From the NCBI GenBank assembly GCA_963829475.1, contig CAWHIU010000003.1, forward strand, positions 17,196 to 81,195: a DNA stretch of 64,000 nucleotides. Direction: 5' to 3'. A program made the translations under genes and the position numbers. The stretch comes from an uncultured Actinomycetes bacterium. GTDB taxonomy: Bacteria > Actinomycetota > Acidimicrobiia > IMCC26256 > JANYLB01. Shown in pieces: positions 1 to 64,000 of this stretch; within the stretch, counting starts at the first letter, position 1, and the number at the start of each line of letters is the position of its first letter. A model generated the notes under the pieces. That model saw only the letters and a list, made by a program, of their open reading frames with translations, had not been told where the DNA came from and did not search any database.

Positions 1-3000
1 TCGTTCATCGGTCCAGGATGCCGCGGACAACGTGGTCGCCGGCTCGACGGCCTACAGCGCGGCAGGACACACCTCGACCTTCACGCCGTCGTCGCCGTTC
101 GCGGCTCAACACCGTGTACACCGCGACGGTCTCGGGTGTGCACGGACACGGCCGGCAACACCCTGGCTGCGCCGTTCTCCTGGTCGTTCACCACCACCGC
201 CACGCCGCCCGACACCACGCCGCCGACCGTCACGTCGACATCGCCGACATCGGGCGCGACCAGCGTCGCGACCGGCACCTCACCGCCAGGCGATCTTCTC
301 GGAGCCGGTGCAGGCGGGCACGATCTCGTTCACGCTGCGCGACGCGAGCAACGCACTCGTCGCCGGTTCGACCACCTACAACTCGAGCACGCAGACGGCG
401 TCGTTCACGCCGTCGACCGCGTTGGCGACCGCCGCGCGTCTACACGGCGACCGTGACCGGTGCGCAAGACACCGCGGGAAATGCGATGACAGTCCCCGAC
501 GACGTGGTCCTTCACCACCACGGCGGCCGCCAGCGGATGCCCCTGCATCATCTGGTCGGCCGGAGCGACGCCCACAGTGGCCGCCGACGGTGACACCGGT
601 GCGGTGGAGTTGGGGGTGAAGTTCCGGTCTGACAGTGATGGTTTCGTGACGGGTGTGCGGTTCTTCAAGGGTTCGACGAACACGGGGACGCACGTCGGGA
701 ACTTGTGGTCGTCGACGGGGACGTTGTTGGCGACGGCGACGTTCTCGGGTGAGTCGGCGTCGGGGTGGCAGCAGGTGACGTTCTCGTCGCCGGTCGCGGT
801 GACGGCGAACACGACGTATGTCGCTTCGTACTTCGCGCCCAACGGCCACTATTCGACGACGAACAGCGGTTTGGCCGCGGCGGTCGACAACGCGCCGCTG
901 CACGCGCTGGCCGGTTCGAGCTCGGGTGGCAACGGCGTCTATCGGTATGGCTCGAGTTCGGCGTTCCCGAACGCGAGCTTCCAGAACACGAACTACTGGG
1001 TCGACCCGGTCTTCACCGACGTTGCCGCCTCCCGACACCACCGCACCGACGGTGACGTCGACGACGCCGAGCTCCGGCGCGACGGGTGTCGCGACGTCGG
1101 CCGCGCCGACCGCGACGTTCAGCGAGGCGGTGCAGTCGGGCACGATCGTCGTTCACCCTGCGCGATGCCTCGAACAATCTCGTTGCCGGCTCGAGCGCCT
1201 ACAACTCGACCACCCACGTCTCGACCTTCAGCCCGACGGTCGCGCTCACCGGTGGGGCCACCTACACGGCGACGGTGTCGGGTGCGTTGGACACGGCCGG
1301 GAACGCGATGGCGGCTCCCACGACCTGGTCGTTCACGACGGCGGCGGGTGTGGGGTCGGGTCCGTTCACGATCTGGTCGGCTGGTGCGACGCCGGGGACT
1401 GCGGCGTCGGGTGATACCGGTGCGGTGGAGTTGGGGGTGAAGTTCCGGTCTGACAGTGATGGTTTCGTGACGGGTGTGCGGTTCTTCAAGGGTTCGACGA
1501 ACACGGGGACGCATGTCGGTTCCTTGTGGTCGTCGGCGGGGACGTTGTTGGCGACGGCGACGTTCTCGGGTGAGTCGGCGTCGGGGTGGCAGCAGGTGAC
1601 GTTCTCGTCGCCGGTGGCGGTGACGGCGAACACGACGTATGTCGTTTCGTACTTCGCGCCGAATGGTCACTACGCGGCCGACAACAATGGTCTTGCGTCG
1701 GCGGTCGACAACGCGCCGCTGCACGCGCTGGCCGGTTCGAGCTCGGGTGGCAACGGCGTCTATCGGTATGGCTCGAGTTCGGCGTTCCCGAACGCGAGTT
1801 TCCAGAACACGAACTACTGGGTGGATCCTGTCTTCACGTCGGCTCCTCCCGCGGCGGACACCACGCCGCCGACGGTGACGTCGACGACTCCGATCTCGGG
1901 TGCGACGGGTGTGTCGACGTCGGCCGCGCCGACCGCGACGTTCAGCGAAGCGGTGCAGGCGGGCACGATCTCGTTCGTGGTCCGCGACGCAGCCAACGCG
2001 GTGGTCGCGGGTTCGACCGTCTACACGGCGGCCACGAACCTGGCGACGTTCACGCCCACCTCGCCGCTCGCGACCTCAGCCACCTACACGGCGACGGTGT
2101 CGGGTGCGTTGGACACGGCCGGGAACGCGATGGCGGCTCCCACGACCTGGTCGTTCACGACGGCGGCGGGTGTGGGGTCGGGTCCGTTCACGATCTGGTC
2201 GGCTGGTGCGACGCCGGGGACTGCGGCGTCGGGTGATACCGGTGCGGTGGAGTTGGGGGTGAAGTTCCGGTCTGACAGTGATGGTTTCGTGACGGGTGTG
2301 CGGTTCTTCAAGGGTTCGACGAACACGGGGACGCATGTCGGTACCTTGTGGTCGTCGGCGGGGACGTTGTTGGCGACGGCGACGTTCTCGGGTGAGTCGG
2401 CGTCGGGGTGGCAGCAGGTGTCGTTCTCGTCGCCGGTGCGCGGTGACGGCGAACACGACGTACGTCGCTTCGTACTTCGCGCCGAATGGTCACTACGCGG
2501 CCGACAACAATGGTCTTGCGTCGGCGGTCGACAACGCGCCGCTGCACGCGCTGGCCGGTTCGAGCTCGGGTGGCAACGGCGTCTATCGGTATGGCTCGAG
2601 TTCGGCGTTCCCGAACGCGAGTTACCAGAACACGAACTACTGGGTCGATCCTGGTCTTCACGTCGGCTCCTCCCGCGGCGGACACCACGCCGCCGACGGT
2701 GACGTCGACGACTCCGATCTCGGGTGCGACGGGTGTGTCGACGTCGGCCGCGCCGACCGCGACGTTCAGCGAAGCGGTGCAGGCGGGCACGATCTCGTTC
2801 GTGGTCCGCGACGCAGCCAACGCGGTGGTCGCGGGTTCGACCGTCTACACGGCGGCCACGAACCTGGCGACGTTCACGCCCACCTCGCCGCTCGCGACCT
2901 CAGCCACCTACACGGCGACGGTGTCGGGTGCGTTGGACACGGCCGGGAACGCGATGGCAGCGCCGATTTCGTGGTCGTTCACAACCGCGGCAGCAGCGTC

Positions 3001-3494
3001 GACCCTCTCGAGCATCTTCTCGAGCAGCGTGACGCCGGTGGTGAGCGCTTCGAGCGACTCGGGTGCCGTCGAGCTCGGCGTGAAGTTCCGTTCCGACGTG
3101 GCCGGTCAGGTCACCGGGGTCCGGTTCTACAAGGGCACAGGCAATACCGGCACGCACGTCGGAAACCTGTGGTCGTCGACGGGCACGCTTGTTGGCGACA
3201 GCGACGTTCTCGGGTGAGTCGGCGTCGGGATGGCAGCAGGTGACGTTCTCGTCGCCGGTGGCCATCGCGGCGAACACCACCTACGTCGTCTCGTACTTCG
3301 CACCCAACGGCCACTATGCAGTCGACAACACGTTCTTCTCCGCCGCCGGTTTCGACAACGGCTCGCTGCACGCGCTGTCGAACGCCGCAGGAAGCGGGAA
3401 CGGCGTCTACCAGTACGGCGCCGCCTCGACCTTCCCGACCGCGAGCTACCAGGCGTCGAACTACTGGGTCGACGTCGTCTTCGCTACCCCGTAG
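1..3494 (+). pseudogene. Large repetitive secreted/surface protein with alternating SbsA/Big_5-type Ig-like and DUF4082 domains. The 5' end lies outside the window and the frame is broken at least 8 times.
   Basis: There are four DUF4082-like modules (GAVELGVKFRSD..GFVTGVRFFKG..NTGTHVG.LWS..G.LLA..TF.GESASGWQQV.FSSPV...NTTYV.SYFAPNGHY...NYWVD). They alternate with Ig-like modules (PPTVTSTTP.SGATGV....PTATFSEAVQ.GTI.F.....N.V.GS..Y......TFTP...L.....YTATVSG..DTAGN.M..P..WSFTT). The correct frame moves between ORFs 32-, 136-, 577-, 818-, 1086-, 2296-, 2486- and 3189-, switching near 1018, 1148, 2440, 2650 and 3190 and several times before 560. It ends at the TAG at 3492-3494. Confidence 0.75.
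577..3042 (+). repeat. Three tandem ~822-bp coding cassettes (DUF4082 + Ig-like). A fourth, diverged DUF4082 copy follows at 3043-3494.
   Basis: The string gcggtggagttgggggtgaagttccgg recurs at 601, 1422 and 2244, giving offsets of 821 and 822 nt. Long stretches such as 1262-1440 and 2084-2262 are essentially identical. Confidence 0.8.
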
Positions 3495-3497
3495 GGC

Positions 3498-4915
3498 TCA
3501 ACTCCGCTCCACGTCCGAGGAGTCTGCGGAGAGATTGCCGCCGTTCTCGTCCGCTTCGTCGGGGCGATCCACCGAAGTCGTCGGGATCTCGAGGGTGACG
3601 AGCGTGCCCCCGCCGTCGGCGCGGGCCGCGGTGGCGCTCCCGCCGTGTTCGTCCAAGGCACCACGGACGATCGACAGGCCGAGGCCGGAACCGGGCATCG
3701 AACGGGCGTCGGGGGCCCGGTAGAAGCGGTCGAACACGTGAGGCAGGTCGGCCGGTGCGATGCCCGGTCCGTGGTCACGGATGGTGATGGATCCGCCGAG
3801 TTGGCGGACCTCGACGACGGCGCCGGCTGGGCTCCATTTGCACGCGTTGTCGAGCACGTTGGCCAGGGCCCGTTCGATCTGGGCTCGACGGACGTGGACG
3901 AGGACCGGTTCCTCCGCGAGCAGGCGGGTCTCGACATCGTGGGCGTGGAGGTTCGCGCGGTCGACGGCCCGCTCGACGAGCTCGTCGAGCCGGAGCGTTG
4001 TCGATTCCTCTTCCTGAGCCGCGGCATCGTCGCGCGCGAGCTCGACGAGGTCGCCGACCAACACGCTGAGCTCCTCCATCTGCGTGGTGACGTCGCCGAG
4101 GAGCCGTTCCCGCTCGTCGGCCGGCATGTCGGACTGCCGTGCGAGCACCTCGATGTTGGTGCGCACACTCGTGAGTGGGGTGCGGAGCTCGTGGCTCGCG
4201 TCGGCGACGAGCTGGCGTTGCTGCTCGCGGGAAGCCGGCCAGCGCGCCGAGCATGGTGTTGAAGCTCGCGGCCAACCGGCCGAGCTCGTCTCGTCGGTCG
4301 ATGTCGATCGACGCGTCGAGATCCTGGGTCTCGGCTACGTGCTCCGCGGCCGCGGTCAGGCGCTCGACTGGTCGCAGCACAACGCGGGCAACGACGAAGC
4401 CGAGCGCACCGGCGAGGGCGATGCCGCCGAGCGCGACGAGGATGAGGGTGATCCGCAGCGACGCCAGCGTGTTGTCGATCTCGGCGAGGGGCCGGGCGAT
4501 CTGGACTGCGGCGCCGGTGAGGGTGGGGATCGTGATCATGCGGAAGTGGTGGCCGCCGGCCGACACACTCCGGATCACGGCCCGGTTGCCGTTGCGGGCG
4601 ATGGCGCGGTCTTCGCGGCCGACCGGGAGCTCGATCGTCTGGTCGGCCGGAGCGCTCACGGTCCCGTCCGCGCCGATGAACTGCACGCAACTGGTCCGTA
4701 CGCGGGACCGGACCGGGGTTGGTCTGTCCGTCGAATGGTGTTCTCGAGCCGAAGTCGGGCCGGTCGGCCATCCGTGTCGCCTGTTCGCGCAACGTGCGGT
4801 CGGACTCGTCGAAGAGGCGGTTGCGCACGGTGACGTACGCGATCCCCGACGCGAGCGCGATCGCGATCGCCACCGCTGTGGCGGCGAGCACCGTGAGACG
4901 GGTCCGCAGGCTCAC
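3498..4915 (-). pseudogene. Sensor histidine kinase (TM-HAMP-HisKA-HATPase), with two frame breaks near 4235 and 4690
   Basis: The N-terminal TM segment is [28 protein letters not shown], read from the 3461-5053 ORF frame. The HAMP region (RPVERLTAAAEHVAETQDLD...ELGRLAASFNTML) comes from ORF 3775-4686. The H-box SHELRTPLTSVRTNIEVL spans the break. The HATPase_c domain (NVLDNACKW...RDHGPGI...FDRFYR...GSGLGLSIV) is in ORF 3498-4166. The GTG start at 4915 overlaps the response-regulator stop as GTGA. Confidence 0.8.
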
Positions 4916-5592
4916 GATCCCTCGCGCAGGACGTAGCCGACGCCCCGGACCGTTTGGATCAGCCGCGGTTCGCCGCCCCCTTCGGTCTTGCGGCGCAGGT
5001 AGCCGATGTACACGTCGAGCGAGTTCGAGCTCGTCTCGAAGTCGTAGCCCCACACCCGTTCGAGGATCAGCTCACGGGTGAGCACCCGGCGGGGGTTGCG
5101 CAGCAGCAGCTCCAGGAGGAGGAACTCGGTCCGGGTCAGCTCGATGTCGCGCTCGGCCCGGCGGACCTCGCGGGTCTCCGGATCGAGGGAGAGGTCGGCG
5201 AACCGCATCGCCGCGCCGTCGTCGTCGAGCGTCCGTCGCAACAGGGCGCGGAGCCGTGCGAGCAGCTCCTGGAGTGCGAAGGGCTTGACGAGGTAGTCGT
5301 CGGCACCCGCGTCGAGCCCGGCGACGCGGTCGGGAACGGTCTCCCGTGCAGTGAGCATCAGGATCGGTACCGGGTCGCCACCGACTCGGAGCCGGCGGCA
5401 GACCTCGAGCCCGTCGACGTTCGGCATCAACACGTCGAGCACGATCGCGTCGCAGGGTTCGAGGGCCTGCGCCTCGAGCGCCTCCTGGCCGTCGGCCGCG
5501 GTCGCGACGGTGTAGCCCTCGTACCGCAGAGCGCGTGCCACCGCGTCGCGCACCGCTTGTTCGTCGTCGACGACCAGCACCTTCACCGTCAC
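4912..5592 (-). CDS. OmpR/PhoB-family response regulator
   Basis: The ORF is an intact 226 aa. It has a receiver domain (VLVVDDE...[14 protein letters not shown]...ILMLTAR..DYLVKPF) and a winged-helix C-terminus ([34 protein letters not shown]...[11 protein letters not shown]). Confidence 0.9.
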
Positions 5593-5640
5593 ATCATCGT
5601 CCGGTGATGTGAGAAACCTGTGAACAACGGGTGGGTTCTC

Positions 5641-6182
5641 TCAACCACGGGTCCGACTCTGGTGGGCGAACCCCATGATGCCGTAGCCGAGCAGCGCGAT
5701 CCCCGGGAGCAGGAACCACCACTTCAACGGGATCCCGACGAGCGTCAGTGCCGTGCCGACCCCGATGCACACCGGCCAGATGCTGGTCTCGGGCAGGTAC
5801 ACCCCTCCGGAGTCGGGGTCGTCGGCGGCCGCGGATCCGGCCGCCTCCCGCTCGCGCTCACCGGTCTCGACGTCGGTCTGCACGGTACGCAGCGAGACCC
5901 AGAAGTAGCCCGCGGTGATGAACGAGAACACTGCCCCGGCGACGAACAGCACCTGACCGCTCACACCGCCGACATCGCCATAGGGATCGAAGATCGCGTA
6001 GACGACGCCCGCGGCGACGAAAGCGAACCCCATCAGCGTGAAGATCAAGGCTTCACCATGGTTCGCTCCGGCTGCGCCCTCATGGTTCGCTCCGGCTGCG
6101 CCCTCATGGTTCGCTCCGGCTGCGGTGCTCGATCGCTCACCCGTTTGGGTTCTCTTGGTCGCGTCCGCACCTTCGCCTTCGC

Positions 6183-6186
<4 letters not shown>
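5641..6186 (-). CDS. ctaF: Cytochrome c oxidase subunit IV, actinobacterial CtaF type, with a repeat-containing N-terminal tail
   Basis: It sits directly downstream of ctaD, with its GTG at 6186-6184 overlapping the ctaD TGA at 6185-6183. The four-TM pattern and the PETSIWP motif are typical of CtaF. The start is inferred from the overlap. Confidence 0.7.
6057..6124. repeat. 24-bp in-frame tandem repeat (about 2.8 copies) inside the ctaF 5' region
   Basis: The unit catggttcgctccggctgcgccct occurs twice in full plus a partial third copy. On the minus strand it encodes (AAGANHEG)n. Confidence 0.85.
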
Positions 6187-7881
<1,695 letters not shown>

Positions 7882-7885
<4 letters not shown>

Positions 7886-8657
7886 GACGCGTTCGCTCCC
7901 GTCGTCGCGGTGTCGGGGATCTCCGGCTGCGCGAGCCCGCGGTGTCGCGGCGAGCCACTGTCGTACTCGGCCACACTCACCGCCCGGAGCGTGAACTTCA
8001 TCTGCCAGTGGTTGAGGCCACAGAACTCGGCGCAGCGCCCGACCCACGTCGCCCGGCTTCTTCACGTACACCTGGATGCGGTTGGTCGACGCCGGGGATG
8101 AGGTCACGCTTCTCGAGGAACTCGGGAACCCAGAACGAGTGGATCACGTCGTCGGCGACGAGGTGGAACTGCACCGTGCGCCCGACCGGCAGCACGAGCT
8201 CGGCGGGGTGGTCGGGCGTTCCCTGGGTCGTGACCCCTTCGCCGGGGTAGTGGAACTGCCACTGCCACTGGAACCCGACGACCTGCACGCGAACGTCGGG
8301 ATCGCGCTTCAGCGTGGTGAGCTCGTCGTTGACCTGGAGGGTCAGCGCGAAGAGCACTCCGACGAGCACGAGCGGGACGACGGTGTAGAAGATCTCGAGC
8401 TTGAGCATGGTCTGTCGCTGACGCGGGACAGCGTCGGAGCGACGCCGGTAGCGGATCACCGACCAGGCGACGAGTCCCCAGATGAGCGCGACGACCGCGA
8501 TCGCGATGACGAAGAAGATCCGCCAGAGCTCGAGGGTCTTCTCACCTTGACTCGTGATCGGGTCGGGGAACCCGAAGTTGGTGTCGCACCCGGTGAGGAA
8601 CGTGGTGACGGCGAGGAGCAGGGCTGCTCGGATGGCGAGCGCGCACGTGCGGGTCAT
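7882..8657 (-). pseudogene. ctaC: Cytochrome c oxidase subunit II (lipoprotein), with frame breaks near 8040-8100
   Basis: The ATG at 8657 begins MTRTCALAIRAALLLAVTTFLTGC, a signal peptide with a lipobox. Further motifs are GFQWQWQFHYP and DVIHSFWVPEF. The CuA site RCAEFCGLNHWQM is read in a shifted frame. The TGA stop is at 7884-7882. Confidence 0.85.
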
Positions 8658-9577
8658 CGCGGCGCGGACGCTACCGGACCCGGGCGGGTCGGGGAGGGTT
8701 GCGCACGTGGTCCCGCGCCGGCGCCGGTCGCGCGCGTCGGCGGCGTCGAGCGCGCGGTCGAGTCGATCGCCTCGCCGTTCCTCGTGGCGCATCCACTGGG
8801 CGAGGACCACGCCACCCGCGGCCAGGCCGACGAGATCGCCCACCACCCACATGATCGCCGCGCCCCGGTGCTGGACCGCGACCAGCGCTCCGGCGGTGAG
8901 TCGGCCCGTGATCGAGGAGCTCCCATCGAGTGGCGTCGTGGTGCTCAGGAGCGCCAGGCCGAGGAAGGCGTGGAGCGGAACCGTGACGATCACGAGCGCG
9001 AGCCGGGCGCCGTACGGGATCCTCCAAGCGACCGGATCGAGGCCCACGGTGACCCAGAAGAAGAGACATCCGACCACGAAGAAGTGGACGTGGACGGCCT
9101 CGTGTATCCACGGCGTGTGGACCGAGAGCCCGTAGAGCGGTGAGAAGTAGAGCACGAACAGGGTGAACGCGAAGAGCGTGCAAGCGACCACGGGGTGACT
9201 GATGATCCGCACGGGCGGGGAGTGCAGGACTCGGAGCAGGCGGATCTGGGTCGAGCGGGTGCTCGCCTGGAGGGCGAGCGTGACCGGCGCGCCGAGCGCG
9301 AGGAGGAACGGCGCGACCATGCCGAGCAGCACGTGCTGGAGCACGTGAACGTCGAACCGGTCGTCGCACGCCGCGATCACCGACTGCGTGGCCACCAACG
9401 CGACCACCAGACCCGCGGCGAACGCAGCCGAGCGTGCGGGCGACCAGTCGCGGCCCCGCGCGCGAAGCGTTGGACACCGATGAGGTAGCCGGCACCGGCG
9501 AGCGCAACGAGCAGCGCGGGTGCGGGCGCGAGTGACCAGCGCGAGAGGAGTTCGGCGGCCGCCGGCACCGGGGGCAC
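8658..9577 (-). pseudogene. Caa3-type cytochrome oxidase assembly factor CtaG-like membrane protein. It has one frame break near 9440 and no stop codon before the ctaC ATG.
   Basis: The reconstructed sequence reads SRWSLAPAPALLVALAGAGYLIGVQRF..(shift)..WSPARSAAFAAGLVVALVATQS...HVLQHVLLGMVAPFLLALGAPVTLAL, followed by several further TM helices. Both the start (GTG at 9577 or 9568) and the 3' end are uncertain. Confidence 0.6.
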
Positions 9578-9635
9578 ACCGGCACCGTAGCCGGGTCTTC
9601 GAGCGGAACGCGGCTGCGGACCCGCGTCGCGCGCA

Positions 9636-10291
9636 ATGCCTGGCCGCGCCGGTCGGCCGGTGCTAGAACCGAGCGCAGTGGACCCGGTTGCCGCGGCCCT
9701 CGACTCGTCACCGGCAGTCGATCGCGCCCTGAACCCAGCCGAACGGCAACGATCGTCGCCACTCGCGGTCGGAGTCGTGGTCTGGCTCGCATCGGAGGTG
9801 ATGTTCTTCGGCGGGCTCTTCGCGGCCTGGTTCGTTCTGAAGGCGCACAACGCGCCGGCGTGGCCGCCCGGCGGCGAGCAGCTCGACGTCGCCCGCACCG
9901 GGGTGTTCACCGCGGTCCTGATCGCGTCGAGCTTCACCATCCACCACTCGGTGACCATGGCCGAAGCCGGGAAGCGGCGGGCCGCGTCACGATGGCTCGC
10001 GTTCACGTGGGTGTTGGGCGCCACCTTCATCGCGGGTGAGATCTGGGAGTACGCGACGCTTCCGTTCCCGTTCGACCGCGACTCGTACAGCTCGATCTTC
10101 TACCTGCTCACCGGGTTCCACGGCGCCCACGTGATCGGCGGCCTCGTGCTGATGGGCGTCGTGGCGTGGGTGGTGTTCACGGCCGAGAGCAAAGCTCCGC
10201 TCGGGCCGTCATGCGGGCGACCAGCTACTACTGGCACTTCGTCGACGTCGTCTGGGTGGTGCTCTTCGCAATCGTCTACGTGATCTCGTGA
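9636..10291 (+). pseudogene. ctaE: Cytochrome c oxidase subunit III, with a frame break near 10205
   Basis: Motifs present are VWLASEVMFFGGLFAAWF and YLLTGFHGAHVIGGLVLM. After the shift the C-terminus reads SYYWHFVDVVWVVLFAIVYVIS. The TGA at 10289-10291 overlaps the qcrC GTG. The true start may be an internal GTG near 9678. Confidence 0.85.
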
Positions 10292-11141
10292 AGCGGCGCG
10301 TGGGCCGACTTCACCTACGGGTGATCGGGCCGGTCGTCGGTCTCGGGATGCTGACGCTGCTCGTCGCGGTCGGGGCGCTCGCGGCCGGGGCCACGGCGCC
10401 GGCCCGTTCGGTCGCGTCGGAACCCACGGCGGTCGACCCCGATCTGGTCGCGCGCGGCAAGGAGCTCTACCTCACGGGCTGCGTCAGCTGCCACGGAGTC
10501 GGTGGTGTCGGCACCGAGAACGGTCCGCCGCTCCTCGTCTCGGGCGAGGCCGCGGCCGACTTCTACCTGCGCACGGGCCGCATGCCGCTGGCCGCTCCCG
10601 GCCAGCAGCCACCTCAGAAGCCGGTGGCCTACGACGACGCGCAGATCCGTGCGCTGGTCGCGTACGTCGGGTCGATCGGCACCGGACCGCCGATCCCGGT
10701 CGTCGATCCGAACCGGGGTGACCTCGACATGGGCGCGGAGCTGTTCCTCGCCAACTGCGCCGCGTGCCACAACTCGGCCGCCATCGGCGGCGCGCTCAGC
10801 CACGGCAACTACGCACCGTCGTTGCAGAACGTCGCGACCGAGCAGATCGCCGAGGCGATGCGGGTCGGTCCCGGTCAGATGCCGCGCTTCGGGCCCGAGG
10901 TCTTCGACCAGCACCAGCTCAACTCGATCGTGCGGTACGTCAAGTACCTGCACGAGCCCGATGATCCCGGTGGCCTCGATCTCGGGTACACGGGACCGGT
11001 ACCGGAGGGCTTCGTCGCGTTCCTGTTCGGCCTCGGTGCCCTCATCGTCGCGGCGCGTGGATCACCCGTGAGAAGCACGACCAAACCCCGGCCGGGCCCG
11101 GCGCCGTCGGCCCCGAGAAGGAGACGGCCGACCGTGGCTGA
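10288..11141 (+). pseudogene. qcrC: Cytochrome bc1 (bcc) complex dihaem cytochrome c subunit, with a frame break near 11055
   Basis: There are two CxxCH motifs (CVSCH and CAACH). A C-terminal TM anchor is restored after a 1-nt shift (..ALIVAA.WITREKHD..ADRG*). The TGA stop is at 11139-11141. Confidence 0.85.
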
Positions 11142-12081
11142 CGAACCGATCGCCGCCGCCCGACCGGCGACTCCCCCGGCGACCACGGCCCCGACGACCA
11201 CGGCTCCGACGACGGGCGCCGCCGAGGTGGCGAGCTCGTGCCCGCGCTCTTTCTGGTGGCCGCGATCCTCGCCGGTATCGCCTTGATGGTCGTGTACGCA
11301 CTCGGAGGCCAGACCCAGATCGAGGGCGTGCTCCTGTTCGTCGCGCTCGGCGGCATCGGCGCGGGGATGGTGTCGTGGGCGAAGCGGTTCATGACCACCG
11401 CGCCCGAGACCGAACCTCGCCCGCGGCTCGGCTCGACCGACGAGGAGATCGACGCGTTCTCGGACGACTTCGACCAGGGCGAGTACGAGCTCGAACGACG
11501 GACCTTGCTCACCAAGCTGCTCCTGGGCGCGCTCGGCGCCCTGGGTCTCGCGGCGTTGTTCCCGATCGCGTCGCTCGGTCCACCGGCGCGGAAGAGCTTC
11601 CGGACGTCGCCCTACAAGAAGGGCATGCGGCTCGTCACCGAGAACGGCGAGCCGGTGCGCGCCGACAGCGTGAACGTGAACGGCGTGATCACCGTCTTCC
11701 CCGAGCACGACGTGGACGACGAGTTCGCGCAGGTCGTGCTGATCGGTCTCGATCCCCAACGCGAGTTCACGCCGCGAGCCGGACGGGAAGACTGGACGCC
11801 GCACGACCTCGTCGCCTTCTCGAAGGTCTGCACCCACGCCGGCTGTCCGGTCGGCCTGTACGAGGCAGAACTTCGGCGAGCTGCTCTGCCCGTGCCACCA
11901 GTCGACGTTCGACGTGTACGACGCCGCCCGGCCCGTCTTCGGCCCGGCCGCGACCTCCCTTCCGCAGCTCCCGCTCGCCATCGACGCCGACGGCTACGTG
12001 ATCGCCGCCGGCGAGCTCTCGGGCCCGCCGGGACCGTCCTTCTGGAACCAGCAGTACCTGTGGAAGGAAGACAACCAGTGA
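11134..12081 (+). pseudogene. qcrA: Cytochrome bc1 complex Rieske 2Fe-2S subunit, with frame breaks near 11225 and 11870
   Basis: The GTG at 11134 overlaps the end of qcrC. TM helices are present, with Rieske box 1 CTHAGCPVG and, after a shift, box 2 CPCHQSTFD. The stop is at 12079-12081. Confidence 0.85.
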
Positions 12082-13452
12082 CCGACGCGCCGGTCGAGCG
12101 GACCGAGATGCGCAATCGCGCCGGTCGGCTCGGGCGCTGGATCGACGCCCGCATCGGCCTGGCGCGCGTCGGCCGCACTGCGCTGCAGAAGATCTTCCCG
12201 AACCACTGGTCGTTCCTGCTCGGCGAGGTCGCGCTCTACTCGTTCCTGGTGCTGCTCCTCACCGGCATCTACCTCACGTTCTTCTACGACCGAACACCGA
12301 CGTCGGTCACGTACCACGGCAGCTACGTCCCGCTGCAGGGCGTCGAGATGTCGAAGGCGTACCGCTCGTCGCTCGACCTGAGCTTCGACGTGAAGGCCGG
12401 CCTCGTGGTGCGCCAGATCCACCACTGGGCGGCGCTGATCTTCCTCGGCGCCATCGTCGTGCACCTCTGCCGGGTGTTCTTCACCGGCGCGTTCCGCCGA
12501 CCGCGCGAGCTCAACTGGGTCGTCGGCTGCACGCTGTTGCTGCTCGGCGTCCTCAACGGCTTCGCCGGCTACTCGCTGCTCGACGACCAGCTCTCGGGCA
12601 CCGGCCTGCGCATCGGCTACTCGGTGCTGATCTCCGTGCCGTTCGTCGGACCGTGGCTCGCGCTCGCTGGTGTTCGGCGGGCAACTTCCCCGGCGACCGA
12701 CATCATCCCGCGGCTGTTCGTCGTGCACATCCTGATCGTGCCGCTGGCGATCATCGGCGCTCATCACGGTGCACCTGGCGATCCTGATCGAGCACAAGCA
12801 CACCCACTTCCCCGGCCGCGGCGCCCGCGACGACAACGTCGTCGGCGAGCGCCTCTGGCCGACCTACACGTTCAAGGCCGCCGGCCTCTTCTTCCTGGTC
12901 GCGGCGGTCGATCGCGCTGCTCGGCGGCGATCGCGCAGATCAACCCGGTCTGGCTCTACGGCCCGTTTCGACCCGAGAACGTGATCGTCGGCGTCGCAGC
13001 CCGACTGGTACATGGGCTGGCTCGAAGGCGCGCTGCGGCTCATGCCGAACTGGGAGACGCGCATCGGTGGCTTCACCATCCCCAACCCGTTCTACGCCGG
13101 CGTGCTCCCGGCTGGTCTCGCGTTCACGGTGTTGTACGTGTGGCCCTGGATCGAAGCCCGCCTCACCAAGGACCACCGTGAGCACCACGTGCTCGATCGA
13201 CCGCGTGACCGCCCGGTGCGCACCGCGGTCGGTGTCGCGGCACTGTGCTTGTTCACCGTGCTGGGTCTCGCCGGGTCGAACGACGTGATCGCGGTGTCGT
13301 TCGGCCTGTCGGTGAACTTCCTCACCTACGCGTTCCGAGTGCTGCTGTTCGTCGCGCCGATCGTCGGCTTCCTGGTGACCTACAAGTTGTGCAAGGAGCT
13401 ACAGGATCGGGATCCGCCGGTGGTCGACCCGTATCTCGCCGAGACCGACTGA
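12078..13452 (+). pseudogene. qcrB: Cytochrome bc1 complex cytochrome b subunit, with several frame breaks between 12650 and 13010
   Basis: The GTG at 12078 overlaps the qcrA stop as GTGA. Motifs present are FPNHWSFLLGEVALYSF, VRQIHHWAALIFLGAIVVHL and GYSLLDDQLSGTGL. After shifts the sequence continues INPVWLYGPF and DWYMGWLEGALRLMP, ending KELQDRDPP..ETD*. Confidence 0.9.
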
Positions 13453-13459
13453 CTCGGAG

Positions 13460-13930
13460 TCAACCGCGTACCGCTTCGCAGGCCGGAGCGTGCGCGAACT
13501 CGCGCTCGAGCACCCCTCCGGGGGTGAGGTTCCGGATGCCGTCGACGGACGCGCGCACCTGTTGGACGAGTGTCGGTGTGGGGAGCTGGTCGGCGCGGGT
13601 GCGGATGCTCTCGACGAGCCGTTCGACCTCACCCTGGGCCGCGTTGCCATCGTCGGTTTTCGGGGGCTGGAGCTCTTCGACCGCGTTCAGGAGTCGCCTC
13701 GACGCCTCGGCAACCGCCGTTCCACCGCTCGCACCGGCACCGACGGTGTCGAGCCAACGACCGAGATCGGTGCAGACCGCGTTGACCCACTGGGTGCCGG
13801 AATGCTCGACATCCGGTGACTCCTGGCCACCGGTGCAGCCTCCGATCGGAGCGATGGCCAGGAGTGCGGCGGCCGCGAGCACGGCCACGGCGCGGCCCGG
13901 GAGATCGGCGACCGTCAGAGCTCCCCGCAT
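13460..13930 (-). CDS. Hypothetical lipoprotein
   Basis: The ORF is an intact 156 aa. It has a signal peptide with a lipobox (AVLAAAALLAIAPIGGC). I recognise no family. Confidence 0.5.
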   Translation of the reverse strand: MRGALTVADLPGRAVAVLAAAALLAIAPIGGCTGGQESPDVEHSGTQWVNAVCTDLGRWLDTVGAGASGGTAVAEASRRLLNAVEELQPPKTDDGNAAQGEVERLVESIRTRADQLPTPTLVQQVRASVDGIRNLTPGGVLEREFAHAPACEAVRG

Positions 13931-13933
13931 GCC

Positions 13934-15496
13934 GTGAACGGTATCGGGACGCGAGCACGTGGGATGCTGATCCCGGTGGCACGCCGTCGACGTCGCGTTC
14001 GAGAAGCCGGATCAGTCGCGTCCGCGCCGGTTGCACCCACGCCTCCGGACTTGCGGACCGGGACTCCGGCCGGGCGTTGGGTCATCGCCGCCGCGGTCCT
14101 CGGCTCCGGCGTCGCGTTCCTCGACGGTTCGGTCGTCAACACCGCGTTGCCCGCGATCTCGGGCGACCTCGGCGCCGGTCTCTCCTCGCTGCAGTGGGTG
14201 TTGACGGCATACCTCCTGACCCTCGGATCGTTCCTCGTGCTCGGTGGTTCCCTCGGCGACCTCTTCGGTCGGCGGCGCGTGTTCCTCCTCGGCCTCGGAG
14301 GCTTTGCGGCCGCATCGGCAATCTGCGGCCTCGCGCCGTCGATCTCGTTCCTGATCGCGGCGCGGGCGCTCCAGGGCGTCGCGGCCGCGATGCTCGTTCC
14401 GGGGAGCCTCGCGATCATCTCGGCGTCGTTCCGCCCCGTTGACCGGGGCCGGGCGATCGGCGCGTGGTCGGGTCTCGCGGGCGTCTCCACCGCGCTCGGC
14501 CCGTTCCTCGGCGGCTGGCTCATCGACTCCGTCTCGTGGCGTTGGGTGTTCGGGATCAATGTCCCGCTCGTGGTGATCGCCGTCCTCATCACGGTTCGTC
14601 ACGTCCCCGAGACCTTCGATGCCGACGCGATCCGGCGCGTCGACTGGGCCGGCGCGCTGACGCTGGCGGTCGGGCTCGCGGGCCTCGTGTTCGCGCTGAT
14701 CGAGGGGCCGGCTCACGGGTGGACGACGCTCACGATCGGGGCCGCGGTCGTCGGGATGGTGACGCTCGGTGCGTTCGTGATCATCGAGCGGCGTTCGTCG
14801 CATCCGATGGTGCCCCTGTCGGTGTTCCGGTCCCGCCAGTTCTCCGGGGCCAACCTCGTGACGTTCACGGTCTACGCGGCGCTCGGTGCCGCGACGTTCC
14901 TCCTCGTGGTGCACCTGCAACAGGACCTCGGGTACTCCGCGCTCGAAGCCGGCGCATCGCTGCTGCCGATCACGGTGCTCATGGTCACCTTCTCTGCGCG
15001 CGCGGGCGCGCTCGCGCAACGGATCGGCCCGCGTGCACCGATGACGATCGGCCCCGTGGTCGTCGGGGCCGGACTGCTACTTCTCACCCGGGCCGAACCC
15101 GGTGTCACCTACGTGACGGGCGTGCTCCCCGGCGTCATCGTGCTGGGTGCAGGGCTCGCGATCACCGTGGCTCCGTTGACCGCGGCGGTGCTCGCGGCGA
15201 TCGACGATCATCACGCGGGCATCGGCTCGGCGATCAACAACTCGGTGGCGCGGGTCGCCCAACTGCTCGCGATCGCGGTGCTGCCGGCTGCGGCGGGGAT
15301 CGCGACGAGTGGTTCCGGTCTCGATCTGAGCAACGGTTTCCGGACCGCGATGGTCATCGCGGCGATTCTCTCCGGGCTCGGAGGAGCGATCGCGTACGCG
15401 ACGATCCGCCATGCCGCGACCGTCGCGCCCGTGACCAGGGGCGAGATCTTCACCGCGTGCCAGGACCCGTGCGTCGAGGTGGAGCAGGCTTCGTGA
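13934..15496 (+). CDS. MFS transporter, DHA2 (EmrB/QacA-like, 14-TM) family
   Basis: The ORF is an intact 520 aa. Motifs present are LDGSVVNTALPAI, GGSLGDLFGRRRVFL, ARALQGVAAAML and SWRWVFGINVP. The true start is probably downstream of 13934. Confidence 0.85.
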   Translation: MNGIGTRARGMLIPVARRRRRVREAGSVASAPVAPTPPDLRTGTPAGRWVIAAAVLGSGVAFLDGSVVNTALPAISGDLGAGLSSLQWVLTAYLLTLGSFLVLGGSLGDLFGRRRVFLLGLGGFAAASAICGLAPSISFLIAARALQGVAAAMLVPGSLAIISASFRPVDRGRAIGAWSGLAGVSTALGPFLGGWLIDSVSWRWVFGINVPLVVIAVLITVRHVPETFDADAIRRVDWAGALTLAVGLAGLVFALIEGPAHGWTTLTIGAAVVGMVTLGAFVIIERRSSHPMVPLSVFRSRQFSGANLVTFTVYAALGAATFLLVVHLQQDLGYSALEAGASLLPITVLMVTFSARAGALAQRIGPRAPMTIGPVVVGAGLLLLTRAEPGVTYVTGVLPGVIVLGAGLAITVAPLTAAVLAAIDDHHAGIGSAINNSVARVAQLLAIAVLPAAAGIATSGSGLDLSNGFRTAMVIAAILSGLGGAIAYATIRHAATVAPVTRGEIFTACQDPCVEVEQAS

Positions 15497-15524
15497 CCAG
15501 GTCGCAGCCGACTCCGGCCTCTGG

Positions 15525-16586
15525 TTGACGGGACAGCTGCCGGCTGCCGACGGTACCCTTGGACCCCTTGTGACCAGTACGCCCACCTCTCGCGCGACGC
15601 CCGCTGAGCACGGCACGGACCGTCGGGCCGATCCGCCGGCGAAGCATCCGTCGCGATCGCGTCTGCTGTGGCTGAACCTCGCCATCCTCTTCATCTGGCA
15701 GGGGTCGATCCACGATCTCCTCCCGTACCCCGCGTTGCAGAACTGGTCGACCGTGTTCCTCGCCGTCGTCTTGCAGGCGCTCCCGTTCCTGGTGCTGGGC
15801 GTCGGCATCAGTGGCGCGATCGCCGCGTTCGTCCCGACGAGCTGGCTGGCGCGCGGACTCCCGCGTCACCCCGCACTCTCGGTCCCCGCGGCCGGTCTCT
15901 ACGGCGCGGTGCTTCCCGGGTGTGAGTGCAGCGCGGCACCGGTCGCGAGTCGCCTGGTCGAGCGCGGGGTCGCGCCCGCGGCCGCGCTCACCTTCCTGCT
16001 CGCCGCGCCGGCCATCAACCCGATCGTGATCGTCTCGACCGCGGTCGCATTCCCCGGCCATCCCGAGATGGTGGTGGCGCGCTTCGTCGCGTCCCTCCTC
16101 GCCGCTGTTGTCGTCGGATGGATCTGGGCCCGGTTCGCCGACCCGAAGTGGTTGCAGATCCGAATGCCGTCGCACCACCACGGCACCGGCATCGACGGGT
16201 TCGTCGCCACCGCGACGACCGACTTCGTCCAGGCCGGGGGCTACCTCGTGGTGGGTGCGGCGCTCGTCGCGACGCTGCAGACGTTGGTGCCCGGGAACGT
16301 CCTCGACACCCTCGGTGGTTCCGGCATCCCGGCCTCGCTCGTGATGGCCGGGCTCGCAGTGGTGCTGTCGATCTGCTCCGAAGCCGACGCCTTCGTCGCG
16401 GCCGGACTCACCCAGTTCTCGCTCACCGCGCGGCTGACGTTCCTCGTGGTCGGGCCGATGGTCGACATCAAGCTGGTCGCGTTGCAGGTCGGGGCATTCG
16501 GTCGCGACTTCGCCCGGCGGTTCGCGCCCCTCACCTTCGTGGTCGCGATCGTCGTCAGCCTCGTCGTCGGTCGGATCCTGCTGTGA
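15525..16586 (+). CDS. Permease of the ArsP/DUF318 type that normally pairs with TIGR03943/DUF1980 proteins
   Basis: The ORF is intact and polytopic. Motifs present are GAVLPGCECSAAPVA and SICSEADAFVAAG. Its stop overlaps the next gene as GTGA. The start codon is uncertain. Confidence 0.7.
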   Translation: MTGQLPAADGTLGPLVTSTPTSRATPAEHGTDRRADPPAKHPSRSRLLWLNLAILFIWQGSIHDLLPYPALQNWSTVFLAVVLQALPFLVLGVGISGAIAAFVPTSWLARGLPRHPALSVPAAGLYGAVLPGCECSAAPVASRLVERGVAPAAALTFLLAAPAINPIVIVSTAVAFPGHPEMVVARFVASLLAAVVVGWIWARFADPKWLQIRMPSHHHGTGIDGFVATATTDFVQAGGYLVVGAALVATLQTLVPGNVLDTLGGSGIPASLVMAGLAVVLSICSEADAFVAAGLTQFSLTARLTFLVVGPMVDIKLVALQVGAFGRDFARRFAPLTFVVAIVVSLVVGRILL

Positions 16587-17371
16587 GAGCGCGCGACGCC
16601 TCCTCGGCGACCGTGGCCGTCGGTCTCCTCACGCTGTGGATGGCGCTCACGAACGCGATGCTGAACTACCTGAAGCCCTCGATGCGACCGTGGCTCGTCC
16701 TCGCCGGCGCCGGGCTCGTTGCGATCGGCGCCTTCGGGCTCATCCGCGGCCGGATCCTCGAAACGCGCCTCGAAGCCCGGCTCGACGGTCGGCTCGAGCC
16801 GCCACCCGACGACCACCGGCACGACGGTGGGCACGCCCATCACCACTCTCGCGTCGGGTGGTTCCTCGTGCTCCCGATCGTCGTGGTGATCGCGGTCGGC
16901 ACCCAGTCACTCGGATCGTTCGCAGCCGGCCGTTCCGGGAGCCGGGCCTTGCCCGAGTTCAGCTTCGACATCGCGGGCTACGCCCACGACCAGGGCGAGT
17001 CGGTGCCGACGCTGCAGGTGCTCGACGTGTACCTCGGAGCGAAGCAGTCGGGGAACCGCCAATACCTGCTCGCTCACGACGTCCGTCTCCTGGGATTCGT
17101 CACCCGGAACACGGCGATGGCGAACGGCGACTTCGTGCTCAACCGGTTCCTCATCAGCTGCTGTGCCGCGGACGCCACCCGGCTCTCGGTGGCGATGACC
17201 GGCGCTGCGAAGGTCCCGCGTGACAACCAATGGATCGAGGTGCGCGCCCGGCTCCTGCCGCAGCCCCCACCCTCGTCGGCGACCGACTCCGACGGACCGA
17301 AGGCGCTCTTTCGGGTGCGTGACATCCGCCGCGTCTCCGCGCCCTCGAACCCGTACGAGGGACTCCGCTAG
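16583..17371 (+). CDS. TIGR03943/DUF1980 family membrane protein with a His-rich loop
   Basis: The GTG at 16583 overlaps the permease stop. There are two N-terminal TM helices and a DDHRHDGGHAHHHS loop. The C-terminal domain carries the FLISCCAADA motif typical of this family. Confidence 0.7.
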   Translation: MRARDASSATVAVGLLTLWMALTNAMLNYLKPSMRPWLVLAGAGLVAIGAFGLIRGRILETRLEARLDGRLEPPPDDHRHDGGHAHHHSRVGWFLVLPIVVVIAVGTQSLGSFAAGRSGSRALPEFSFDIAGYAHDQGESVPTLQVLDVYLGAKQSGNRQYLLAHDVRLLGFVTRNTAMANGDFVLNRFLISCCAADATRLSVAMTGAAKVPRDNQWIEVRARLLPQPPPSSATDSDGPKALFRVRDIRRVSAPSNPYEGLR

Positions 17372-17393
17372 TAGCTGGCCGCGCGCTCGCGCA

Positions 17394-18218
17394 CTACGCC
17401 GGAAGCAGGTAGTCCTCGAGCCGGGCGACGGTGAAGCCCTGCTGCTTGCACATCGCGGCGAGCAGCTGCAGGTTCTTGACGAGATCGGTGCGGAAGTGGA
17501 ACAAGATGATGTCGCCTGACTCCATCTTCCCGGCTTGCCAGTCGATGCGTCCGTCGTTCGCGGCCGCGGTCCAGTCCACGACGTAGCGGAAGCCGCACGA
17601 CGCGGCGATCGACTGCGTCGTCGAGTTGTGGGCACCGTACGGTGCACGGAAGAGCAGCGGTCGACGACCGAACAGGCCCTCGAGCTCGCCGATCGGGCCG
17701 CAGATCTCGCTCTGCTGACCACTTGCGCCCAACTTCGTCAGGTTCGGATGCTTGATCGTGTGTGCCTCGACGAGACCGCCGAGATCGACCAGCTGCTGGA
17801 AGTAGGCCTGCCCTTGGCGCGCGTAGTCGCGCACGAGGAACATCGTCACCGGGATCTTCATCCGCCGCACCGTGTCGATCACCGCGGGGTCCCGTACCAA
17901 GCCGTCGTCGATCGTGACGAAGACGACACGATCGGCTGTCGGGATTCGGCTGACCAGTGGCGCGCCCGTGGAACTGGTCGGGAGTGTGACCGGCCCGGGT
18001 ACGGGCGCCGGCGGGAGCGCGAGCGGATCAGTGGTGGTCGTGGTCGTCGTGACCTTCGCCGAGGTGGCCTGATCCGGCCGGGAGCCGCGCGAGTTGTCGA
18101 CGCCGGCGGACGCGCCGGCGTCGGAGCCCCCTCCGCCGTCGAGCGCCATCGCGGTGGCGATGATGGCCACGTTGACGGCGAGCGCCAGCGCGATCGCGAT
18201 CCATCCTCTTCGGGTCAT
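17394..18218 (-). CDS. Polysaccharide deacetylase (NodB homology domain), secreted or membrane-anchored
   Basis: The ORF is an intact 274 aa. It has an N-terminal TM segment, a Thr-rich linker, and the motifs VFVTIDDG, EAHTIKHPNL and LFRAPYG. Confidence 0.8.
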   Translation of the reverse strand: MTRRGWIAIALALAVNVAIIATAMALDGGGGSDAGASAGVDNSRGSRPDQATSAKVTTTTTTTDPLALPPAPVPGPVTLPTSSTGAPLVSRIPTADRVVFVTIDDGLVRDPAVIDTVRRMKIPVTMFLVRDYARQGQAYFQQLVDLGGLVEAHTIKHPNLTKLGASGQQSEICGPIGELEGLFGRRPLLFRAPYGAHNSTTQSIAASCGFRYVVDWTAAANDGRIDWQAGKMESGDIILFHFRTDLVKNLQLLAAMCKQQGFTVARLEDYLLPA

Positions 18219-18372
18219 GGAAAGAAGAAGTCTAGGGAGCGTCGCGCTCGACGCGGACTACCCCGGTGGGTGACCTGACGGCGGCTCGAGCAGCCCCCTA
18301 CGATTCTGCACGCCCGGTGTAGCAAGTCGTGCACAAGGAGCGGGCCGGATCCACAACCGGGGGGTTGGGCAC

Positions 18373-19683
18373 ATGACCGTGACGACCGACGAGCCGTCCT
18401 TCGCCGAGCCGGCGAACGTCCGCCGGGAGGGACCCGTGAGCGGGCCGTACATCCGGTGGACGCTCGCGCTGCTCTCGTTCGGGGCTGCCGCGTTGCACTT
18501 CGCGTACGCGCCCACCCACTTCGACGAGTACTGGCTCTACGGGGCGTTCTTCGTGACGCTCGCGTGGGCCCAGCTCGCGTGGGGTCTCGCGGTGCTCCTC
18601 AAGCCGTCACGCCTGCTGCTCTTCATCGGTCTCCTGAACGGGCTCGTCGTCGCGCTGTACTTCCTCTCGCGAACCGTCGGCGTCGGTGTGGGACCCATGG
18701 CGAGCACGACCGAGGCGTACGGATTCCCCGACGTCTGGTGCACAGCGCTCGAAGCCCTGATCGTCGTCGGGTGCGCCGCGTTGCTCGCCAAGCCGGAGCT
18801 CGCGCGGCGTCGGCTCTCGATGGGGTCGTTCTGGCCCGGCTTCGCGGTGGCCACCGCGATCGCGATCGTCGTTGCGTCGAGCGCGTCGCTCAGCCCGTCG
18901 GCGGGCGGCGGGCATTCGCACGACGGTGGTTCCGCGCACGCGGCGAACGACACCACTGCAGCCGGTGGGCACGACCACAGCGCGACCGCGACCGAGGTCA
19001 CCGCGGTTGGAGCGACGGGTTCGGCGAGCTCCGGGCAACACGCGGCCACGGCCGCGACAACCGGAGATTCTCCGTGCGAGAGGTCGGGCCCGTCGTCCTC
19101 CGAAGGTCAGAGCCAGGGCGAGGGCCACAACCACCGCGGTCCTTCGGTTCAGAAGCCGCTGACCCGCGAGGAGCGGGTCACGCTCGAGCAGCAGCAGGAC
19201 ATCGCCCGGACCGTCGCAGTCCGCTATCCGACGCTCGCCGACGCCCAGAAGGGCGGCTACCGCCAGAGCACCACGTACATCCCGTGCATCGGGACGCACG
19301 TCACCAACGTCCGGTACGCGATGAAGTTCGATCCCGCGAACCCGTCGGAGCTGCTGTACGACGGCACCGCACCCGACTCGAAGATCGTCGGCCTGAGCTA
19401 TCTCGTGTTCAGCCCGAGCGGACCGCCGGCGGGGTTCGCGGGTGACAACGACTTCTGGCACACGCACTCGAGCAACGGCGGGTTGTGCCTCAAGGGGATC
19501 GTCATCGGCCCGGAGTCGATGAGCACGGCGGAGTGCGAGCGCCTGGGGGGAAGGAAGGCCGGGCTCACGGGCGTCTACATGGTGCACGACTGGATCGTCC
19601 CCGGCTGGGAGTGCACCTGGGGCGTGTTCGCCGGTGAGTGCCCCGAGCTCGGCGGCACCGCCGGGAAGGACGCCTGGAGCTAG
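18373..19683 (+). CDS. Hypothetical membrane protein with His-rich linker and Cys/His-containing C-terminal domain
   Basis: The ORF is an intact 436 aa. It has 4-5 N-terminal TM helices, a GGGHSHDGGSAHA...GGHDHS stretch, and a C-terminal domain with FWHTHSS and MVHDWIVPGWEC. I recognise no family. Confidence 0.5.
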   Translation: MTVTTDEPSFAEPANVRREGPVSGPYIRWTLALLSFGAAALHFAYAPTHFDEYWLYGAFFVTLAWAQLAWGLAVLLKPSRLLLFIGLLNGLVVALYFLSRTVGVGVGPMASTTEAYGFPDVWCTALEALIVVGCAALLAKPELARRRLSMGSFWPGFAVATAIAIVVASSASLSPSAGGGHSHDGGSAHAANDTTAAGGHDHSATATEVTAVGATGSASSGQHAATAATTGDSPCERSGPSSSEGQSQGEGHNHRGPSVQKPLTREERVTLEQQQDIARTVAVRYPTLADAQKGGYRQSTTYIPCIGTHVTNVRYAMKFDPANPSELLYDGTAPDSKIVGLSYLVFSPSGPPAGFAGDNDFWHTHSSNGGLCLKGIVIGPESMSTAECERLGGRKAGLTGVYMVHDWIVPGWECTWGVFAGECPELGGTAGKDAWS

Positions 19684-19800
19684 ATAGAGGTGTGCCGCGC
19701 GACACGGTCCACCCTGCTGCGGCGATTCAGCAGGGTGGACCGGTCGATCCCGCGGTCCGGCCGACGCGGAGTCGGCGGATCGGCGTCGATCAGGGTGCGC

Positions 19801-20303
19801 TCACACCGTGAGCTCTTCACCGCCGAGCTCTTCGCGTCGGCCGGAGCTGGTGAGTGCGTCGCGGGTGTGATCGCTGACGATCCAGCCGATGGCCCCGGCC
19901 ACGATCGCGAGGTTGGCGACGGTGCACACCGCCCACGGTGCGCCGAGATCGGAGAGCGGCGCCACCGGCGAAGCGATCGAGGAGCGTCGACGCCGCGCCA
20001 CCGATGAGGAAGCCGGGCACCCAGGCCGGGAGCAGGCCGGCCTGGGCCCGGCGCAACCCGACGAAACCGACGGCGACGATCCCGATGGTCGCGAGCAGGG
20101 CGACCATCGGAAGCGACCCCTCGGTGACGCCGAGATCCAAGCGCGTGGTGGGCGAGCGCGACCGCGTGGGCTCGTCCGATCCCGGTGAGGCCGACGGCGA
20201 GGGATCGTGCGAGCTGGTCGGCCGTCGTCACGATCAGGGTCACGATCGCGATCCGTCGCGCCACGTCGGGTCGGGTGATCGGGGAGCGGGTCGCTGCGTC
20301 CAT
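19801..20303 (-). pseudogene. Signal peptidase II (LspA)-like small membrane protein, with two frame breaks and apparently degenerate catalytic motifs
   Basis: The reconstruction is MDAATRS..IAIVTLIVTTADQLARSLAV / LPMVALLATIGIVAVGFVGLRR...FLIGGAASTLLDRF / ..LGAPWAVCTVANLAIVAGAIGWIV. It parallels the LspA layout (GN.VDRF ... FNVAD). However, it has CTVAN in place of FNVAD and lacks the N.GAAF motif. Confidence 0.35.
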
Positions 20304-20382
20304 GGGAACAGTCTTTCGACCCGCCACGTCGCTGTCCGTTGCCCGGCGGACACTCGTTGTGTGCGCGTGGCGACACTCGCAG

Positions 20383-21039
20383 CTACCGGGAACGTCGCTC
20401 CAGCGCGGGTGCGTCGAGCACCGTGATGCGGCCGCGCCGCACACTCACGACCCCGTCGTCCTCGGCCGCCTTGAGCACCCGATTCGCCGTGGGTCGTGAG
20501 GTCCCGGCGAGGGACGCGATGTCGTCCTGGGTGAGCGGGATGACGACGGTGCCGTCGCCGGACCGGTACGAGGCGCCCAGCTCGACGAGGCGACGGAGGA
20601 CCCGGGTCTCGGCCGGCACGAAGAGTGCTTCCTGCAATCGGGACGAGAGCCGACGCACCTGGGCCGCGAGCACCTCGACGAGGAAGCGGTCGACTTCGGG
20701 ATGTTCCCTTCGGAGCGTCCCGAACTGGTCGCCGCTGAGGGTCTGGGTCTCGACGGGTTCGAGCGCGACGACCGTTCCCGTGCGGCGGGAGTCGGCGGCG
20801 AGCAACGCGCCCTCGCCGAAGACCTCGCCCGGCCCGAGGACGGTGAACGTCGAGACGTCGCCGAGCGGGGTGGTCGCCCGCACCGCGACGTGGCCCTTGG
20901 CGATCAGGTGCAGCGCGTCGCCGAGGTCGCCCTCGTGGAACACGACCTCGCCGCGGGCGTACTTGCGTCGTCGGGTGCTGCTGAGAACCTGACGACGGTC
21001 GTCATCCGTGAGTCGACTGAGAAGTCCGTCTTCGCCCAT
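20383..21039 (-). CDS. Crp/Fnr family transcriptional regulator
   Basis: The ORF is an intact 218 aa. It has a cNMP-binding domain (GEVVFHEGDLGDALHLIAKG...GEVFGEGALL) and a C-terminal HTH (LTQDDIASLAGTSRPTANRVL). Confidence 0.85.
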   Translation of the reverse strand: MGEDGLLSRLTDDDRRQVLSSTRRRKYARGEVVFHEGDLGDALHLIAKGHVAVRATTPLGDVSTFTVLGPGEVFGEGALLAADSRRTGTVVALEPVETQTLSGDQFGTLRREHPEVDRFLVEVLAAQVRRLSSRLQEALFVPAETRVLRRLVELGASYRSGDGTVVIPLTQDDIASLAGTSRPTANRVLKAAEDDGVVSVRRGRITVLDAPALERRSR

Positions 21040-21084
21040 GTGCCCGCGAACGTACCTGGTGTCGGGATCCCGGGGCTCACCCGC

Positions 21085-21564
21085 TCAGGCGTCGACCTCG
21101 ACGGAGTCGCTGGAGTCGGCCGAGTAGGAGCGCACGCGCGTGCTCGCCGCTCGCAGCAGGGCGCGGCCGACTCGGGGAGCTCGATCGAGCAGCTTGGCGA
21201 ACTCCCGACGGCGGAACACGAGGAGGGTGGTGGGCGCGAAGGCGGTGACCGTCGCCCGACGGGGCGTCCTCGCGAGGGGCGCCATCTCACCGAACGCGTC
21301 GCCGGCGCCGAGCCGGGTCACGGAATCGTCGGCGGCCTGGACCACCACCGCGCCGTCGAGGATCACGAAGAGCTCGTCGCCGAAGTCGCCTGCCTCGCAG
21401 ATGACCTGACCACGATCGACGTGGAGATGGATCGCCAGCAACTTGAGCGCCCGCCGCTCGACCGCCGAGCACGAATGGAGCACGGCGAGTGCTCCCCGGT
21501 CGGGGTTCGTGTTCGTGGCCACGTCGTCTGCTCGCCCGCTCCTGCTCGCGGGGCTGATCACCAT
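21085..21564 (-). CDS. Stand-alone cyclic-nucleotide-binding domain protein
   Basis: The start is the internal ATG at 21564 (MVISPASRSG). The CNB fold motifs are GQVICEAGDFGDELFVILDG...GAGDAFGEMAPL. There is no output domain. Confidence 0.7.
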   Translation of the reverse strand: MVISPASRSGRADDVATNTNPDRGALAVLHSCSAVERRALKLLAIHLHVDRGQVICEAGDFGDELFVILDGAVVVQAADDSVTRLGAGDAFGEMAPLARTPRRATVTAFAPTTLLVFRRREFAKLLDRAPRVGRALLRAASTRVRSYSADSSDSVEVDA

Positions 21565-21770
21565 CGTGTCCCTTCCTGGGGATCGATCGGTCTGTCCGTC
21601 CTGAGAGTGTCGACGGAAGCAGGTTCGGTGTCCGTGCGGAGCGAGACACACCGAGTGTGCGCGCGGGAACACTTCGGATCCCACGCGCCACGTGGATCAC
21701 TTCCCGGAGGAATCGACCATCAGATCGGGAGAAGGAGCGGAGCTGGCGGACACGCGTCGCGGAACTCTCA

Positions 21771-23629
<1,859 letters not shown>

Positions 23630-24386
23630 CCGTCGACGTCGTAGCCGAGGTCTTCCCAGTATCCGGGGTGTACCTGCTTCGTCAGCTTCGATCCCGTCGA
23701 GCCACTTGATCGACTTGTAGCCGTACATCGGCGCGACGTAGAGACGTACCGGCCCGCCGTGCGCGGAGGAGATGTCGTCACCCTCGAGTTGGTACGCCAC
23801 GATCACGTCGGATCGTCGGGCCTGCTCGAGCGTGAGGCTCTCGGTGTAGGTGCCGTCGAAGCTCGTGAACCGCAGCGCGGTTGCCCCGTCCTGCACCCCG
23901 GCGCGGTCGAGCAGGTCGGAGAGCAGGACGCCCTTCCACTCGACGTCGGTGACGCGCCACCCGGTGACGCACTGGAAGTCTTTGTCGAGATGCGTCGGCG
24001 GGAGCGCGATCAGCTCGTCGTAGGTCAGGCGGTACGGCGTGTCGACGAGGCCGTGCACGGTGAGCGTGTAGCGCGGCTTGCTACCGGCTCGGAAGGTCGC
24101 CGGTGACGGTGTAGATCCGGAACCGACCGATCGGGAGGAGCGCGGAGAGGCCGGTGCCGTCCTTCGAGATGAGCGGGCCGAGGGTACGTTCGAGGGCGTC
24201 TTGGACCTTGGCGCCGAACACGACACCGAGCGCGCCCACCCCGAGGAGTCCGAGGAACAGGCGACGCCCGACCGGGGTACCGCGGACCGGTTCCTCGCGC
24301 TCGGGAGGTCGGCCCTCGGGAGGTCGGCCCTGTGGAGGTCCGCCCTCGGGAGCTCCGTTCGTGACGACCTCGGCTGGTTCGTCCAT

Positions 24387-24991
24387 GTGTCAAGGGTACG
24401 GCGCAGGAGGGGTTCGGGATTGGCCGCCCTGCTCACGATCTCCGAAACCTCGTGGAGGCCCGGCTCAATGATCCCCGCCGCGCCGATGGCCCGGGTGGGA
24501 TCGACGGTTTCGATCGGGTTGCCGCTCGCGAGGGAATCCGCCACCGCGTGGATCGCCTCATGGCCGCGTTTCGACCCGATGACACCCCAGCTGCATTCTC
24601 GGCTCCCGCTGCGGGCGGTGATCCGCCAGGGTCGTCGGAAGAGGACGCGACAGGCGATCGCCACGATCGCGGCGATCGTGGCCCCGACGACGATCCCGAC
24701 GATGATCAGGGTGTCGAACCGGGGGGTCAGGACGGGCACCACCACGACGACACAGACGATCACCGCGACGGCCACGACACCGATGGTGACGAGCCAGACC
24801 GCCCACCCGTCTTCGGGGACGGCCACGTGGGCGAGACCGTCGAGCCACTCGATCTGCGAGTCCGCCGGATCGGTGCTCGCTCGGTGTCGTTGGAACACGG
24901 TCCACGGCCAACGCCGAGGGCGGTGCAGCCAGTGACGGCGGATCGTCCATTCCTGCCCGTCGGGCGCGGTGACGCGACGCTCGTCGGGCAT
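24387..24991 (-). CDS. Hypothetical membrane protein with an undefined 3' end
   Basis: The ATG at 24991 begins MPDERRVTAPDGQEWTIRRHW. Two TM helices follow (WAVWLVTIGVVAVAVIVCVVVVV and IIVGIVVGATIAAIVAIA). The frame has no stop until 23195 and runs into the next gene, so the real end is unknown. Confidence 0.35.
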
Positions 24992-25029
24992 GGCTCGAAG
25001 CTACGGCTTCGCGGACGACTGGGAGAGGC

Positions 25030-25116
25030 TCAGCGGCGCCCGACGTTGGGTCGCTTGCCGTGGTTTGCCTTCTTGCGGCGCGACCGCAGGCGACGCTTCT
25101 TCGTCTTCTTGCTCAC
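25030..25116 (-). CDS. 50S ribosomal protein bL37 (actinobacterial 28-codon small ORF, absent from the ORF track)
   Basis: The minus-strand GTG at 25116 begins VSKKTKKRRLRSRRKKANHGKRPNVGRR*. The KANHGKRPN core matches mycobacterial bL37 as I remember it. GAGAGAGG lies a few nt upstream. Confidence 0.65.
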   Translation of the reverse strand: MSKKTKKRRLRSRRKKANHGKRPNVGRR

Positions 25117-25170
25117 TGGAGCCTCTCTCGGAGCGGGATCAGGGAGCCCAGGCTAATAGCCTGACCCTCC

Positions 25171-26196
25171 GTGGAGCATCTCGGCCTCGTCGGCCTCGCC
25201 GGATCCCAGCACGAACTGCTGTTCGCGGCGCTCACCGGGCTCGACGCCACCAGTGCCTCGGAGCGCGTGATGGGCCAGTGCTCCCTTCCCGACGATCGCC
25301 TCGACCGGCTGGCCGAGATGTCGGAGTCGAAGAACGTGGTCCACGCCACCTTCGAGATCGACTGGCTCCCGGCGCTCTCGGCCGAGGCGGGCAAGGGCCT
25401 CGGCAGCCGGCTCCTCGGCTCGCTCCGCGACTGCGACGCGGTGCTCTTCGTGGTCCGTGCCGGTGACGGGATCGACCCGGCCGACGACCTGGCTTCGCTC
25501 GAGTACGAGCTGGTACTCGCCGATCTCGCCTCCGTCGAGCAGCGGCTGTACAAGCAGAAGCGGGCGTCGAAGGGCGACAAGACGCTCGCGGCCGAGATCG
25601 CCGCACTCGAGCGAGCGGAGGCGTCGCTCGCCGACGGCGTGCCGATCTACCGCTCCGATCTCGGCGCCGACGATCGTGCGCTGCTCGGCCCTGTCTTCAT
25701 GCTCACGAACAAGCCGGTGCTGGTGGTGGTGAACGTGCCGGTCGACCGACTCGACGAAGGCGACGCGCTCGCGGCGCCGTTCGGAGAGGACGCGCTCGCA
25801 GTGTGCATCGAGCTCGAGGGCGACCCCGACGTCGTCGCGGCGCAGTCGGACCCGACCGAGCCGAGCTGCTCGAACGATCTCGGCGTGAGCGAGAGCGTGG
25901 TGCCCCGGCTGGCGCGCGCCGCCTATCACATGCTCGGTCGGCGCACGTTCCTCACCACGGGCGACAAGGAGAGCCGCGCGTGGACGTTCCGCGCCGGTGC
26001 GCACGCACCCGAGTGCGCGGGAGTCATCCACTCCGATCTCCAGCGCGGCTTCATCCGCGCCGAGGTGATCGGTTGGCAGGAGCTCCTCGACATCGGCTCG
26101 TGGACGAAGGCCAAGGACCTCGGGAAGCTCCGGGTCGAGGGCAAGGACTACGAGGTCGCCGACGGCGACGTGCTCGAGATCCGCTTCAACGTGTGA
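25171..26196 (+). CDS. ychF: YchF-like protein (OBG-HflX-like GTPase/ATPase fold with TGS/DUF933 C-terminus) with degenerate nucleotide-binding motifs
   Basis: The ORF is an intact 341 aa. The C-terminal half is canonical (RAWTFRAG..APECAGVIHSDLQRGFIRAEVI..DGDVLEIRFNV). The N-terminus reads GLVGLAGSQHELLFAALT where YchF has G.VGLPNVGKST.FNALT. The DxxG region reads EIDWLP. Confidence 0.8.
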   Translation: MEHLGLVGLAGSQHELLFAALTGLDATSASERVMGQCSLPDDRLDRLAEMSESKNVVHATFEIDWLPALSAEAGKGLGSRLLGSLRDCDAVLFVVRAGDGIDPADDLASLEYELVLADLASVEQRLYKQKRASKGDKTLAAEIAALERAEASLADGVPIYRSDLGADDRALLGPVFMLTNKPVLVVVNVPVDRLDEGDALAAPFGEDALAVCIELEGDPDVVAAQSDPTEPSCSNDLGVSESVVPRLARAAYHMLGRRTFLTTGDKESRAWTFRAGAHAPECAGVIHSDLQRGFIRAEVIGWQELLDIGSWTKAKDLGKLRVEGKDYEVADGDVLEIRFNV

Positions 26197-26217
26197 TCAG
26201 GCCTTCGGAGGCGCGCG

Positions 26218-26548
26218 ATGCCCTGGATCGTCCGAGCGGATGACGTGCTGGCAGCTGCGGAGGTCGCCGCGCACCGGACGTGAGCGACGACGCGGTCTGC
26301 TCGGTCGCGACGGGATCGAAGGTGCGCTCGTGTTCGCGGCCGTGTCGACACGTCCACACGTTCGGCATGCGCTTCTCGATCGACGTCGCGTTCTGCGCCG
26401 CCGACGGGTCGTGCTGCGCATCTGCGCCCTGCGCCCGTGGCGGCTCGCGCCGCTGGTGTTCCGGACCCGGTTCGTGATCGAGGCCGAGGCCGGCGCGTTC
26501 GACCGCTGGTCCCTGCGCGCCGGCGACGTCGTCGAGATCCAGCGAGTG
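26218..26548 (+). pseudogene. DUF192 domain protein, with 2-3 frame breaks and an unclear 3' end
   Basis: The ATG at 26218 begins MPWIVRADDVLAAAEVA. The motif HTFGMRFSIDVAFCAADG is in ORF 26280-26477. LRPWRLAPLVFRTRFVIEAEAGAFDRWSLRAGDVVEI is in ORF 26240-. Confidence 0.55.
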
Positions 26549-27411
26549 AGCGGGCCGCAGGACGTGCCCGGGCTCGCTCGTGCTCGTCGGCACGCCGATC
26601 GGCAACCTCGGCGATCTCGCGCCGCGCGCGGTCGAGGCGCTGCGCGACGCCGACGTGATCGCGTGCGAGGACACCCGCCGCACCCGGGCGTTGCTGTCGG
26701 CCGTCGACGTTCCGGCCGGGAACCGGCTGCGCGCGGTGCACGCGCACAACGAGCAGGACGGCGCCGACGCGCATCGTCGACGAGGTCGCCGACGGTCGGC
26801 GGGTCGCGTACGTGACCGACGCCGGGATGCCCGGGATCAGCGATCCCGGTGCCGAGCTCGTGCGGGCGTGCCTGCGCGCCGGGCTCGCCGGTCGACGTCG
26901 TCCCCGGCCCGACCGCGCTCACCGTCGCCCTCGTGCTCTCGGGTCTCCCGACCGAGCGGTTCGTCTTCGACGGGTTCCTGCCCCGGAAGGGCGCCGATCG
27001 ACGTACTCGGCTCGTCGCGCTCGGCGTCGGAGCCGCGGACGACCGTGCTCTACGAATCGCCCGCGCCGCGTCGCGGCGACGCTCGCCGACCTGGCCGCGG
27101 TGTGCGGGCCCGATCGACCGGTCGCGGTGGTCCGGGAGCTCACGAAGCTCCACGAGGAGGCGTACCGCGGACCGCTCGGCGAGGCCGCGGCCCTCGCCGC
27201 GCGGCCAACGAGGCCGCGCGGCGAGCACGTGATCGTGCTCGGCGGCGCGCCGACGCGGCGCGGTGAGCGACGACACGCGTCGCCGACGCGGTCCGCGACG
27301 CGCTCGAGCCGCGGCGCGTCGGCACGCGACGCGGCGACCGCGGTCGCGGCGGAGCTCGGAGTCGCCCGGCGCCGGGCCTACGAGGTCGCGCTCACTCAGC
27401 GGAAGTCGTGA
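26546..27411 (+). pseudogene. rsmI: 16S rRNA (cytidine1402-2'-O)-methyltransferase, with at least 4 frame breaks
   Basis: Recognisable blocks are LVLVGTPIGNLGDLAPRAVEALRDADVIACEDTRRTRALL, AYVTDAGMPGISDPG, VDVVPGPTALTVALVLSGLP..RFVFDGFLPRK, VLYESP.R and VVRELTKLHEE. The start is inferred. Confidence 0.8.
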
Positions 27412-27640
27412 GCCGGCCGACGCACCCGCCGCAGACGCGCTTGCCCGCGAACTCGCGCAGCTCGGTTGCGGTGCCGCAGAAGATGCACCGACTCTCGACC
27501 TTGGTCAGGAGGATGCGGCTTCCCTCGACCGCGACCTCGACGAGGTCGCCCTCCCGCAGGCCCAGGGTCCGTCGCACCTCGACGGGCAGCACCACCCGGC
27601 CCAGCTGGTCGACCTTGCGGGTCACTCCGGAACTCGTCAC
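27392..27640 (-). CDS. AbrB/MazE/SpoVT-family DNA-binding protein with a C-terminal CxxC...CxxC zinc ribbon
   Basis: The ORF is an intact 82 aa. It has the swapped-hairpin motif VTRKVDQLGRVVLPVEVRRTLGLREGD and then CIFCG...VCGGC. Confidence 0.8.
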   Translation of the reverse strand: MTSSGVTRKVDQLGRVVLPVEVRRTLGLREGDLVEVAVEGSRILLTKVESRCIFCGTATELREFAGKRVCGGCVGRLTTSAE

Positions 27641-27702
27641 GCCACTTCATCCGGCTCTCGTCGCAACTCCGCGTCGGGAGCCCGGCCCGGTCGGTATCGT
27701 AG

Positions 27703-29984
<2,282 letters not shown>

Positions 29985-30092
29985 GGACTCGATCTCGCGC
30001 GGTGAGCGCGTCACCGCAGGTCAAGCGCGCGCGTCGCGGGAAAGCGCGAGAACACCGCGGGACGCGTGCTGAAGCTCGTCTGACGAACAAAT

Positions 30093-30225
30093 TGACCACC
30101 AGGTGGAGGCGTCACTACGTTCCGTCGATCCCCGCAACGCGTGTAGGGCGCAAACGCGGGTGGAACACCGTTCGCACGGGAGGCGGAGCCCGATCACCGA
30201 TCAGTTGACTCATCGAGTCGCGCGT
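30093..30225 (+). promoter_or_regulatory. Candidate sigma70-type promoter followed by a candidate c-di-AMP (ydaO/yuaA-class) riboswitch in the leader of the yabE/rpfB-like gene
   Basis: The promoter candidate is TTGACC(30093)-N18-TACGTT. The leader then contains CGAUCCCC..GUAGGGCGC..GCGGGUGGAACACC..CACGGGAGGCGGAGCCCGAUCACCGAUCAGUUGACUCAUCGAGUCG. From memory, this resembles the conserved ACGG.GG and CCCG.ACCCGACAGCUAAC.UC cores of ydaO RNAs. That class is known to precede actinobacterial cell-wall hydrolase genes. This has not been checked with a covariance model. Confidence 0.35.
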
Positions 30226-31719
30226 GCACGACACGGCACATCGGAACGTCACGATGCGCGCGGTCGTCACGTCGCGGTGCGTCAGCGAGCTCGACGGCAC
30301 GCGATCCGTGTCGTGCGTCCGTCGCCGGCTCGGGTCGAAGCGCCCGAGCCCGACGTCTGGATCCCGATCCTCGATCTCCACGTGCTCGAAGCGCTCGGAT
30401 CGACGATCGACCCCTTCCTCGCGCGGGAGCTCGAAGGGCTCGAGCTCTCGCCGTTCGCTCCCGCGACTCCGACGCGGACTCTGCCGCCCCCGCCGCACGA
30501 CGCGGTCACCGCCTTCGTCATCGACGTCTATGGCCCCCCTGCGGCCGTACCGATGCCCGATCCGGCGCCCCTTCTGCCTTCCCTCTCGCCGCCTGACCGT
30601 CCGGGTGTCTCGGGCCCGACGGCGATCGGTCACGCCCACCACCGATTTCTCCACTGGGTGATCCTCGCGGTGGCGCTGTGCGTCGTCGCCGCCGGCGTGC
30701 CGTACTTCCTCCGTTCTCCCGCCCAGCGTCGGGTCATCCTCGATGTCGACGGCGCGTCGTTCGCGCGGACGACCCGGGTGAGCGACGTCGCCGATCTTCT
30801 CTCCGGTGCCGGCATCGCGGTCGCCGCCGGCGATCGCGTCGTCCCGGGTCTCGGCGCTCGATTGCGCGACGGCGCCACCGTCCGCATCACGCGCGCCTTC
30901 CCGATCACGGTCGACGTCAACGGGGTCATGCGCACGGTCCGCACGACGGCGACGTCGGTGAAGGCGCTCCGACGTGAGCTCGCGATCCCGGCCGCGATGG
31001 TGGCGGTCGGTTCATACGATCGGCTGCACCGTGGCGGCACGGTCGTGTTCCGGACTCCCTACGAGGTCACGCTCGTGACCGACGGTGTGGCCGGAACGCT
31101 CACGTCGACGGCGCGCACTGTCGGTGAGCTCCTGACCCAACGGGGCGTCGCGTTCGTTGCCGGCGACCAGGTCGACCCCGCGCTCGACACCCCGTTGTCA
31201 CAGGATCTCGCGATCACGGTCACACACACGACCGCCGATCGCGTCACCGAAGACACCGTGGTTCCGTTCGCGACGCAGGAACGAGACGACCCGTCGCTTG
31301 CGGTCGGTCAACGTCGTGTCGTGCAAGCCGGCGCCAACGGAACCGACCGGACCACCTACCAGCTGACGCGCGACGGCGCCACGGTGGTGGCGAAGCAGGC
31401 GCTCGGTACCGTGGCGGTGTCGGCACCGCAACCGGAGATCATCGCGGTGGGCACCCAACCCATCGGAACGCACCGGCAATCCGGTACGGCGACCTGGTAC
31501 GGCACGTTGCACGAGGCGGGGACGTGTGCACACCTGACCATCCCGTTCGGCACCATCGTGCGTGTCACCGACACCGACACCGGAGCTTCGACGACGTGCC
31601 GTGTCGCCGATCGAGGCCCCGAAGCGTGGACCGGGAACCTCATCGATCTCTCGCCCGACGTGTTCCGCCAGCTCCAGCCGCTGTCGGCCGGAAAGATGCA
31701 CGTCTCGCTCGACTACTGA
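30103..31719 (+). CDS. Cell-wall-active protein with TM anchor, three DUF348 domains, a G5 domain and an RlpA-like double-psi beta-barrel (YabE/RpfB positional orthologue)
   Basis: The frame is uninterrupted. There are three DUF348-like repeats (VILDVDG..., ITVDVNG..., VTLVTDG...) and a G5 domain (VVPFATQERDDPSLAVGQRRVVQAGANGTDRTTY). The C-terminus reads GTATWYG....AHLTIPFGTIVRVTDTDTGASTTCRVADRGP....IDLSPDVF. The true start is very likely well downstream of 30103, after the leader RNA and possibly near 30550. Confidence 0.75.
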   Translation: MEASLRSVDPRNACRAQTRVEHRSHGRRSPITDQLTHRVARARHGTSERHDARGRHVAVRQRARRHAIRVVRPSPARVEAPEPDVWIPILDLHVLEALGSTIDPFLARELEGLELSPFAPATPTRTLPPPPHDAVTAFVIDVYGPPAAVPMPDPAPLLPSLSPPDRPGVSGPTAIGHAHHRFLHWVILAVALCVVAAGVPYFLRSPAQRRVILDVDGASFARTTRVSDVADLLSGAGIAVAAGDRVVPGLGARLRDGATVRITRAFPITVDVNGVMRTVRTTATSVKALRRELAIPAAMVAVGSYDRLHRGGTVVFRTPYEVTLVTDGVAGTLTSTARTVGELLTQRGVAFVAGDQVDPALDTPLSQDLAITVTHTTADRVTEDTVVPFATQERDDPSLAVGQRRVVQAGANGTDRTTYQLTRDGATVVAKQALGTVAVSAPQPEIIAVGTQPIGTHRQSGTATWYGTLHEAGTCAHLTIPFGTIVRVTDTDTGASTTCRVADRGPEAWTGNLIDLSPDVFRQLQPLSAGKMHVSLDY

Positions 31720-31774
31720 TCGGCGACCAGCTGTTCCGAGATCGGTCGGGCCGGATCGGTGACACGATGGGCGT

Positions 31775-32632
31775 GTGACCGCGATCAACCCCGGAGAGCT
31801 CAGGAGCCTGCTCGGCGCGCACGGATTGCGCCCCAGTCGCGCGCTCGGTCAGCACTTCCTGGCCGATCCCAACACGGCCCGCCGGATCGTCGCGCTCGCG
31901 GGTGTCGGTGCGGGAGACCACGTGCTCGAGATCGGCCCTGGTGTCGGATCGCTCACCGTCGCCCTCGCCGGTGCAGGAGCGAGCGTCACCGCGCTCGAGA
32001 TCGACCGTCACCTGATCCCGGTCCTCGATGACGCGTTGGGTCGTGCCGGTGTCGCTTCCGCGGTGCGGGTGGTGCACGGTGACGCGTTGGCCGAGGACCT
32101 CGACGCGCTGCTCGGCGGAACGCGTCACGTCATGGTCTCGAATCTCCCGTACAACGTCGCGGTTCCGATCGTGATCCGCGTGCTCGGCGAAGTACCCGCG
32201 ATCGAGCGGATGCTGGTCATGGTGCAACGCGAGGTCGGCGATCGACTCGCGGCCGGGCCGGGGACGAAGGACTACGGGTCGGTGTCGGTGCGGGTCGGCT
32301 ACTTCGCGACCGCGCGTCGGGTCGGGCTCGTCCCGCCGACGGTCTTCCTCCCACCACCGAAGGTCGATTCCGCGCTCGTCGAGCTGGTTCGTCACCCGCG
32401 CCCACCGGTCGACGTCCCGTCGGTAGACGAGCTCTTCGCGCTCGTACGGGCCGGGTTCTCGCAGCGGCGCAAGATGCTGCGGCGGGTGTTGCGCACCGAG
32501 CTCGGTGATCGCACCGACGCCACGTTGGTCGCGGCCGGTATCGACCCCGCGGCGCGGGCCGAGACCCTCGATCTCGTGGCGTGGGCCGCGCTGGCCCGGG
32601 CTGCGGCAGAGTCGGGGGCGAAGGGTGCGTGA
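31775..32632 (+). CDS. rsmA: 16S rRNA (adenine1518/1519-N6)-dimethyltransferase
   Basis: The ORF is an intact 285 aa. Motifs present are LGQHFLADPN, VLEIGPGVGSLT and MVSNLPYNVAVPI. Confidence 0.9.
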   Translation: MTAINPGELRSLLGAHGLRPSRALGQHFLADPNTARRIVALAGVGAGDHVLEIGPGVGSLTVALAGAGASVTALEIDRHLIPVLDDALGRAGVASAVRVVHGDALAEDLDALLGGTRHVMVSNLPYNVAVPIVIRVLGEVPAIERMLVMVQREVGDRLAAGPGTKDYGSVSVRVGYFATARRVGLVPPTVFLPPPKVDSALVELVRHPRPPVDVPSVDELFALVRAGFSQRRKMLRRVLRTELGDRTDATLVAAGIDPAARAETLDLVAWAALARAAAESGAKGA

Positions 32633-33471
32633 TCCCAACGGGCCGGCTGGCGCCGCCGCGCCCGCCAAGCTCACCTGGTCGCTCCGGGTGTTGGGGACGC
32701 GTCCCGACGGCTTCCACGAGCTCGAAGCGCTCGCCACGACCGTCGACCAACCCCACGACGCCGTACGGCTGGAGTCGTCGGACCGTGGCATCTCGCTCAG
32801 GGTCACGGGCGTCGACCGTGATGTTCCGGCCGACGACACCAACCTCGCGTGGCGAGCCGCGGCGGCCGCAGGGCTCGACGTCGCGATCACGCTGGAGAAG
32901 CAGATTCCCGCGGGTGGTGGGCTCGGCGGCGGATCGTCGGATGCCGCGGCGGTGCTGCGGGCACTGGTCGACCACTTCGGTCTCGACCCGAGACGGGCGG
33001 AAGCGATCGCGGCGGAGCTGGGATCCGACGTGCCGATGTGTCTCCGCGGCGGTACCGCCTGGATGCGAGGGCGGGGTGAGCGGATCGAGAGCATCGGTGG
33101 GATCCCGCCGACCACAGTGGTCATCGCGACTCCACCGCTGCACTCTTCGACGCCCGCGGTGTACCGCGCGTGGGACGAGCTCGGAGGGCCGCGGGCCACC
33201 CGGGCGATCGCGGCGCCATCGGCACTCGCCGGGTGCACAACGGCGCTCGTGAACGACCTCGAGCCCGCGGCAGAGGCCGTCGAGCCGCGGCTGGCGGAGT
33301 TCCGCCGGGCGTTCCAGGCGCGCGGCCGGCCTCGAACCGTTCCTGGCCGGGAGCGGCTCGGCCTACTGCGTGTGGCTCGACGATCCCGAACGTGCGCGCG
33401 CGACAGCCACGCAGGTGGAACGTGAGCTCGGAGTCGCGACCTTTGCGGGAGCGGCAGGAGTCGTCTGACGA
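32625..33471 (+). pseudogene. ispE: 4-diphosphocytidyl-2-C-methyl-D-erythritol kinase, with one frame break near 33330
   Basis: The GTG at 32625 overlaps the end of rsmA. Motifs present are PAKLTWSLRVLG.RPDGFHEL, KQIPAGGGLGGGSSDAAAVL and GSDVPMCL. After the shift the tail reads FLAGSGSAYCVWL...AGVV*. Confidence 0.85.
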
Positions 33472-33526
33472 GAGGTGGCATCGAGGCGTGTGGATCGCCC
33501 GGCGCCGCGGCTCGCGAAGAACCGCG

Positions 33527-33628
33527 TCAGCGGCCCTGTTGACGACGCTGCCAGCGCGTCTTCTTGAGGAGCTTCTTGTGCTTTTTCTTCCGCATTCGCT
33601 TGCGGCGCTTCTTGATCAGCGAGCCCAT
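33527..33628 (-). CDS. 30S ribosomal protein bS22 (33 aa)
   Basis: The peptide is MGSLIKKRRKRMRKKKHKKLLKKTRWQRRQQGR. It matches the mycobacterial bS22 pattern MGSVIKKRRKRM.KKKHRKLL..TR.QRR almost residue for residue. Confidence 0.8.
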   Translation of the reverse strand: MGSLIKKRRKRMRKKKHKKLLKKTRWQRRQQGR

Positions 33629-33724
33629 GAGGGCCGTGACGCTACTGGCGGAGGCGGCCGAATGCACATCGCACGGTTGTGTGAGCCGGACGCGACCATG
33701 CGCGGGGTAGCGTTGTCGGGTCGA

Positions 33725-33795
33725 TCGGGGGTGGTGTAACGGCAGCACGGGGTCCTTTGGAGTCCCAAGTCGAGGTTCGAAACCTCGCCCCCGAG
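33725..33795 (+). tRNA. tRNA-Gln (anticodon TTG)
   Basis: A hand-folded cloverleaf gives acceptor TCGGGGG/CCCCCGA, a D arm, the anticodon loop CTTTGGA, and the T arm CGAGG-TTCGAAA-CCTCG. There is one T-T mismatch in the anticodon stem. Its position upstream of glmU matches other actinobacteria. Confidence 0.8.
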
Positions 33796-33854
33796 CTGGC
33801 GGGACCCGCTGATCTGCAGGGAAGACGGAGAGGTTCGTCGATGACGGGGTACCG

Positions 33855-35333
33855 GTGACCGGATATCGACCGTTGGCGGCCGTGGTGCTCGCCGCGGGTG
33901 AAGGCACGCGGATGCGGTCGACCACTCCCAAGGTCCTGCATCTCCTGTGCGGACGGCCGATGCTGCTGCACGTCGTCGACACCCTGGTCGCGCTGCCCCT
34001 CGAGCGGGTGGTCGTCGTGGTCGGTCACGGTGCCGAACGCGTCACCAAGACGCTCCACGAGCAGGTCGCGACGGAGCTTCCGATCGAGTTCGTGGAGCAA
34101 CGGGTGCAACGCGGAACCGGCGACGCCGCGAGCGTCGCACTCACCGCGTTCGCCGACGACCCCGACACCGACGGCGACATCATCGTGATGCCCGGCGATG
34201 CTCCGCTCGTGCGCCCCGAGGTGCTGGCCCGCCTCGCGACGGAGCACCGCGAGAGCGACGCCGCCGCGACGGTGCTCACCGCCGCGCTCGACGAGACAAC
34301 AGTCGACTTCGGTCGTGTGCTGCGCGACGACAAGGGCCGCCTCGACCGGGTCGTCGAGAAGAGCGACGCGTCGGAGGAGGAGTTGCTGATCGACGAGGTG
34401 AACACGTCGATCTACTGCTTCCGGCGCGGGCTGCTCGCGCCCGCGCTGCGCCGACTGAGCCCCGAGAACGCGCAGGGCGAGTACTACCTGACCGATGTGC
34501 TCGAGGTGCTGCGCCAGACCGGCCACACGGTCGTGGCGGTGCCCGCCAATGATCCGACCGCGGCGTTGCACGTGAACAACCGGGCTCAGCTCGCGGCGGC
34601 CGAAGCGGTGCTGCGCGAGCGCATCAACGACCGCTGGATGCGCGAAGGCGTCGGGATGGTCGATCCGTCATCGACGTACGTCGACGCGTCGGTGGAGCTC
34701 GAGCCCGACGTGCGGCTGTTGCCCGGAACGATCCTCGAGGGAAGGACGGTGATCGGCGCGGGTTCCGTGGTCGGTCCCGACTGCCGGCTCGTCGACACCA
34801 TCGTCGGTGAGCGCGCCATCATCCAGAACGCAGTGGCGCGAGACACCGAGATCGGTGACGACTGCACCGTCGGTCCCTACGTGTCGTTGCGGCCGGGCAC
34901 GCGCCTGGCCGCGGGCGCGCACGTCGGCACGTTCGTCGAGACCAAGAACGCCGAGATCGGTGAAGGCGCGAAGGTGCCCCACCTGTCGTACATGGGCGAC
35001 GTCGAGATCGGAGACCGGGCGAACGTCGGCGCGGGATCGATCACGGCGAACTACGACGGCCGCAACAAGCACCGCACGAAGATCGGCTCCGACGCGCGGA
35101 TCGCCTCGAACACGGTGTTCGTCGCTCCGGTCGAGATCGGCGACGGCGCCCACACCGGCGCCGGCGCGGTCGTCAACCGTGACGTCCCGCCGGGTGCGAT
35201 GGCCAAGGGTGTTCCGGCCCGGATCGACGAAGGGTGGGGCGAGCGCCGTGCGGCCGAAGCGGGTCGCGATCACGGCCGCGACGAAGGTGCTCGGGAAGAA
35301 GATGGTCAGGAAGCCGACGACCTCGAGACCTGA
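33855..35333 (+). CDS. glmU: Bifunctional UDP-N-acetylglucosamine diphosphorylase / glucosamine-1-phosphate N-acetyltransferase
   Basis: The ORF is an intact 492 aa. It has AVVLAAGEGTRMRS, YYLTD and C-terminal left-handed beta-helix hexapeptide repeats. Confidence 0.95.
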   Translation: MTGYRPLAAVVLAAGEGTRMRSTTPKVLHLLCGRPMLLHVVDTLVALPLERVVVVVGHGAERVTKTLHEQVATELPIEFVEQRVQRGTGDAASVALTAFADDPDTDGDIIVMPGDAPLVRPEVLARLATEHRESDAAATVLTAALDETTVDFGRVLRDDKGRLDRVVEKSDASEEELLIDEVNTSIYCFRRGLLAPALRRLSPENAQGEYYLTDVLEVLRQTGHTVVAVPANDPTAALHVNNRAQLAAAEAVLRERINDRWMREGVGMVDPSSTYVDASVELEPDVRLLPGTILEGRTVIGAGSVVGPDCRLVDTIVGERAIIQNAVARDTEIGDDCTVGPYVSLRPGTRLAAGAHVGTFVETKNAEIGEGAKVPHLSYMGDVEIGDRANVGAGSITANYDGRNKHRTKIGSDARIASNTVFVAPVEIGDGAHTGAGAVVNRDVPPGAMAKGVPARIDEGWGERRAAEAGRDHGRDEGAREEDGQEADDLET

Positions 35334-35360
35334 TCGTCCGACGCGTGCCAGGATGGCCCC

Positions 35361-36335
35361 ATGGAGTTGGTGCCCAAGAAGCGGTTGATGCTCTTCGCCG
35401 GGAGCGGCCATCGGTCGCTGTCGGAGGAGATCGCCCAGAGCCTCGACGTGCCGCTCTCGTCGGTCACGCTGTCGAACTTCGCCAACGGCGAGCTCTACTG
35501 CCGCTACGACGAGAACCTGCGCGGCGCCGACGTGTTCGTGCTCCAGACGCACTGTGAGCCGATCAACGACCGCATCTTCGAGCAGTTGATCATGATCGAC
35601 GCGGCGAAGCGCGCGTCGGCCAAGCGGATCACCGCCGTGTGTCCCTTCTACGGCTATGCCCGTCAGGACCGCAAGGCCGCGGGCCGTGAGCCGATCACCG
35701 CACGACTGCTCGCCGATCTGCTCACGGTCGCGGGCGCGGATCGGGTCGTGACCGTCGACCTGCACACCGGCCAGATCCAGGGGTTCTTCGACTTCCCCGT
35801 CGATCACCTCACCGCGGTGCCGCTGCTCGCCGACTACGTGGCCAACCGGGTCGACGGCGAGGTCACGGTGGTCGCACCCGACGCGGGTGGCGGCAAGCTC
35901 GCCCGCCGGTTCGCGAACTGCCTCGACGTCGAGGCCGAGCTCGCGTTCGTCGACAAGAGCCGGCCGAAGGGCACCCACAACATCGCGGTGGCGAACGATG
36001 TGGTCGGTGTGATCGAAGGGCGCCACTGCGTGCTCGTCGACGACATGATCGACACTGCCGGGTCGATCACCGCAGGCGCGGAGCTCTTGATGGATCGGGG
36101 CGCCGAGTCGGTGATCATCGCGGCCACGCACGGCCTGCTCTCGGGCCCTGCCGTCGACCGGCTCAAGAACGCCCGGGTGCGAGAGGTCGTGGTCACGAAC
36201 ACCCTGCCGATCTCCGACGACAAGCGCTTCGACAACCTCACTGTCCTCTCGATCGCCCCGATCGTGGCCGAGGTTCTCGGTGCCGTGTTCGGCGACAAGT
36301 CCGTCAGCGAGCTCTTCCGCGGCGACAACCTCTGA
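35361..36335 (+). CDS. prs: Ribose-phosphate diphosphokinase
   Basis: The ORF is an intact 324 aa. Motifs present are FANGE, YGYARQDRK, VTVDLH and VLVDDMIDTAGS. Confidence 0.95.
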   Translation: MELVPKKRLMLFAGSGHRSLSEEIAQSLDVPLSSVTLSNFANGELYCRYDENLRGADVFVLQTHCEPINDRIFEQLIMIDAAKRASAKRITAVCPFYGYARQDRKAAGREPITARLLADLLTVAGADRVVTVDLHTGQIQGFFDFPVDHLTAVPLLADYVANRVDGEVTVVAPDAGGGKLARRFANCLDVEAELAFVDKSRPKGTHNIAVANDVVGVIEGRHCVLVDDMIDTAGSITAGAELLMDRGAESVIIAATHGLLSGPAVDRLKNARVREVVVTNTLPISDDKRFDNLTVLSIAPIVAEVLGAVFGDKSVSELFRGDNL

Positions 36336-36437
36336 CGTCCTGTCTGGTCGGCTCCGCTGTGTCGGCTCGATCGCTCACCCGTTGCCGTTCTGCGGTTACT
36401 TTCCGCCGACTCCGCTTCGCCTCCTAGGCTGCTCGCC

Positions 36438-37200
36438 GTGACCGAGGAGACGAGCGCCAAGTCGGGCCGCAAGTGGAGCGCGCTGCGGAAGTTCTACGAG
36501 ACCGCGGCCGATGGCGACGCGGGGGAGTTCCCCCGCTACGAGCTCCAACTCGAGCAGCTCCGGAGTCTCGCCGGTCAGCTCCCCCCCGCGCCGCGTTTTC
36601 TCGATCTCGGCTGCGCGTCGGGTGCATGGTCGGCTCGAGTTGCGTCGACGCTCGGCGCGTCGTCGGTGGTCGGCGTCGACCTGTCGACGAAGGCGTTGCG
36701 CGTCGCGACGGAGCGCGGGATCCAGGCGGTGTTCGCGTCGGTCGACGGCGGCGTGCTGCCGTTCCGCACCGGGTCGCTCGACATCGTGATGCTCGACGAG
36801 GTGATCGAGCACGTGGTCGACACCGACGGCATCGTCGACGAGATCTACCGGGTCCTGCACCCCGACGGTGTGCTCATCCTCTCGACGCCCAACCTCGCGG
36901 CGTGGTTCAACCGGATCGGTCTGCTCGCCGGTCTCCAGCCGGCCTTCACCGAGGTGGCCTACTCGGGGGTCTACGGCCGGCCCGGCGACGAGGTCGTCGG
37001 TCACCTCCGGCTGTTCACCTGGCGGGCGCTGCGGGAGTTCCTCGCCGCCCACGACTTCGAGATCGTCTCCGTCAAGGGGGCGCCGTTCCACGGCCTTCCC
37101 CGCGCTCGTGCACGGCCTCGATCGCCTCGCGACCCGGTCACCGTCGGTCGCGGCCGACCTGCTCGTGGTCGCCCGGCCCGGGGGCCTGCGTTCGCCCTGA
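36438..37200 (+). pseudogene. Class I SAM-dependent methyltransferase, with one frame break near 37100
   Basis: It has the motif I sequence FLDLGCASGAWS and DIVMLDEVIEHV. After the shift the tail reads ALVHGLDRLATRSPSVAADLLVVARP. Confidence 0.7.
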
Positions 37201-37268
37201 GGCACCCGGCGTGGCAGAATCTGACGTTCCCGATCCTCCCCTTCTGATCCTGAGGACGTTCTCGCGAC

Positions 37269-37934
37269 ATGGCCGACGTAGAGCTCACCGCCGAAACGCG
37301 CCCGGAGCGCGGTTCCCGCCCCGCCGGGCGACTCCGCCGCACCGGCAAGGTTCCCGCCGTCGTGTACGGCCTCGATGCCGAAGCGGTGTCGGTCACGGTC
37401 CCGGCGCGGGAGCTCTCGCACCTGCTCGCCGGTGAGGGTGGCGCGAACACCCTGATCCGCCTCCAGGTCGACGGGAACGAGCAGCTCACGCTGGCCCGCC
37501 AGATCCAGCGGCACCCGACCCGCGGTGATCTCGTCCACGTCGACTTCGTGCGCATCCGCCGCGACGTCGCGGTCCAGGCCGAGGTCCCGCTGCACCTCGT
37601 GGGTGAGGCACCCGGGAGCCGCGACGGTGGCCTGGTCGAGCAGCTGATCTTCAGCCTCACCATCGAGGCGAAGCCGGCCGACATCCCGAACGTGGTCGAG
37701 GTCGACATCTCGGCGCTCGAGATCGGTGACCAGATCCGCATCGCGGAGGTCACCGTCGACGCCGGCGTGTCGTTCCTGCACGAGTCCGACGAGCTCGTCG
37801 TACAGGTCGTGGCCCCGCGTCTCGCCGAGGTGGAAGCGACCGCCGAGGGCGAAGAGGGTGCCGAAGGAGTCGAAGGCGCAGCTGCGTCGACCGACGGCGA
37901 GTCGTCGGGCGACGGCGGCGGCGACTCCGAGTAA
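37269..37934 (+). CDS. rplY: 50S ribosomal protein L25 / general stress protein Ctc
   Basis: The ORF is an intact 221 aa. Motifs present are RRTGKVPAVVYG and HPTRGDLVHVDF, followed by an acidic C-terminal tail. Confidence 0.9.
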   Translation: MADVELTAETRPERGSRPAGRLRRTGKVPAVVYGLDAEAVSVTVPARELSHLLAGEGGANTLIRLQVDGNEQLTLARQIQRHPTRGDLVHVDFVRIRRDVAVQAEVPLHLVGEAPGSRDGGLVEQLIFSLTIEAKPADIPNVVEVDISALEIGDQIRIAEVTVDAGVSFLHESDELVVQVVAPRLAEVEATAEGEEGAEGVEGAAASTDGESSGDGGGDSE

Positions 37935-37937
37935 CCC

Positions 37938-38543
37938 GTGCTGCGGCGCGGAGCACGCGCCGACCGCACCGGAACCCCCGCCGACTTCCTCGTCGTCGGA
38001 CTCGGCAATCCCGGTGACGAGTACGCGAAGACGCGTCACAACGTGGGCGCCGAGGTGGTCGAGCTCCTGGCTCGACGGCATGGTGCGCGCCTGCGCAAGG
38101 CGAAGAAGGAGCACGCGCTCGTCGACGAGGTGCGCATCGGTTCGTCGCGCGTCGCGCTCGCGGTCCCGCTCACGTACATGAACGACTCCGGCCAGGCCGT
38201 GCAGGCACTCGCGCGTCGGTTCGGGGTCGAGACCGAGCAGATCGTGGTCGTGCACGACGAGCTCGATCTCCCGGTCGCCGTGCTTCGGGTCAAGAGCGGC
38301 GGCGGTCTCGCGGGTCACAACGGGCTCAGGTCGATCAAGCAACACCTCCACGACGATCGCTTCGCTCGCGTGCGACTCGGGGTCGGCAAGCCCCAGAGTC
38401 GGGAACAGGGCGTGAACCACGTCCTCAACCGGTTCTCCAAGCGCGAGCGCACCGAGGTCGACGTGACCATCGAACAGGCCGCCGATGCCGTCGAGTCCAT
38501 CGTCATCGACGGCATCGACACCGCCATGAACCGCTTCAACTGA
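37938..38543 (+). CDS. pth: Peptidyl-tRNA hydrolase
   Basis: The ORF is an intact 201 aa. Motifs present are LVVGLGNPG.EY..TRHNVG, PLTYMNDSG and GGLAGHNGLRS. Confidence 0.9.
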   Translation: MLRRGARADRTGTPADFLVVGLGNPGDEYAKTRHNVGAEVVELLARRHGARLRKAKKEHALVDEVRIGSSRVALAVPLTYMNDSGQAVQALARRFGVETEQIVVVHDELDLPVAVLRVKSGGGLAGHNGLRSIKQHLHDDRFARVRLGVGKPQSREQGVNHVLNRFSKRERTEVDVTIEQAADAVESIVIDGIDTAMNRFN

Positions 38544-38569
38544 CTTCCCGCTCTCGGCCCTCCGGGCCA

Positions 38570-38642
38570 GCCCGCCCCAACCCGCCGAGTTGGTGCACTT
38601 CGCGGACCATGCGACCGCGAAGTGCACCAACGTGGGGCGGGC
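38570..38642. repeat. Dispersed palindromic intergenic element, copy 1 (REP-like; doubles as the terminator hairpin after pth)
   Basis: The core is the perfect 16-bp stem TTGGTGCACTTCGCGG-accatgcga-CCGCGAAGTGCACCAA at 38590-38630. It is nested inside the outer stem GCCCGCCCCA/TGGGGCGGGC. It is about 85% identical to 52961-53025. Confidence 0.8.
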
Positions 38643-38733
38643 TCGGGGGAAATCGGCACGTGGCGGGTAGCGTTCGGGAGCCGAGCAACCCCGGGGGGCG
38701 ACGTCGTTCCCCGGGTCGTTCGCGCGCCCGTCG

Positions 38734-42137
<3,404 letters not shown>

Positions 42138-42141
<4 letters not shown>

Positions 42142-43220
42142 AGCGCCTTCTCGTCTTTCTCGCCGTCCTCCTCACGTCCGTGCTCGGACTCTCTGCCTGT
42201 ACCGGGGGGGCCAGTGGCTACGCGTACGTCTTCGACGGCGACACCACCACCCAGGCGACCGTCGACCGGGAGCTCGAGGCGCTCAAGAACAACAAGCTGT
42301 TCGCCCAGGCGCTCAAGCAGGGCAGCTCGCCCGTCTCGCTGAGCAACAGCAACGGTTCGATCAACGCCGAGGTGTCGGCCGCGTGGGTCAACGCGATGGT
42401 CCAGTACGAGGCGATCGACCGCGCCGTCAAGGCGCAGAAGATCCCGGTGACGGCGGCTGATCGTCAACAGGCGACCACGCAGGTCACCCAGCTCTTCGGG
42501 ACCGCGCAGGTCTTCTCGAAGTTCCCGAAGTGGTTCCAGGTCCGGGAGCTCGCCCGTGAGGCGCGCAAGGTCGCGTTCGTGCGCAAGGTCGCGACGGTGC
42601 CGACCGAGGCCGACGCGCAGGCGTACTTCAACCAGAACATCACCCAGATCTGCCCGTCGGGGAAAGCGATCTCGCACATCCTCGTCGCGACGCAGGCCGA
42701 GGCCGACGCGATCGAGCAGGAGCTCGCTGCCGGCGGCGACTTCGCCACGATCGCGAAGCAGAAGTCGACCGACACCCAGTCGGGAGCCGAGGGCGGCCTG
42801 CTCGGTTGCCTCGTCGGCGGGCCAGACCGTCGCCCGAGTTCCAGGCTGCGGCCGACGCGCTGGCTGTGGGCGAGACGTCGGCGCCCGGTGCAGATCGCAG
42901 TACGGCTTCCACGTTCTCCGCGCCGACGCGCCGACCTACGCGCTGTTCGCGACCCAGGTGCGCACAGCGCTCGAGCAGCAGAGCGCGGCCGCGGTGACCG
43001 GCCGGATCAGCAAGCGGGTCGCGAAGGCGACGCTGAAGCTGAACCCCCGCTACGGCCGCATCACCCGCAGCGCCGACGGCGTGCGGATCGTCGCGCCGAA
43101 GACCCCGCAGTCCGCAACGAGCCCAGCACCACGACCACGGTGCCGCGACCGAGCGTCCACCGGAGGCTCGATCCCGACGACGCCGACCACCCGACCGCCA
43201 TCACCGCAGCCCCGGGATGA
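42138..43220 (+). pseudogene. Parvulin-type peptidyl-prolyl isomerase lipoprotein (PrsA/SurA-like), with compensating frame breaks about 42820-43110
   Basis: The ATG at 42138 overlaps the mfd stop as ATGA. It has a signal peptide with the lipobox LGLSAC. The PpiC domain ISHILV...GGDFATIAKQKSTD..S...GG.LG is completed in other frames by AEFQAAADAL.VGETS.PVQSQYGFHVL. Confidence 0.75.
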
Positions 43221-44730
43221 CCCCGGGTCAGGTCGTGGTCGTCGGCCTCGGGCCCGCCGGCGCCGATCTCGTGCTGCCTGCGGCCCGGACGGCGATCGTG
43301 CGGACCCACCGGCGGTTCGTGCGCACGGCTCGGCACCCGGCGGTCGCCGAGCTCTCGCGCCACGGCCTCGACTTCGAGAGCTTCGACGCCCGCTACGAAG
43401 AGGCGTCCGACCTCGAGCAGGTCTACTCGTCGATCGTCGCGACCCTGGTGTCGGCGGTGCACGAGGGTGGGACCGTCGCGTACGCGGTGCCGGGCAACCC
43501 GGCCGTCGCCGAGCGGACCGTGACGCTGCTCCACGAGGCCGCCGCGGCGCGGTGAGATCCGCCTGTCGATCATCCCGGGCCTGTCGTTCGCCGACCTCGC
43601 GTGGTCGAAGCTCGGCGTCGATCCGTGCGCCGGCGGCCGCATCGTCGACGGCCAGCGGTTCGCGATCGACGCTGCCGGCGTGTCGGGTCGGCTGCTCATC
43701 GGCCAGTGCGACAGCCGGCTCGTGCTCTCCGACGTGAAGCTCGCGTTGCTCGACATCCTCCCGCCCGATACGCCGGTCACCGTGCTGCAGCGCCTCGGTC
43801 TCGCCGACGAGTTCGTGCACGACGTCGCGCTGGTCGACCTCGACCGCGTCGTCGAGCCCGACCATCTCACCACGCTGTACGTCGACACGGGCACGGTGCC
43901 GGTCGCCGGGGAGTTCGCCCGACTCGTCGAGCTCATGGAGCGGCTGCGGGCACCCGGCGGATGCCCGTGGGACGCCGAGCAGACTCACCACTCGCTCTCG
44001 CGGTACACGCCTCGAGGAGGCGTACGAGGTCGTCGAGGCGATCGAAGCGCTCCCGGCCGACGCGCCCGACGGCGGTGTCGACGCGGCGCCCGACGCCTAC
44101 GCCGCGCTCGGCGACGAGCTCGGCGACCTGCTGTGCCAGGTCGTCTTCCACTCCGTGCTGGCCCGGGAGGCCGGTGCGTTCACGTCGCCGATGTGGTCAC
44201 CGGGATCCACGACAAGTTGGTCCGTCGCCATCCGCACGTGTTCGCCGACGCCGACGATCCGATGTCGGGCGCGACGACGACCGATGACGTGATGCACAAC
44301 TGGGAGCAGATCAAGAAGGAGGAGAAGGCGACCGAATCGCTCGTCGAGGGCATCACCCCCGGCCTGCCGTCGCTGCTCTACGCGCACAAGCTCTTCCGCA
44401 AGGCCGCCTCCGTCGGCCTCGACCCGGGGACCCTCGACGACGCGGTCGACCGCATCGACGAGCGCCGCCGACCGGCTCCGGACCGGCGACGATCCCGAGA
44501 ACGCGCTCGGCCGACCTCCTGGCCGGTGCCGTGGTCGCCGCCCGAGCCCAGGGCGTCGACGCCGAATCCGTGCTGCGGGGCTGGGCCGCCCGCTTCCGAG
44601 AGCGCTTCGTCCGCGCCGAGGCCCTCGCGGCCGCAGCGGGGTACCGACCTCGGGGCCGCTCGACCCGGCCGGCGTTGCCGCTCTCTGGCTCGAAGCCGCC
44701 GCACCCGGCGTCGCCCACGCCCGACCCTGA
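43217..44730 (+). pseudogene. mazG: Nucleoside triphosphate pyrophosphohydrolase MazG fused to an N-terminal tetrapyrrole-methylase-like domain (YabN architecture), with at least 5 frame breaks
   Basis: The N-terminal domain is VVVVGLGPAG...VAYAVPGNP.VAE...IIPGLSF. The MazG repeats are LRAPGGCPWD.EQTH.SL..Y.LEEAYEV.EAI, GDELGDLL.QVVFH and HPHVF...WEQIKK.EK. The inferred stop is the TGA at 44728-44730. Confidence 0.8.
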
Positions 44731-44884
44731 CGGCCCGCCGCCTGACCCCGGCCGCTGGACAGCATCGCTGCGATTCCCCGGCCGGAACGAGGCACGCGGC
44801 TAAGTTCGTCACTCCAACAACACCAGCACCATCCGAACCAGAACTGGCACCACCGTCCCCCGGCCCCCGACCTCGCGAGCTGCC

Positions 44885-46531
<1,647 letters not shown>

Positions 46532-46619
46532 GGCCGCGATGCGGTCGGCTCGCCCGCGCGGCGAGCACCTCCGGGATGTCGTTCGGGAGGATCTCGGCAG
46601 GGATTCGTAGACTCGGGGC

Positions 46620-47123
46620 GTGCCCTCATCACCCACCGACGTCGACGTCGTCACCGAGCTCCTCGGCCGTGAGCCACGCGCCGACTTCGATGTCGTCGTC
46701 CGCACTCCGACCGGTGATCCGTTGGTCATCCGCAACGCGCCGCTCCTGCTCGACGGCACGCCCATGCCGACCCGCTACTGGCTGGTCGATCCCGACGTCT
46801 CGCGCGCCGTCGCGCAACTCGAGTCGGCGGGCGGTGTGCGGAGCGCCGATGCCGCGGTCGATCCCGACGAGCTCCGGGCCGCGCACGATGCCTACGCGGC
46901 CGAACGCGACGCCGCGCTCGACCCTGCGCACGCCGGGCCGCGCCCTTCGGGCGGAGTCGGTGGTACGCGCACCGGCGTGAAATGTCTGCACGCCCACTAC
47001 GCGTACCTGCTTGCCGGCGGTGCCGATCCGGTCGGCGAGTGGGTCGCGGCGCAGCTGTCCGCCGGAGCATCCGAAGCGTCCGCGCCATCCGAGCCGTCCG
47101 AGGCATCCGGAGACGCGCGATGA
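46620..47123 (+). CDS. DUF501 domain protein
   Basis: The ORF is an intact 167 aa. Motifs present are PMPTRYWL and GVKCLHAHYAY.LAGG.DPVG.W. It sits between ftsB and ppx, as in other actinobacteria. Confidence 0.75.
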   Translation: MPSSPTDVDVVTELLGREPRADFDVVVRTPTGDPLVIRNAPLLLDGTPMPTRYWLVDPDVSRAVAQLESAGGVRSADAAVDPDELRAAHDAYAAERDAALDPAHAGPRPSGGVGGTRTGVKCLHAHYAYLLAGGADPVGEWVAAQLSAGASEASAPSEPSEASGDAR

Positions 47124-48043
47124 GACTCGCGGCTGTCGACATCGGCACCAACTCGGTGCGTCTCCTCGTCTCCGATGTCGACGTTGATGGATCGATCCGC
47201 ACGCTCGATCGCCGGATGCACATCACCCGGCTCGGACAGGGCGTCGACGCGAGCCGACGGCTCGCGCCCGAGGCCATCGAGCGGACGTTGGCCGTGCTGC
47301 GTGAGTACCACGGTGTGATCACCGACCTCGGGGTCGAGCACGTGCGGGCCACGGCGACGAGTGCCGCACGCGACGCGACGAATCGCGATGCCTTCTTCGG
47401 CCCCGGGCGCGACGCGCTCGGCACCGAGCTCGAGCTCCTCCCCGGTGAGGAGGAAGCCACGTTGTCGTTCCGGGGTGCGACCGCCGGGCTCGACCCACTC
47501 GACGGGCCGGGCCCGTACCTGGTGATCGACATCGGTGGTGGCTCCACGGAGTTCGTCGTCGGGACGACCGCTCCGACCGGTCTGGTGTCGGTCGACATCG
47601 GCTGTGTGCGGATCACGGAGCAGTTCCTCCACTCGGATCCGCCGTCACCCGAGGAGCTCTCGCAGGCAGTCTCGGTGGTGCGCGATCACCTCGCCGACGT
47701 CAGTCGGACGATTCCCGGTATCCGCGACGTCTCCACCGTGATCGGCTTGGCCGGAACCGTGACGACTGTCGCGGCGATCGAGCTCGGTCTCCCGACGTAC
47801 GACGCCGAGAAGATCCACCACTTCCGGCTGTCACGCGAGGCGGTCGAAGACGTCTTCCGCACGCTCGCCACCGAGCCCGCGGAGCAGCGCCGCCACAACC
47901 CGGGATTGGAAGCGGAACGGGTCGACGTGATCGTCGGCGGGACGATCGTGCTTGCGGCAGTGATGCGGGCGTTCGAGGTCAAGGAGATGCTGGTGTCGGA
48001 GTCCGACATCCTCGATGGCCTCATCCTCAGCCAGATCCCCTAG
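47120..48043 (+). CDS. ppx: Ppx/GppA-family exopolyphosphatase
   Basis: The ATG at 47120 overlaps the DUF501 stop as ATGA. Motifs present are AAVDIGTNSVRLLV, ATSAARDA.N and VIDIGGGSTEF. Confidence 0.85.
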   Translation: MRLAAVDIGTNSVRLLVSDVDVDGSIRTLDRRMHITRLGQGVDASRRLAPEAIERTLAVLREYHGVITDLGVEHVRATATSAARDATNRDAFFGPGRDALGTELELLPGEEEATLSFRGATAGLDPLDGPGPYLVIDIGGGSTEFVVGTTAPTGLVSVDIGCVRITEQFLHSDPPSPEELSQAVSVVRDHLADVSRTIPGIRDVSTVIGLAGTVTTVAAIELGLPTYDAEKIHHFRLSREAVEDVFRTLATEPAEQRRHNPGLEAERVDVIVGGTIVLAAVMRAFEVKEMLVSESDILDGLILSQIP

Positions 48044-48929
48044 CAGCTTGACGGTCGAAGGCGTCGAGGATCGCCTGACTGCGTTCGACCAGCCGCTCGC
48101 GATACTCCCCGTGGGTGAAGATGTAACGCTCACCGCGATGGAGCTCATCGAGAAGATTCCGGATCGCGACTTTCGGATCGACGACGGTCGTTCCGGCCAG
48201 GCTGCTGCTCAGGAGCACTTCGATGTCGTCGTCGAGCGTCACCGACGGCCCGAGCGCGGCCGGCCGGGCTGCCGCGCTGCTGTCGAGGTGTCGCGTTGCC
48301 ATGGCGGCGGGGAACAGGATCGAGACCGAGATGTCCTCGGGTGCCAACTCGAGCCGCAACGTCTCACCGAAGCCGACGACGGCGTGCTTGCTCGATGTGT
48401 ACGCCGCCAGCCGGGCTCCGGTGTCGAAGACGGCGGACGACGCCGTGAGCAGCACATGACGGGAGCCACCCGCGCGGCGCATCGACGGTAGGAATGCGGT
48501 CACGGTGTTGACGGGACCACCCACGTTGACGGACAAGACCCACTGCCAGTCGTTCGGTGTCAGCCGGTCGACAGCCCCGAACTGCTGCACTCCGACGTTG
48601 GCACACACGGCAGTCACCGGCCCGAGGGAGGCTTCGACCGCCGCAGCCGCAGCATCCATCGAGTCGGCGTCGGCAACGTCCACCTCGAGGGCGATGGACT
48701 CGCGTCCGAGTGCCGCGACTGCCTCGGCGGTCGCGCGGGCGCGAACGTGATCGATGTCGAGAGCGGCGACGTCGTAGCCCGCGTCGGCGAACTCCAGTGC
48801 CATCGCCTCGCCGAGACCGGACCCGGCTCCGGTGATGGCCACGACTGGTTGGACGGTCTCATGCTCGGGTCGCTTGAAGGTGCTCACTGCTTCACTCCGG
48901 GCTCCGCGTGTCGGAAGAAGTACTCGCAC
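48027..48929 (-). CDS. SDR-family oxidoreductase
   Basis: The ORF is intact. It has AITGAGSGLG, NVGV and the active-site sequence YTSSKHAVVG. The start may be the internal GTG at 48887. Confidence 0.8.
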   Translation of the reverse strand: MRVLLPTRGARSEAVSTFKRPEHETVQPVVAITGAGSGLGEAMALEFADAGYDVAALDIDHVRARATAEAVAALGRESIALEVDVADADSMDAAAAAVEASLGPVTAVCANVGVQQFGAVDRLTPNDWQWVLSVNVGGPVNTVTAFLPSMRRAGGSRHVLLTASSAVFDTGARLAAYTSSKHAVVGFGETLRLELAPEDISVSILFPAAMATRHLDSSAAARPAALGPSVTLDDDIEVLLSSSLAGTTVVDPKVAIRNLLDELHRGERYIFTHGEYRERLVERSQAILDAFDRQAARGSG

Positions 48930-49022
48930 CGGACGGGTGCATCAAGCATGCTCTCCTCAACGGGGGGCTTCATCAAGCCGTTCGACGAGTGGTCTCGATC
49001 CTGGCCGAGCACGGGGAGAACG

Positions 49023-49520
49023 ATGGAACTCGAACAGCTTGTCGACGTGTATGCCATCCAACTGCTGAAGGCCCGCTACTTCAGATACCTCGACACGAAG
49101 GCGTGGGACCTGTGGCGAGGCCTCTTCACCGACGATCTCGTCTTCTACGCCGAAGACTCGGCGCTGCCGAACGAGACCACGCCCATGGTGACCGGTGGCG
49201 ACGAGTTCGTGGCGTTCACCTCCACGGCCTTGGCGACCGCGGTCACGGTGCACCACGGACACATGCCCGACATCGAGCTCACCGGACCGGGTGAGGCGAC
49301 CGGGATCTGGGCGATGTACGACTGGATCGACGATGCCGAGAAGGGCTTCGCATTCGAGGGTTGGGGCCACTACCGGGAGAAGTATCGCAAGGGATCCGAC
49401 GGCGTCTGGCGGATCTCCGAACTGCGGTTGACCCGCCTCCGGACCGACGCCGCCGAGGCGACTCGCCCGGGTGGCGATCGTCCGTGGCCTCCGCCGTGGG
49501 AGGCGAAGCCACCCTCGTAG
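49023..49520 (+). CDS. SnoaL-like / NTF2-family protein
   Basis: It runs from the ATG at 49023. It contains LLKARYFRYLDTKAWDLWRGLFTDD and HHGHMPDIEL....A.GIWAMYD, typical of the SnoaL_4-type fold. No activity can be assigned. Confidence 0.6.
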   Translation: MELEQLVDVYAIQLLKARYFRYLDTKAWDLWRGLFTDDLVFYAEDSALPNETTPMVTGGDEFVAFTSTALATAVTVHHGHMPDIELTGPGEATGIWAMYDWIDDAEKGFAFEGWGHYREKYRKGSDGVWRISELRLTRLRTDAAEATRPGGDRPWPPPWEAKPPS

Positions 49521-49565
49521 AAGAAATCCCCTTATCGCGACGCTCTGCCGCTCCGAAGAAGTGGC

Positions 49566-49937
49566 ATGGAGCTGAACGAGTTCACCGGCACACTGGCGCA
49601 GATGACCCCGGCGAACGTTCACGCCGTGGCCCGTTCACATGCCGAGCACCACGGGTCGCCCGCCGACGAGATCGACGCGTTCCGGGCCGTGGTCCACATC
49701 GACACGGTGCTGCGCAAGCATGCACGCACCCGCGACGCCGCCCAAGCCGCCTTCGCCGCGACCCGCGCCGTCGCGTCCGCGGCCGAGGCGGGCGACATTC
49801 TCCTGCCCGATCCGGAGGTCACCCAGGTCTCGAGGGCCGCGGCGCTGATCGCGCGCGGCATCGTCGCGGGCCAGGAAGCCGATCATGACGTGCAGTGGCT
49901 GCTCCTCGAGTGGTCGGTTCTCTTCGAGCCGGCGTAG
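49566..49937 (+). CDS. Hypothetical protein
   Basis: The ORF is an intact 123 aa with GC3-rich codon usage like its neighbours. I recognise no family. Confidence 0.35.
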   Translation: MELNEFTGTLAQMTPANVHAVARSHAEHHGSPADEIDAFRAVVHIDTVLRKHARTRDAAQAAFAATRAVASAAEAGDILLPDPEVTQVSRAAALIARGIVAGQEADHDVQWLLLEWSVLFEPA

Positions 49938-49997
49938 CAACCGGCGTCACGGTCATCGGCGACCGACCGCGGCCGGCGAGCCGCGTACGATCACGGC

Positions 49998-51092
49998 GTG
50001 CCGCTGACTGATCGACTCCTCCTCGGACCCGGACCCTCGAACCCGTACCCCGAGGTCGCCGCCGCGTTCGCCCGCCCGCTCCTCGGGCACCTCGATCCCG
50101 ACTTCCTCGCGTTGCTCGACGAGACTTCGGCGCGCCTGCGCACGGTCTTCCGCACCGAGAACGCGCTCACCCTGCCGGTGAGCGGTACCGGGTCGGCGGG
50201 CATGGAAGCGTGCTTCGTGAACCTCGTCGAGCCCGGCGATCACGTGATCATCGGTGTGAACGGGGTGTTCGGCGAGCGGATGTGCGAGGTCGCCCGACGG
50301 TGTGGCGCGGAGCTGACACGCGTCGAGGCGCCGTGGGGACGCGCCATCGATCCCGAGTCGTTGCTCGGCGCGCAGCGGTCCCGACCCGACAGTCGGTTGG
50401 TCGCCGTCGTCCACGCCGAGACCTCGACGGGGGTCGAGAACCCGATCGAGCCGCTCGTCGCGCTCCAGGAGACCGACACGCTCCTGCTCGTCGACACGGT
50501 CACGTCGCTCGGTGGCATCCCGCTCGAGGTCGACGGTTGGGGGATCGACGCGGCCTACTCGGGCACGCAGAAGTGCCTCGGCGTTCCGCCGGGCCTCTCG
50601 CCGGTCACGTTCTCGGCTCGCGCGGTCGACCGGATCCGCACCCGCCGGACACCACCGCAGTCCTGGTACCTCGACCTCGGTCTCATCGGCGACTACGTCG
50701 GCGCGGCCCGCAAGTACCACCACACCGCGCCGATCGCGATGATCTTCGCCCTCCACGCCGGCCTCGGCGCGGTGCTCGACGAAGGCCTCCCCGTCGCGTG
50801 GGCGCGTCACCGGGCCGTGGGCGACCGGTTGCAAGCCGCGCCTCCCCGAGCTCGGCTTCCAGCTCCTCGCCGAGGAGGGCCACCGCCTCCCACAGCTCAC
50901 GTCGGCCGCGCTGCCCCCCGGCGCCGACGACGCAGGACTGCGCGAGGCCCTGCTCGAAGGCTGGGGCATCGAGGTGGGCGGGGGCCTCGGCGAATACGCG
51001 GGCACGGCTTGGCGCATCGGTCTGATGGGTCATTCCGCCCGCGAGCGGTCGGTGACCACCCTGCTCGGCGCACTCACCGAGCTGTTCGATTG
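49998..51092 (+). pseudogene. Class V aminotransferase (alanine-glyoxylate / serine-pyruvate type), with one frame break near 50845
   Basis: Motifs present are [10 protein letters not shown], the PLP-lysine sequence SGTQKCLGVPPGLSPV and YHHTAPI. After the shift the tail reads LPELGFQLLAEEGHRLPQLT...WRIGLMGHSA. Confidence 0.8.
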
Positions 51093-51103
51093 AGGAGTCC
51101 GTC

Positions 51104-51484
51104 ATGCTGGGATCCGAACGCATCGGTGCATTCGTCGCGACGACCGATGTCGACACGGCGCGAACCTTCTACGCCGAGATCTTGGGGCTGCGCCTCGTCG
51201 ACGACAACGCGTTCGCGCTCGCGTTCGATGCGAACGGCACGACCCTCCGGGTGAACCGCGTCGAGCAGGCGGTGGTCGCGCCTTACACGGTGTTGGGATG
51301 GGAGGTGACCGACATCGCCGCGACGGTCGCCGCGTTGGCCGGCCGCGGCGTGAGCATCCATCGATACGACGGGATGGATCAGGACGCCGACGGGATCTGG
51401 CGCTCGCCCGACGGAACGCTCGTGGCCTGGTTCGCCGATCCCGAGGGGAACACGTTGTCGGTCAGCCAGTCCTCGTCGAGCTGA
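51104..51484 (+). CDS. VOC / glyoxalase-family protein
   Basis: The ORF is an intact 126 aa. It contains FYAEILGL and WFADPEGNTLSV. Confidence 0.7.
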   Translation: MLGSERIGAFVATTDVDTARTFYAEILGLRLVDDNAFALAFDANGTTLRVNRVEQAVVAPYTVLGWEVTDIAATVAALAGRGVSIHRYDGMDQDADGIWRSPDGTLVAWFADPEGNTLSVSQSSSS

Positions 51485-51491
51485 CCGCCGA

Positions 51492-51734
51492 CTACTGGCG
51501 GTACTTCTCCACGGTCTCGGTGCCGCGTACCTCGGCGGCATCGGGGTCCTGGCCGAACTCGGCGCGGGCGCGACGCTGCCGCAGCAGATCCCAACACTGA
51601 TCGAGCGCGAGGCCGGCCTGCTGCAGCTCGGCCTTCTCGTCGTGGGTGAGCGCTCGCTTCGCTTCGGCTTGGCGCAACTCGTGTTCACGCGCTGCGAGCT
51701 CGTTGATGTGCCCGAGCACCTCGTGGTCGTTCAC
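51492..51734 (-). CDS. DUF2630 family protein
   Basis: The GTG at 51734 overlaps the orn stop as GTGA, with GAGAGGAGA upstream. The motifs [13 protein letters not shown] and [13 protein letters not shown] are characteristic of this family. Confidence 0.7.
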
Positions 51735-52319
51735 GGTGTCTCCTCTCGTTCGGCCGGCACCTCGCGCAACATCGCCGCGCGGTAGTACCGCATCTCCTCG
51801 ATCGATTCCCGGATGTCGTCGAGCGCGCGGTGGCTCTCGGCCTTGTCGGGCCGGCCCTTGTAGATCTCGGGATACCAGCGCCGACACAGCTCCTTGAACG
51901 ACGACACGTCGATGCTGCGGTAGTGCAGGTACTGGTCGACGGTCGGGAGGTACTGGTCGAGGAACCGGCGGTCGACGCCGATCGAGTTCCCGCAGAGCGG
52001 CGCCGTCCGGGGTGTCGGGACGTGGCGGGCGAGGTACTCGAGCACCTGCACGCCCGCGGCGTCGAGCGAGAGCGTCGACGCCTCGATCTGCGGGGAGCAG
52101 GCCGCTCCGGGTGTGCATCTTGACCACGAAGTCGTCCATCTCGGCGAGCGCTTCGGCCGGTTGGTGCACCACGAGGTCGAGTCCTTCGTCGACGATCTCC
52201 AGGTTCGAGTCGGTGATGAGCACCGCGATCTCGACGATGGTGTGCCGGTTCACCTCGAGTCCGGTCATCTCGAGATCGATCCAGACGAGGGGATCGGGAG
52301 GGGTCAGATCATCAGCCAC
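51731..52319 (-). pseudogene. orn: Oligoribonuclease, with a frame break near 52060-52100
   Basis: Motifs present are [23 protein letters not shown] and, after the shift, [12 protein letters not shown] and [18 protein letters not shown]. Confidence 0.85.
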
Positions 52320-52345
52320 CGCCGCACGCTACTAACCTCCCCGCC

Positions 52346-52952
52346 GTGCGCGACGAGGGACCCGTGCTGACGGGACCACGCTTGTTCCTCCGACCATTGC
52401 GGAGCTCCGACCACTGCCGCGTGGCGCGCGGTTCGGGAGCGAAGCCGTGACTGGCTCGAACCGTGGGAGCCCCTGCCCGAACCGGGCAGCCCCGATCCCA
52501 TCACCGACTTCGACGCGTTCCGGGCCCGCTGCGGCGCGTGGGACCGACAGCGCCACTTCGACTCCGCCTACGGGTTCGGGTTGTTCCGCCACGACAGCAC
52601 CCTCGTCGGGGAGGTCAGTCTCGGCAGCGTGCAGCGCGGTCCGTTCCAGGCCGGGTTCATCGGGTACTGGATCGATCAGGAACACGCCGGGCTCGGCTAC
52701 GTGCCCGAGGGCGTCGCGCTCATCATGCGCTACGGCTTCGACGACCTCCACCTGCACCGGCTCGAAGCGTCGATCGTCCCGCGCAACACGGCGAGCCGGC
52801 GGGTGGCCGAGAAGCTCGGCCTGCGTGACGAGGGCACCGCATTGCGGTTCCTCCAGATCCGTGGCGTCTACGAGGACCATGTGCGCTACGCGATCACCTC
52901 GGAGGAGTGGGAAGCCCGCCGCACCGAGATCACCGAACGCTTCCTGAGTTGA
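52346..52952 (+). pseudogene. GNAT N-acetyltransferase (RimJ/RimL-like), with two frame breaks in the first 200 nt
   Basis: The N-terminus RLFLRPLRSSD...WLEPWEP is split over frames. The intact core is in ORF 52581-52952 (GEVSLGSVQRGPFQAGFIGYWIDQEHAGLGY...LHRLEASIVPRN.AS.RVAEKLG). Confidence 0.7.
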
Positions 52953-52960
52953 CCGGCACT

Positions 52961-53025
52961 CGCCCCGATTCGCCGAGTCGGTGCGCTTCGCGGACCATAC
53001 GACCGCGAGGTGCACCAACGCGGGC
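52961..53025. repeat. Dispersed palindromic intergenic element, copy 2, lying between the convergent GNAT and enoyl-CoA hydratase genes
   Basis: The sequence cgccgagTCGGTGCGCTTCGCGGaccatacgaCCGCGAGGTGCACCAAcgcgggc is colinear with 38570-42 and about 85% identical. Its stem has two mispairs. Confidence 0.8.
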
Positions 53026-53027
53026 TC

Positions 53028-53768
53028 CTAGCTGAGGTCGAGCCACCCTTGGCGGAGGGACCAGACCTGACGCTGGAGCTCGACCGCGAGGTGGTCGTCG
53101 AACGACGTGGCCCACGGCGCTTCGCGGAGGCTCGCCTTGGTCGCGGCCACGAGCTCCGGAGGCGCGGTCGTGGCGCGCGCGGCGTATTCGATGCTCGCGT
53201 CGAGGAGCTCGTCGTCGGGAACGCAACGCCACGCGAGCCCGCGCTCGACGGCCTGCTGGCCGTCGAGCCGTTCGCGGAACAGCACGAGCGCGGCAGCCGC
53301 CTGAGGTCCGACGGCTCGTTCGAGCAGCCAGGTGTGACCACCGCCCGGATGGAGGCCGATCGTCAGGAAGCGGACGTCGAAGCGAGCACTCGCGCCCGCG
53401 ATCCGCACATCGCAGGCCAGCGCGAGGTTGAACCCGGCACCGACTGCGGGGCCGTTCACCGCCGCGACCGTCGGGAGCGGGGAGTCGAGGACTCGGAGGA
53501 AACCGTCGTAGATCTCGCGCACGGCGCCGGGGTCGTTGCCTTCTTGCTCGGTGTCGGCGAGCGCGGTGAGGGCAGCGAGGTCGGCACCGGCGCAGAACGC
53601 CGGCGCGGCGCCCGTGATCACGACGGCGCCGGTGTCGGGGTCGGCCTCGAGCGCGTCGAACGTCGAGACGATGTCGGCGACGAGAGCGGGCGTGAGCGCG
53701 TTCCGCCGCTCCGGTTCGTCGAGGGTGAGCACCGCCACCCGGTCGTGTCGATCGATGTGCAGCGTCAC
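53028..53768 (-). CDS. Enoyl-CoA hydratase/isomerase family protein
   Basis: The ORF is an intact 246 aa. Motifs present are AVVITGAAPAFCAGADL, AAVNGPAVGAG and GLHPGGG. Confidence 0.85.
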   Translation of the reverse strand: MTLHIDRHDRVAVLTLDEPERRNALTPALVADIVSTFDALEADPDTGAVVITGAAPAFCAGADLAALTALADTEQEGNDPGAVREIYDGFLRVLDSPLPTVAAVNGPAVGAGFNLALACDVRIAGASARFDVRFLTIGLHPGGGHTWLLERAVGPQAAAALVLFRERLDGQQAVERGLAWRCVPDDELLDASIEYAARATTAPPELVAATKASLREAPWATSFDDHLAVELQRQVWSLRQGWLDLS

Positions 53769-54834
53769 GGCCGGCCCCTCATGGATCGGCCGCGGTCATC
53801 GGATCGGTCCGGACGGCGCGGCGAGTGGCGGAAGAAGGTCTCGACGTCGCGCTCGTACCGGTACGACGGCTGGTTCTCGCCGATCACACGCTCGAGACGT
53901 AGCCCACGCGCGAACGCGTTCGACGGTACCGGCGGTCGTGTACTTGTATCGGTAGCCGGTGCGCTTGAAGCGACGGTTGTCGACCCCGCGTCCGTAGCGC
54001 AGGAGGCTGAGCATCTCCGGGTGGGAGGTCGATCACGCGGGCCAGGCGCAACGGCTCGACGGCCCAGTTGGTGAGCAGTGGTGGGAGCGGAACACGCGGC
54101 TTGCCGACGATCGCGCACACCTCGCTCCATGGCATCGTCCCGTCACCGCCGACGTTGTAGACGCCGGGCACGTCGTTCGTGGTCGCGAAGAGCAGCGCGC
54201 CTTCGACGTCGTCCTCGTGGGTGAACTGGAACTGCGGGTCGAAGCCGAAGACCTCCGGCACGGCCGGCATCCGCAATGCCTTCGAGAGCACGGTGTCGAT
54301 GTCGTCGCCGAGAACGTTCGAGAACCGCAGCTTGCTGACGGTCACGTGCGGGTTGTCCTCGGCGAAGTCGCGCAGGAAGGTCGCCGCTTCGGCGAGCGAG
54401 CGTTCGACGCCGGTTCGGGGCGCGCTGGTACGACTCATCTCCTCGCGGAACGAGTACGGGTCCTTGTAGCTCGCGCCGTAGACGAGGGTCGAGCTCTTGA
54501 CCACGACCTTGCGGACCGAGCTTCCGGCTGCGCCCGCGGCGGCGAGCAGGTTCATGGTGCCGATCACGTTGATCTCGTGCAACGCGCGTCCGGTGGTCGA
54601 CGTCGAGTCGACGAGCAGGTGCGTGTGCAGGATCGTGTCGATCTTCGCGGCCTGCACGATGCGCGACAGGATCGAATACGACGAGTCGGCGCGCACGAAC
54701 TCGGTGTGCTCGAGCGGCAGGCGCGGCTCGGTGGTGTCGAGACCGACGACGATCTCGACGTCGTCGCGTTGTTCGAGTTGCTGTGCGAGCCGGCTCCCCC
54801 AGAAGGTTCCGAGGCCGGTGACGAGGACGCGCAC
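53765..54834 (-). pseudogene. NAD-dependent epimerase/dehydratase family protein (GalE2-like), with 2-3 frame breaks in the last 300 nt
   Basis: It has MRVLVTGLGTFWGSRL and the Rossmann/extended-SDR layout. The C-terminus is recovered from ORFs 53796-54014 and 53765-54130. Its TGA overlaps the next gene's GTG. Confidence 0.75.
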
Positions 54835-54837
54835 GCG

Positions 54838-55785
54838 CTACCCGAACCACACGCTGCGACGAGTGCGCAGCATGTCGTAGAGCGCGAGCTGGATCTGCTC
54901 GCGGATCCTCTCCGACTCCTCCATCACCTTGCTGCGCGAGTACCGCTCCTGGTCGGGCTCGGCGTCGAGGTGGATCGGCGGGAGCACCCGCAGCTTGAAC
55001 TTGGCCGGGAAGTATGTGACCAGACCGGCCGGACCCATGAGCAGCATGTTGGCGGTCACGGGGAAGTAGGGGAGGTTGAGCAGCTTGGCGAGACGCTTGC
55101 TCTTCCAGAGGATCGGCATCGACTCCTCGGCACCGACCACCGCGATCGGAACGATCGGCACGCCGGCGCGCATCGCGATCTCCACGAAGCCGCCGCGCCC
55201 GAAGCGCCGCAGCTTGTAGCGGTCGCGGTATTGCTTGCCGGTTCCCTTGGTGCCTTCGGGGAACACGAGCACGAGTTGCTGCTCGTCGTGCAGGAGCCGG
55301 TACGCGTTGTCGGGGTGTGCGGGGACCCCACCCGTACGGCTCCAGAGCGTGCCGGCCACGGGGAGCGCGCGGAACAGGTTCTCCGCGAGGCCGTACACCG
55401 CGCGCTGGAGCTCGACCTCGAGGCCGTGCATGATCACCGGGGCATCCGAGGGGATCGCGGCGGCGTGGTTCGCGACGATCAGCGCACCACCGTCGGTGGG
55501 CACGTTCTCGAGGCCCTCCCACTCGGCCCGGAACCAGTACCGGTACATCGGGTCGTAGAGCGTGCGGGCGAGGGCCCGGACCCGTTCGCTGCGGCCCCAC
55601 GAGTCGACGTCGCCGCGGCGCAGCTCGGAATCGTCGGGTTGTTGATCAGACGCGCGCTCGACCTCGACCGGGACCGGCACGAGGGAACGTCCGACGGTGG
55701 TTGCCGGCTCGAGCGGGTTGTGACGCTCCGCGCGGTGCTCCTCGGCGACGAGGTTCACGACGGGGGGATCGGGCGGTTGGGTCAC
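54838..55785 (-). CDS. Lysophospholipid (1-acyl-sn-glycerol-3-phosphate) acyltransferase family protein
   Basis: The ORF is an intact 315 aa. It has the HX4D motif (VANHAAAIPSD), FPEGTKG and VPIVPIAV. It is paired with the epimerase, as in mycobacteria. Confidence 0.8.
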   Translation of the reverse strand: MTQPPDPPVVNLVAEEHRAERHNPLEPATTVGRSLVPVPVEVERASDQQPDDSELRRGDVDSWGRSERVRALARTLYDPMYRYWFRAEWEGLENVPTDGGALIVANHAAAIPSDAPVIMHGLEVELQRAVYGLAENLFRALPVAGTLWSRTGGVPAHPDNAYRLLHDEQQLVLVFPEGTKGTGKQYRDRYKLRRFGRGGFVEIAMRAGVPIVPIAVVGAEESMPILWKSKRLAKLLNLPYFPVTANMLLMGPAGLVTYFPAKFKLRVLPPIHLDAEPDQERYSRSKVMEESERIREQIQLALYDMLRTRRSVWFG

Positions 55786-56022
55786 CGACAGAGGAAACCG
55801 CGTCCGGGTGCCGCGTGCAAGGCGGAGGCGCTGGCCCTGGTCACTTGCTTGCTCGGGCTGCGCCGGTGACCTGCCATCCGCCGCCCCGCCTCGTTCCCGC
55901 CCCCTTGTCCTCCCCGTTCGTCGAACTTGTCGCGTCTCATGACCCCAGAGCGCGTCTCACGCGACAGGTTCGGGATTGGGTGGGAGGGCCATTGTGTCCC
56001 ACCCTCCTGCGAGGATCGTCCT

Positions 56023-56342
56023 CGATGGAAACGACTCCCCCTGCGTTGCGGTTCGCCGACGCAGCCCGCCGACTCTCGGCCGCCGCCCGTGCCTCGGGTC
56101 TCGCCGCCCCCGCGTTCCGCAGCCCTCCGCGTCTCAACGGCGCGGCCCGCACGATCCGGCGGTATCCGGGTGGTGCGGTGGTCTCGGTGCAGCTCCGGGG
56201 CCGGTCGTTCAACGAGGTGGCGTCCGACATGGTCGAAGGCGTCCTCGTGGCCAACGGGGTCGACGGTGAGGCGCGGGTGCGGCTCCGGGAGGTGTTCCGG
56301 GAGGCGATCGCCCCCGAACCGTCGAGCAGCGCGGCCGCGTAG
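56023..56342 (+). CDS. Hypothetical protein
   Basis: The ATG at 56023 opens a 106-aa ORF (METTPPALRFADAARRL...DMVEGVLVANGVDGE). I recognise no family. Confidence 0.45.
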
Positions 56343-56377
56343 GCGGGCGCAGGGGTTCAGCGCGCCAGACTGTACGG

Positions 56378-57019
56378 ATGAGTTCCGACGGCCGAGCCGC
56401 TCCCAAGGAGAAGCTCCGGCTCGCCTTCTGGACCCATCAGATCGTCGAGTACCTCCTCGCCGCGCTCATCCTCACGCAGAGCATCAACGGAGGTGACGCG
56501 GCACCGTTCATCGCGGTCGCCGGCGGGATGCTCTTCGTGCTGGCCGCGGTCTCCGACGGACCGGTGAGCATTGCCCGGTGGGTCTCGCCGAAGCTGCATC
56601 GCGTGCTCGACTTCGTGGTCGCCGCTGCCCTCATCGCCGCGCCGATCGTCTCCGGCTCCACCGATCCGCTCGCATGGGCGCTGTGCCTGCTCGCCGCCGG
56701 AGCCTTGCTGTGGATCAACTGGCACACGCAATGGGCGCGGCCGGCGCGACGGTTGCGTCGCGCTGCTGCCCCTCCACCGCCGGTTTCGCAGCCCGAAGTC
56801 CCGAAGCCCGATGCATCGAAGCCCGATGCATCGAAGCCCGACATCCCGAAACCGGCTGCGGCGCCGTCGAAGGCGGCTTCACTCGGTGACTCTGCTCGAG
56901 CGCTCGGCGCGACCGTCGACCGGACCACCCGGGGCGCGTCACGCGCGGCCGGCCGGATCTACGGCCGTTCGAAGGCGCGTCGACCCGAGAGCGTCGAGAA
57001 GCCCGACGCCGACGCGTAG
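56378..57019 (+). CDS. Hypothetical membrane protein with Pro/Lys-rich repeat tail
   Basis: The ORF is an intact 213 aa. It has four predicted TM helices. Its tail carries (KPDAS)2-KPDIP-KPAAA, encoded by 15-bp repeats at 56804-56848. Confidence 0.5.
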   Translation: MSSDGRAAPKEKLRLAFWTHQIVEYLLAALILTQSINGGDAAPFIAVAGGMLFVLAAVSDGPVSIARWVSPKLHRVLDFVVAAALIAAPIVSGSTDPLAWALCLLAAGALLWINWHTQWARPARRLRRAAAPPPPVSQPEVPKPDASKPDASKPDIPKPAAAPSKAASLGDSARALGATVDRTTRGASRAAGRIYGRSKARRPESVEKPDADA

Positions 57020-57030
57020 CCTGCGCGAGA

Positions 57031-57115
57031 GCCCGGGTGGCGAAACGGCAGACGCAGGCGGCTTAAACCCGCCGGCTCCTTCGGGGGCGTACAGGTTCGA
57101 ATCCTGTTCCGGGCA
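57031..57115 (+). tRNA. tRNA-Leu (anticodon TAA)
   Basis: A hand-folded cloverleaf gives acceptor GCCCGGG/TCCGGGC, the anticodon arm GGCGG-CTTAAAC-CCGCC, a long variable arm, and the T arm ACAGG-TTCGAAT-CCTGT. Confidence 0.9.
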
Positions 57116-57146
57116 CACGAGCAGACGAATGCCCCCGAACCACTCT

Positions 57147-57186
57147 GGCGTCGCAGAGCCCTCAGATCTGAGGGCTCTGCGACGCC
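57147..57186. terminator. Perfect 40-bp palindrome (18-bp stem, GATC loop), acting as a bidirectional terminator between tRNA-Leu and padR
   Basis: The sequence is GGCGTCGCAGAGCCCTCA-GATC-TGAGGGCTCTGCGACGCC. The padR stop codon (57164-57162) lies inside it. Confidence 0.85.
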
Positions 57187-57737
57187 GAAGCGTTCACTGG
57201 CTCGTCCGGCGGGGTGGGCTGGTGGGTGCGGATCGCGGCGGCAAGAAACCGTCGGACCGCCTCGGCGGACTCGTGCCGCCAGATGTCGACGAGATCGGCA
57301 CGGGGATCTGCTGCTGCCGCGTCGAGCGCGGCGTAGATCGGTCGGAACGTGCGCTGCTGCTCTCGCAACAGCGGTCGCGCATCTCTCCCCGCGCGTTCGT
57401 TCAGCGCGAGCTTGAGCAGGAGGTCGGTCCGTACATCCCGGAGATGAAGGACTGGCGCGGCGAGCCACGTTTCGACCTCGCGACGGCCGGCCGCAGTCGG
57501 CGCGAAGATCGTCCGGCGTGGCCCTTGGCCGGGCTCGCTCCCGGTCGCGCGGAGGAGACGACGGGTGACGAGTGTGTCCATCGCGCGGTAGGCGAGGGGT
57601 CTCGAGAGGGACCAGATCCGTCCGATCTCACCCTCAGGCTTGAGACTGCGCACGATGGCCCACCCATGGGAGGGTCCTTCCGCGAAGAGCGCAAGGACCG
57701 CGTGCTCCCCGAGCGAGAGTGGCTTGGGCTCCGGCAT
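57162..57737 (-). CDS. PadR-family transcriptional regulator
   Basis: The ORF is an intact 191 aa. It has a winged HTH (LSLGEHAVLALFAEGPSHGWAIVRSL...SLSRPLAYRAMDTLVTRRLL). Confidence 0.8.
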   Translation of the reverse strand: MPEPKPLSLGEHAVLALFAEGPSHGWAIVRSLKPEGEIGRIWSLSRPLAYRAMDTLVTRRLLRATGSEPGQGPRRTIFAPTAAGRREVETWLAAPVLHLRDVRTDLLLKLALNERAGRDARPLLREQQRTFRPIYAALDAAAADPRADLVDIWRHESAEAVRRFLAAAIRTHQPTPPDEPVNASASQSPQI

Positions 57738-57740
57738 CGC

Positions 57741-57950
57741 TCAGTCGGCCGCGAGCATGACCTCGGTGGCCTTCACCAACACGGTGACGCTCTCACCAAC
57801 CCGAAAACCGAGCTCCTCTGCCGCCTCCCGCGTGATCGCGGCCGTGATGATGTCGCCGCCTCGGAGCGTGACCTTCACCGAGCTCATGATCTCGCCGTGT
57901 TTGACCTCGGCAACGGTTCCGGGAAGCTGGTTCCTCGTACTCAGACGCAT
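57741..57950 (-). CDS. mop: Molbindin (Mop / TOBE-domain molybdate-binding protein), 69 aa
   Basis: The peptide is MRLSTRNQLPGTVAEVKHGEIMSSVKVTLRGGDIITAAITREAAEELGFRVGESVTVLVKATEVMLA, which matches the canonical Mop pattern. A GAGGAG RBS lies 8 nt upstream of the ATG at 57950. Confidence 0.85.
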   Translation of the reverse strand: MRLSTRNQLPGTVAEVKHGEIMSSVKVTLRGGDIITAAITREAAEELGFRVGESVTVLVKATEVMLAAD

Positions 57951-58118
57951 CGTCGACTCCTCGTTCGGGATTGTGACACCCACCGGTGCTCGGGACTCAT
58001 CGGTGTGGGCTTCGCTGGAGCAATGGAGGTCTCGTCCCGACGCGCGCTGGCGGCGACCCGGGCCGTTGTCGTCCCGTACTGACTACCATCCCGGGAACAC
58101 GAGCGTGGAGGTGCATCA

Positions 58119-59573
58119 GTGAAAGTCCACGACAAGCTGTTCATCGGTGGCGAATGGGTGACACCGGCGACGAGCGACACCATCGATGTGGTCTCACCCC
58201 ACACGGAGGAGGTCATCGCCCGGGTCCCGGCGGCGTCGACCGCCGATGTCGACCGAGCAGTCGGCGTCGGTCGGGCTGCGTTCGACGACGGCGACTGGCC
58301 GCGGTGGTCACCGGAAGATCGAATCGCGGCGGTGCAGCGTTTCGCCGAGATCTACGCGGCGCGTCTCGGAGAGATGGCGGAGATCATCACTGCAGAGATG
58401 GGCTCGCCGATCTCGTTTTCGAATCTCGGCCAAGCCCCCGCCGCGTGGATGATCCTCAACACGTTCGTCGGCATCGCTCAGCAGTTCCCGTGGGAGGAGC
58501 GCCGCACCGGAATGCTCGGCTCCGATGTCATCGTTCGGCACGAACCGGTCGGTGTCGTCGCGGGGATCGTTCCGTGGAACGTCCCCCAGTTCGTGACGAT
58601 CTCGAAGCTCGCGCCCGCGCTGCTCGCCGGATGCACGATCGTGCTCAAGCCGGCTCCGGAGACGCCGCTCGACGCGTATCTGATGGCAGAGATTCTCGAA
58701 GCGGCCGACATCCCCAAAGGAGTGGTGTCGGTGCTGCCCGCCGGTCGAGAGGTCGGTGAGCATCTCGTTCGCCACGCCGGGATCGACAAGGTTGCGTTCA
58801 CCGGCTCGACCGCGGCCGGCCGTCGGATTGCCGCGATCTGCGGTGAGCAACTCAAGCGCGTGAGCCTCGAGCTCGGTGGCAAGTCCGCCGCGATCGTCCT
58901 CGACGATGCTGATCTCGCGGCAACGGTCGAAGGCCTCAAGTTCGCGTCGCTGATGAACAGCGGCCAGGCGTGTGTCGCCCAGACTCGGATCCTCGCGAGC
59001 CGTAGTCGGTACGACGAGGTCGTCGATGCGCTCGCGGGAATGGTCGGTTCGCTTCAGGTCGGTGATCCGACCGATCCCGCCACCGAGATCGGCCCGCTCG
59101 TCGCGAGACGTCAGCAGGAGCGCGTCGAGAAATACATCGCCCTCGGCCAGGAAGAGGGGGCACAGGTAGCGGTGGGCGGTAGCGGCCGTCCCGCCGGCGT
59201 GGATCGCGGGTGGTACGTGCAGCCCACTGTGTTCTCCCACGCGACGAACGACATGCGGATCGCACGGGAGGAGATCTTCGGCCCGGTTCTCACCGTGATT
59301 CCCTACGACGATGTGAACGATGCAGTAGCGATCGCGAACGACAGCGAGTACGGCTTGGCCGGCTCCGTGTGGACGAGCGATGTCGAACAGGGTCTCGACA
59401 TCGCTCGACGCGTACGGACCGGCACCTACGCCGTCAACCAATACTCGATGGACTTCATGGCGCCATTCGGCGGATACAAGGCTTCGGGAGTCGGGCGGGA
59501 GTTCGGGAGAGAGGGCCTCGACCACTATGTGGAGTGCAAGTCGATCATTCCACCGGCCGCAGTTGCGAGCTGA
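58119..59573 (+). CDS. NAD(P)-dependent aldehyde dehydrogenase
   Basis: The ORF is an intact 484 aa. Motifs present are VPWNVPQ, FTGSTAAGR, LELGGKSA, the catalytic Cys in NSGQACVAQTR, and EEIFGPV. Confidence 0.9.
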   Translation: MKVHDKLFIGGEWVTPATSDTIDVVSPHTEEVIARVPAASTADVDRAVGVGRAAFDDGDWPRWSPEDRIAAVQRFAEIYAARLGEMAEIITAEMGSPISFSNLGQAPAAWMILNTFVGIAQQFPWEERRTGMLGSDVIVRHEPVGVVAGIVPWNVPQFVTISKLAPALLAGCTIVLKPAPETPLDAYLMAEILEAADIPKGVVSVLPAGREVGEHLVRHAGIDKVAFTGSTAAGRRIAAICGEQLKRVSLELGGKSAAIVLDDADLAATVEGLKFASLMNSGQACVAQTRILASRSRYDEVVDALAGMVGSLQVGDPTDPATEIGPLVARRQQERVEKYIALGQEEGAQVAVGGSGRPAGVDRGWYVQPTVFSHATNDMRIAREEIFGPVLTVIPYDDVNDAVAIANDSEYGLAGSVWTSDVEQGLDIARRVRTGTYAVNQYSMDFMAPFGGYKASGVGREFGREGLDHYVECKSIIPPAAVAS

Positions 59574-59588
59574 CGACCTGTTTGTGCG

Positions 59589-59623
59589 GACGCGATCAGT
59601 CGCTGTCCCAGGTTGATCGCGTC
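59589..59623. terminator. Hairpin between the convergent aldehyde dehydrogenase and peptidase genes
   Basis: The sequence GACGCGATCA-N15-TGATCGCGTC forms a perfect 10-bp stem. Confidence 0.7.
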
Positions 59624-59667
59624 GGGCCCCTTCAGGCGCAATCGACGCGACCGTGCTGAGACTCCGG

Positions 59668-60429
59668 CTACGAGGGTGACCAGGTGACCGAGAACTGCTG
59701 ACCGGTGGCGTCGAAGCTCGACGGGGTCGCCTTCATCCCGGCCGGATTGACTCCCGTGATCGGCTCCAGATTCGCGAACGTCCCCAGCGGGAGCCCGTTG
59801 GCACGCGCGTCCGCGAATGACACCGTCGCGAAATTCGCAAGTGGGAGGACGCGGTTCGACGATGAGGGTGCTTCGGCGATGACCTCAGCGGAGGCGGTGC
59901 GAGCCCGCTTGAGCTTTCGAATGGTGCTGAACAACTTGCCCGTGGTGGCGTCGGCGATGGCGAGCATGAAGCGCCCGGCGCCGAGCGACGCAACCGCCGC
60001 TCGATAGACGTGGGACGGGACCACCGCCATGGTGATGAGATGCGCTTGGTGCGGGAACATCTCCCACCACCCGTAGTAGACGGGTCGACCTCCGACGCAG
60101 TCGCCCTCCGTGCCGAGTTGCTCGACGGTCGAGTTGTTGGCGCCGTCGAGGCCAACCCAGAACGACGAGTAGGTGTTGGTCGATCCACACTGGACCGTGG
60201 GTTGTGTCCAACTCGCAGAGACCCTGGTGAACGAGCCCGCCGGCCCGGACGCGGCGTAGCCGGACCAGTTCGTGCTGGTTCCCCGGCGGAAGCGCACGAT
60301 CGGAGACCTGGATGGCGCAGGAGCACTTCCAGTCGCGGCCGACGAGATGCCGCCACACGCGATGGCCGTGGTGACCACGAGCACCAGTCCCGCGATGCAC
60401 CGGCTGCGTGTCAAAGGAACGAGCCGCAT
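59668..60429 (-). CDS. Peptidase family G1/A4 (eqolisin-type glutamic peptidase), secreted or lipoprotein
   Basis: The ATG at 60429 begins a signal peptide (CIAGLVLVVTTAIACGG). Further motifs are TSTNWSGYAA, ASWTQPTV, SSFWVGLDG, VEQLGTE, GWWEMFP and AEVIAEAP. This layout is typical of the A4/G1 beta-sandwich peptidases. Confidence 0.7.
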   Translation of the reverse strand: MRLVPLTRSRCIAGLVLVVTTAIACGGISSAATGSAPAPSRSPIVRFRRGTSTNWSGYAASGPAGSFTRVSASWTQPTVQCGSTNTYSSFWVGLDGANNSTVEQLGTEGDCVGGRPVYYGWWEMFPHQAHLITMAVVPSHVYRAAVASLGAGRFMLAIADATTGKLFSTIRKLKRARTASAEVIAEAPSSSNRVLPLANFATVSFADARANGLPLGTFANLEPITGVNPAGMKATPSSFDATGQQFSVTWSPS

Positions 60430-60585
60430 CTCCACCCCCAAGCCCCCTGGCGCCACCGGCGCTCCGCCGGAACACGATACTCGACCGGCTTGCACCACCA
60501 ACCGGGGACCTTCACCGGTTGTGGAGTCACGTCGCAAACGGATCCCGCGTGCGACGGATCGGCAGCTCTGCTCGTGATGGGTGCG

Positions 60586-60619
60586 GTCGGGGATGCAGTC
60601 GGATCTGCATCCCCGACCG
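60586..60619. terminator. Hairpin downstream of the 60624-61013 membrane protein gene
   Basis: The sequence GGTCGGGGATGCAG-tcggat-CTGCATCCCCGACC forms a perfect 14-bp stem. Confidence 0.75.
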
Positions 60620-60623
60620 ACCG

Positions 60624-61013
60624 CTATATCTCTTCGATCTCGCTGCTGGCGTGGCCTGCAAGCCCGTAGATCACGAGGATGTCGATGACGATCATCGTGA
60701 ACGACCAGAACGGGTAGTGACCGAGATACGCGAACTGGAAGATCAGGTTGACGCTCGCGATCCCGATACCGACGATCCGGGCCCAGGTTGCGCCGGCGAA
60801 GATCCCCAACGCGGCGAGCACCATCAGGATGCCGATGATGAGGGCTACCCAGCCCCACGTCTTGACGTTGTTCGTGATCGGTAGCTCGCCATTGATGTTG
60901 CGCTCGATGTAGTTCGCCTGCGTGATCGCCACGAGTCCATCGAATGCGTTGAGACACCCGCCGATGAACACCATGACGCCGGCGAACGTCCACCAGCTGG
61001 ATCGGATTTCCAT
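60624..61013 (-). CDS. Small hypothetical membrane protein (4 TM)
   Basis: The ORF is an intact 129 aa (SWWTFAGVMVFIGGCLNAFDGLVAI...WGWVALIIGILMVLAALGIF). It resembles small conserved actinobacterial membrane proteins, but I cannot assign a family. Confidence 0.55.
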   Translation of the reverse strand: MEIRSSWWTFAGVMVFIGGCLNAFDGLVAITQANYIERNINGELPITNNVKTWGWVALIIGILMVLAALGIFAGATWARIVGIGIASVNLIFQFAYLGHYPFWSFTMIVIDILVIYGLAGHASSEIEEI

Positions 61014-61152
61014 GAGAGTTGCCCCCTTCGGAGAGTTCCGCCTGAGACGTGTCTACTTGATGACAGGGCGGGGATCCAGGGGTTCTCCGGCAGATCGGCG
61101 CCGCTCGCCGGCGATTGGTGAACGCAGCGACGGGTCAGCACAGAAATGGGCC

Positions 61153-61380
61153 GATCAGCAGTTACGGCGCGGTGCGTGTCCCGCTCGCAGGTGCTGTCTG
61201 CGTGCTGCTTGAAGAGTTGCCACCGATCGGCGCGTGGCAATCGGCGACCTTCCAGCGGCGTTTACGAGGGCGATCAGCAGTGACGGCGCGGTGCGTGTCA
61301 CGCTCGTGGTGCTGTCTGCGTGCTGCTTGAAGAGTTGCCACCGATCGGCGTGTGGCAATCGGCGACCTTCCAGTGGCGTT
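61153..61380. repeat. Tandem duplication of a ~110-nt unit with a 119-nt period, each copy containing two hairpins
   Basis: Copy 1 is 61153-61262 and copy 2 is 61272-61380, about 93% identical. Each contains CAGCA-GTGAC...GTCAC...TGCTG and TTGCCAC-cgatcggcgt-GTGGCAA. The 13-mer gtgacggcgcggt recurs at 62105-62117. Confidence 0.85.
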
Positions 61381-62060
61381 GATGCACCCTGTACTCGACC
61401 CAATTGTCGTTCCCCGCCAACGAGCGCGGGAGGTTGTAGATGGCCTCTGCGTCGCCGCGCTTGGCGGCAACAGATCGGACGTGCACCTTCCGGATCTTGA
61501 TCTGGTCGAGCGGACGATGAAAGTACCGTCTGAGCTGGATTCGCATCGCGCGCAGGTAGATCTCTGCATCTCGTCTGGTGCCGACGGCACCTGAGGGTCG
61601 ACACTCGGGACCCTGCATCTTCTTGATGTCGTCCAGCGTTCCGGTCAGAAAGGCCTTTGACCAGTGTCGTGCAGCAGTCCGGAGATCCTCCGCGTCTGGG
61701 CGCTGCGCACGCTCGCGTCGAGGTCCAAATCGCTCGCGGCAGGGTGCAACGCATCGCTCGCGACAATCGCAAGTCTTTCAAGCGATCGTCGTACGCGTCC
61801 GCGACCGACCATCGATGCACCAACAAATCTCGTCGACCCGTTCGACGAGTCTGGGCCAAGCCCTGGCACATGTTCGCGCGAACGCACTTGCGGCATCCAT
61901 AGCTGGGGGGGTCCCGGACGGCCGAGAGCCAACCTGACTCCTTGTACTACCTTCGACGTCTCGGTCGACGGCATTGCCGTTCCGGGCCTCAGCCTCACCG
62001 GTCAGAACGTCGGTTCCCAGGCGTTCGGCGAAGCGCGCCTCGGCGACATCGCGGCCGCGA
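61381..62060 (-). pseudogene. Degenerate ORF remnant, possibly a decayed tyrosine-recombinase (integrase) gene
   Basis: GC is about 60%, against about 70% for the flanks. No frame stays open. Fragments weakly recall recombinase box I (ERLAIVASDALHPAASDLDLDASV) and box II with the catalytic Tyr (LLHD....LTGTLDDIKKMQGP........T.RDAEIYLRA). The spacing between the two boxes is far too short for an intact enzyme. Confidence 0.3.
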
Positions 62061-62091
62061 CATCGACGTCGTTGCGACCTCGTCGTGTCCG

Positions 62092-62120
62092 CGTGAACTG
62101 CGCCGTGACGGCGCGGTTCA
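62092..62120. terminator. Hairpin downstream of the beta-helix protein gene
   Basis: The sequence is GTGAACTGCGCC-gtga-GGCGCGGTTCAC. It shares the gtgacggcgcggt core with the tandem repeats at 61153-61380. Confidence 0.6.
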
Positions 62121-62127
62121 CGCGTCG

Positions 62128-63186
62128 TCAGAAGTTCTTGGTCTTGTAGAGGTTCGCCGAGAACACGTTCCCCGTGCCCGTACCATCCGAGAAGAGGTCG
62201 GGCTGGTTGCCGAGGATGATGTTGCCGCGGATGAGGTTGTTCACGGGAGGTGTCGGTCCGATCGAGAAGATCGCGACGCCTCCGGAAAACGCGGTGGGCC
62301 CGCCGGGAAGGTTGCTCGTGACGATGTTGCCGCGTGCGGTCACATCGTTCGCGCCCGCGATGGCGATTCCGACGCCGGACACCGGGGGCGTCCCATCGTC
62401 ACCCGGAGGGCACGCCTTGTCGTTGTGCCTGATGAAGTTGCCGGTGACGTTGAACGAGCCGGACGGTCCGGGGCTGTCGGCGAGAAAGAGGATCCCGACG
62501 CAGTTGTCGTGGATACGGTTCCCGACGATCGTGCCGTGCTCCGCGTTGCGCACGAAGATTCCCCAACTGCTTCCCGACGATTCGTTGCCGACGACCGTCG
62601 CGTTCGCCTGGGGTGAGTCGCCCACGTAGATGCCGGCTTCCTCGCCGTTGGTGGCGACGTTGCCGATGATCGTCGTGCCGCTCGAGGAGTTCGCGAAGAT
62701 CCCGTACGCGCCGTCGTCGAGCGCCTTGTTGGCGATGAGACGCGTGCCCATCGTGCCGATCGCGAAGATCCCGATGCCCGAGAAGTTCTTGACCGTGAAG
62801 CCGGAAACGCTCGCGTCGTGGAGGTAGTTGTTCACGATGGGCCCGTCGGGTCCGAAGGAGAGGTCACCGTGCATGCAGATCCCATTGACCACACCGGGGT
62901 GGTCGGGATCCGCGCACGCATTGGGAGTGGGCGCCGCCGGTGGCGTGAGTGTCGCGCCGACGCCGACGAGCCGGATGCCGTTCTTGCCGATGTCGAGGTT
63001 CTCCGCGTGGGAGCCGAAGACGACGATCGTCGCGCCCGGAGCGGCTGCATCGATCGCAGCCTGGATCGATTGGCCCGAATGGACCACGGCTGTGGAAGCA
63101 CCGGCGGGGGTCGCACCCACCGCCGCGAGAGCCATGGACGTTGCCATGGTCACACCGATCGCGAGTGCACGGATTCGGAGATGCAT
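62128..63186 (-). CDS. Secreted right-handed parallel beta-helix repeat protein (NosD/pectate-lyase-like fold)
   Basis: The ORF is an intact 352 aa. It has a signal peptide (AIGVTMATSMALAAVGATPAGA) and repeated G.GI......T.I.GN turns (GIGIFAIG, YGIFANSS, AGIYVGDS, WGIFVRNA, VGILFLAD and GVGIAIAG). Confidence 0.7.
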   Translation of the reverse strand: MHLRIRALAIGVTMATSMALAAVGATPAGASTAVVHSGQSIQAAIDAAAPGATIVVFGSHAENLDIGKNGIRLVGVGATLTPPAAPTPNACADPDHPGVVNGICMHGDLSFGPDGPIVNNYLHDASVSGFTVKNFSGIGIFAIGTMGTRLIANKALDDGAYGIFANSSSGTTIIGNVATNGEEAGIYVGDSPQANATVVGNESSGSSWGIFVRNAEHGTIVGNRIHDNCVGILFLADSPGPSGSFNVTGNFIRHNDKACPPGDDGTPPVSGVGIAIAGANDVTARGNIVTSNLPGGPTAFSGGVAIFSIGPTPPVNNLIRGNIILGNQPDLFSDGTGTGNVFSANLYKTKNF

Positions 63187-63365
63187 GCCGGCCTCCCTGG
63201 AGCGCGTTCAACCCATCCTGATCCGGGCAGAATGCCCCGGCCACGACCGGGCTGCAACCCCCACCCCGACTCTCGGGCGAACCCACACGCGGGTATGGGG
63301 GCGAAAGGTGCAAATCGGGGTGCCAACGGGGCTCGAGGTCTCCGAGCTCCGTGCGAGACTGCGCC

Positions 63366-63854
63366 ATGGACACGTTCCTCTCGCTCGCGCAGGGATACCC
63401 ACGCCGGTCGCTCGAGGCGGGCGACCGATTGATCGTCGACGGTGAAGCGACCGGTTCGCTCTTCGTGCTCATCGAGGGCTCGCTGCGGATCGAGAAGGCC
63501 GGCGTCGCGATCGCAGTGCTCACCGAGCCGGGCGCGTGCGTCGGTGAGATGTCGTTGCTGCTCGACGTGCGGGCGACGGCCGATGTTGTCGCAGGCGACG
63601 GGTCGTCGGTCGTGGCGGTCATCGACGACGCCCGTTCGATCCTGGAGAGCGAACCCGGACTCACCCTCGCTCTCGCGCGCCTCCTCGCCGAGCGGCTCCA
63701 GACGATGACGACGTACCTCGTCGACATCAAGCACCAGTACGCCGACCACGAAGGTGGTCTCGGCATGGTCGACGTCGTGCTCGGAAGCCTGATGCAGCGC
63801 TCTGGAACGCGGAGCGCGCTCGGATCGGTTCGCGACCCAGAGCCCGAGTACTAG
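63366..63854 (+). CDS. Stand-alone cyclic-nucleotide-binding domain protein
   Basis: The ATG at 63366 begins MDTFLSLAQ. The CNB motifs are AGDRLIVDGEATGSLFVLIEGSLRIEK...GACVGEMSLLL. There is no DNA-binding or enzymatic domain. Confidence 0.7.
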   Translation: MDTFLSLAQGYPRRSLEAGDRLIVDGEATGSLFVLIEGSLRIEKAGVAIAVLTEPGACVGEMSLLLDVRATADVVAGDGSSVVAVIDDARSILESEPGLTLALARLLAERLQTMTTYLVDIKHQYADHEGGLGMVDVVLGSLMQRSGTRSALGSVRDPEPEY

Positions 63855-63881
63855 GAACGACTACTCGTCCCGGTTGCTCGT

Positions 63882-64000
63882 TCAGGGGGCCGCGTTGAGT
63901 GGCTGTTCCTCGACGCCGGCCAACGACGACCACACCGCGAGCTCCGCGTCGGTGTCGAGCTCGATTCGCGCCGGAATCGGACCGATCTGGCGCCCCGCGT
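63882..64000 (-). CDS. 3' end of an unidentified gene that continues beyond the window
   Basis: The minus frame reads ...GRQIGPIPARIELDTDAELAVWSSLAGVEEQPLNAAP* and stops at 63884-63882. It is too short to classify. Confidence 0.3.
   Translation of the reverse strand, partial: AGRQIGPIPARIELDTDAELAVWSSLAGVEEQPLNAAP

What the first reader, a model, noticed from the sequence alone, without database searches (positions are those of the whole stretch)
1..3494. Giant surface protein assembled from near-identical 822-bp [Ig-like + DUF4082] cassettes
At least four DUF4082 modules alternate with SbsA/Big_5-like Ig modules.
- The modules lie at about 577-1015, 1400-1840, 2222-2660 and 3040-3491.
- Cassettes 2 and 3 are almost identical at nucleotide level over hundreds of bases, for example 1262-1440 versus 2084-2262.
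- Cassette 1 is slightly diverged and cassette 4 clearly diverged. This pattern suggests recent expansion by unequal recombination.
- Differences between young copies fall on a few codons (THVG-N/S/T-LWSS-T/A-G; HYSTTNSGLAAA versus HYAADNNGLASA).

DUF4082 has no established function. The gene continues upstream of the window, and copy number is exactly the kind of feature an assembler collapses.
Basis: partly seen in the sequence, partly recalled or inferred. Interest (0 to 1): 0.55.

Follow-up and report, generated by a model that had tools for sequence, protein, structure and literature searches.

The report
Repeat-rich DUF4082 secreted protein, error-broken frame
This is the tail end of an ordinary, widespread but uncharacterised secreted bacterial protein built from repeated Ig-like and DUF4082 modules, and its reading frame looks broken here only because the whole sequence window carries stray single-base insertions.

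Summary
The repeats and domains are real. Window 1-3494 (+) encodes five Big_5 Ig-like modules and four DUF4082 modules, and 1257-2129 versus 2079-2953 is 99.3% identical.

It is not one open frame.

The same lesions occur across the window:
- ctaD has 18, cytB 7, and enolase at least 6.
- serC and mfd are also hit.
- About 40 of 49 events in the first 13.4 kb are +1 insertions, with no nonsense codons in the target.

I therefore read the breaks as sequence or assembly errors, not as a pseudogene.

An intact, syntenic ortholog (P0001, 2014 aa, 77% identity) gives the full design:
- signal peptide, DMFA2_C (amidase-like), Big_7, then alternating DUF4082 and Big_5 modules, ending in DUF4082;
- the same module count as the window.

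More than 6,900 homologs exist, usually with 3-5 DUF4082 copies. Internal cassettes resemble each other (93-97%) more than their positional orthologs (82-88%), which indicates concerted evolution.

DUF4082 models confidently (pLDDT 94) as a PHR-like beta-sandwich, probably a binding module. I found no surface anchor. This is a new member of a known, uncharacterised family, of low interest.

The parts
1..198 (+). Big_5 Ig-like module B0, partial. Its N-terminal part lies upstream of the window. It is the first of two back-to-back Big_5 modules. Coding runs in frame 2, then 3, then 1.
   Evidence: Translations, tblastn with the cassette, five Big_5 stretches in Pfam, and alignment to P0001 from residue 858.
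211..519 (+). Big_5 Ig-like module B1, interrupted by +1 insertions at about 286, 437 and 492.
565..1002 (+). DUF4082 module D1 in frame 1. It starts with the GCPCIIWS motif.
   Evidence: Pfam DUF4082 and the identity matrix.
1034..1340 (+). Big_5 module B2, with a +1 insertion at about 1148.
1386..1823 (+). DUF4082 module D2, intact in frame 3.
   Evidence: Pfam on window:1149-1970 places DUF4082 at aa 80-225, 194 bits. AF2 model has pLDDT 94.
1857..2162 (+). Big_5 module B3, intact in frame 3.
   Evidence: Pfam on window:1833-2438 places Big_5 at aa 9-110. Foldseek matches CopC, Ldt Ig domains and SbsC.
2208..2646 (+). DUF4082 module D3, 97% aa identical to D2, with a +1 insertion at about 2439.
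2681..2986 (+). Big_5 module B4. Its first roughly 270 nt are identical to B3. A +1 insertion at about 2650 lies just upstream.
   Evidence: (family D3, 100% over 300 nt).
3029..3494 (+). Terminal DUF4082 module D4 with a +1 insertion at about 3188, followed by the last codons and the TAG stop at 3492-3494. It is the positional ortholog of P0001 D5 (85% identity).
1257..2953 (+). Young tandem duplication of 2.06 periods of about 822 nt. 1257-2129 versus 2079-2953 differ by 6 substitutions (4 non-synonymous, 2 synonymous) and two 1-nt insertions in the second copy.
3461..5053 (-). Convergent neighbour: a HAMP-HisKA-HATPase sensor kinase whose 3' end overlaps the target's 3' end by 34 nt, as in the ortholog locus. 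It carries two +1 insertions. Shown as context and as a control for the frameshifts.

Best explanation
Window 1-3494 holds the last 1,157 or so codons of a gene of about 2,000 codons. The gene belongs to a very common family of secreted multidomain proteins in soil bacteria.

The full design is seen in the intact, syntenic ortholog. It has a Sec signal peptide, a DMFA2_C (dimethylformamidase/acylase-like) domain and Big_7. Then come DUF4082, Big_5, Big_5, three [DUF4082-Big_5] cassettes and a final DUF4082 at the C-terminus.

The gene is most likely intact in the organism. The ten frame changes are single-base insertions introduced by sequencing or assembly, because the same kind of lesion is scattered through housekeeping genes across the window.

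The internal 822-nt [Big_5 + DUF4082] cassettes are kept near-identical by unequal crossing-over or gene conversion (concerted evolution). Cassette number varies between relatives.

Mechanism (inferred, not shown):
- Each DUF4082 is a PHR-like beta-sandwich that acts as a binding module, probably for an extracellular polymer or glycan.
- Rigid Ig-like Big_5 spacers hold the DUF4082 modules apart.
- The array gives multivalent attachment that positions the N-terminal amidase-like domain on its substrate.
For: Domains:
- Pfam gives DUF4082 x4 and Big_5 x5.

Ortholog and synteny:
- P0001 (2014 aa, 77% identity, 100% coverage) is an uninterrupted ORF on a 1.33-Mb contig.
- It has the same downstream genes as the window: HK, RR, ctaF, ctaD, ctaC, ctaG, then ctaE and qcrCAB.
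- P0001 starts with a signal-peptide-like N-terminus, DMFA2_C (E 1.1e-97) and Big_7.

Frameshifts are technical:
- Frameshift-aware protein-DNA alignment gives 10 events in the target, all +1, and 49 in the first 13.4 kb, about 40 of them +1. These include ctaD 18, cytB 7 and ctaC 6.
- COX1 profile pieces lie in all three frames.
- Enolase is split into at least 6 pieces across the three frames.
- mfd is split, and serC pieces are visible in three frames.
- The stitched translation of the target has no stop codon, and GC3 stays at 0.85-0.95 in the coding frame.
- Frameshift density in the target (1 per 349 nt) is not higher than in its neighbours (1 per 254 nt or so).

Concerted evolution:
- The identity matrix, the mosaic DNA identity, and P0020 with fewer cassettes.

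Family size and shape:
- More than 6,977 proteins at E<=1e-10, and at least 517 genome loci from Actinomycetes, Acidobacteriota, Planctomycetes, Proteobacteria and Cyanobacteria.
- Among 120 homologs, 3-5 DUF4082 copies are typical and 73 end in DUF4082.

Fold:
- AF2 models have pLDDT 94.
- The best PDB matches of DUF4082 are PHR domains 3gbw and 3no8 (TM 0.56-0.59, E about 1e-4). Next come a mycobacteriophage central-fibre domain and the Cwp84 lectin-like domain.
- Big_5 matches CopC, Ldt and SbsC Ig domains.
- Pfam PHR also scores 50.9 bits on the stitched protein.
- The N-terminal domain is distantly related to N-acetyl-beta-phenylalanine acylase 8huy (E 5.6e-4).
Against: - No reads are available, so the technical origin of the insertions is inferred, not shown.
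- Their density is patchy. The glmU-prs-L25-pth block at 33.8-38.5 kb is clean. A decaying genome could also produce this pattern.
- The source contig could not be found.
- The N-terminal part of this particular gene is outside the window, so its presence is inferred from the ortholog.
- The binding function of DUF4082 rests only on fold resemblance at moderate TM-scores (0.56-0.59). No ligand and no experimental work exists for the family.
Confidence: 0.8

Rival explanations
1. The gene is a genuine pseudogene in a genome undergoing decay. The ten frameshifts are real mutations and the protein is no longer made.
For: - Ten frameshifts in 3.5 kb.
- Frameshift density across the window is patchy, and some core genes (glmU, prs, L25, pth) are intact. 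Selective decay could produce that pattern.
Against: - Enolase, ctaD, ctaC, qcrB, serC and mfd are broken in the same way. Loss of enolase plus the whole respiratory chain is implausible for a 68% GC actinomycete-like genome.
- About 40 of 49 events are +1 insertions. Bacterial pseudogenes are expected to show a deletion bias and lesions of mixed size (established knowledge).
- There are no nonsense codons in 1,157 codons.
- Codon bias and in-frame identity to the ortholog are preserved.
Confidence: 0.07
2. The tandem array is mis-assembled. The true copy number of the 822-nt cassette differs from what is shown, either collapsed or artificially expanded.
For: - Two copies are 99.3% identical over 873 nt.
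- The assembly is visibly error-prone.
Against: - The intact ortholog P0001 has exactly the same number and order of modules.
- The near-identical copies still differ by 6 substitutions and are flanked by clearly diverged cassettes that anchor them.
- An 0.8-kb repeat is easily spanned by long reads (inference).
Confidence: 0.1
3. It is a wall- or S-layer-anchored adhesin (a 'giant surface protein'). The repeats form a stalk that projects a binding tip.
For: - Big_5 is the SbsA/SbsC-type Ig domain.
- The ortholog has a signal peptide.
- Repeats with varying copy number are typical of adhesins (established knowledge).
Against: - No LPXTG, SLH or other anchor is present in the window, in the ortholog or in 120 homologs.
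- The C-terminus is a DUF4082 with only 2-3 residues after it.
- The N-terminus of relatives is an enzyme-like DMFA2_C domain.
Confidence: 0.15

Closest known systems
'DUF4082 domain-containing protein' of Actinomycetes. Examples: Pseudarthrobacter phenanthrenivorans Asphe3_39520 (P0071), Arthrobacter spp. 1838-aa proteins, Cellulomonas fimi (P0022), and the intact MAG ortholog P0001.
   Same: - Same Pfam domains (DUF4082, Big_5) and the same alternation of modules.
- Same C-terminal ending in DUF4082.
- 44-77% identity over most of the query.
- P0001 is syntenic with the window.
   Different: - Here only the C-terminal 58% or so of the protein is inside the window.
- The frame is interrupted by ten extra bases.
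- Cassette number differs between relatives: 3-5 DUF4082 is typical, and this gene and P0001 would have 5.
PHR domains of MYCBP2/Phr1 (PDB 3gbw, 3hwj) and BTBD2 (3no8).
   Same: - They are the best structural matches to the DUF4082 model (TM 0.56-0.59, E about 1e-4).
- The Pfam PHR model also scores on the DUF4082 region.
- All are all-beta sandwiches of about 150 residues.
   Different: - PHR domains are eukaryotic and intracellular, and act in protein-protein contacts.
- Sequence identity is only 14-16%.
- DUF4082 has its own conserved motifs (RFYK, NTGTH, SGWQ, NYWVD).
SbsA/SbsC S-layer Ig-like domains, CopC, and the Ig domains of L,D-transpeptidases (the Big_5 fold).
   Same: Big_5 modules match these folds with target-normalised TM up to 0.86, and match the Pfam Big_5 model.
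   Different: - No S-layer anchoring domain is present.
- There is no evidence of CopC-type copper binding. The 'CopC' labels given by JGI to homologs look like spill-over from the shared fold.
N,N-dimethylformamidase large subunit and N-acetyl-(R)-beta-phenylalanine acylase (8huy). This concerns the N-terminal domain of full-length relatives only.
   Same: The P0001 N-terminus matches Pfam DMFA2_C at E 1.1e-97 and matches 8huy weakly (E 5.6e-4).
   Different: - This domain lies outside the window.
- Catalytic residues were not checked.
- Those enzymes are cytoplasmic, whereas this family carries a signal peptide.
Tandem-repeat surface proteins with concerted evolution, such as staphylococcal SasG/Aap and streptococcal Rib/alpha-C (from general knowledge).
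   Same: - Near-identical in-frame DNA repeats of hundreds of bases.
- Copy number varies between strains.
- Repeats are homogenised by recombination.
   Different: - Those proteins are sortase-anchored and their repeats are different folds.
- Here no anchor is present and an enzyme-like head is.

Membership tests
Pfam PF13313 DUF4082 | Match to the family HMM above the gathering score (28.4 bits). | tested here: met
   717 bits with four stretches on the stitched protein, and 194 bits on the single-frame cassette 1149-1970.
Pfam PF13313 DUF4082 | Family-wide conserved residues (R-F-Y-K, N-T-G-T-H, S-G-W-Q, N-Y-W-V-D). | tested here: met
   These residues are invariant or nearly invariant in a 34-sequence alignment that includes the window copy.
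Pfam PF13205 Big_5 (SbsA-type bacterial Ig-like domain) | HMM match above 23.6 bits and an Ig-like beta-sandwich fold. | tested here: met
   292 bits with five stretches. The AF2 model matches CopC, Ldt and SbsC Ig domains with TMt up to 0.86.
Secreted DMFA2_C-Big_7-(DUF4082/Big_5)n architecture class | N-terminal signal peptide, DMFA2_C and Big_7. | not testable with these tools
   This part lies upstream of the window, and the source contig was not found. It is present in the syntenic ortholog P0001.
Secreted DMFA2_C-Big_7-(DUF4082/Big_5)n architecture class | Alternating DUF4082 and Big_5 modules with a C-terminal DUF4082. | tested here: met
   73 of 120 homologs end the same way.
PHR-domain fold | Structural superposition on solved PHR domains. 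| tested here: inconclusive
   PHR domains are the top Foldseek hits (3gbw, 3no8), but TM is only 0.56-0.59 and rmsd 5.8-7.7 A. The Pfam PHR model scores 50.9 bits in total, with no single stretch passing.
Sortase-anchored (LPXTG) or SLH-anchored surface proteins | A C-terminal LPXTG sorting signal or SLH domains. | tested here: not met
   No LPxT[GAN] motif in the stitched protein or in 120 homologs. No SLH domain in the Pfam output. The stop codon follows the last DUF4082 by 3 codons.
Bacterial pseudogene | Disabling lesions specific to the gene, of mixed type (nonsense, deletions, insertions), with relaxed constraint. | tested here: not met
   The only lesions are +1 insertions and there are no nonsense codons. 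The same lesions occur in enolase, ctaD, qcrB and others. Codon bias is intact.

The most novel reading that the evidence does not exclude
DUF4082 may be a previously unrecognised bacterial lectin-like (PHR-fold) binding module. On this reading, the fast-evolving, copy-number-variable [Big_5-DUF4082] array tunes how strongly and how specifically a secreted DMFase-like amidohydrolase binds an environmental or cell-wall polymer. The few non-synonymous differences between the young copies (for example THVG-N/S/T-LWSS-T/A-G) would mark the ligand-contacting surface.
Probability: 0.25. Interest if true: 0.4.

Novelty: new member of a known kind. Interest (0 to 1): 0.17.

Why it matters
- Practical lesson: every open-reading-frame argument made on this window has to allow for frequent spurious +1 insertions. 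This gene should not be reported as a pseudogene or as several small genes.
- Biology: the locus adds one more example of a very abundant but unstudied family of secreted proteins in soil bacteria. It gives a clean illustration of concerted evolution of 822-nt cassettes.
- New lead: the confident PHR-like model for DUF4082 gives a starting hypothesis (a binding module) for a domain that has no assigned function.

Tried and rejected
- A crude GC-by-codon-position hidden Markov model failed even on the target. I replaced it with a codon-usage Viterbi and then with a homology-based frameshift-aware alignment.
- NCBIfam gave no hit for a cassette.
- Tandem Repeats Finder missed the array because its maximum period is 500 nt.
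- An exact look-up of the window's prs product and an exact 34-mer scan of JGI metagenome contigs did not find the source contig. The upstream part of the gene could therefore not be read.
- The genome-contig scan found only relatives of 69% identity or less.
- Sequence searches of the PDB with one cassette and with a DUF4082 profile found nothing meaningful. The WD-repeat designer proteins at E about 0.2-0.6 are noise.
- I considered and rejected programmed frameshifting. Ten events in one gene, with the same lesions in unrelated genes, do not fit it.
- I considered and rejected the idea that the target's repeats attract more errors than their surroundings. The density is 1 per 349 nt in the target against about 1 per 254 nt in the neighbouring 9.9 kb.
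Full report
**What is in the sequence**

The window is 68% G+C. Region 1-3494 contains direct repeats with start-to-start spacings of 821-824 nt. These include a 300-nt stretch that is 100% identical (1830-2129 = 2654-2953) and an 89-nt stretch that is 100% identical (1257-1345 = 2079-2167).

I aligned the four units: U1 326-1148, U2 1149-1970, U3 1971-2794 and U4 2795-3494.
- U2 and U3 are 94% identical overall. They are essentially identical from column 121 onward.
- U3 and U4 are identical in the first 120 columns.
- U1 is about 83% identical to U2 and U3.
- U4 is about 60-66% identical to the others.

The young duplication is 1257-2129 versus 2079-2953. The two copies differ by 6 substitutions (4 non-synonymous, 2 synonymous) and two 1-nt insertions in the second copy.

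**The frame is broken**

No single frame is open across the region. The GC3 signal, tblastn with the intact cassette, and peptide stitching all show the same path:
- frame 2: 2-103
- frame 3: 105-140
- frame 1: 142-285
- frame 2: 290-436
- frame 3: 438-497
- frame 1: 499-1029
- frame 2: 1028-1147
- frame 3: 1149-2438
- frame 1: 2440-2652
- frame 2: 2654-3190
- frame 3: 3189-3491, followed by a TAG stop at 3492-3494

I aligned the intact ortholog protein to the DNA with a method that allows frameshifts. It places ten events at about 104, 144, 286, 437, 492, 1027, 1148, 2439, 2650 and 3188. Every one is a +1 insertion. The stitched 1,161-residue translation has no stop codon.

**Domains**

Pfam on the stitched protein gives:
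- DUF4082 with four stretches (E 5.6e-219)
- Big_5 with five stretches (E 2.9e-88)
- a weaker overlapping PHR signal (50.9 bits)

The cassette that is intact in one frame gives DUF4082 at 194 bits and Big_5 at 64 bits on its own.

**Are the frameshifts biology or artefact?**

They are not special to this gene.
- A codon-usage Viterbi path shows same-strand frame hops every few hundred bases over much of the 64 kb.
- COX1 profile pieces lie in all three frames, and mfd is split.
- Enolase is split into at least six pieces that step through the frames in the +1 direction.
- serC pieces are visible in three frames.
- Using the intact proteins of a syntenic relative as guides, I count 49 frameshifts in the first 13.4 kb. 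About 40 of them are +1 insertions. By gene: ctaD 18, qcrB 7, ctaC 6, target 10, sensor kinase 2.

The target's density (1 per 349 nt) is not above that of its neighbours (about 1 per 254 nt).

Four points argue for technical single-base insertions and against genome decay:
- The events show an insertion bias.
- All lesions are a single base, with no nonsense codons in the target.
- Codon bias is preserved.
- Enolase and the whole respiratory chain are broken.

The patchiness remains unexplained and is the main caveat. The glmU-prs-L25-pth block at 33.8-38.5 kb is clean.

**Relatives**

A protein search found 6,977 homologs at E<=1e-10 among the 8,000 candidates that were scored.

The best is P0001: 2014 aa, 77% identity, full query coverage, on a 1.33-Mb metagenome contig. 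Its gene is one uninterrupted ORF. Its neighbours are the same as in the window: a convergent sensor kinase overlapping by 34 nt, a response regulator, ctaF, ctaD, ctaC, ctaG, then ctaE and qcrCAB. All of them are intact there.

P0001 has this design:
- a signal-peptide-like N-terminus
- DMFA2_C at aa 94-508 (E 1.1e-97)
- Big_7 at aa 555-629
- DUF4082, Big_5, Big_5, three [DUF4082-Big_5] cassettes, and a terminal DUF4082

The window aligns to P0001 residues 858-2013. It therefore holds the same modules in the same order, and about 857 codons lie upstream of the window.

P0020 (1478 aa, 70% identity) has two fewer cassettes. Among the 120 listed homologs, 3, 4 or 5 DUF4082 copies are the rule (36, 55 and 23 proteins). 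73 of them end in DUF4082, and none has an LPXTG-like tail.

A genome scan found at least 517 loci in Actinomycetes, Acidimicrobiia, Acidobacteriota, Planctomycetes, Proteobacteria, Cyanobacteria and others. The source genome itself is not among the species representatives. Sources name these proteins 'DUF4082 domain-containing protein' or 'hypothetical'. The occasional 'CopC' label reflects the shared Ig-like fold.

**Concerted evolution**

- The window's internal DUF4082 modules D1-D3 are 93-97% identical to each other.
- They are only 82-88% identical to P0001's internal modules D2-D4.
- P0001's own D3 and D4 are 93% identical to each other.
- The terminal modules are positional orthologs (window D4 versus P0001 D5, 85%).

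Adjacent cassettes are thus homogenised within each lineage, and cassettes are gained or lost.

**Fold and likely function**

AlphaFold2 models of DUF4082+Big_5 and of DUF4082 alone are confident (pLDDT 94; pTM 0.75 and 0.90).

- Big_5 superposes on CopC, on the Ig domains of L,D-transpeptidases, and on SbsC S-layer domains.
- DUF4082 is an all-beta sandwich. Its best solved matches are the PHR domains of MYCBP2 and BTBD2 (TM 0.56-0.59, E about 1e-4). Next come a mycobacteriophage central-fibre domain, a phage baseplate protein and the lectin-like domain of Cwp84. CBM6 matches are only marginal.
- No solved structure is detectable by sequence.
- Literature on DUF4082 is limited to a listing in a secretome study and one other mention.
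- The N-terminal domain of relatives is distantly related to an N-acyl-amino-acid acylase of the dimethylformamidase family.

I therefore infer a secreted enzyme-like head followed by a multivalent array of binding modules held apart by Ig spacers. This is an inference from architecture and fold. Nothing in it was tested experimentally.

**Verdict**

The breaks are best explained as sequence errors that affect the whole window. The protein is an ordinary member of a large, annotated but uncharacterised family, and no surface anchor was found. Novelty is low. The useful outcomes are the quality warning for this window, a clean example of cassette homogenisation, and a PHR-like fold assignment for DUF4082.

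Noticed in passing
window 3500-13500, and patchily to 64000: Single-base, mostly +1, insertions break many conserved genes: ctaD (18 events), qcrB (7), ctaC (6), the sensor kinase (2), and one or two events each in ctaG, ctaE, qcrA and the response regulator. In total there are 49 events in the first 13.4 kb. ORF-based annotation of this window will fragment genes.
   Followed up: yes
window 44880-46450 (+): Enolase (eno) is split into at least six pieces across all three frames. The Enolase_N and Enolase_C profile segments step through the frames in the +1 direction. The DivIC/FtsB-like gene that follows looks intact.
   Followed up: partly
window 38734-42141 (+): The transcription-repair coupling factor mfd is read in frame 1, then frame 2 (about 39447-39817), then frame 1 again. 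That makes two frame changes in 3.4 kb, far fewer than in ctaD.
   Followed up: partly
window 33820-38540 (+): The glmU, prs, methyltransferase-like ORF, ribosomal protein L25/Ctc and pth block appears free of frameshifts over 4.7 kb, in contrast to its surroundings. The unevenness of the error density is unexplained. Possible causes are variation in coverage or polishing.
   Followed up: no
window 21813-24983 (-): This region has about 13 frame hops. It contains pieces of phosphoserine aminotransferase (serC) in three frames, plus a molybdopterin oxidoreductase-like and a cytochrome b561-like gene. I read this from translations only and did not scan it against Pfam.
   Followed up: no
window 6057-6124: A perfect 24-nt tandem repeat of 2.8 copies (CATGGTTCGCTCCGGCTGCGCCCT). 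On the minus strand it encodes EGAAGANH repeats inside the N-terminal part of the cytochrome oxidase subunit IV gene. The window copy is about 6 codons longer than the ortholog.
   Followed up: no
window 57031-57116 (+): ARAGORN calls a tRNA-Leu(UAA) here, but it does not reach Rfam's tRNA gathering score, unlike tRNA-Gln at 33725-33796. It may also carry an indel error.
   Followed up: no
window 3461-3494, and L001 16012-16045: The 3' ends of the DUF4082 gene and of the convergent sensor-kinase gene overlap by 34 nt. The overlap is conserved in the ortholog locus.
   Followed up: partly
window 535-560, versus 1356-1380 and 2178-2202: DUF4082 module D1 begins with the family-typical Cys-Pro-Cys motif (GCPCIIWS). 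The young copies D2 and D3 have GPFTIWS instead, and D4 has LSSIFS. The P0001 ortholog shows the same pattern by position. The role of the CPC motif is unknown.
   Followed up: no
L001 3094-9117: The ortholog locus carries a second 2007-aa secreted multidomain protein (GSDH, PKD, Laminin_G_3, Big_7) and a NosD/beta-helix protein just upstream of the DUF4082 gene. The corresponding region lies outside the window.
   Followed up: no
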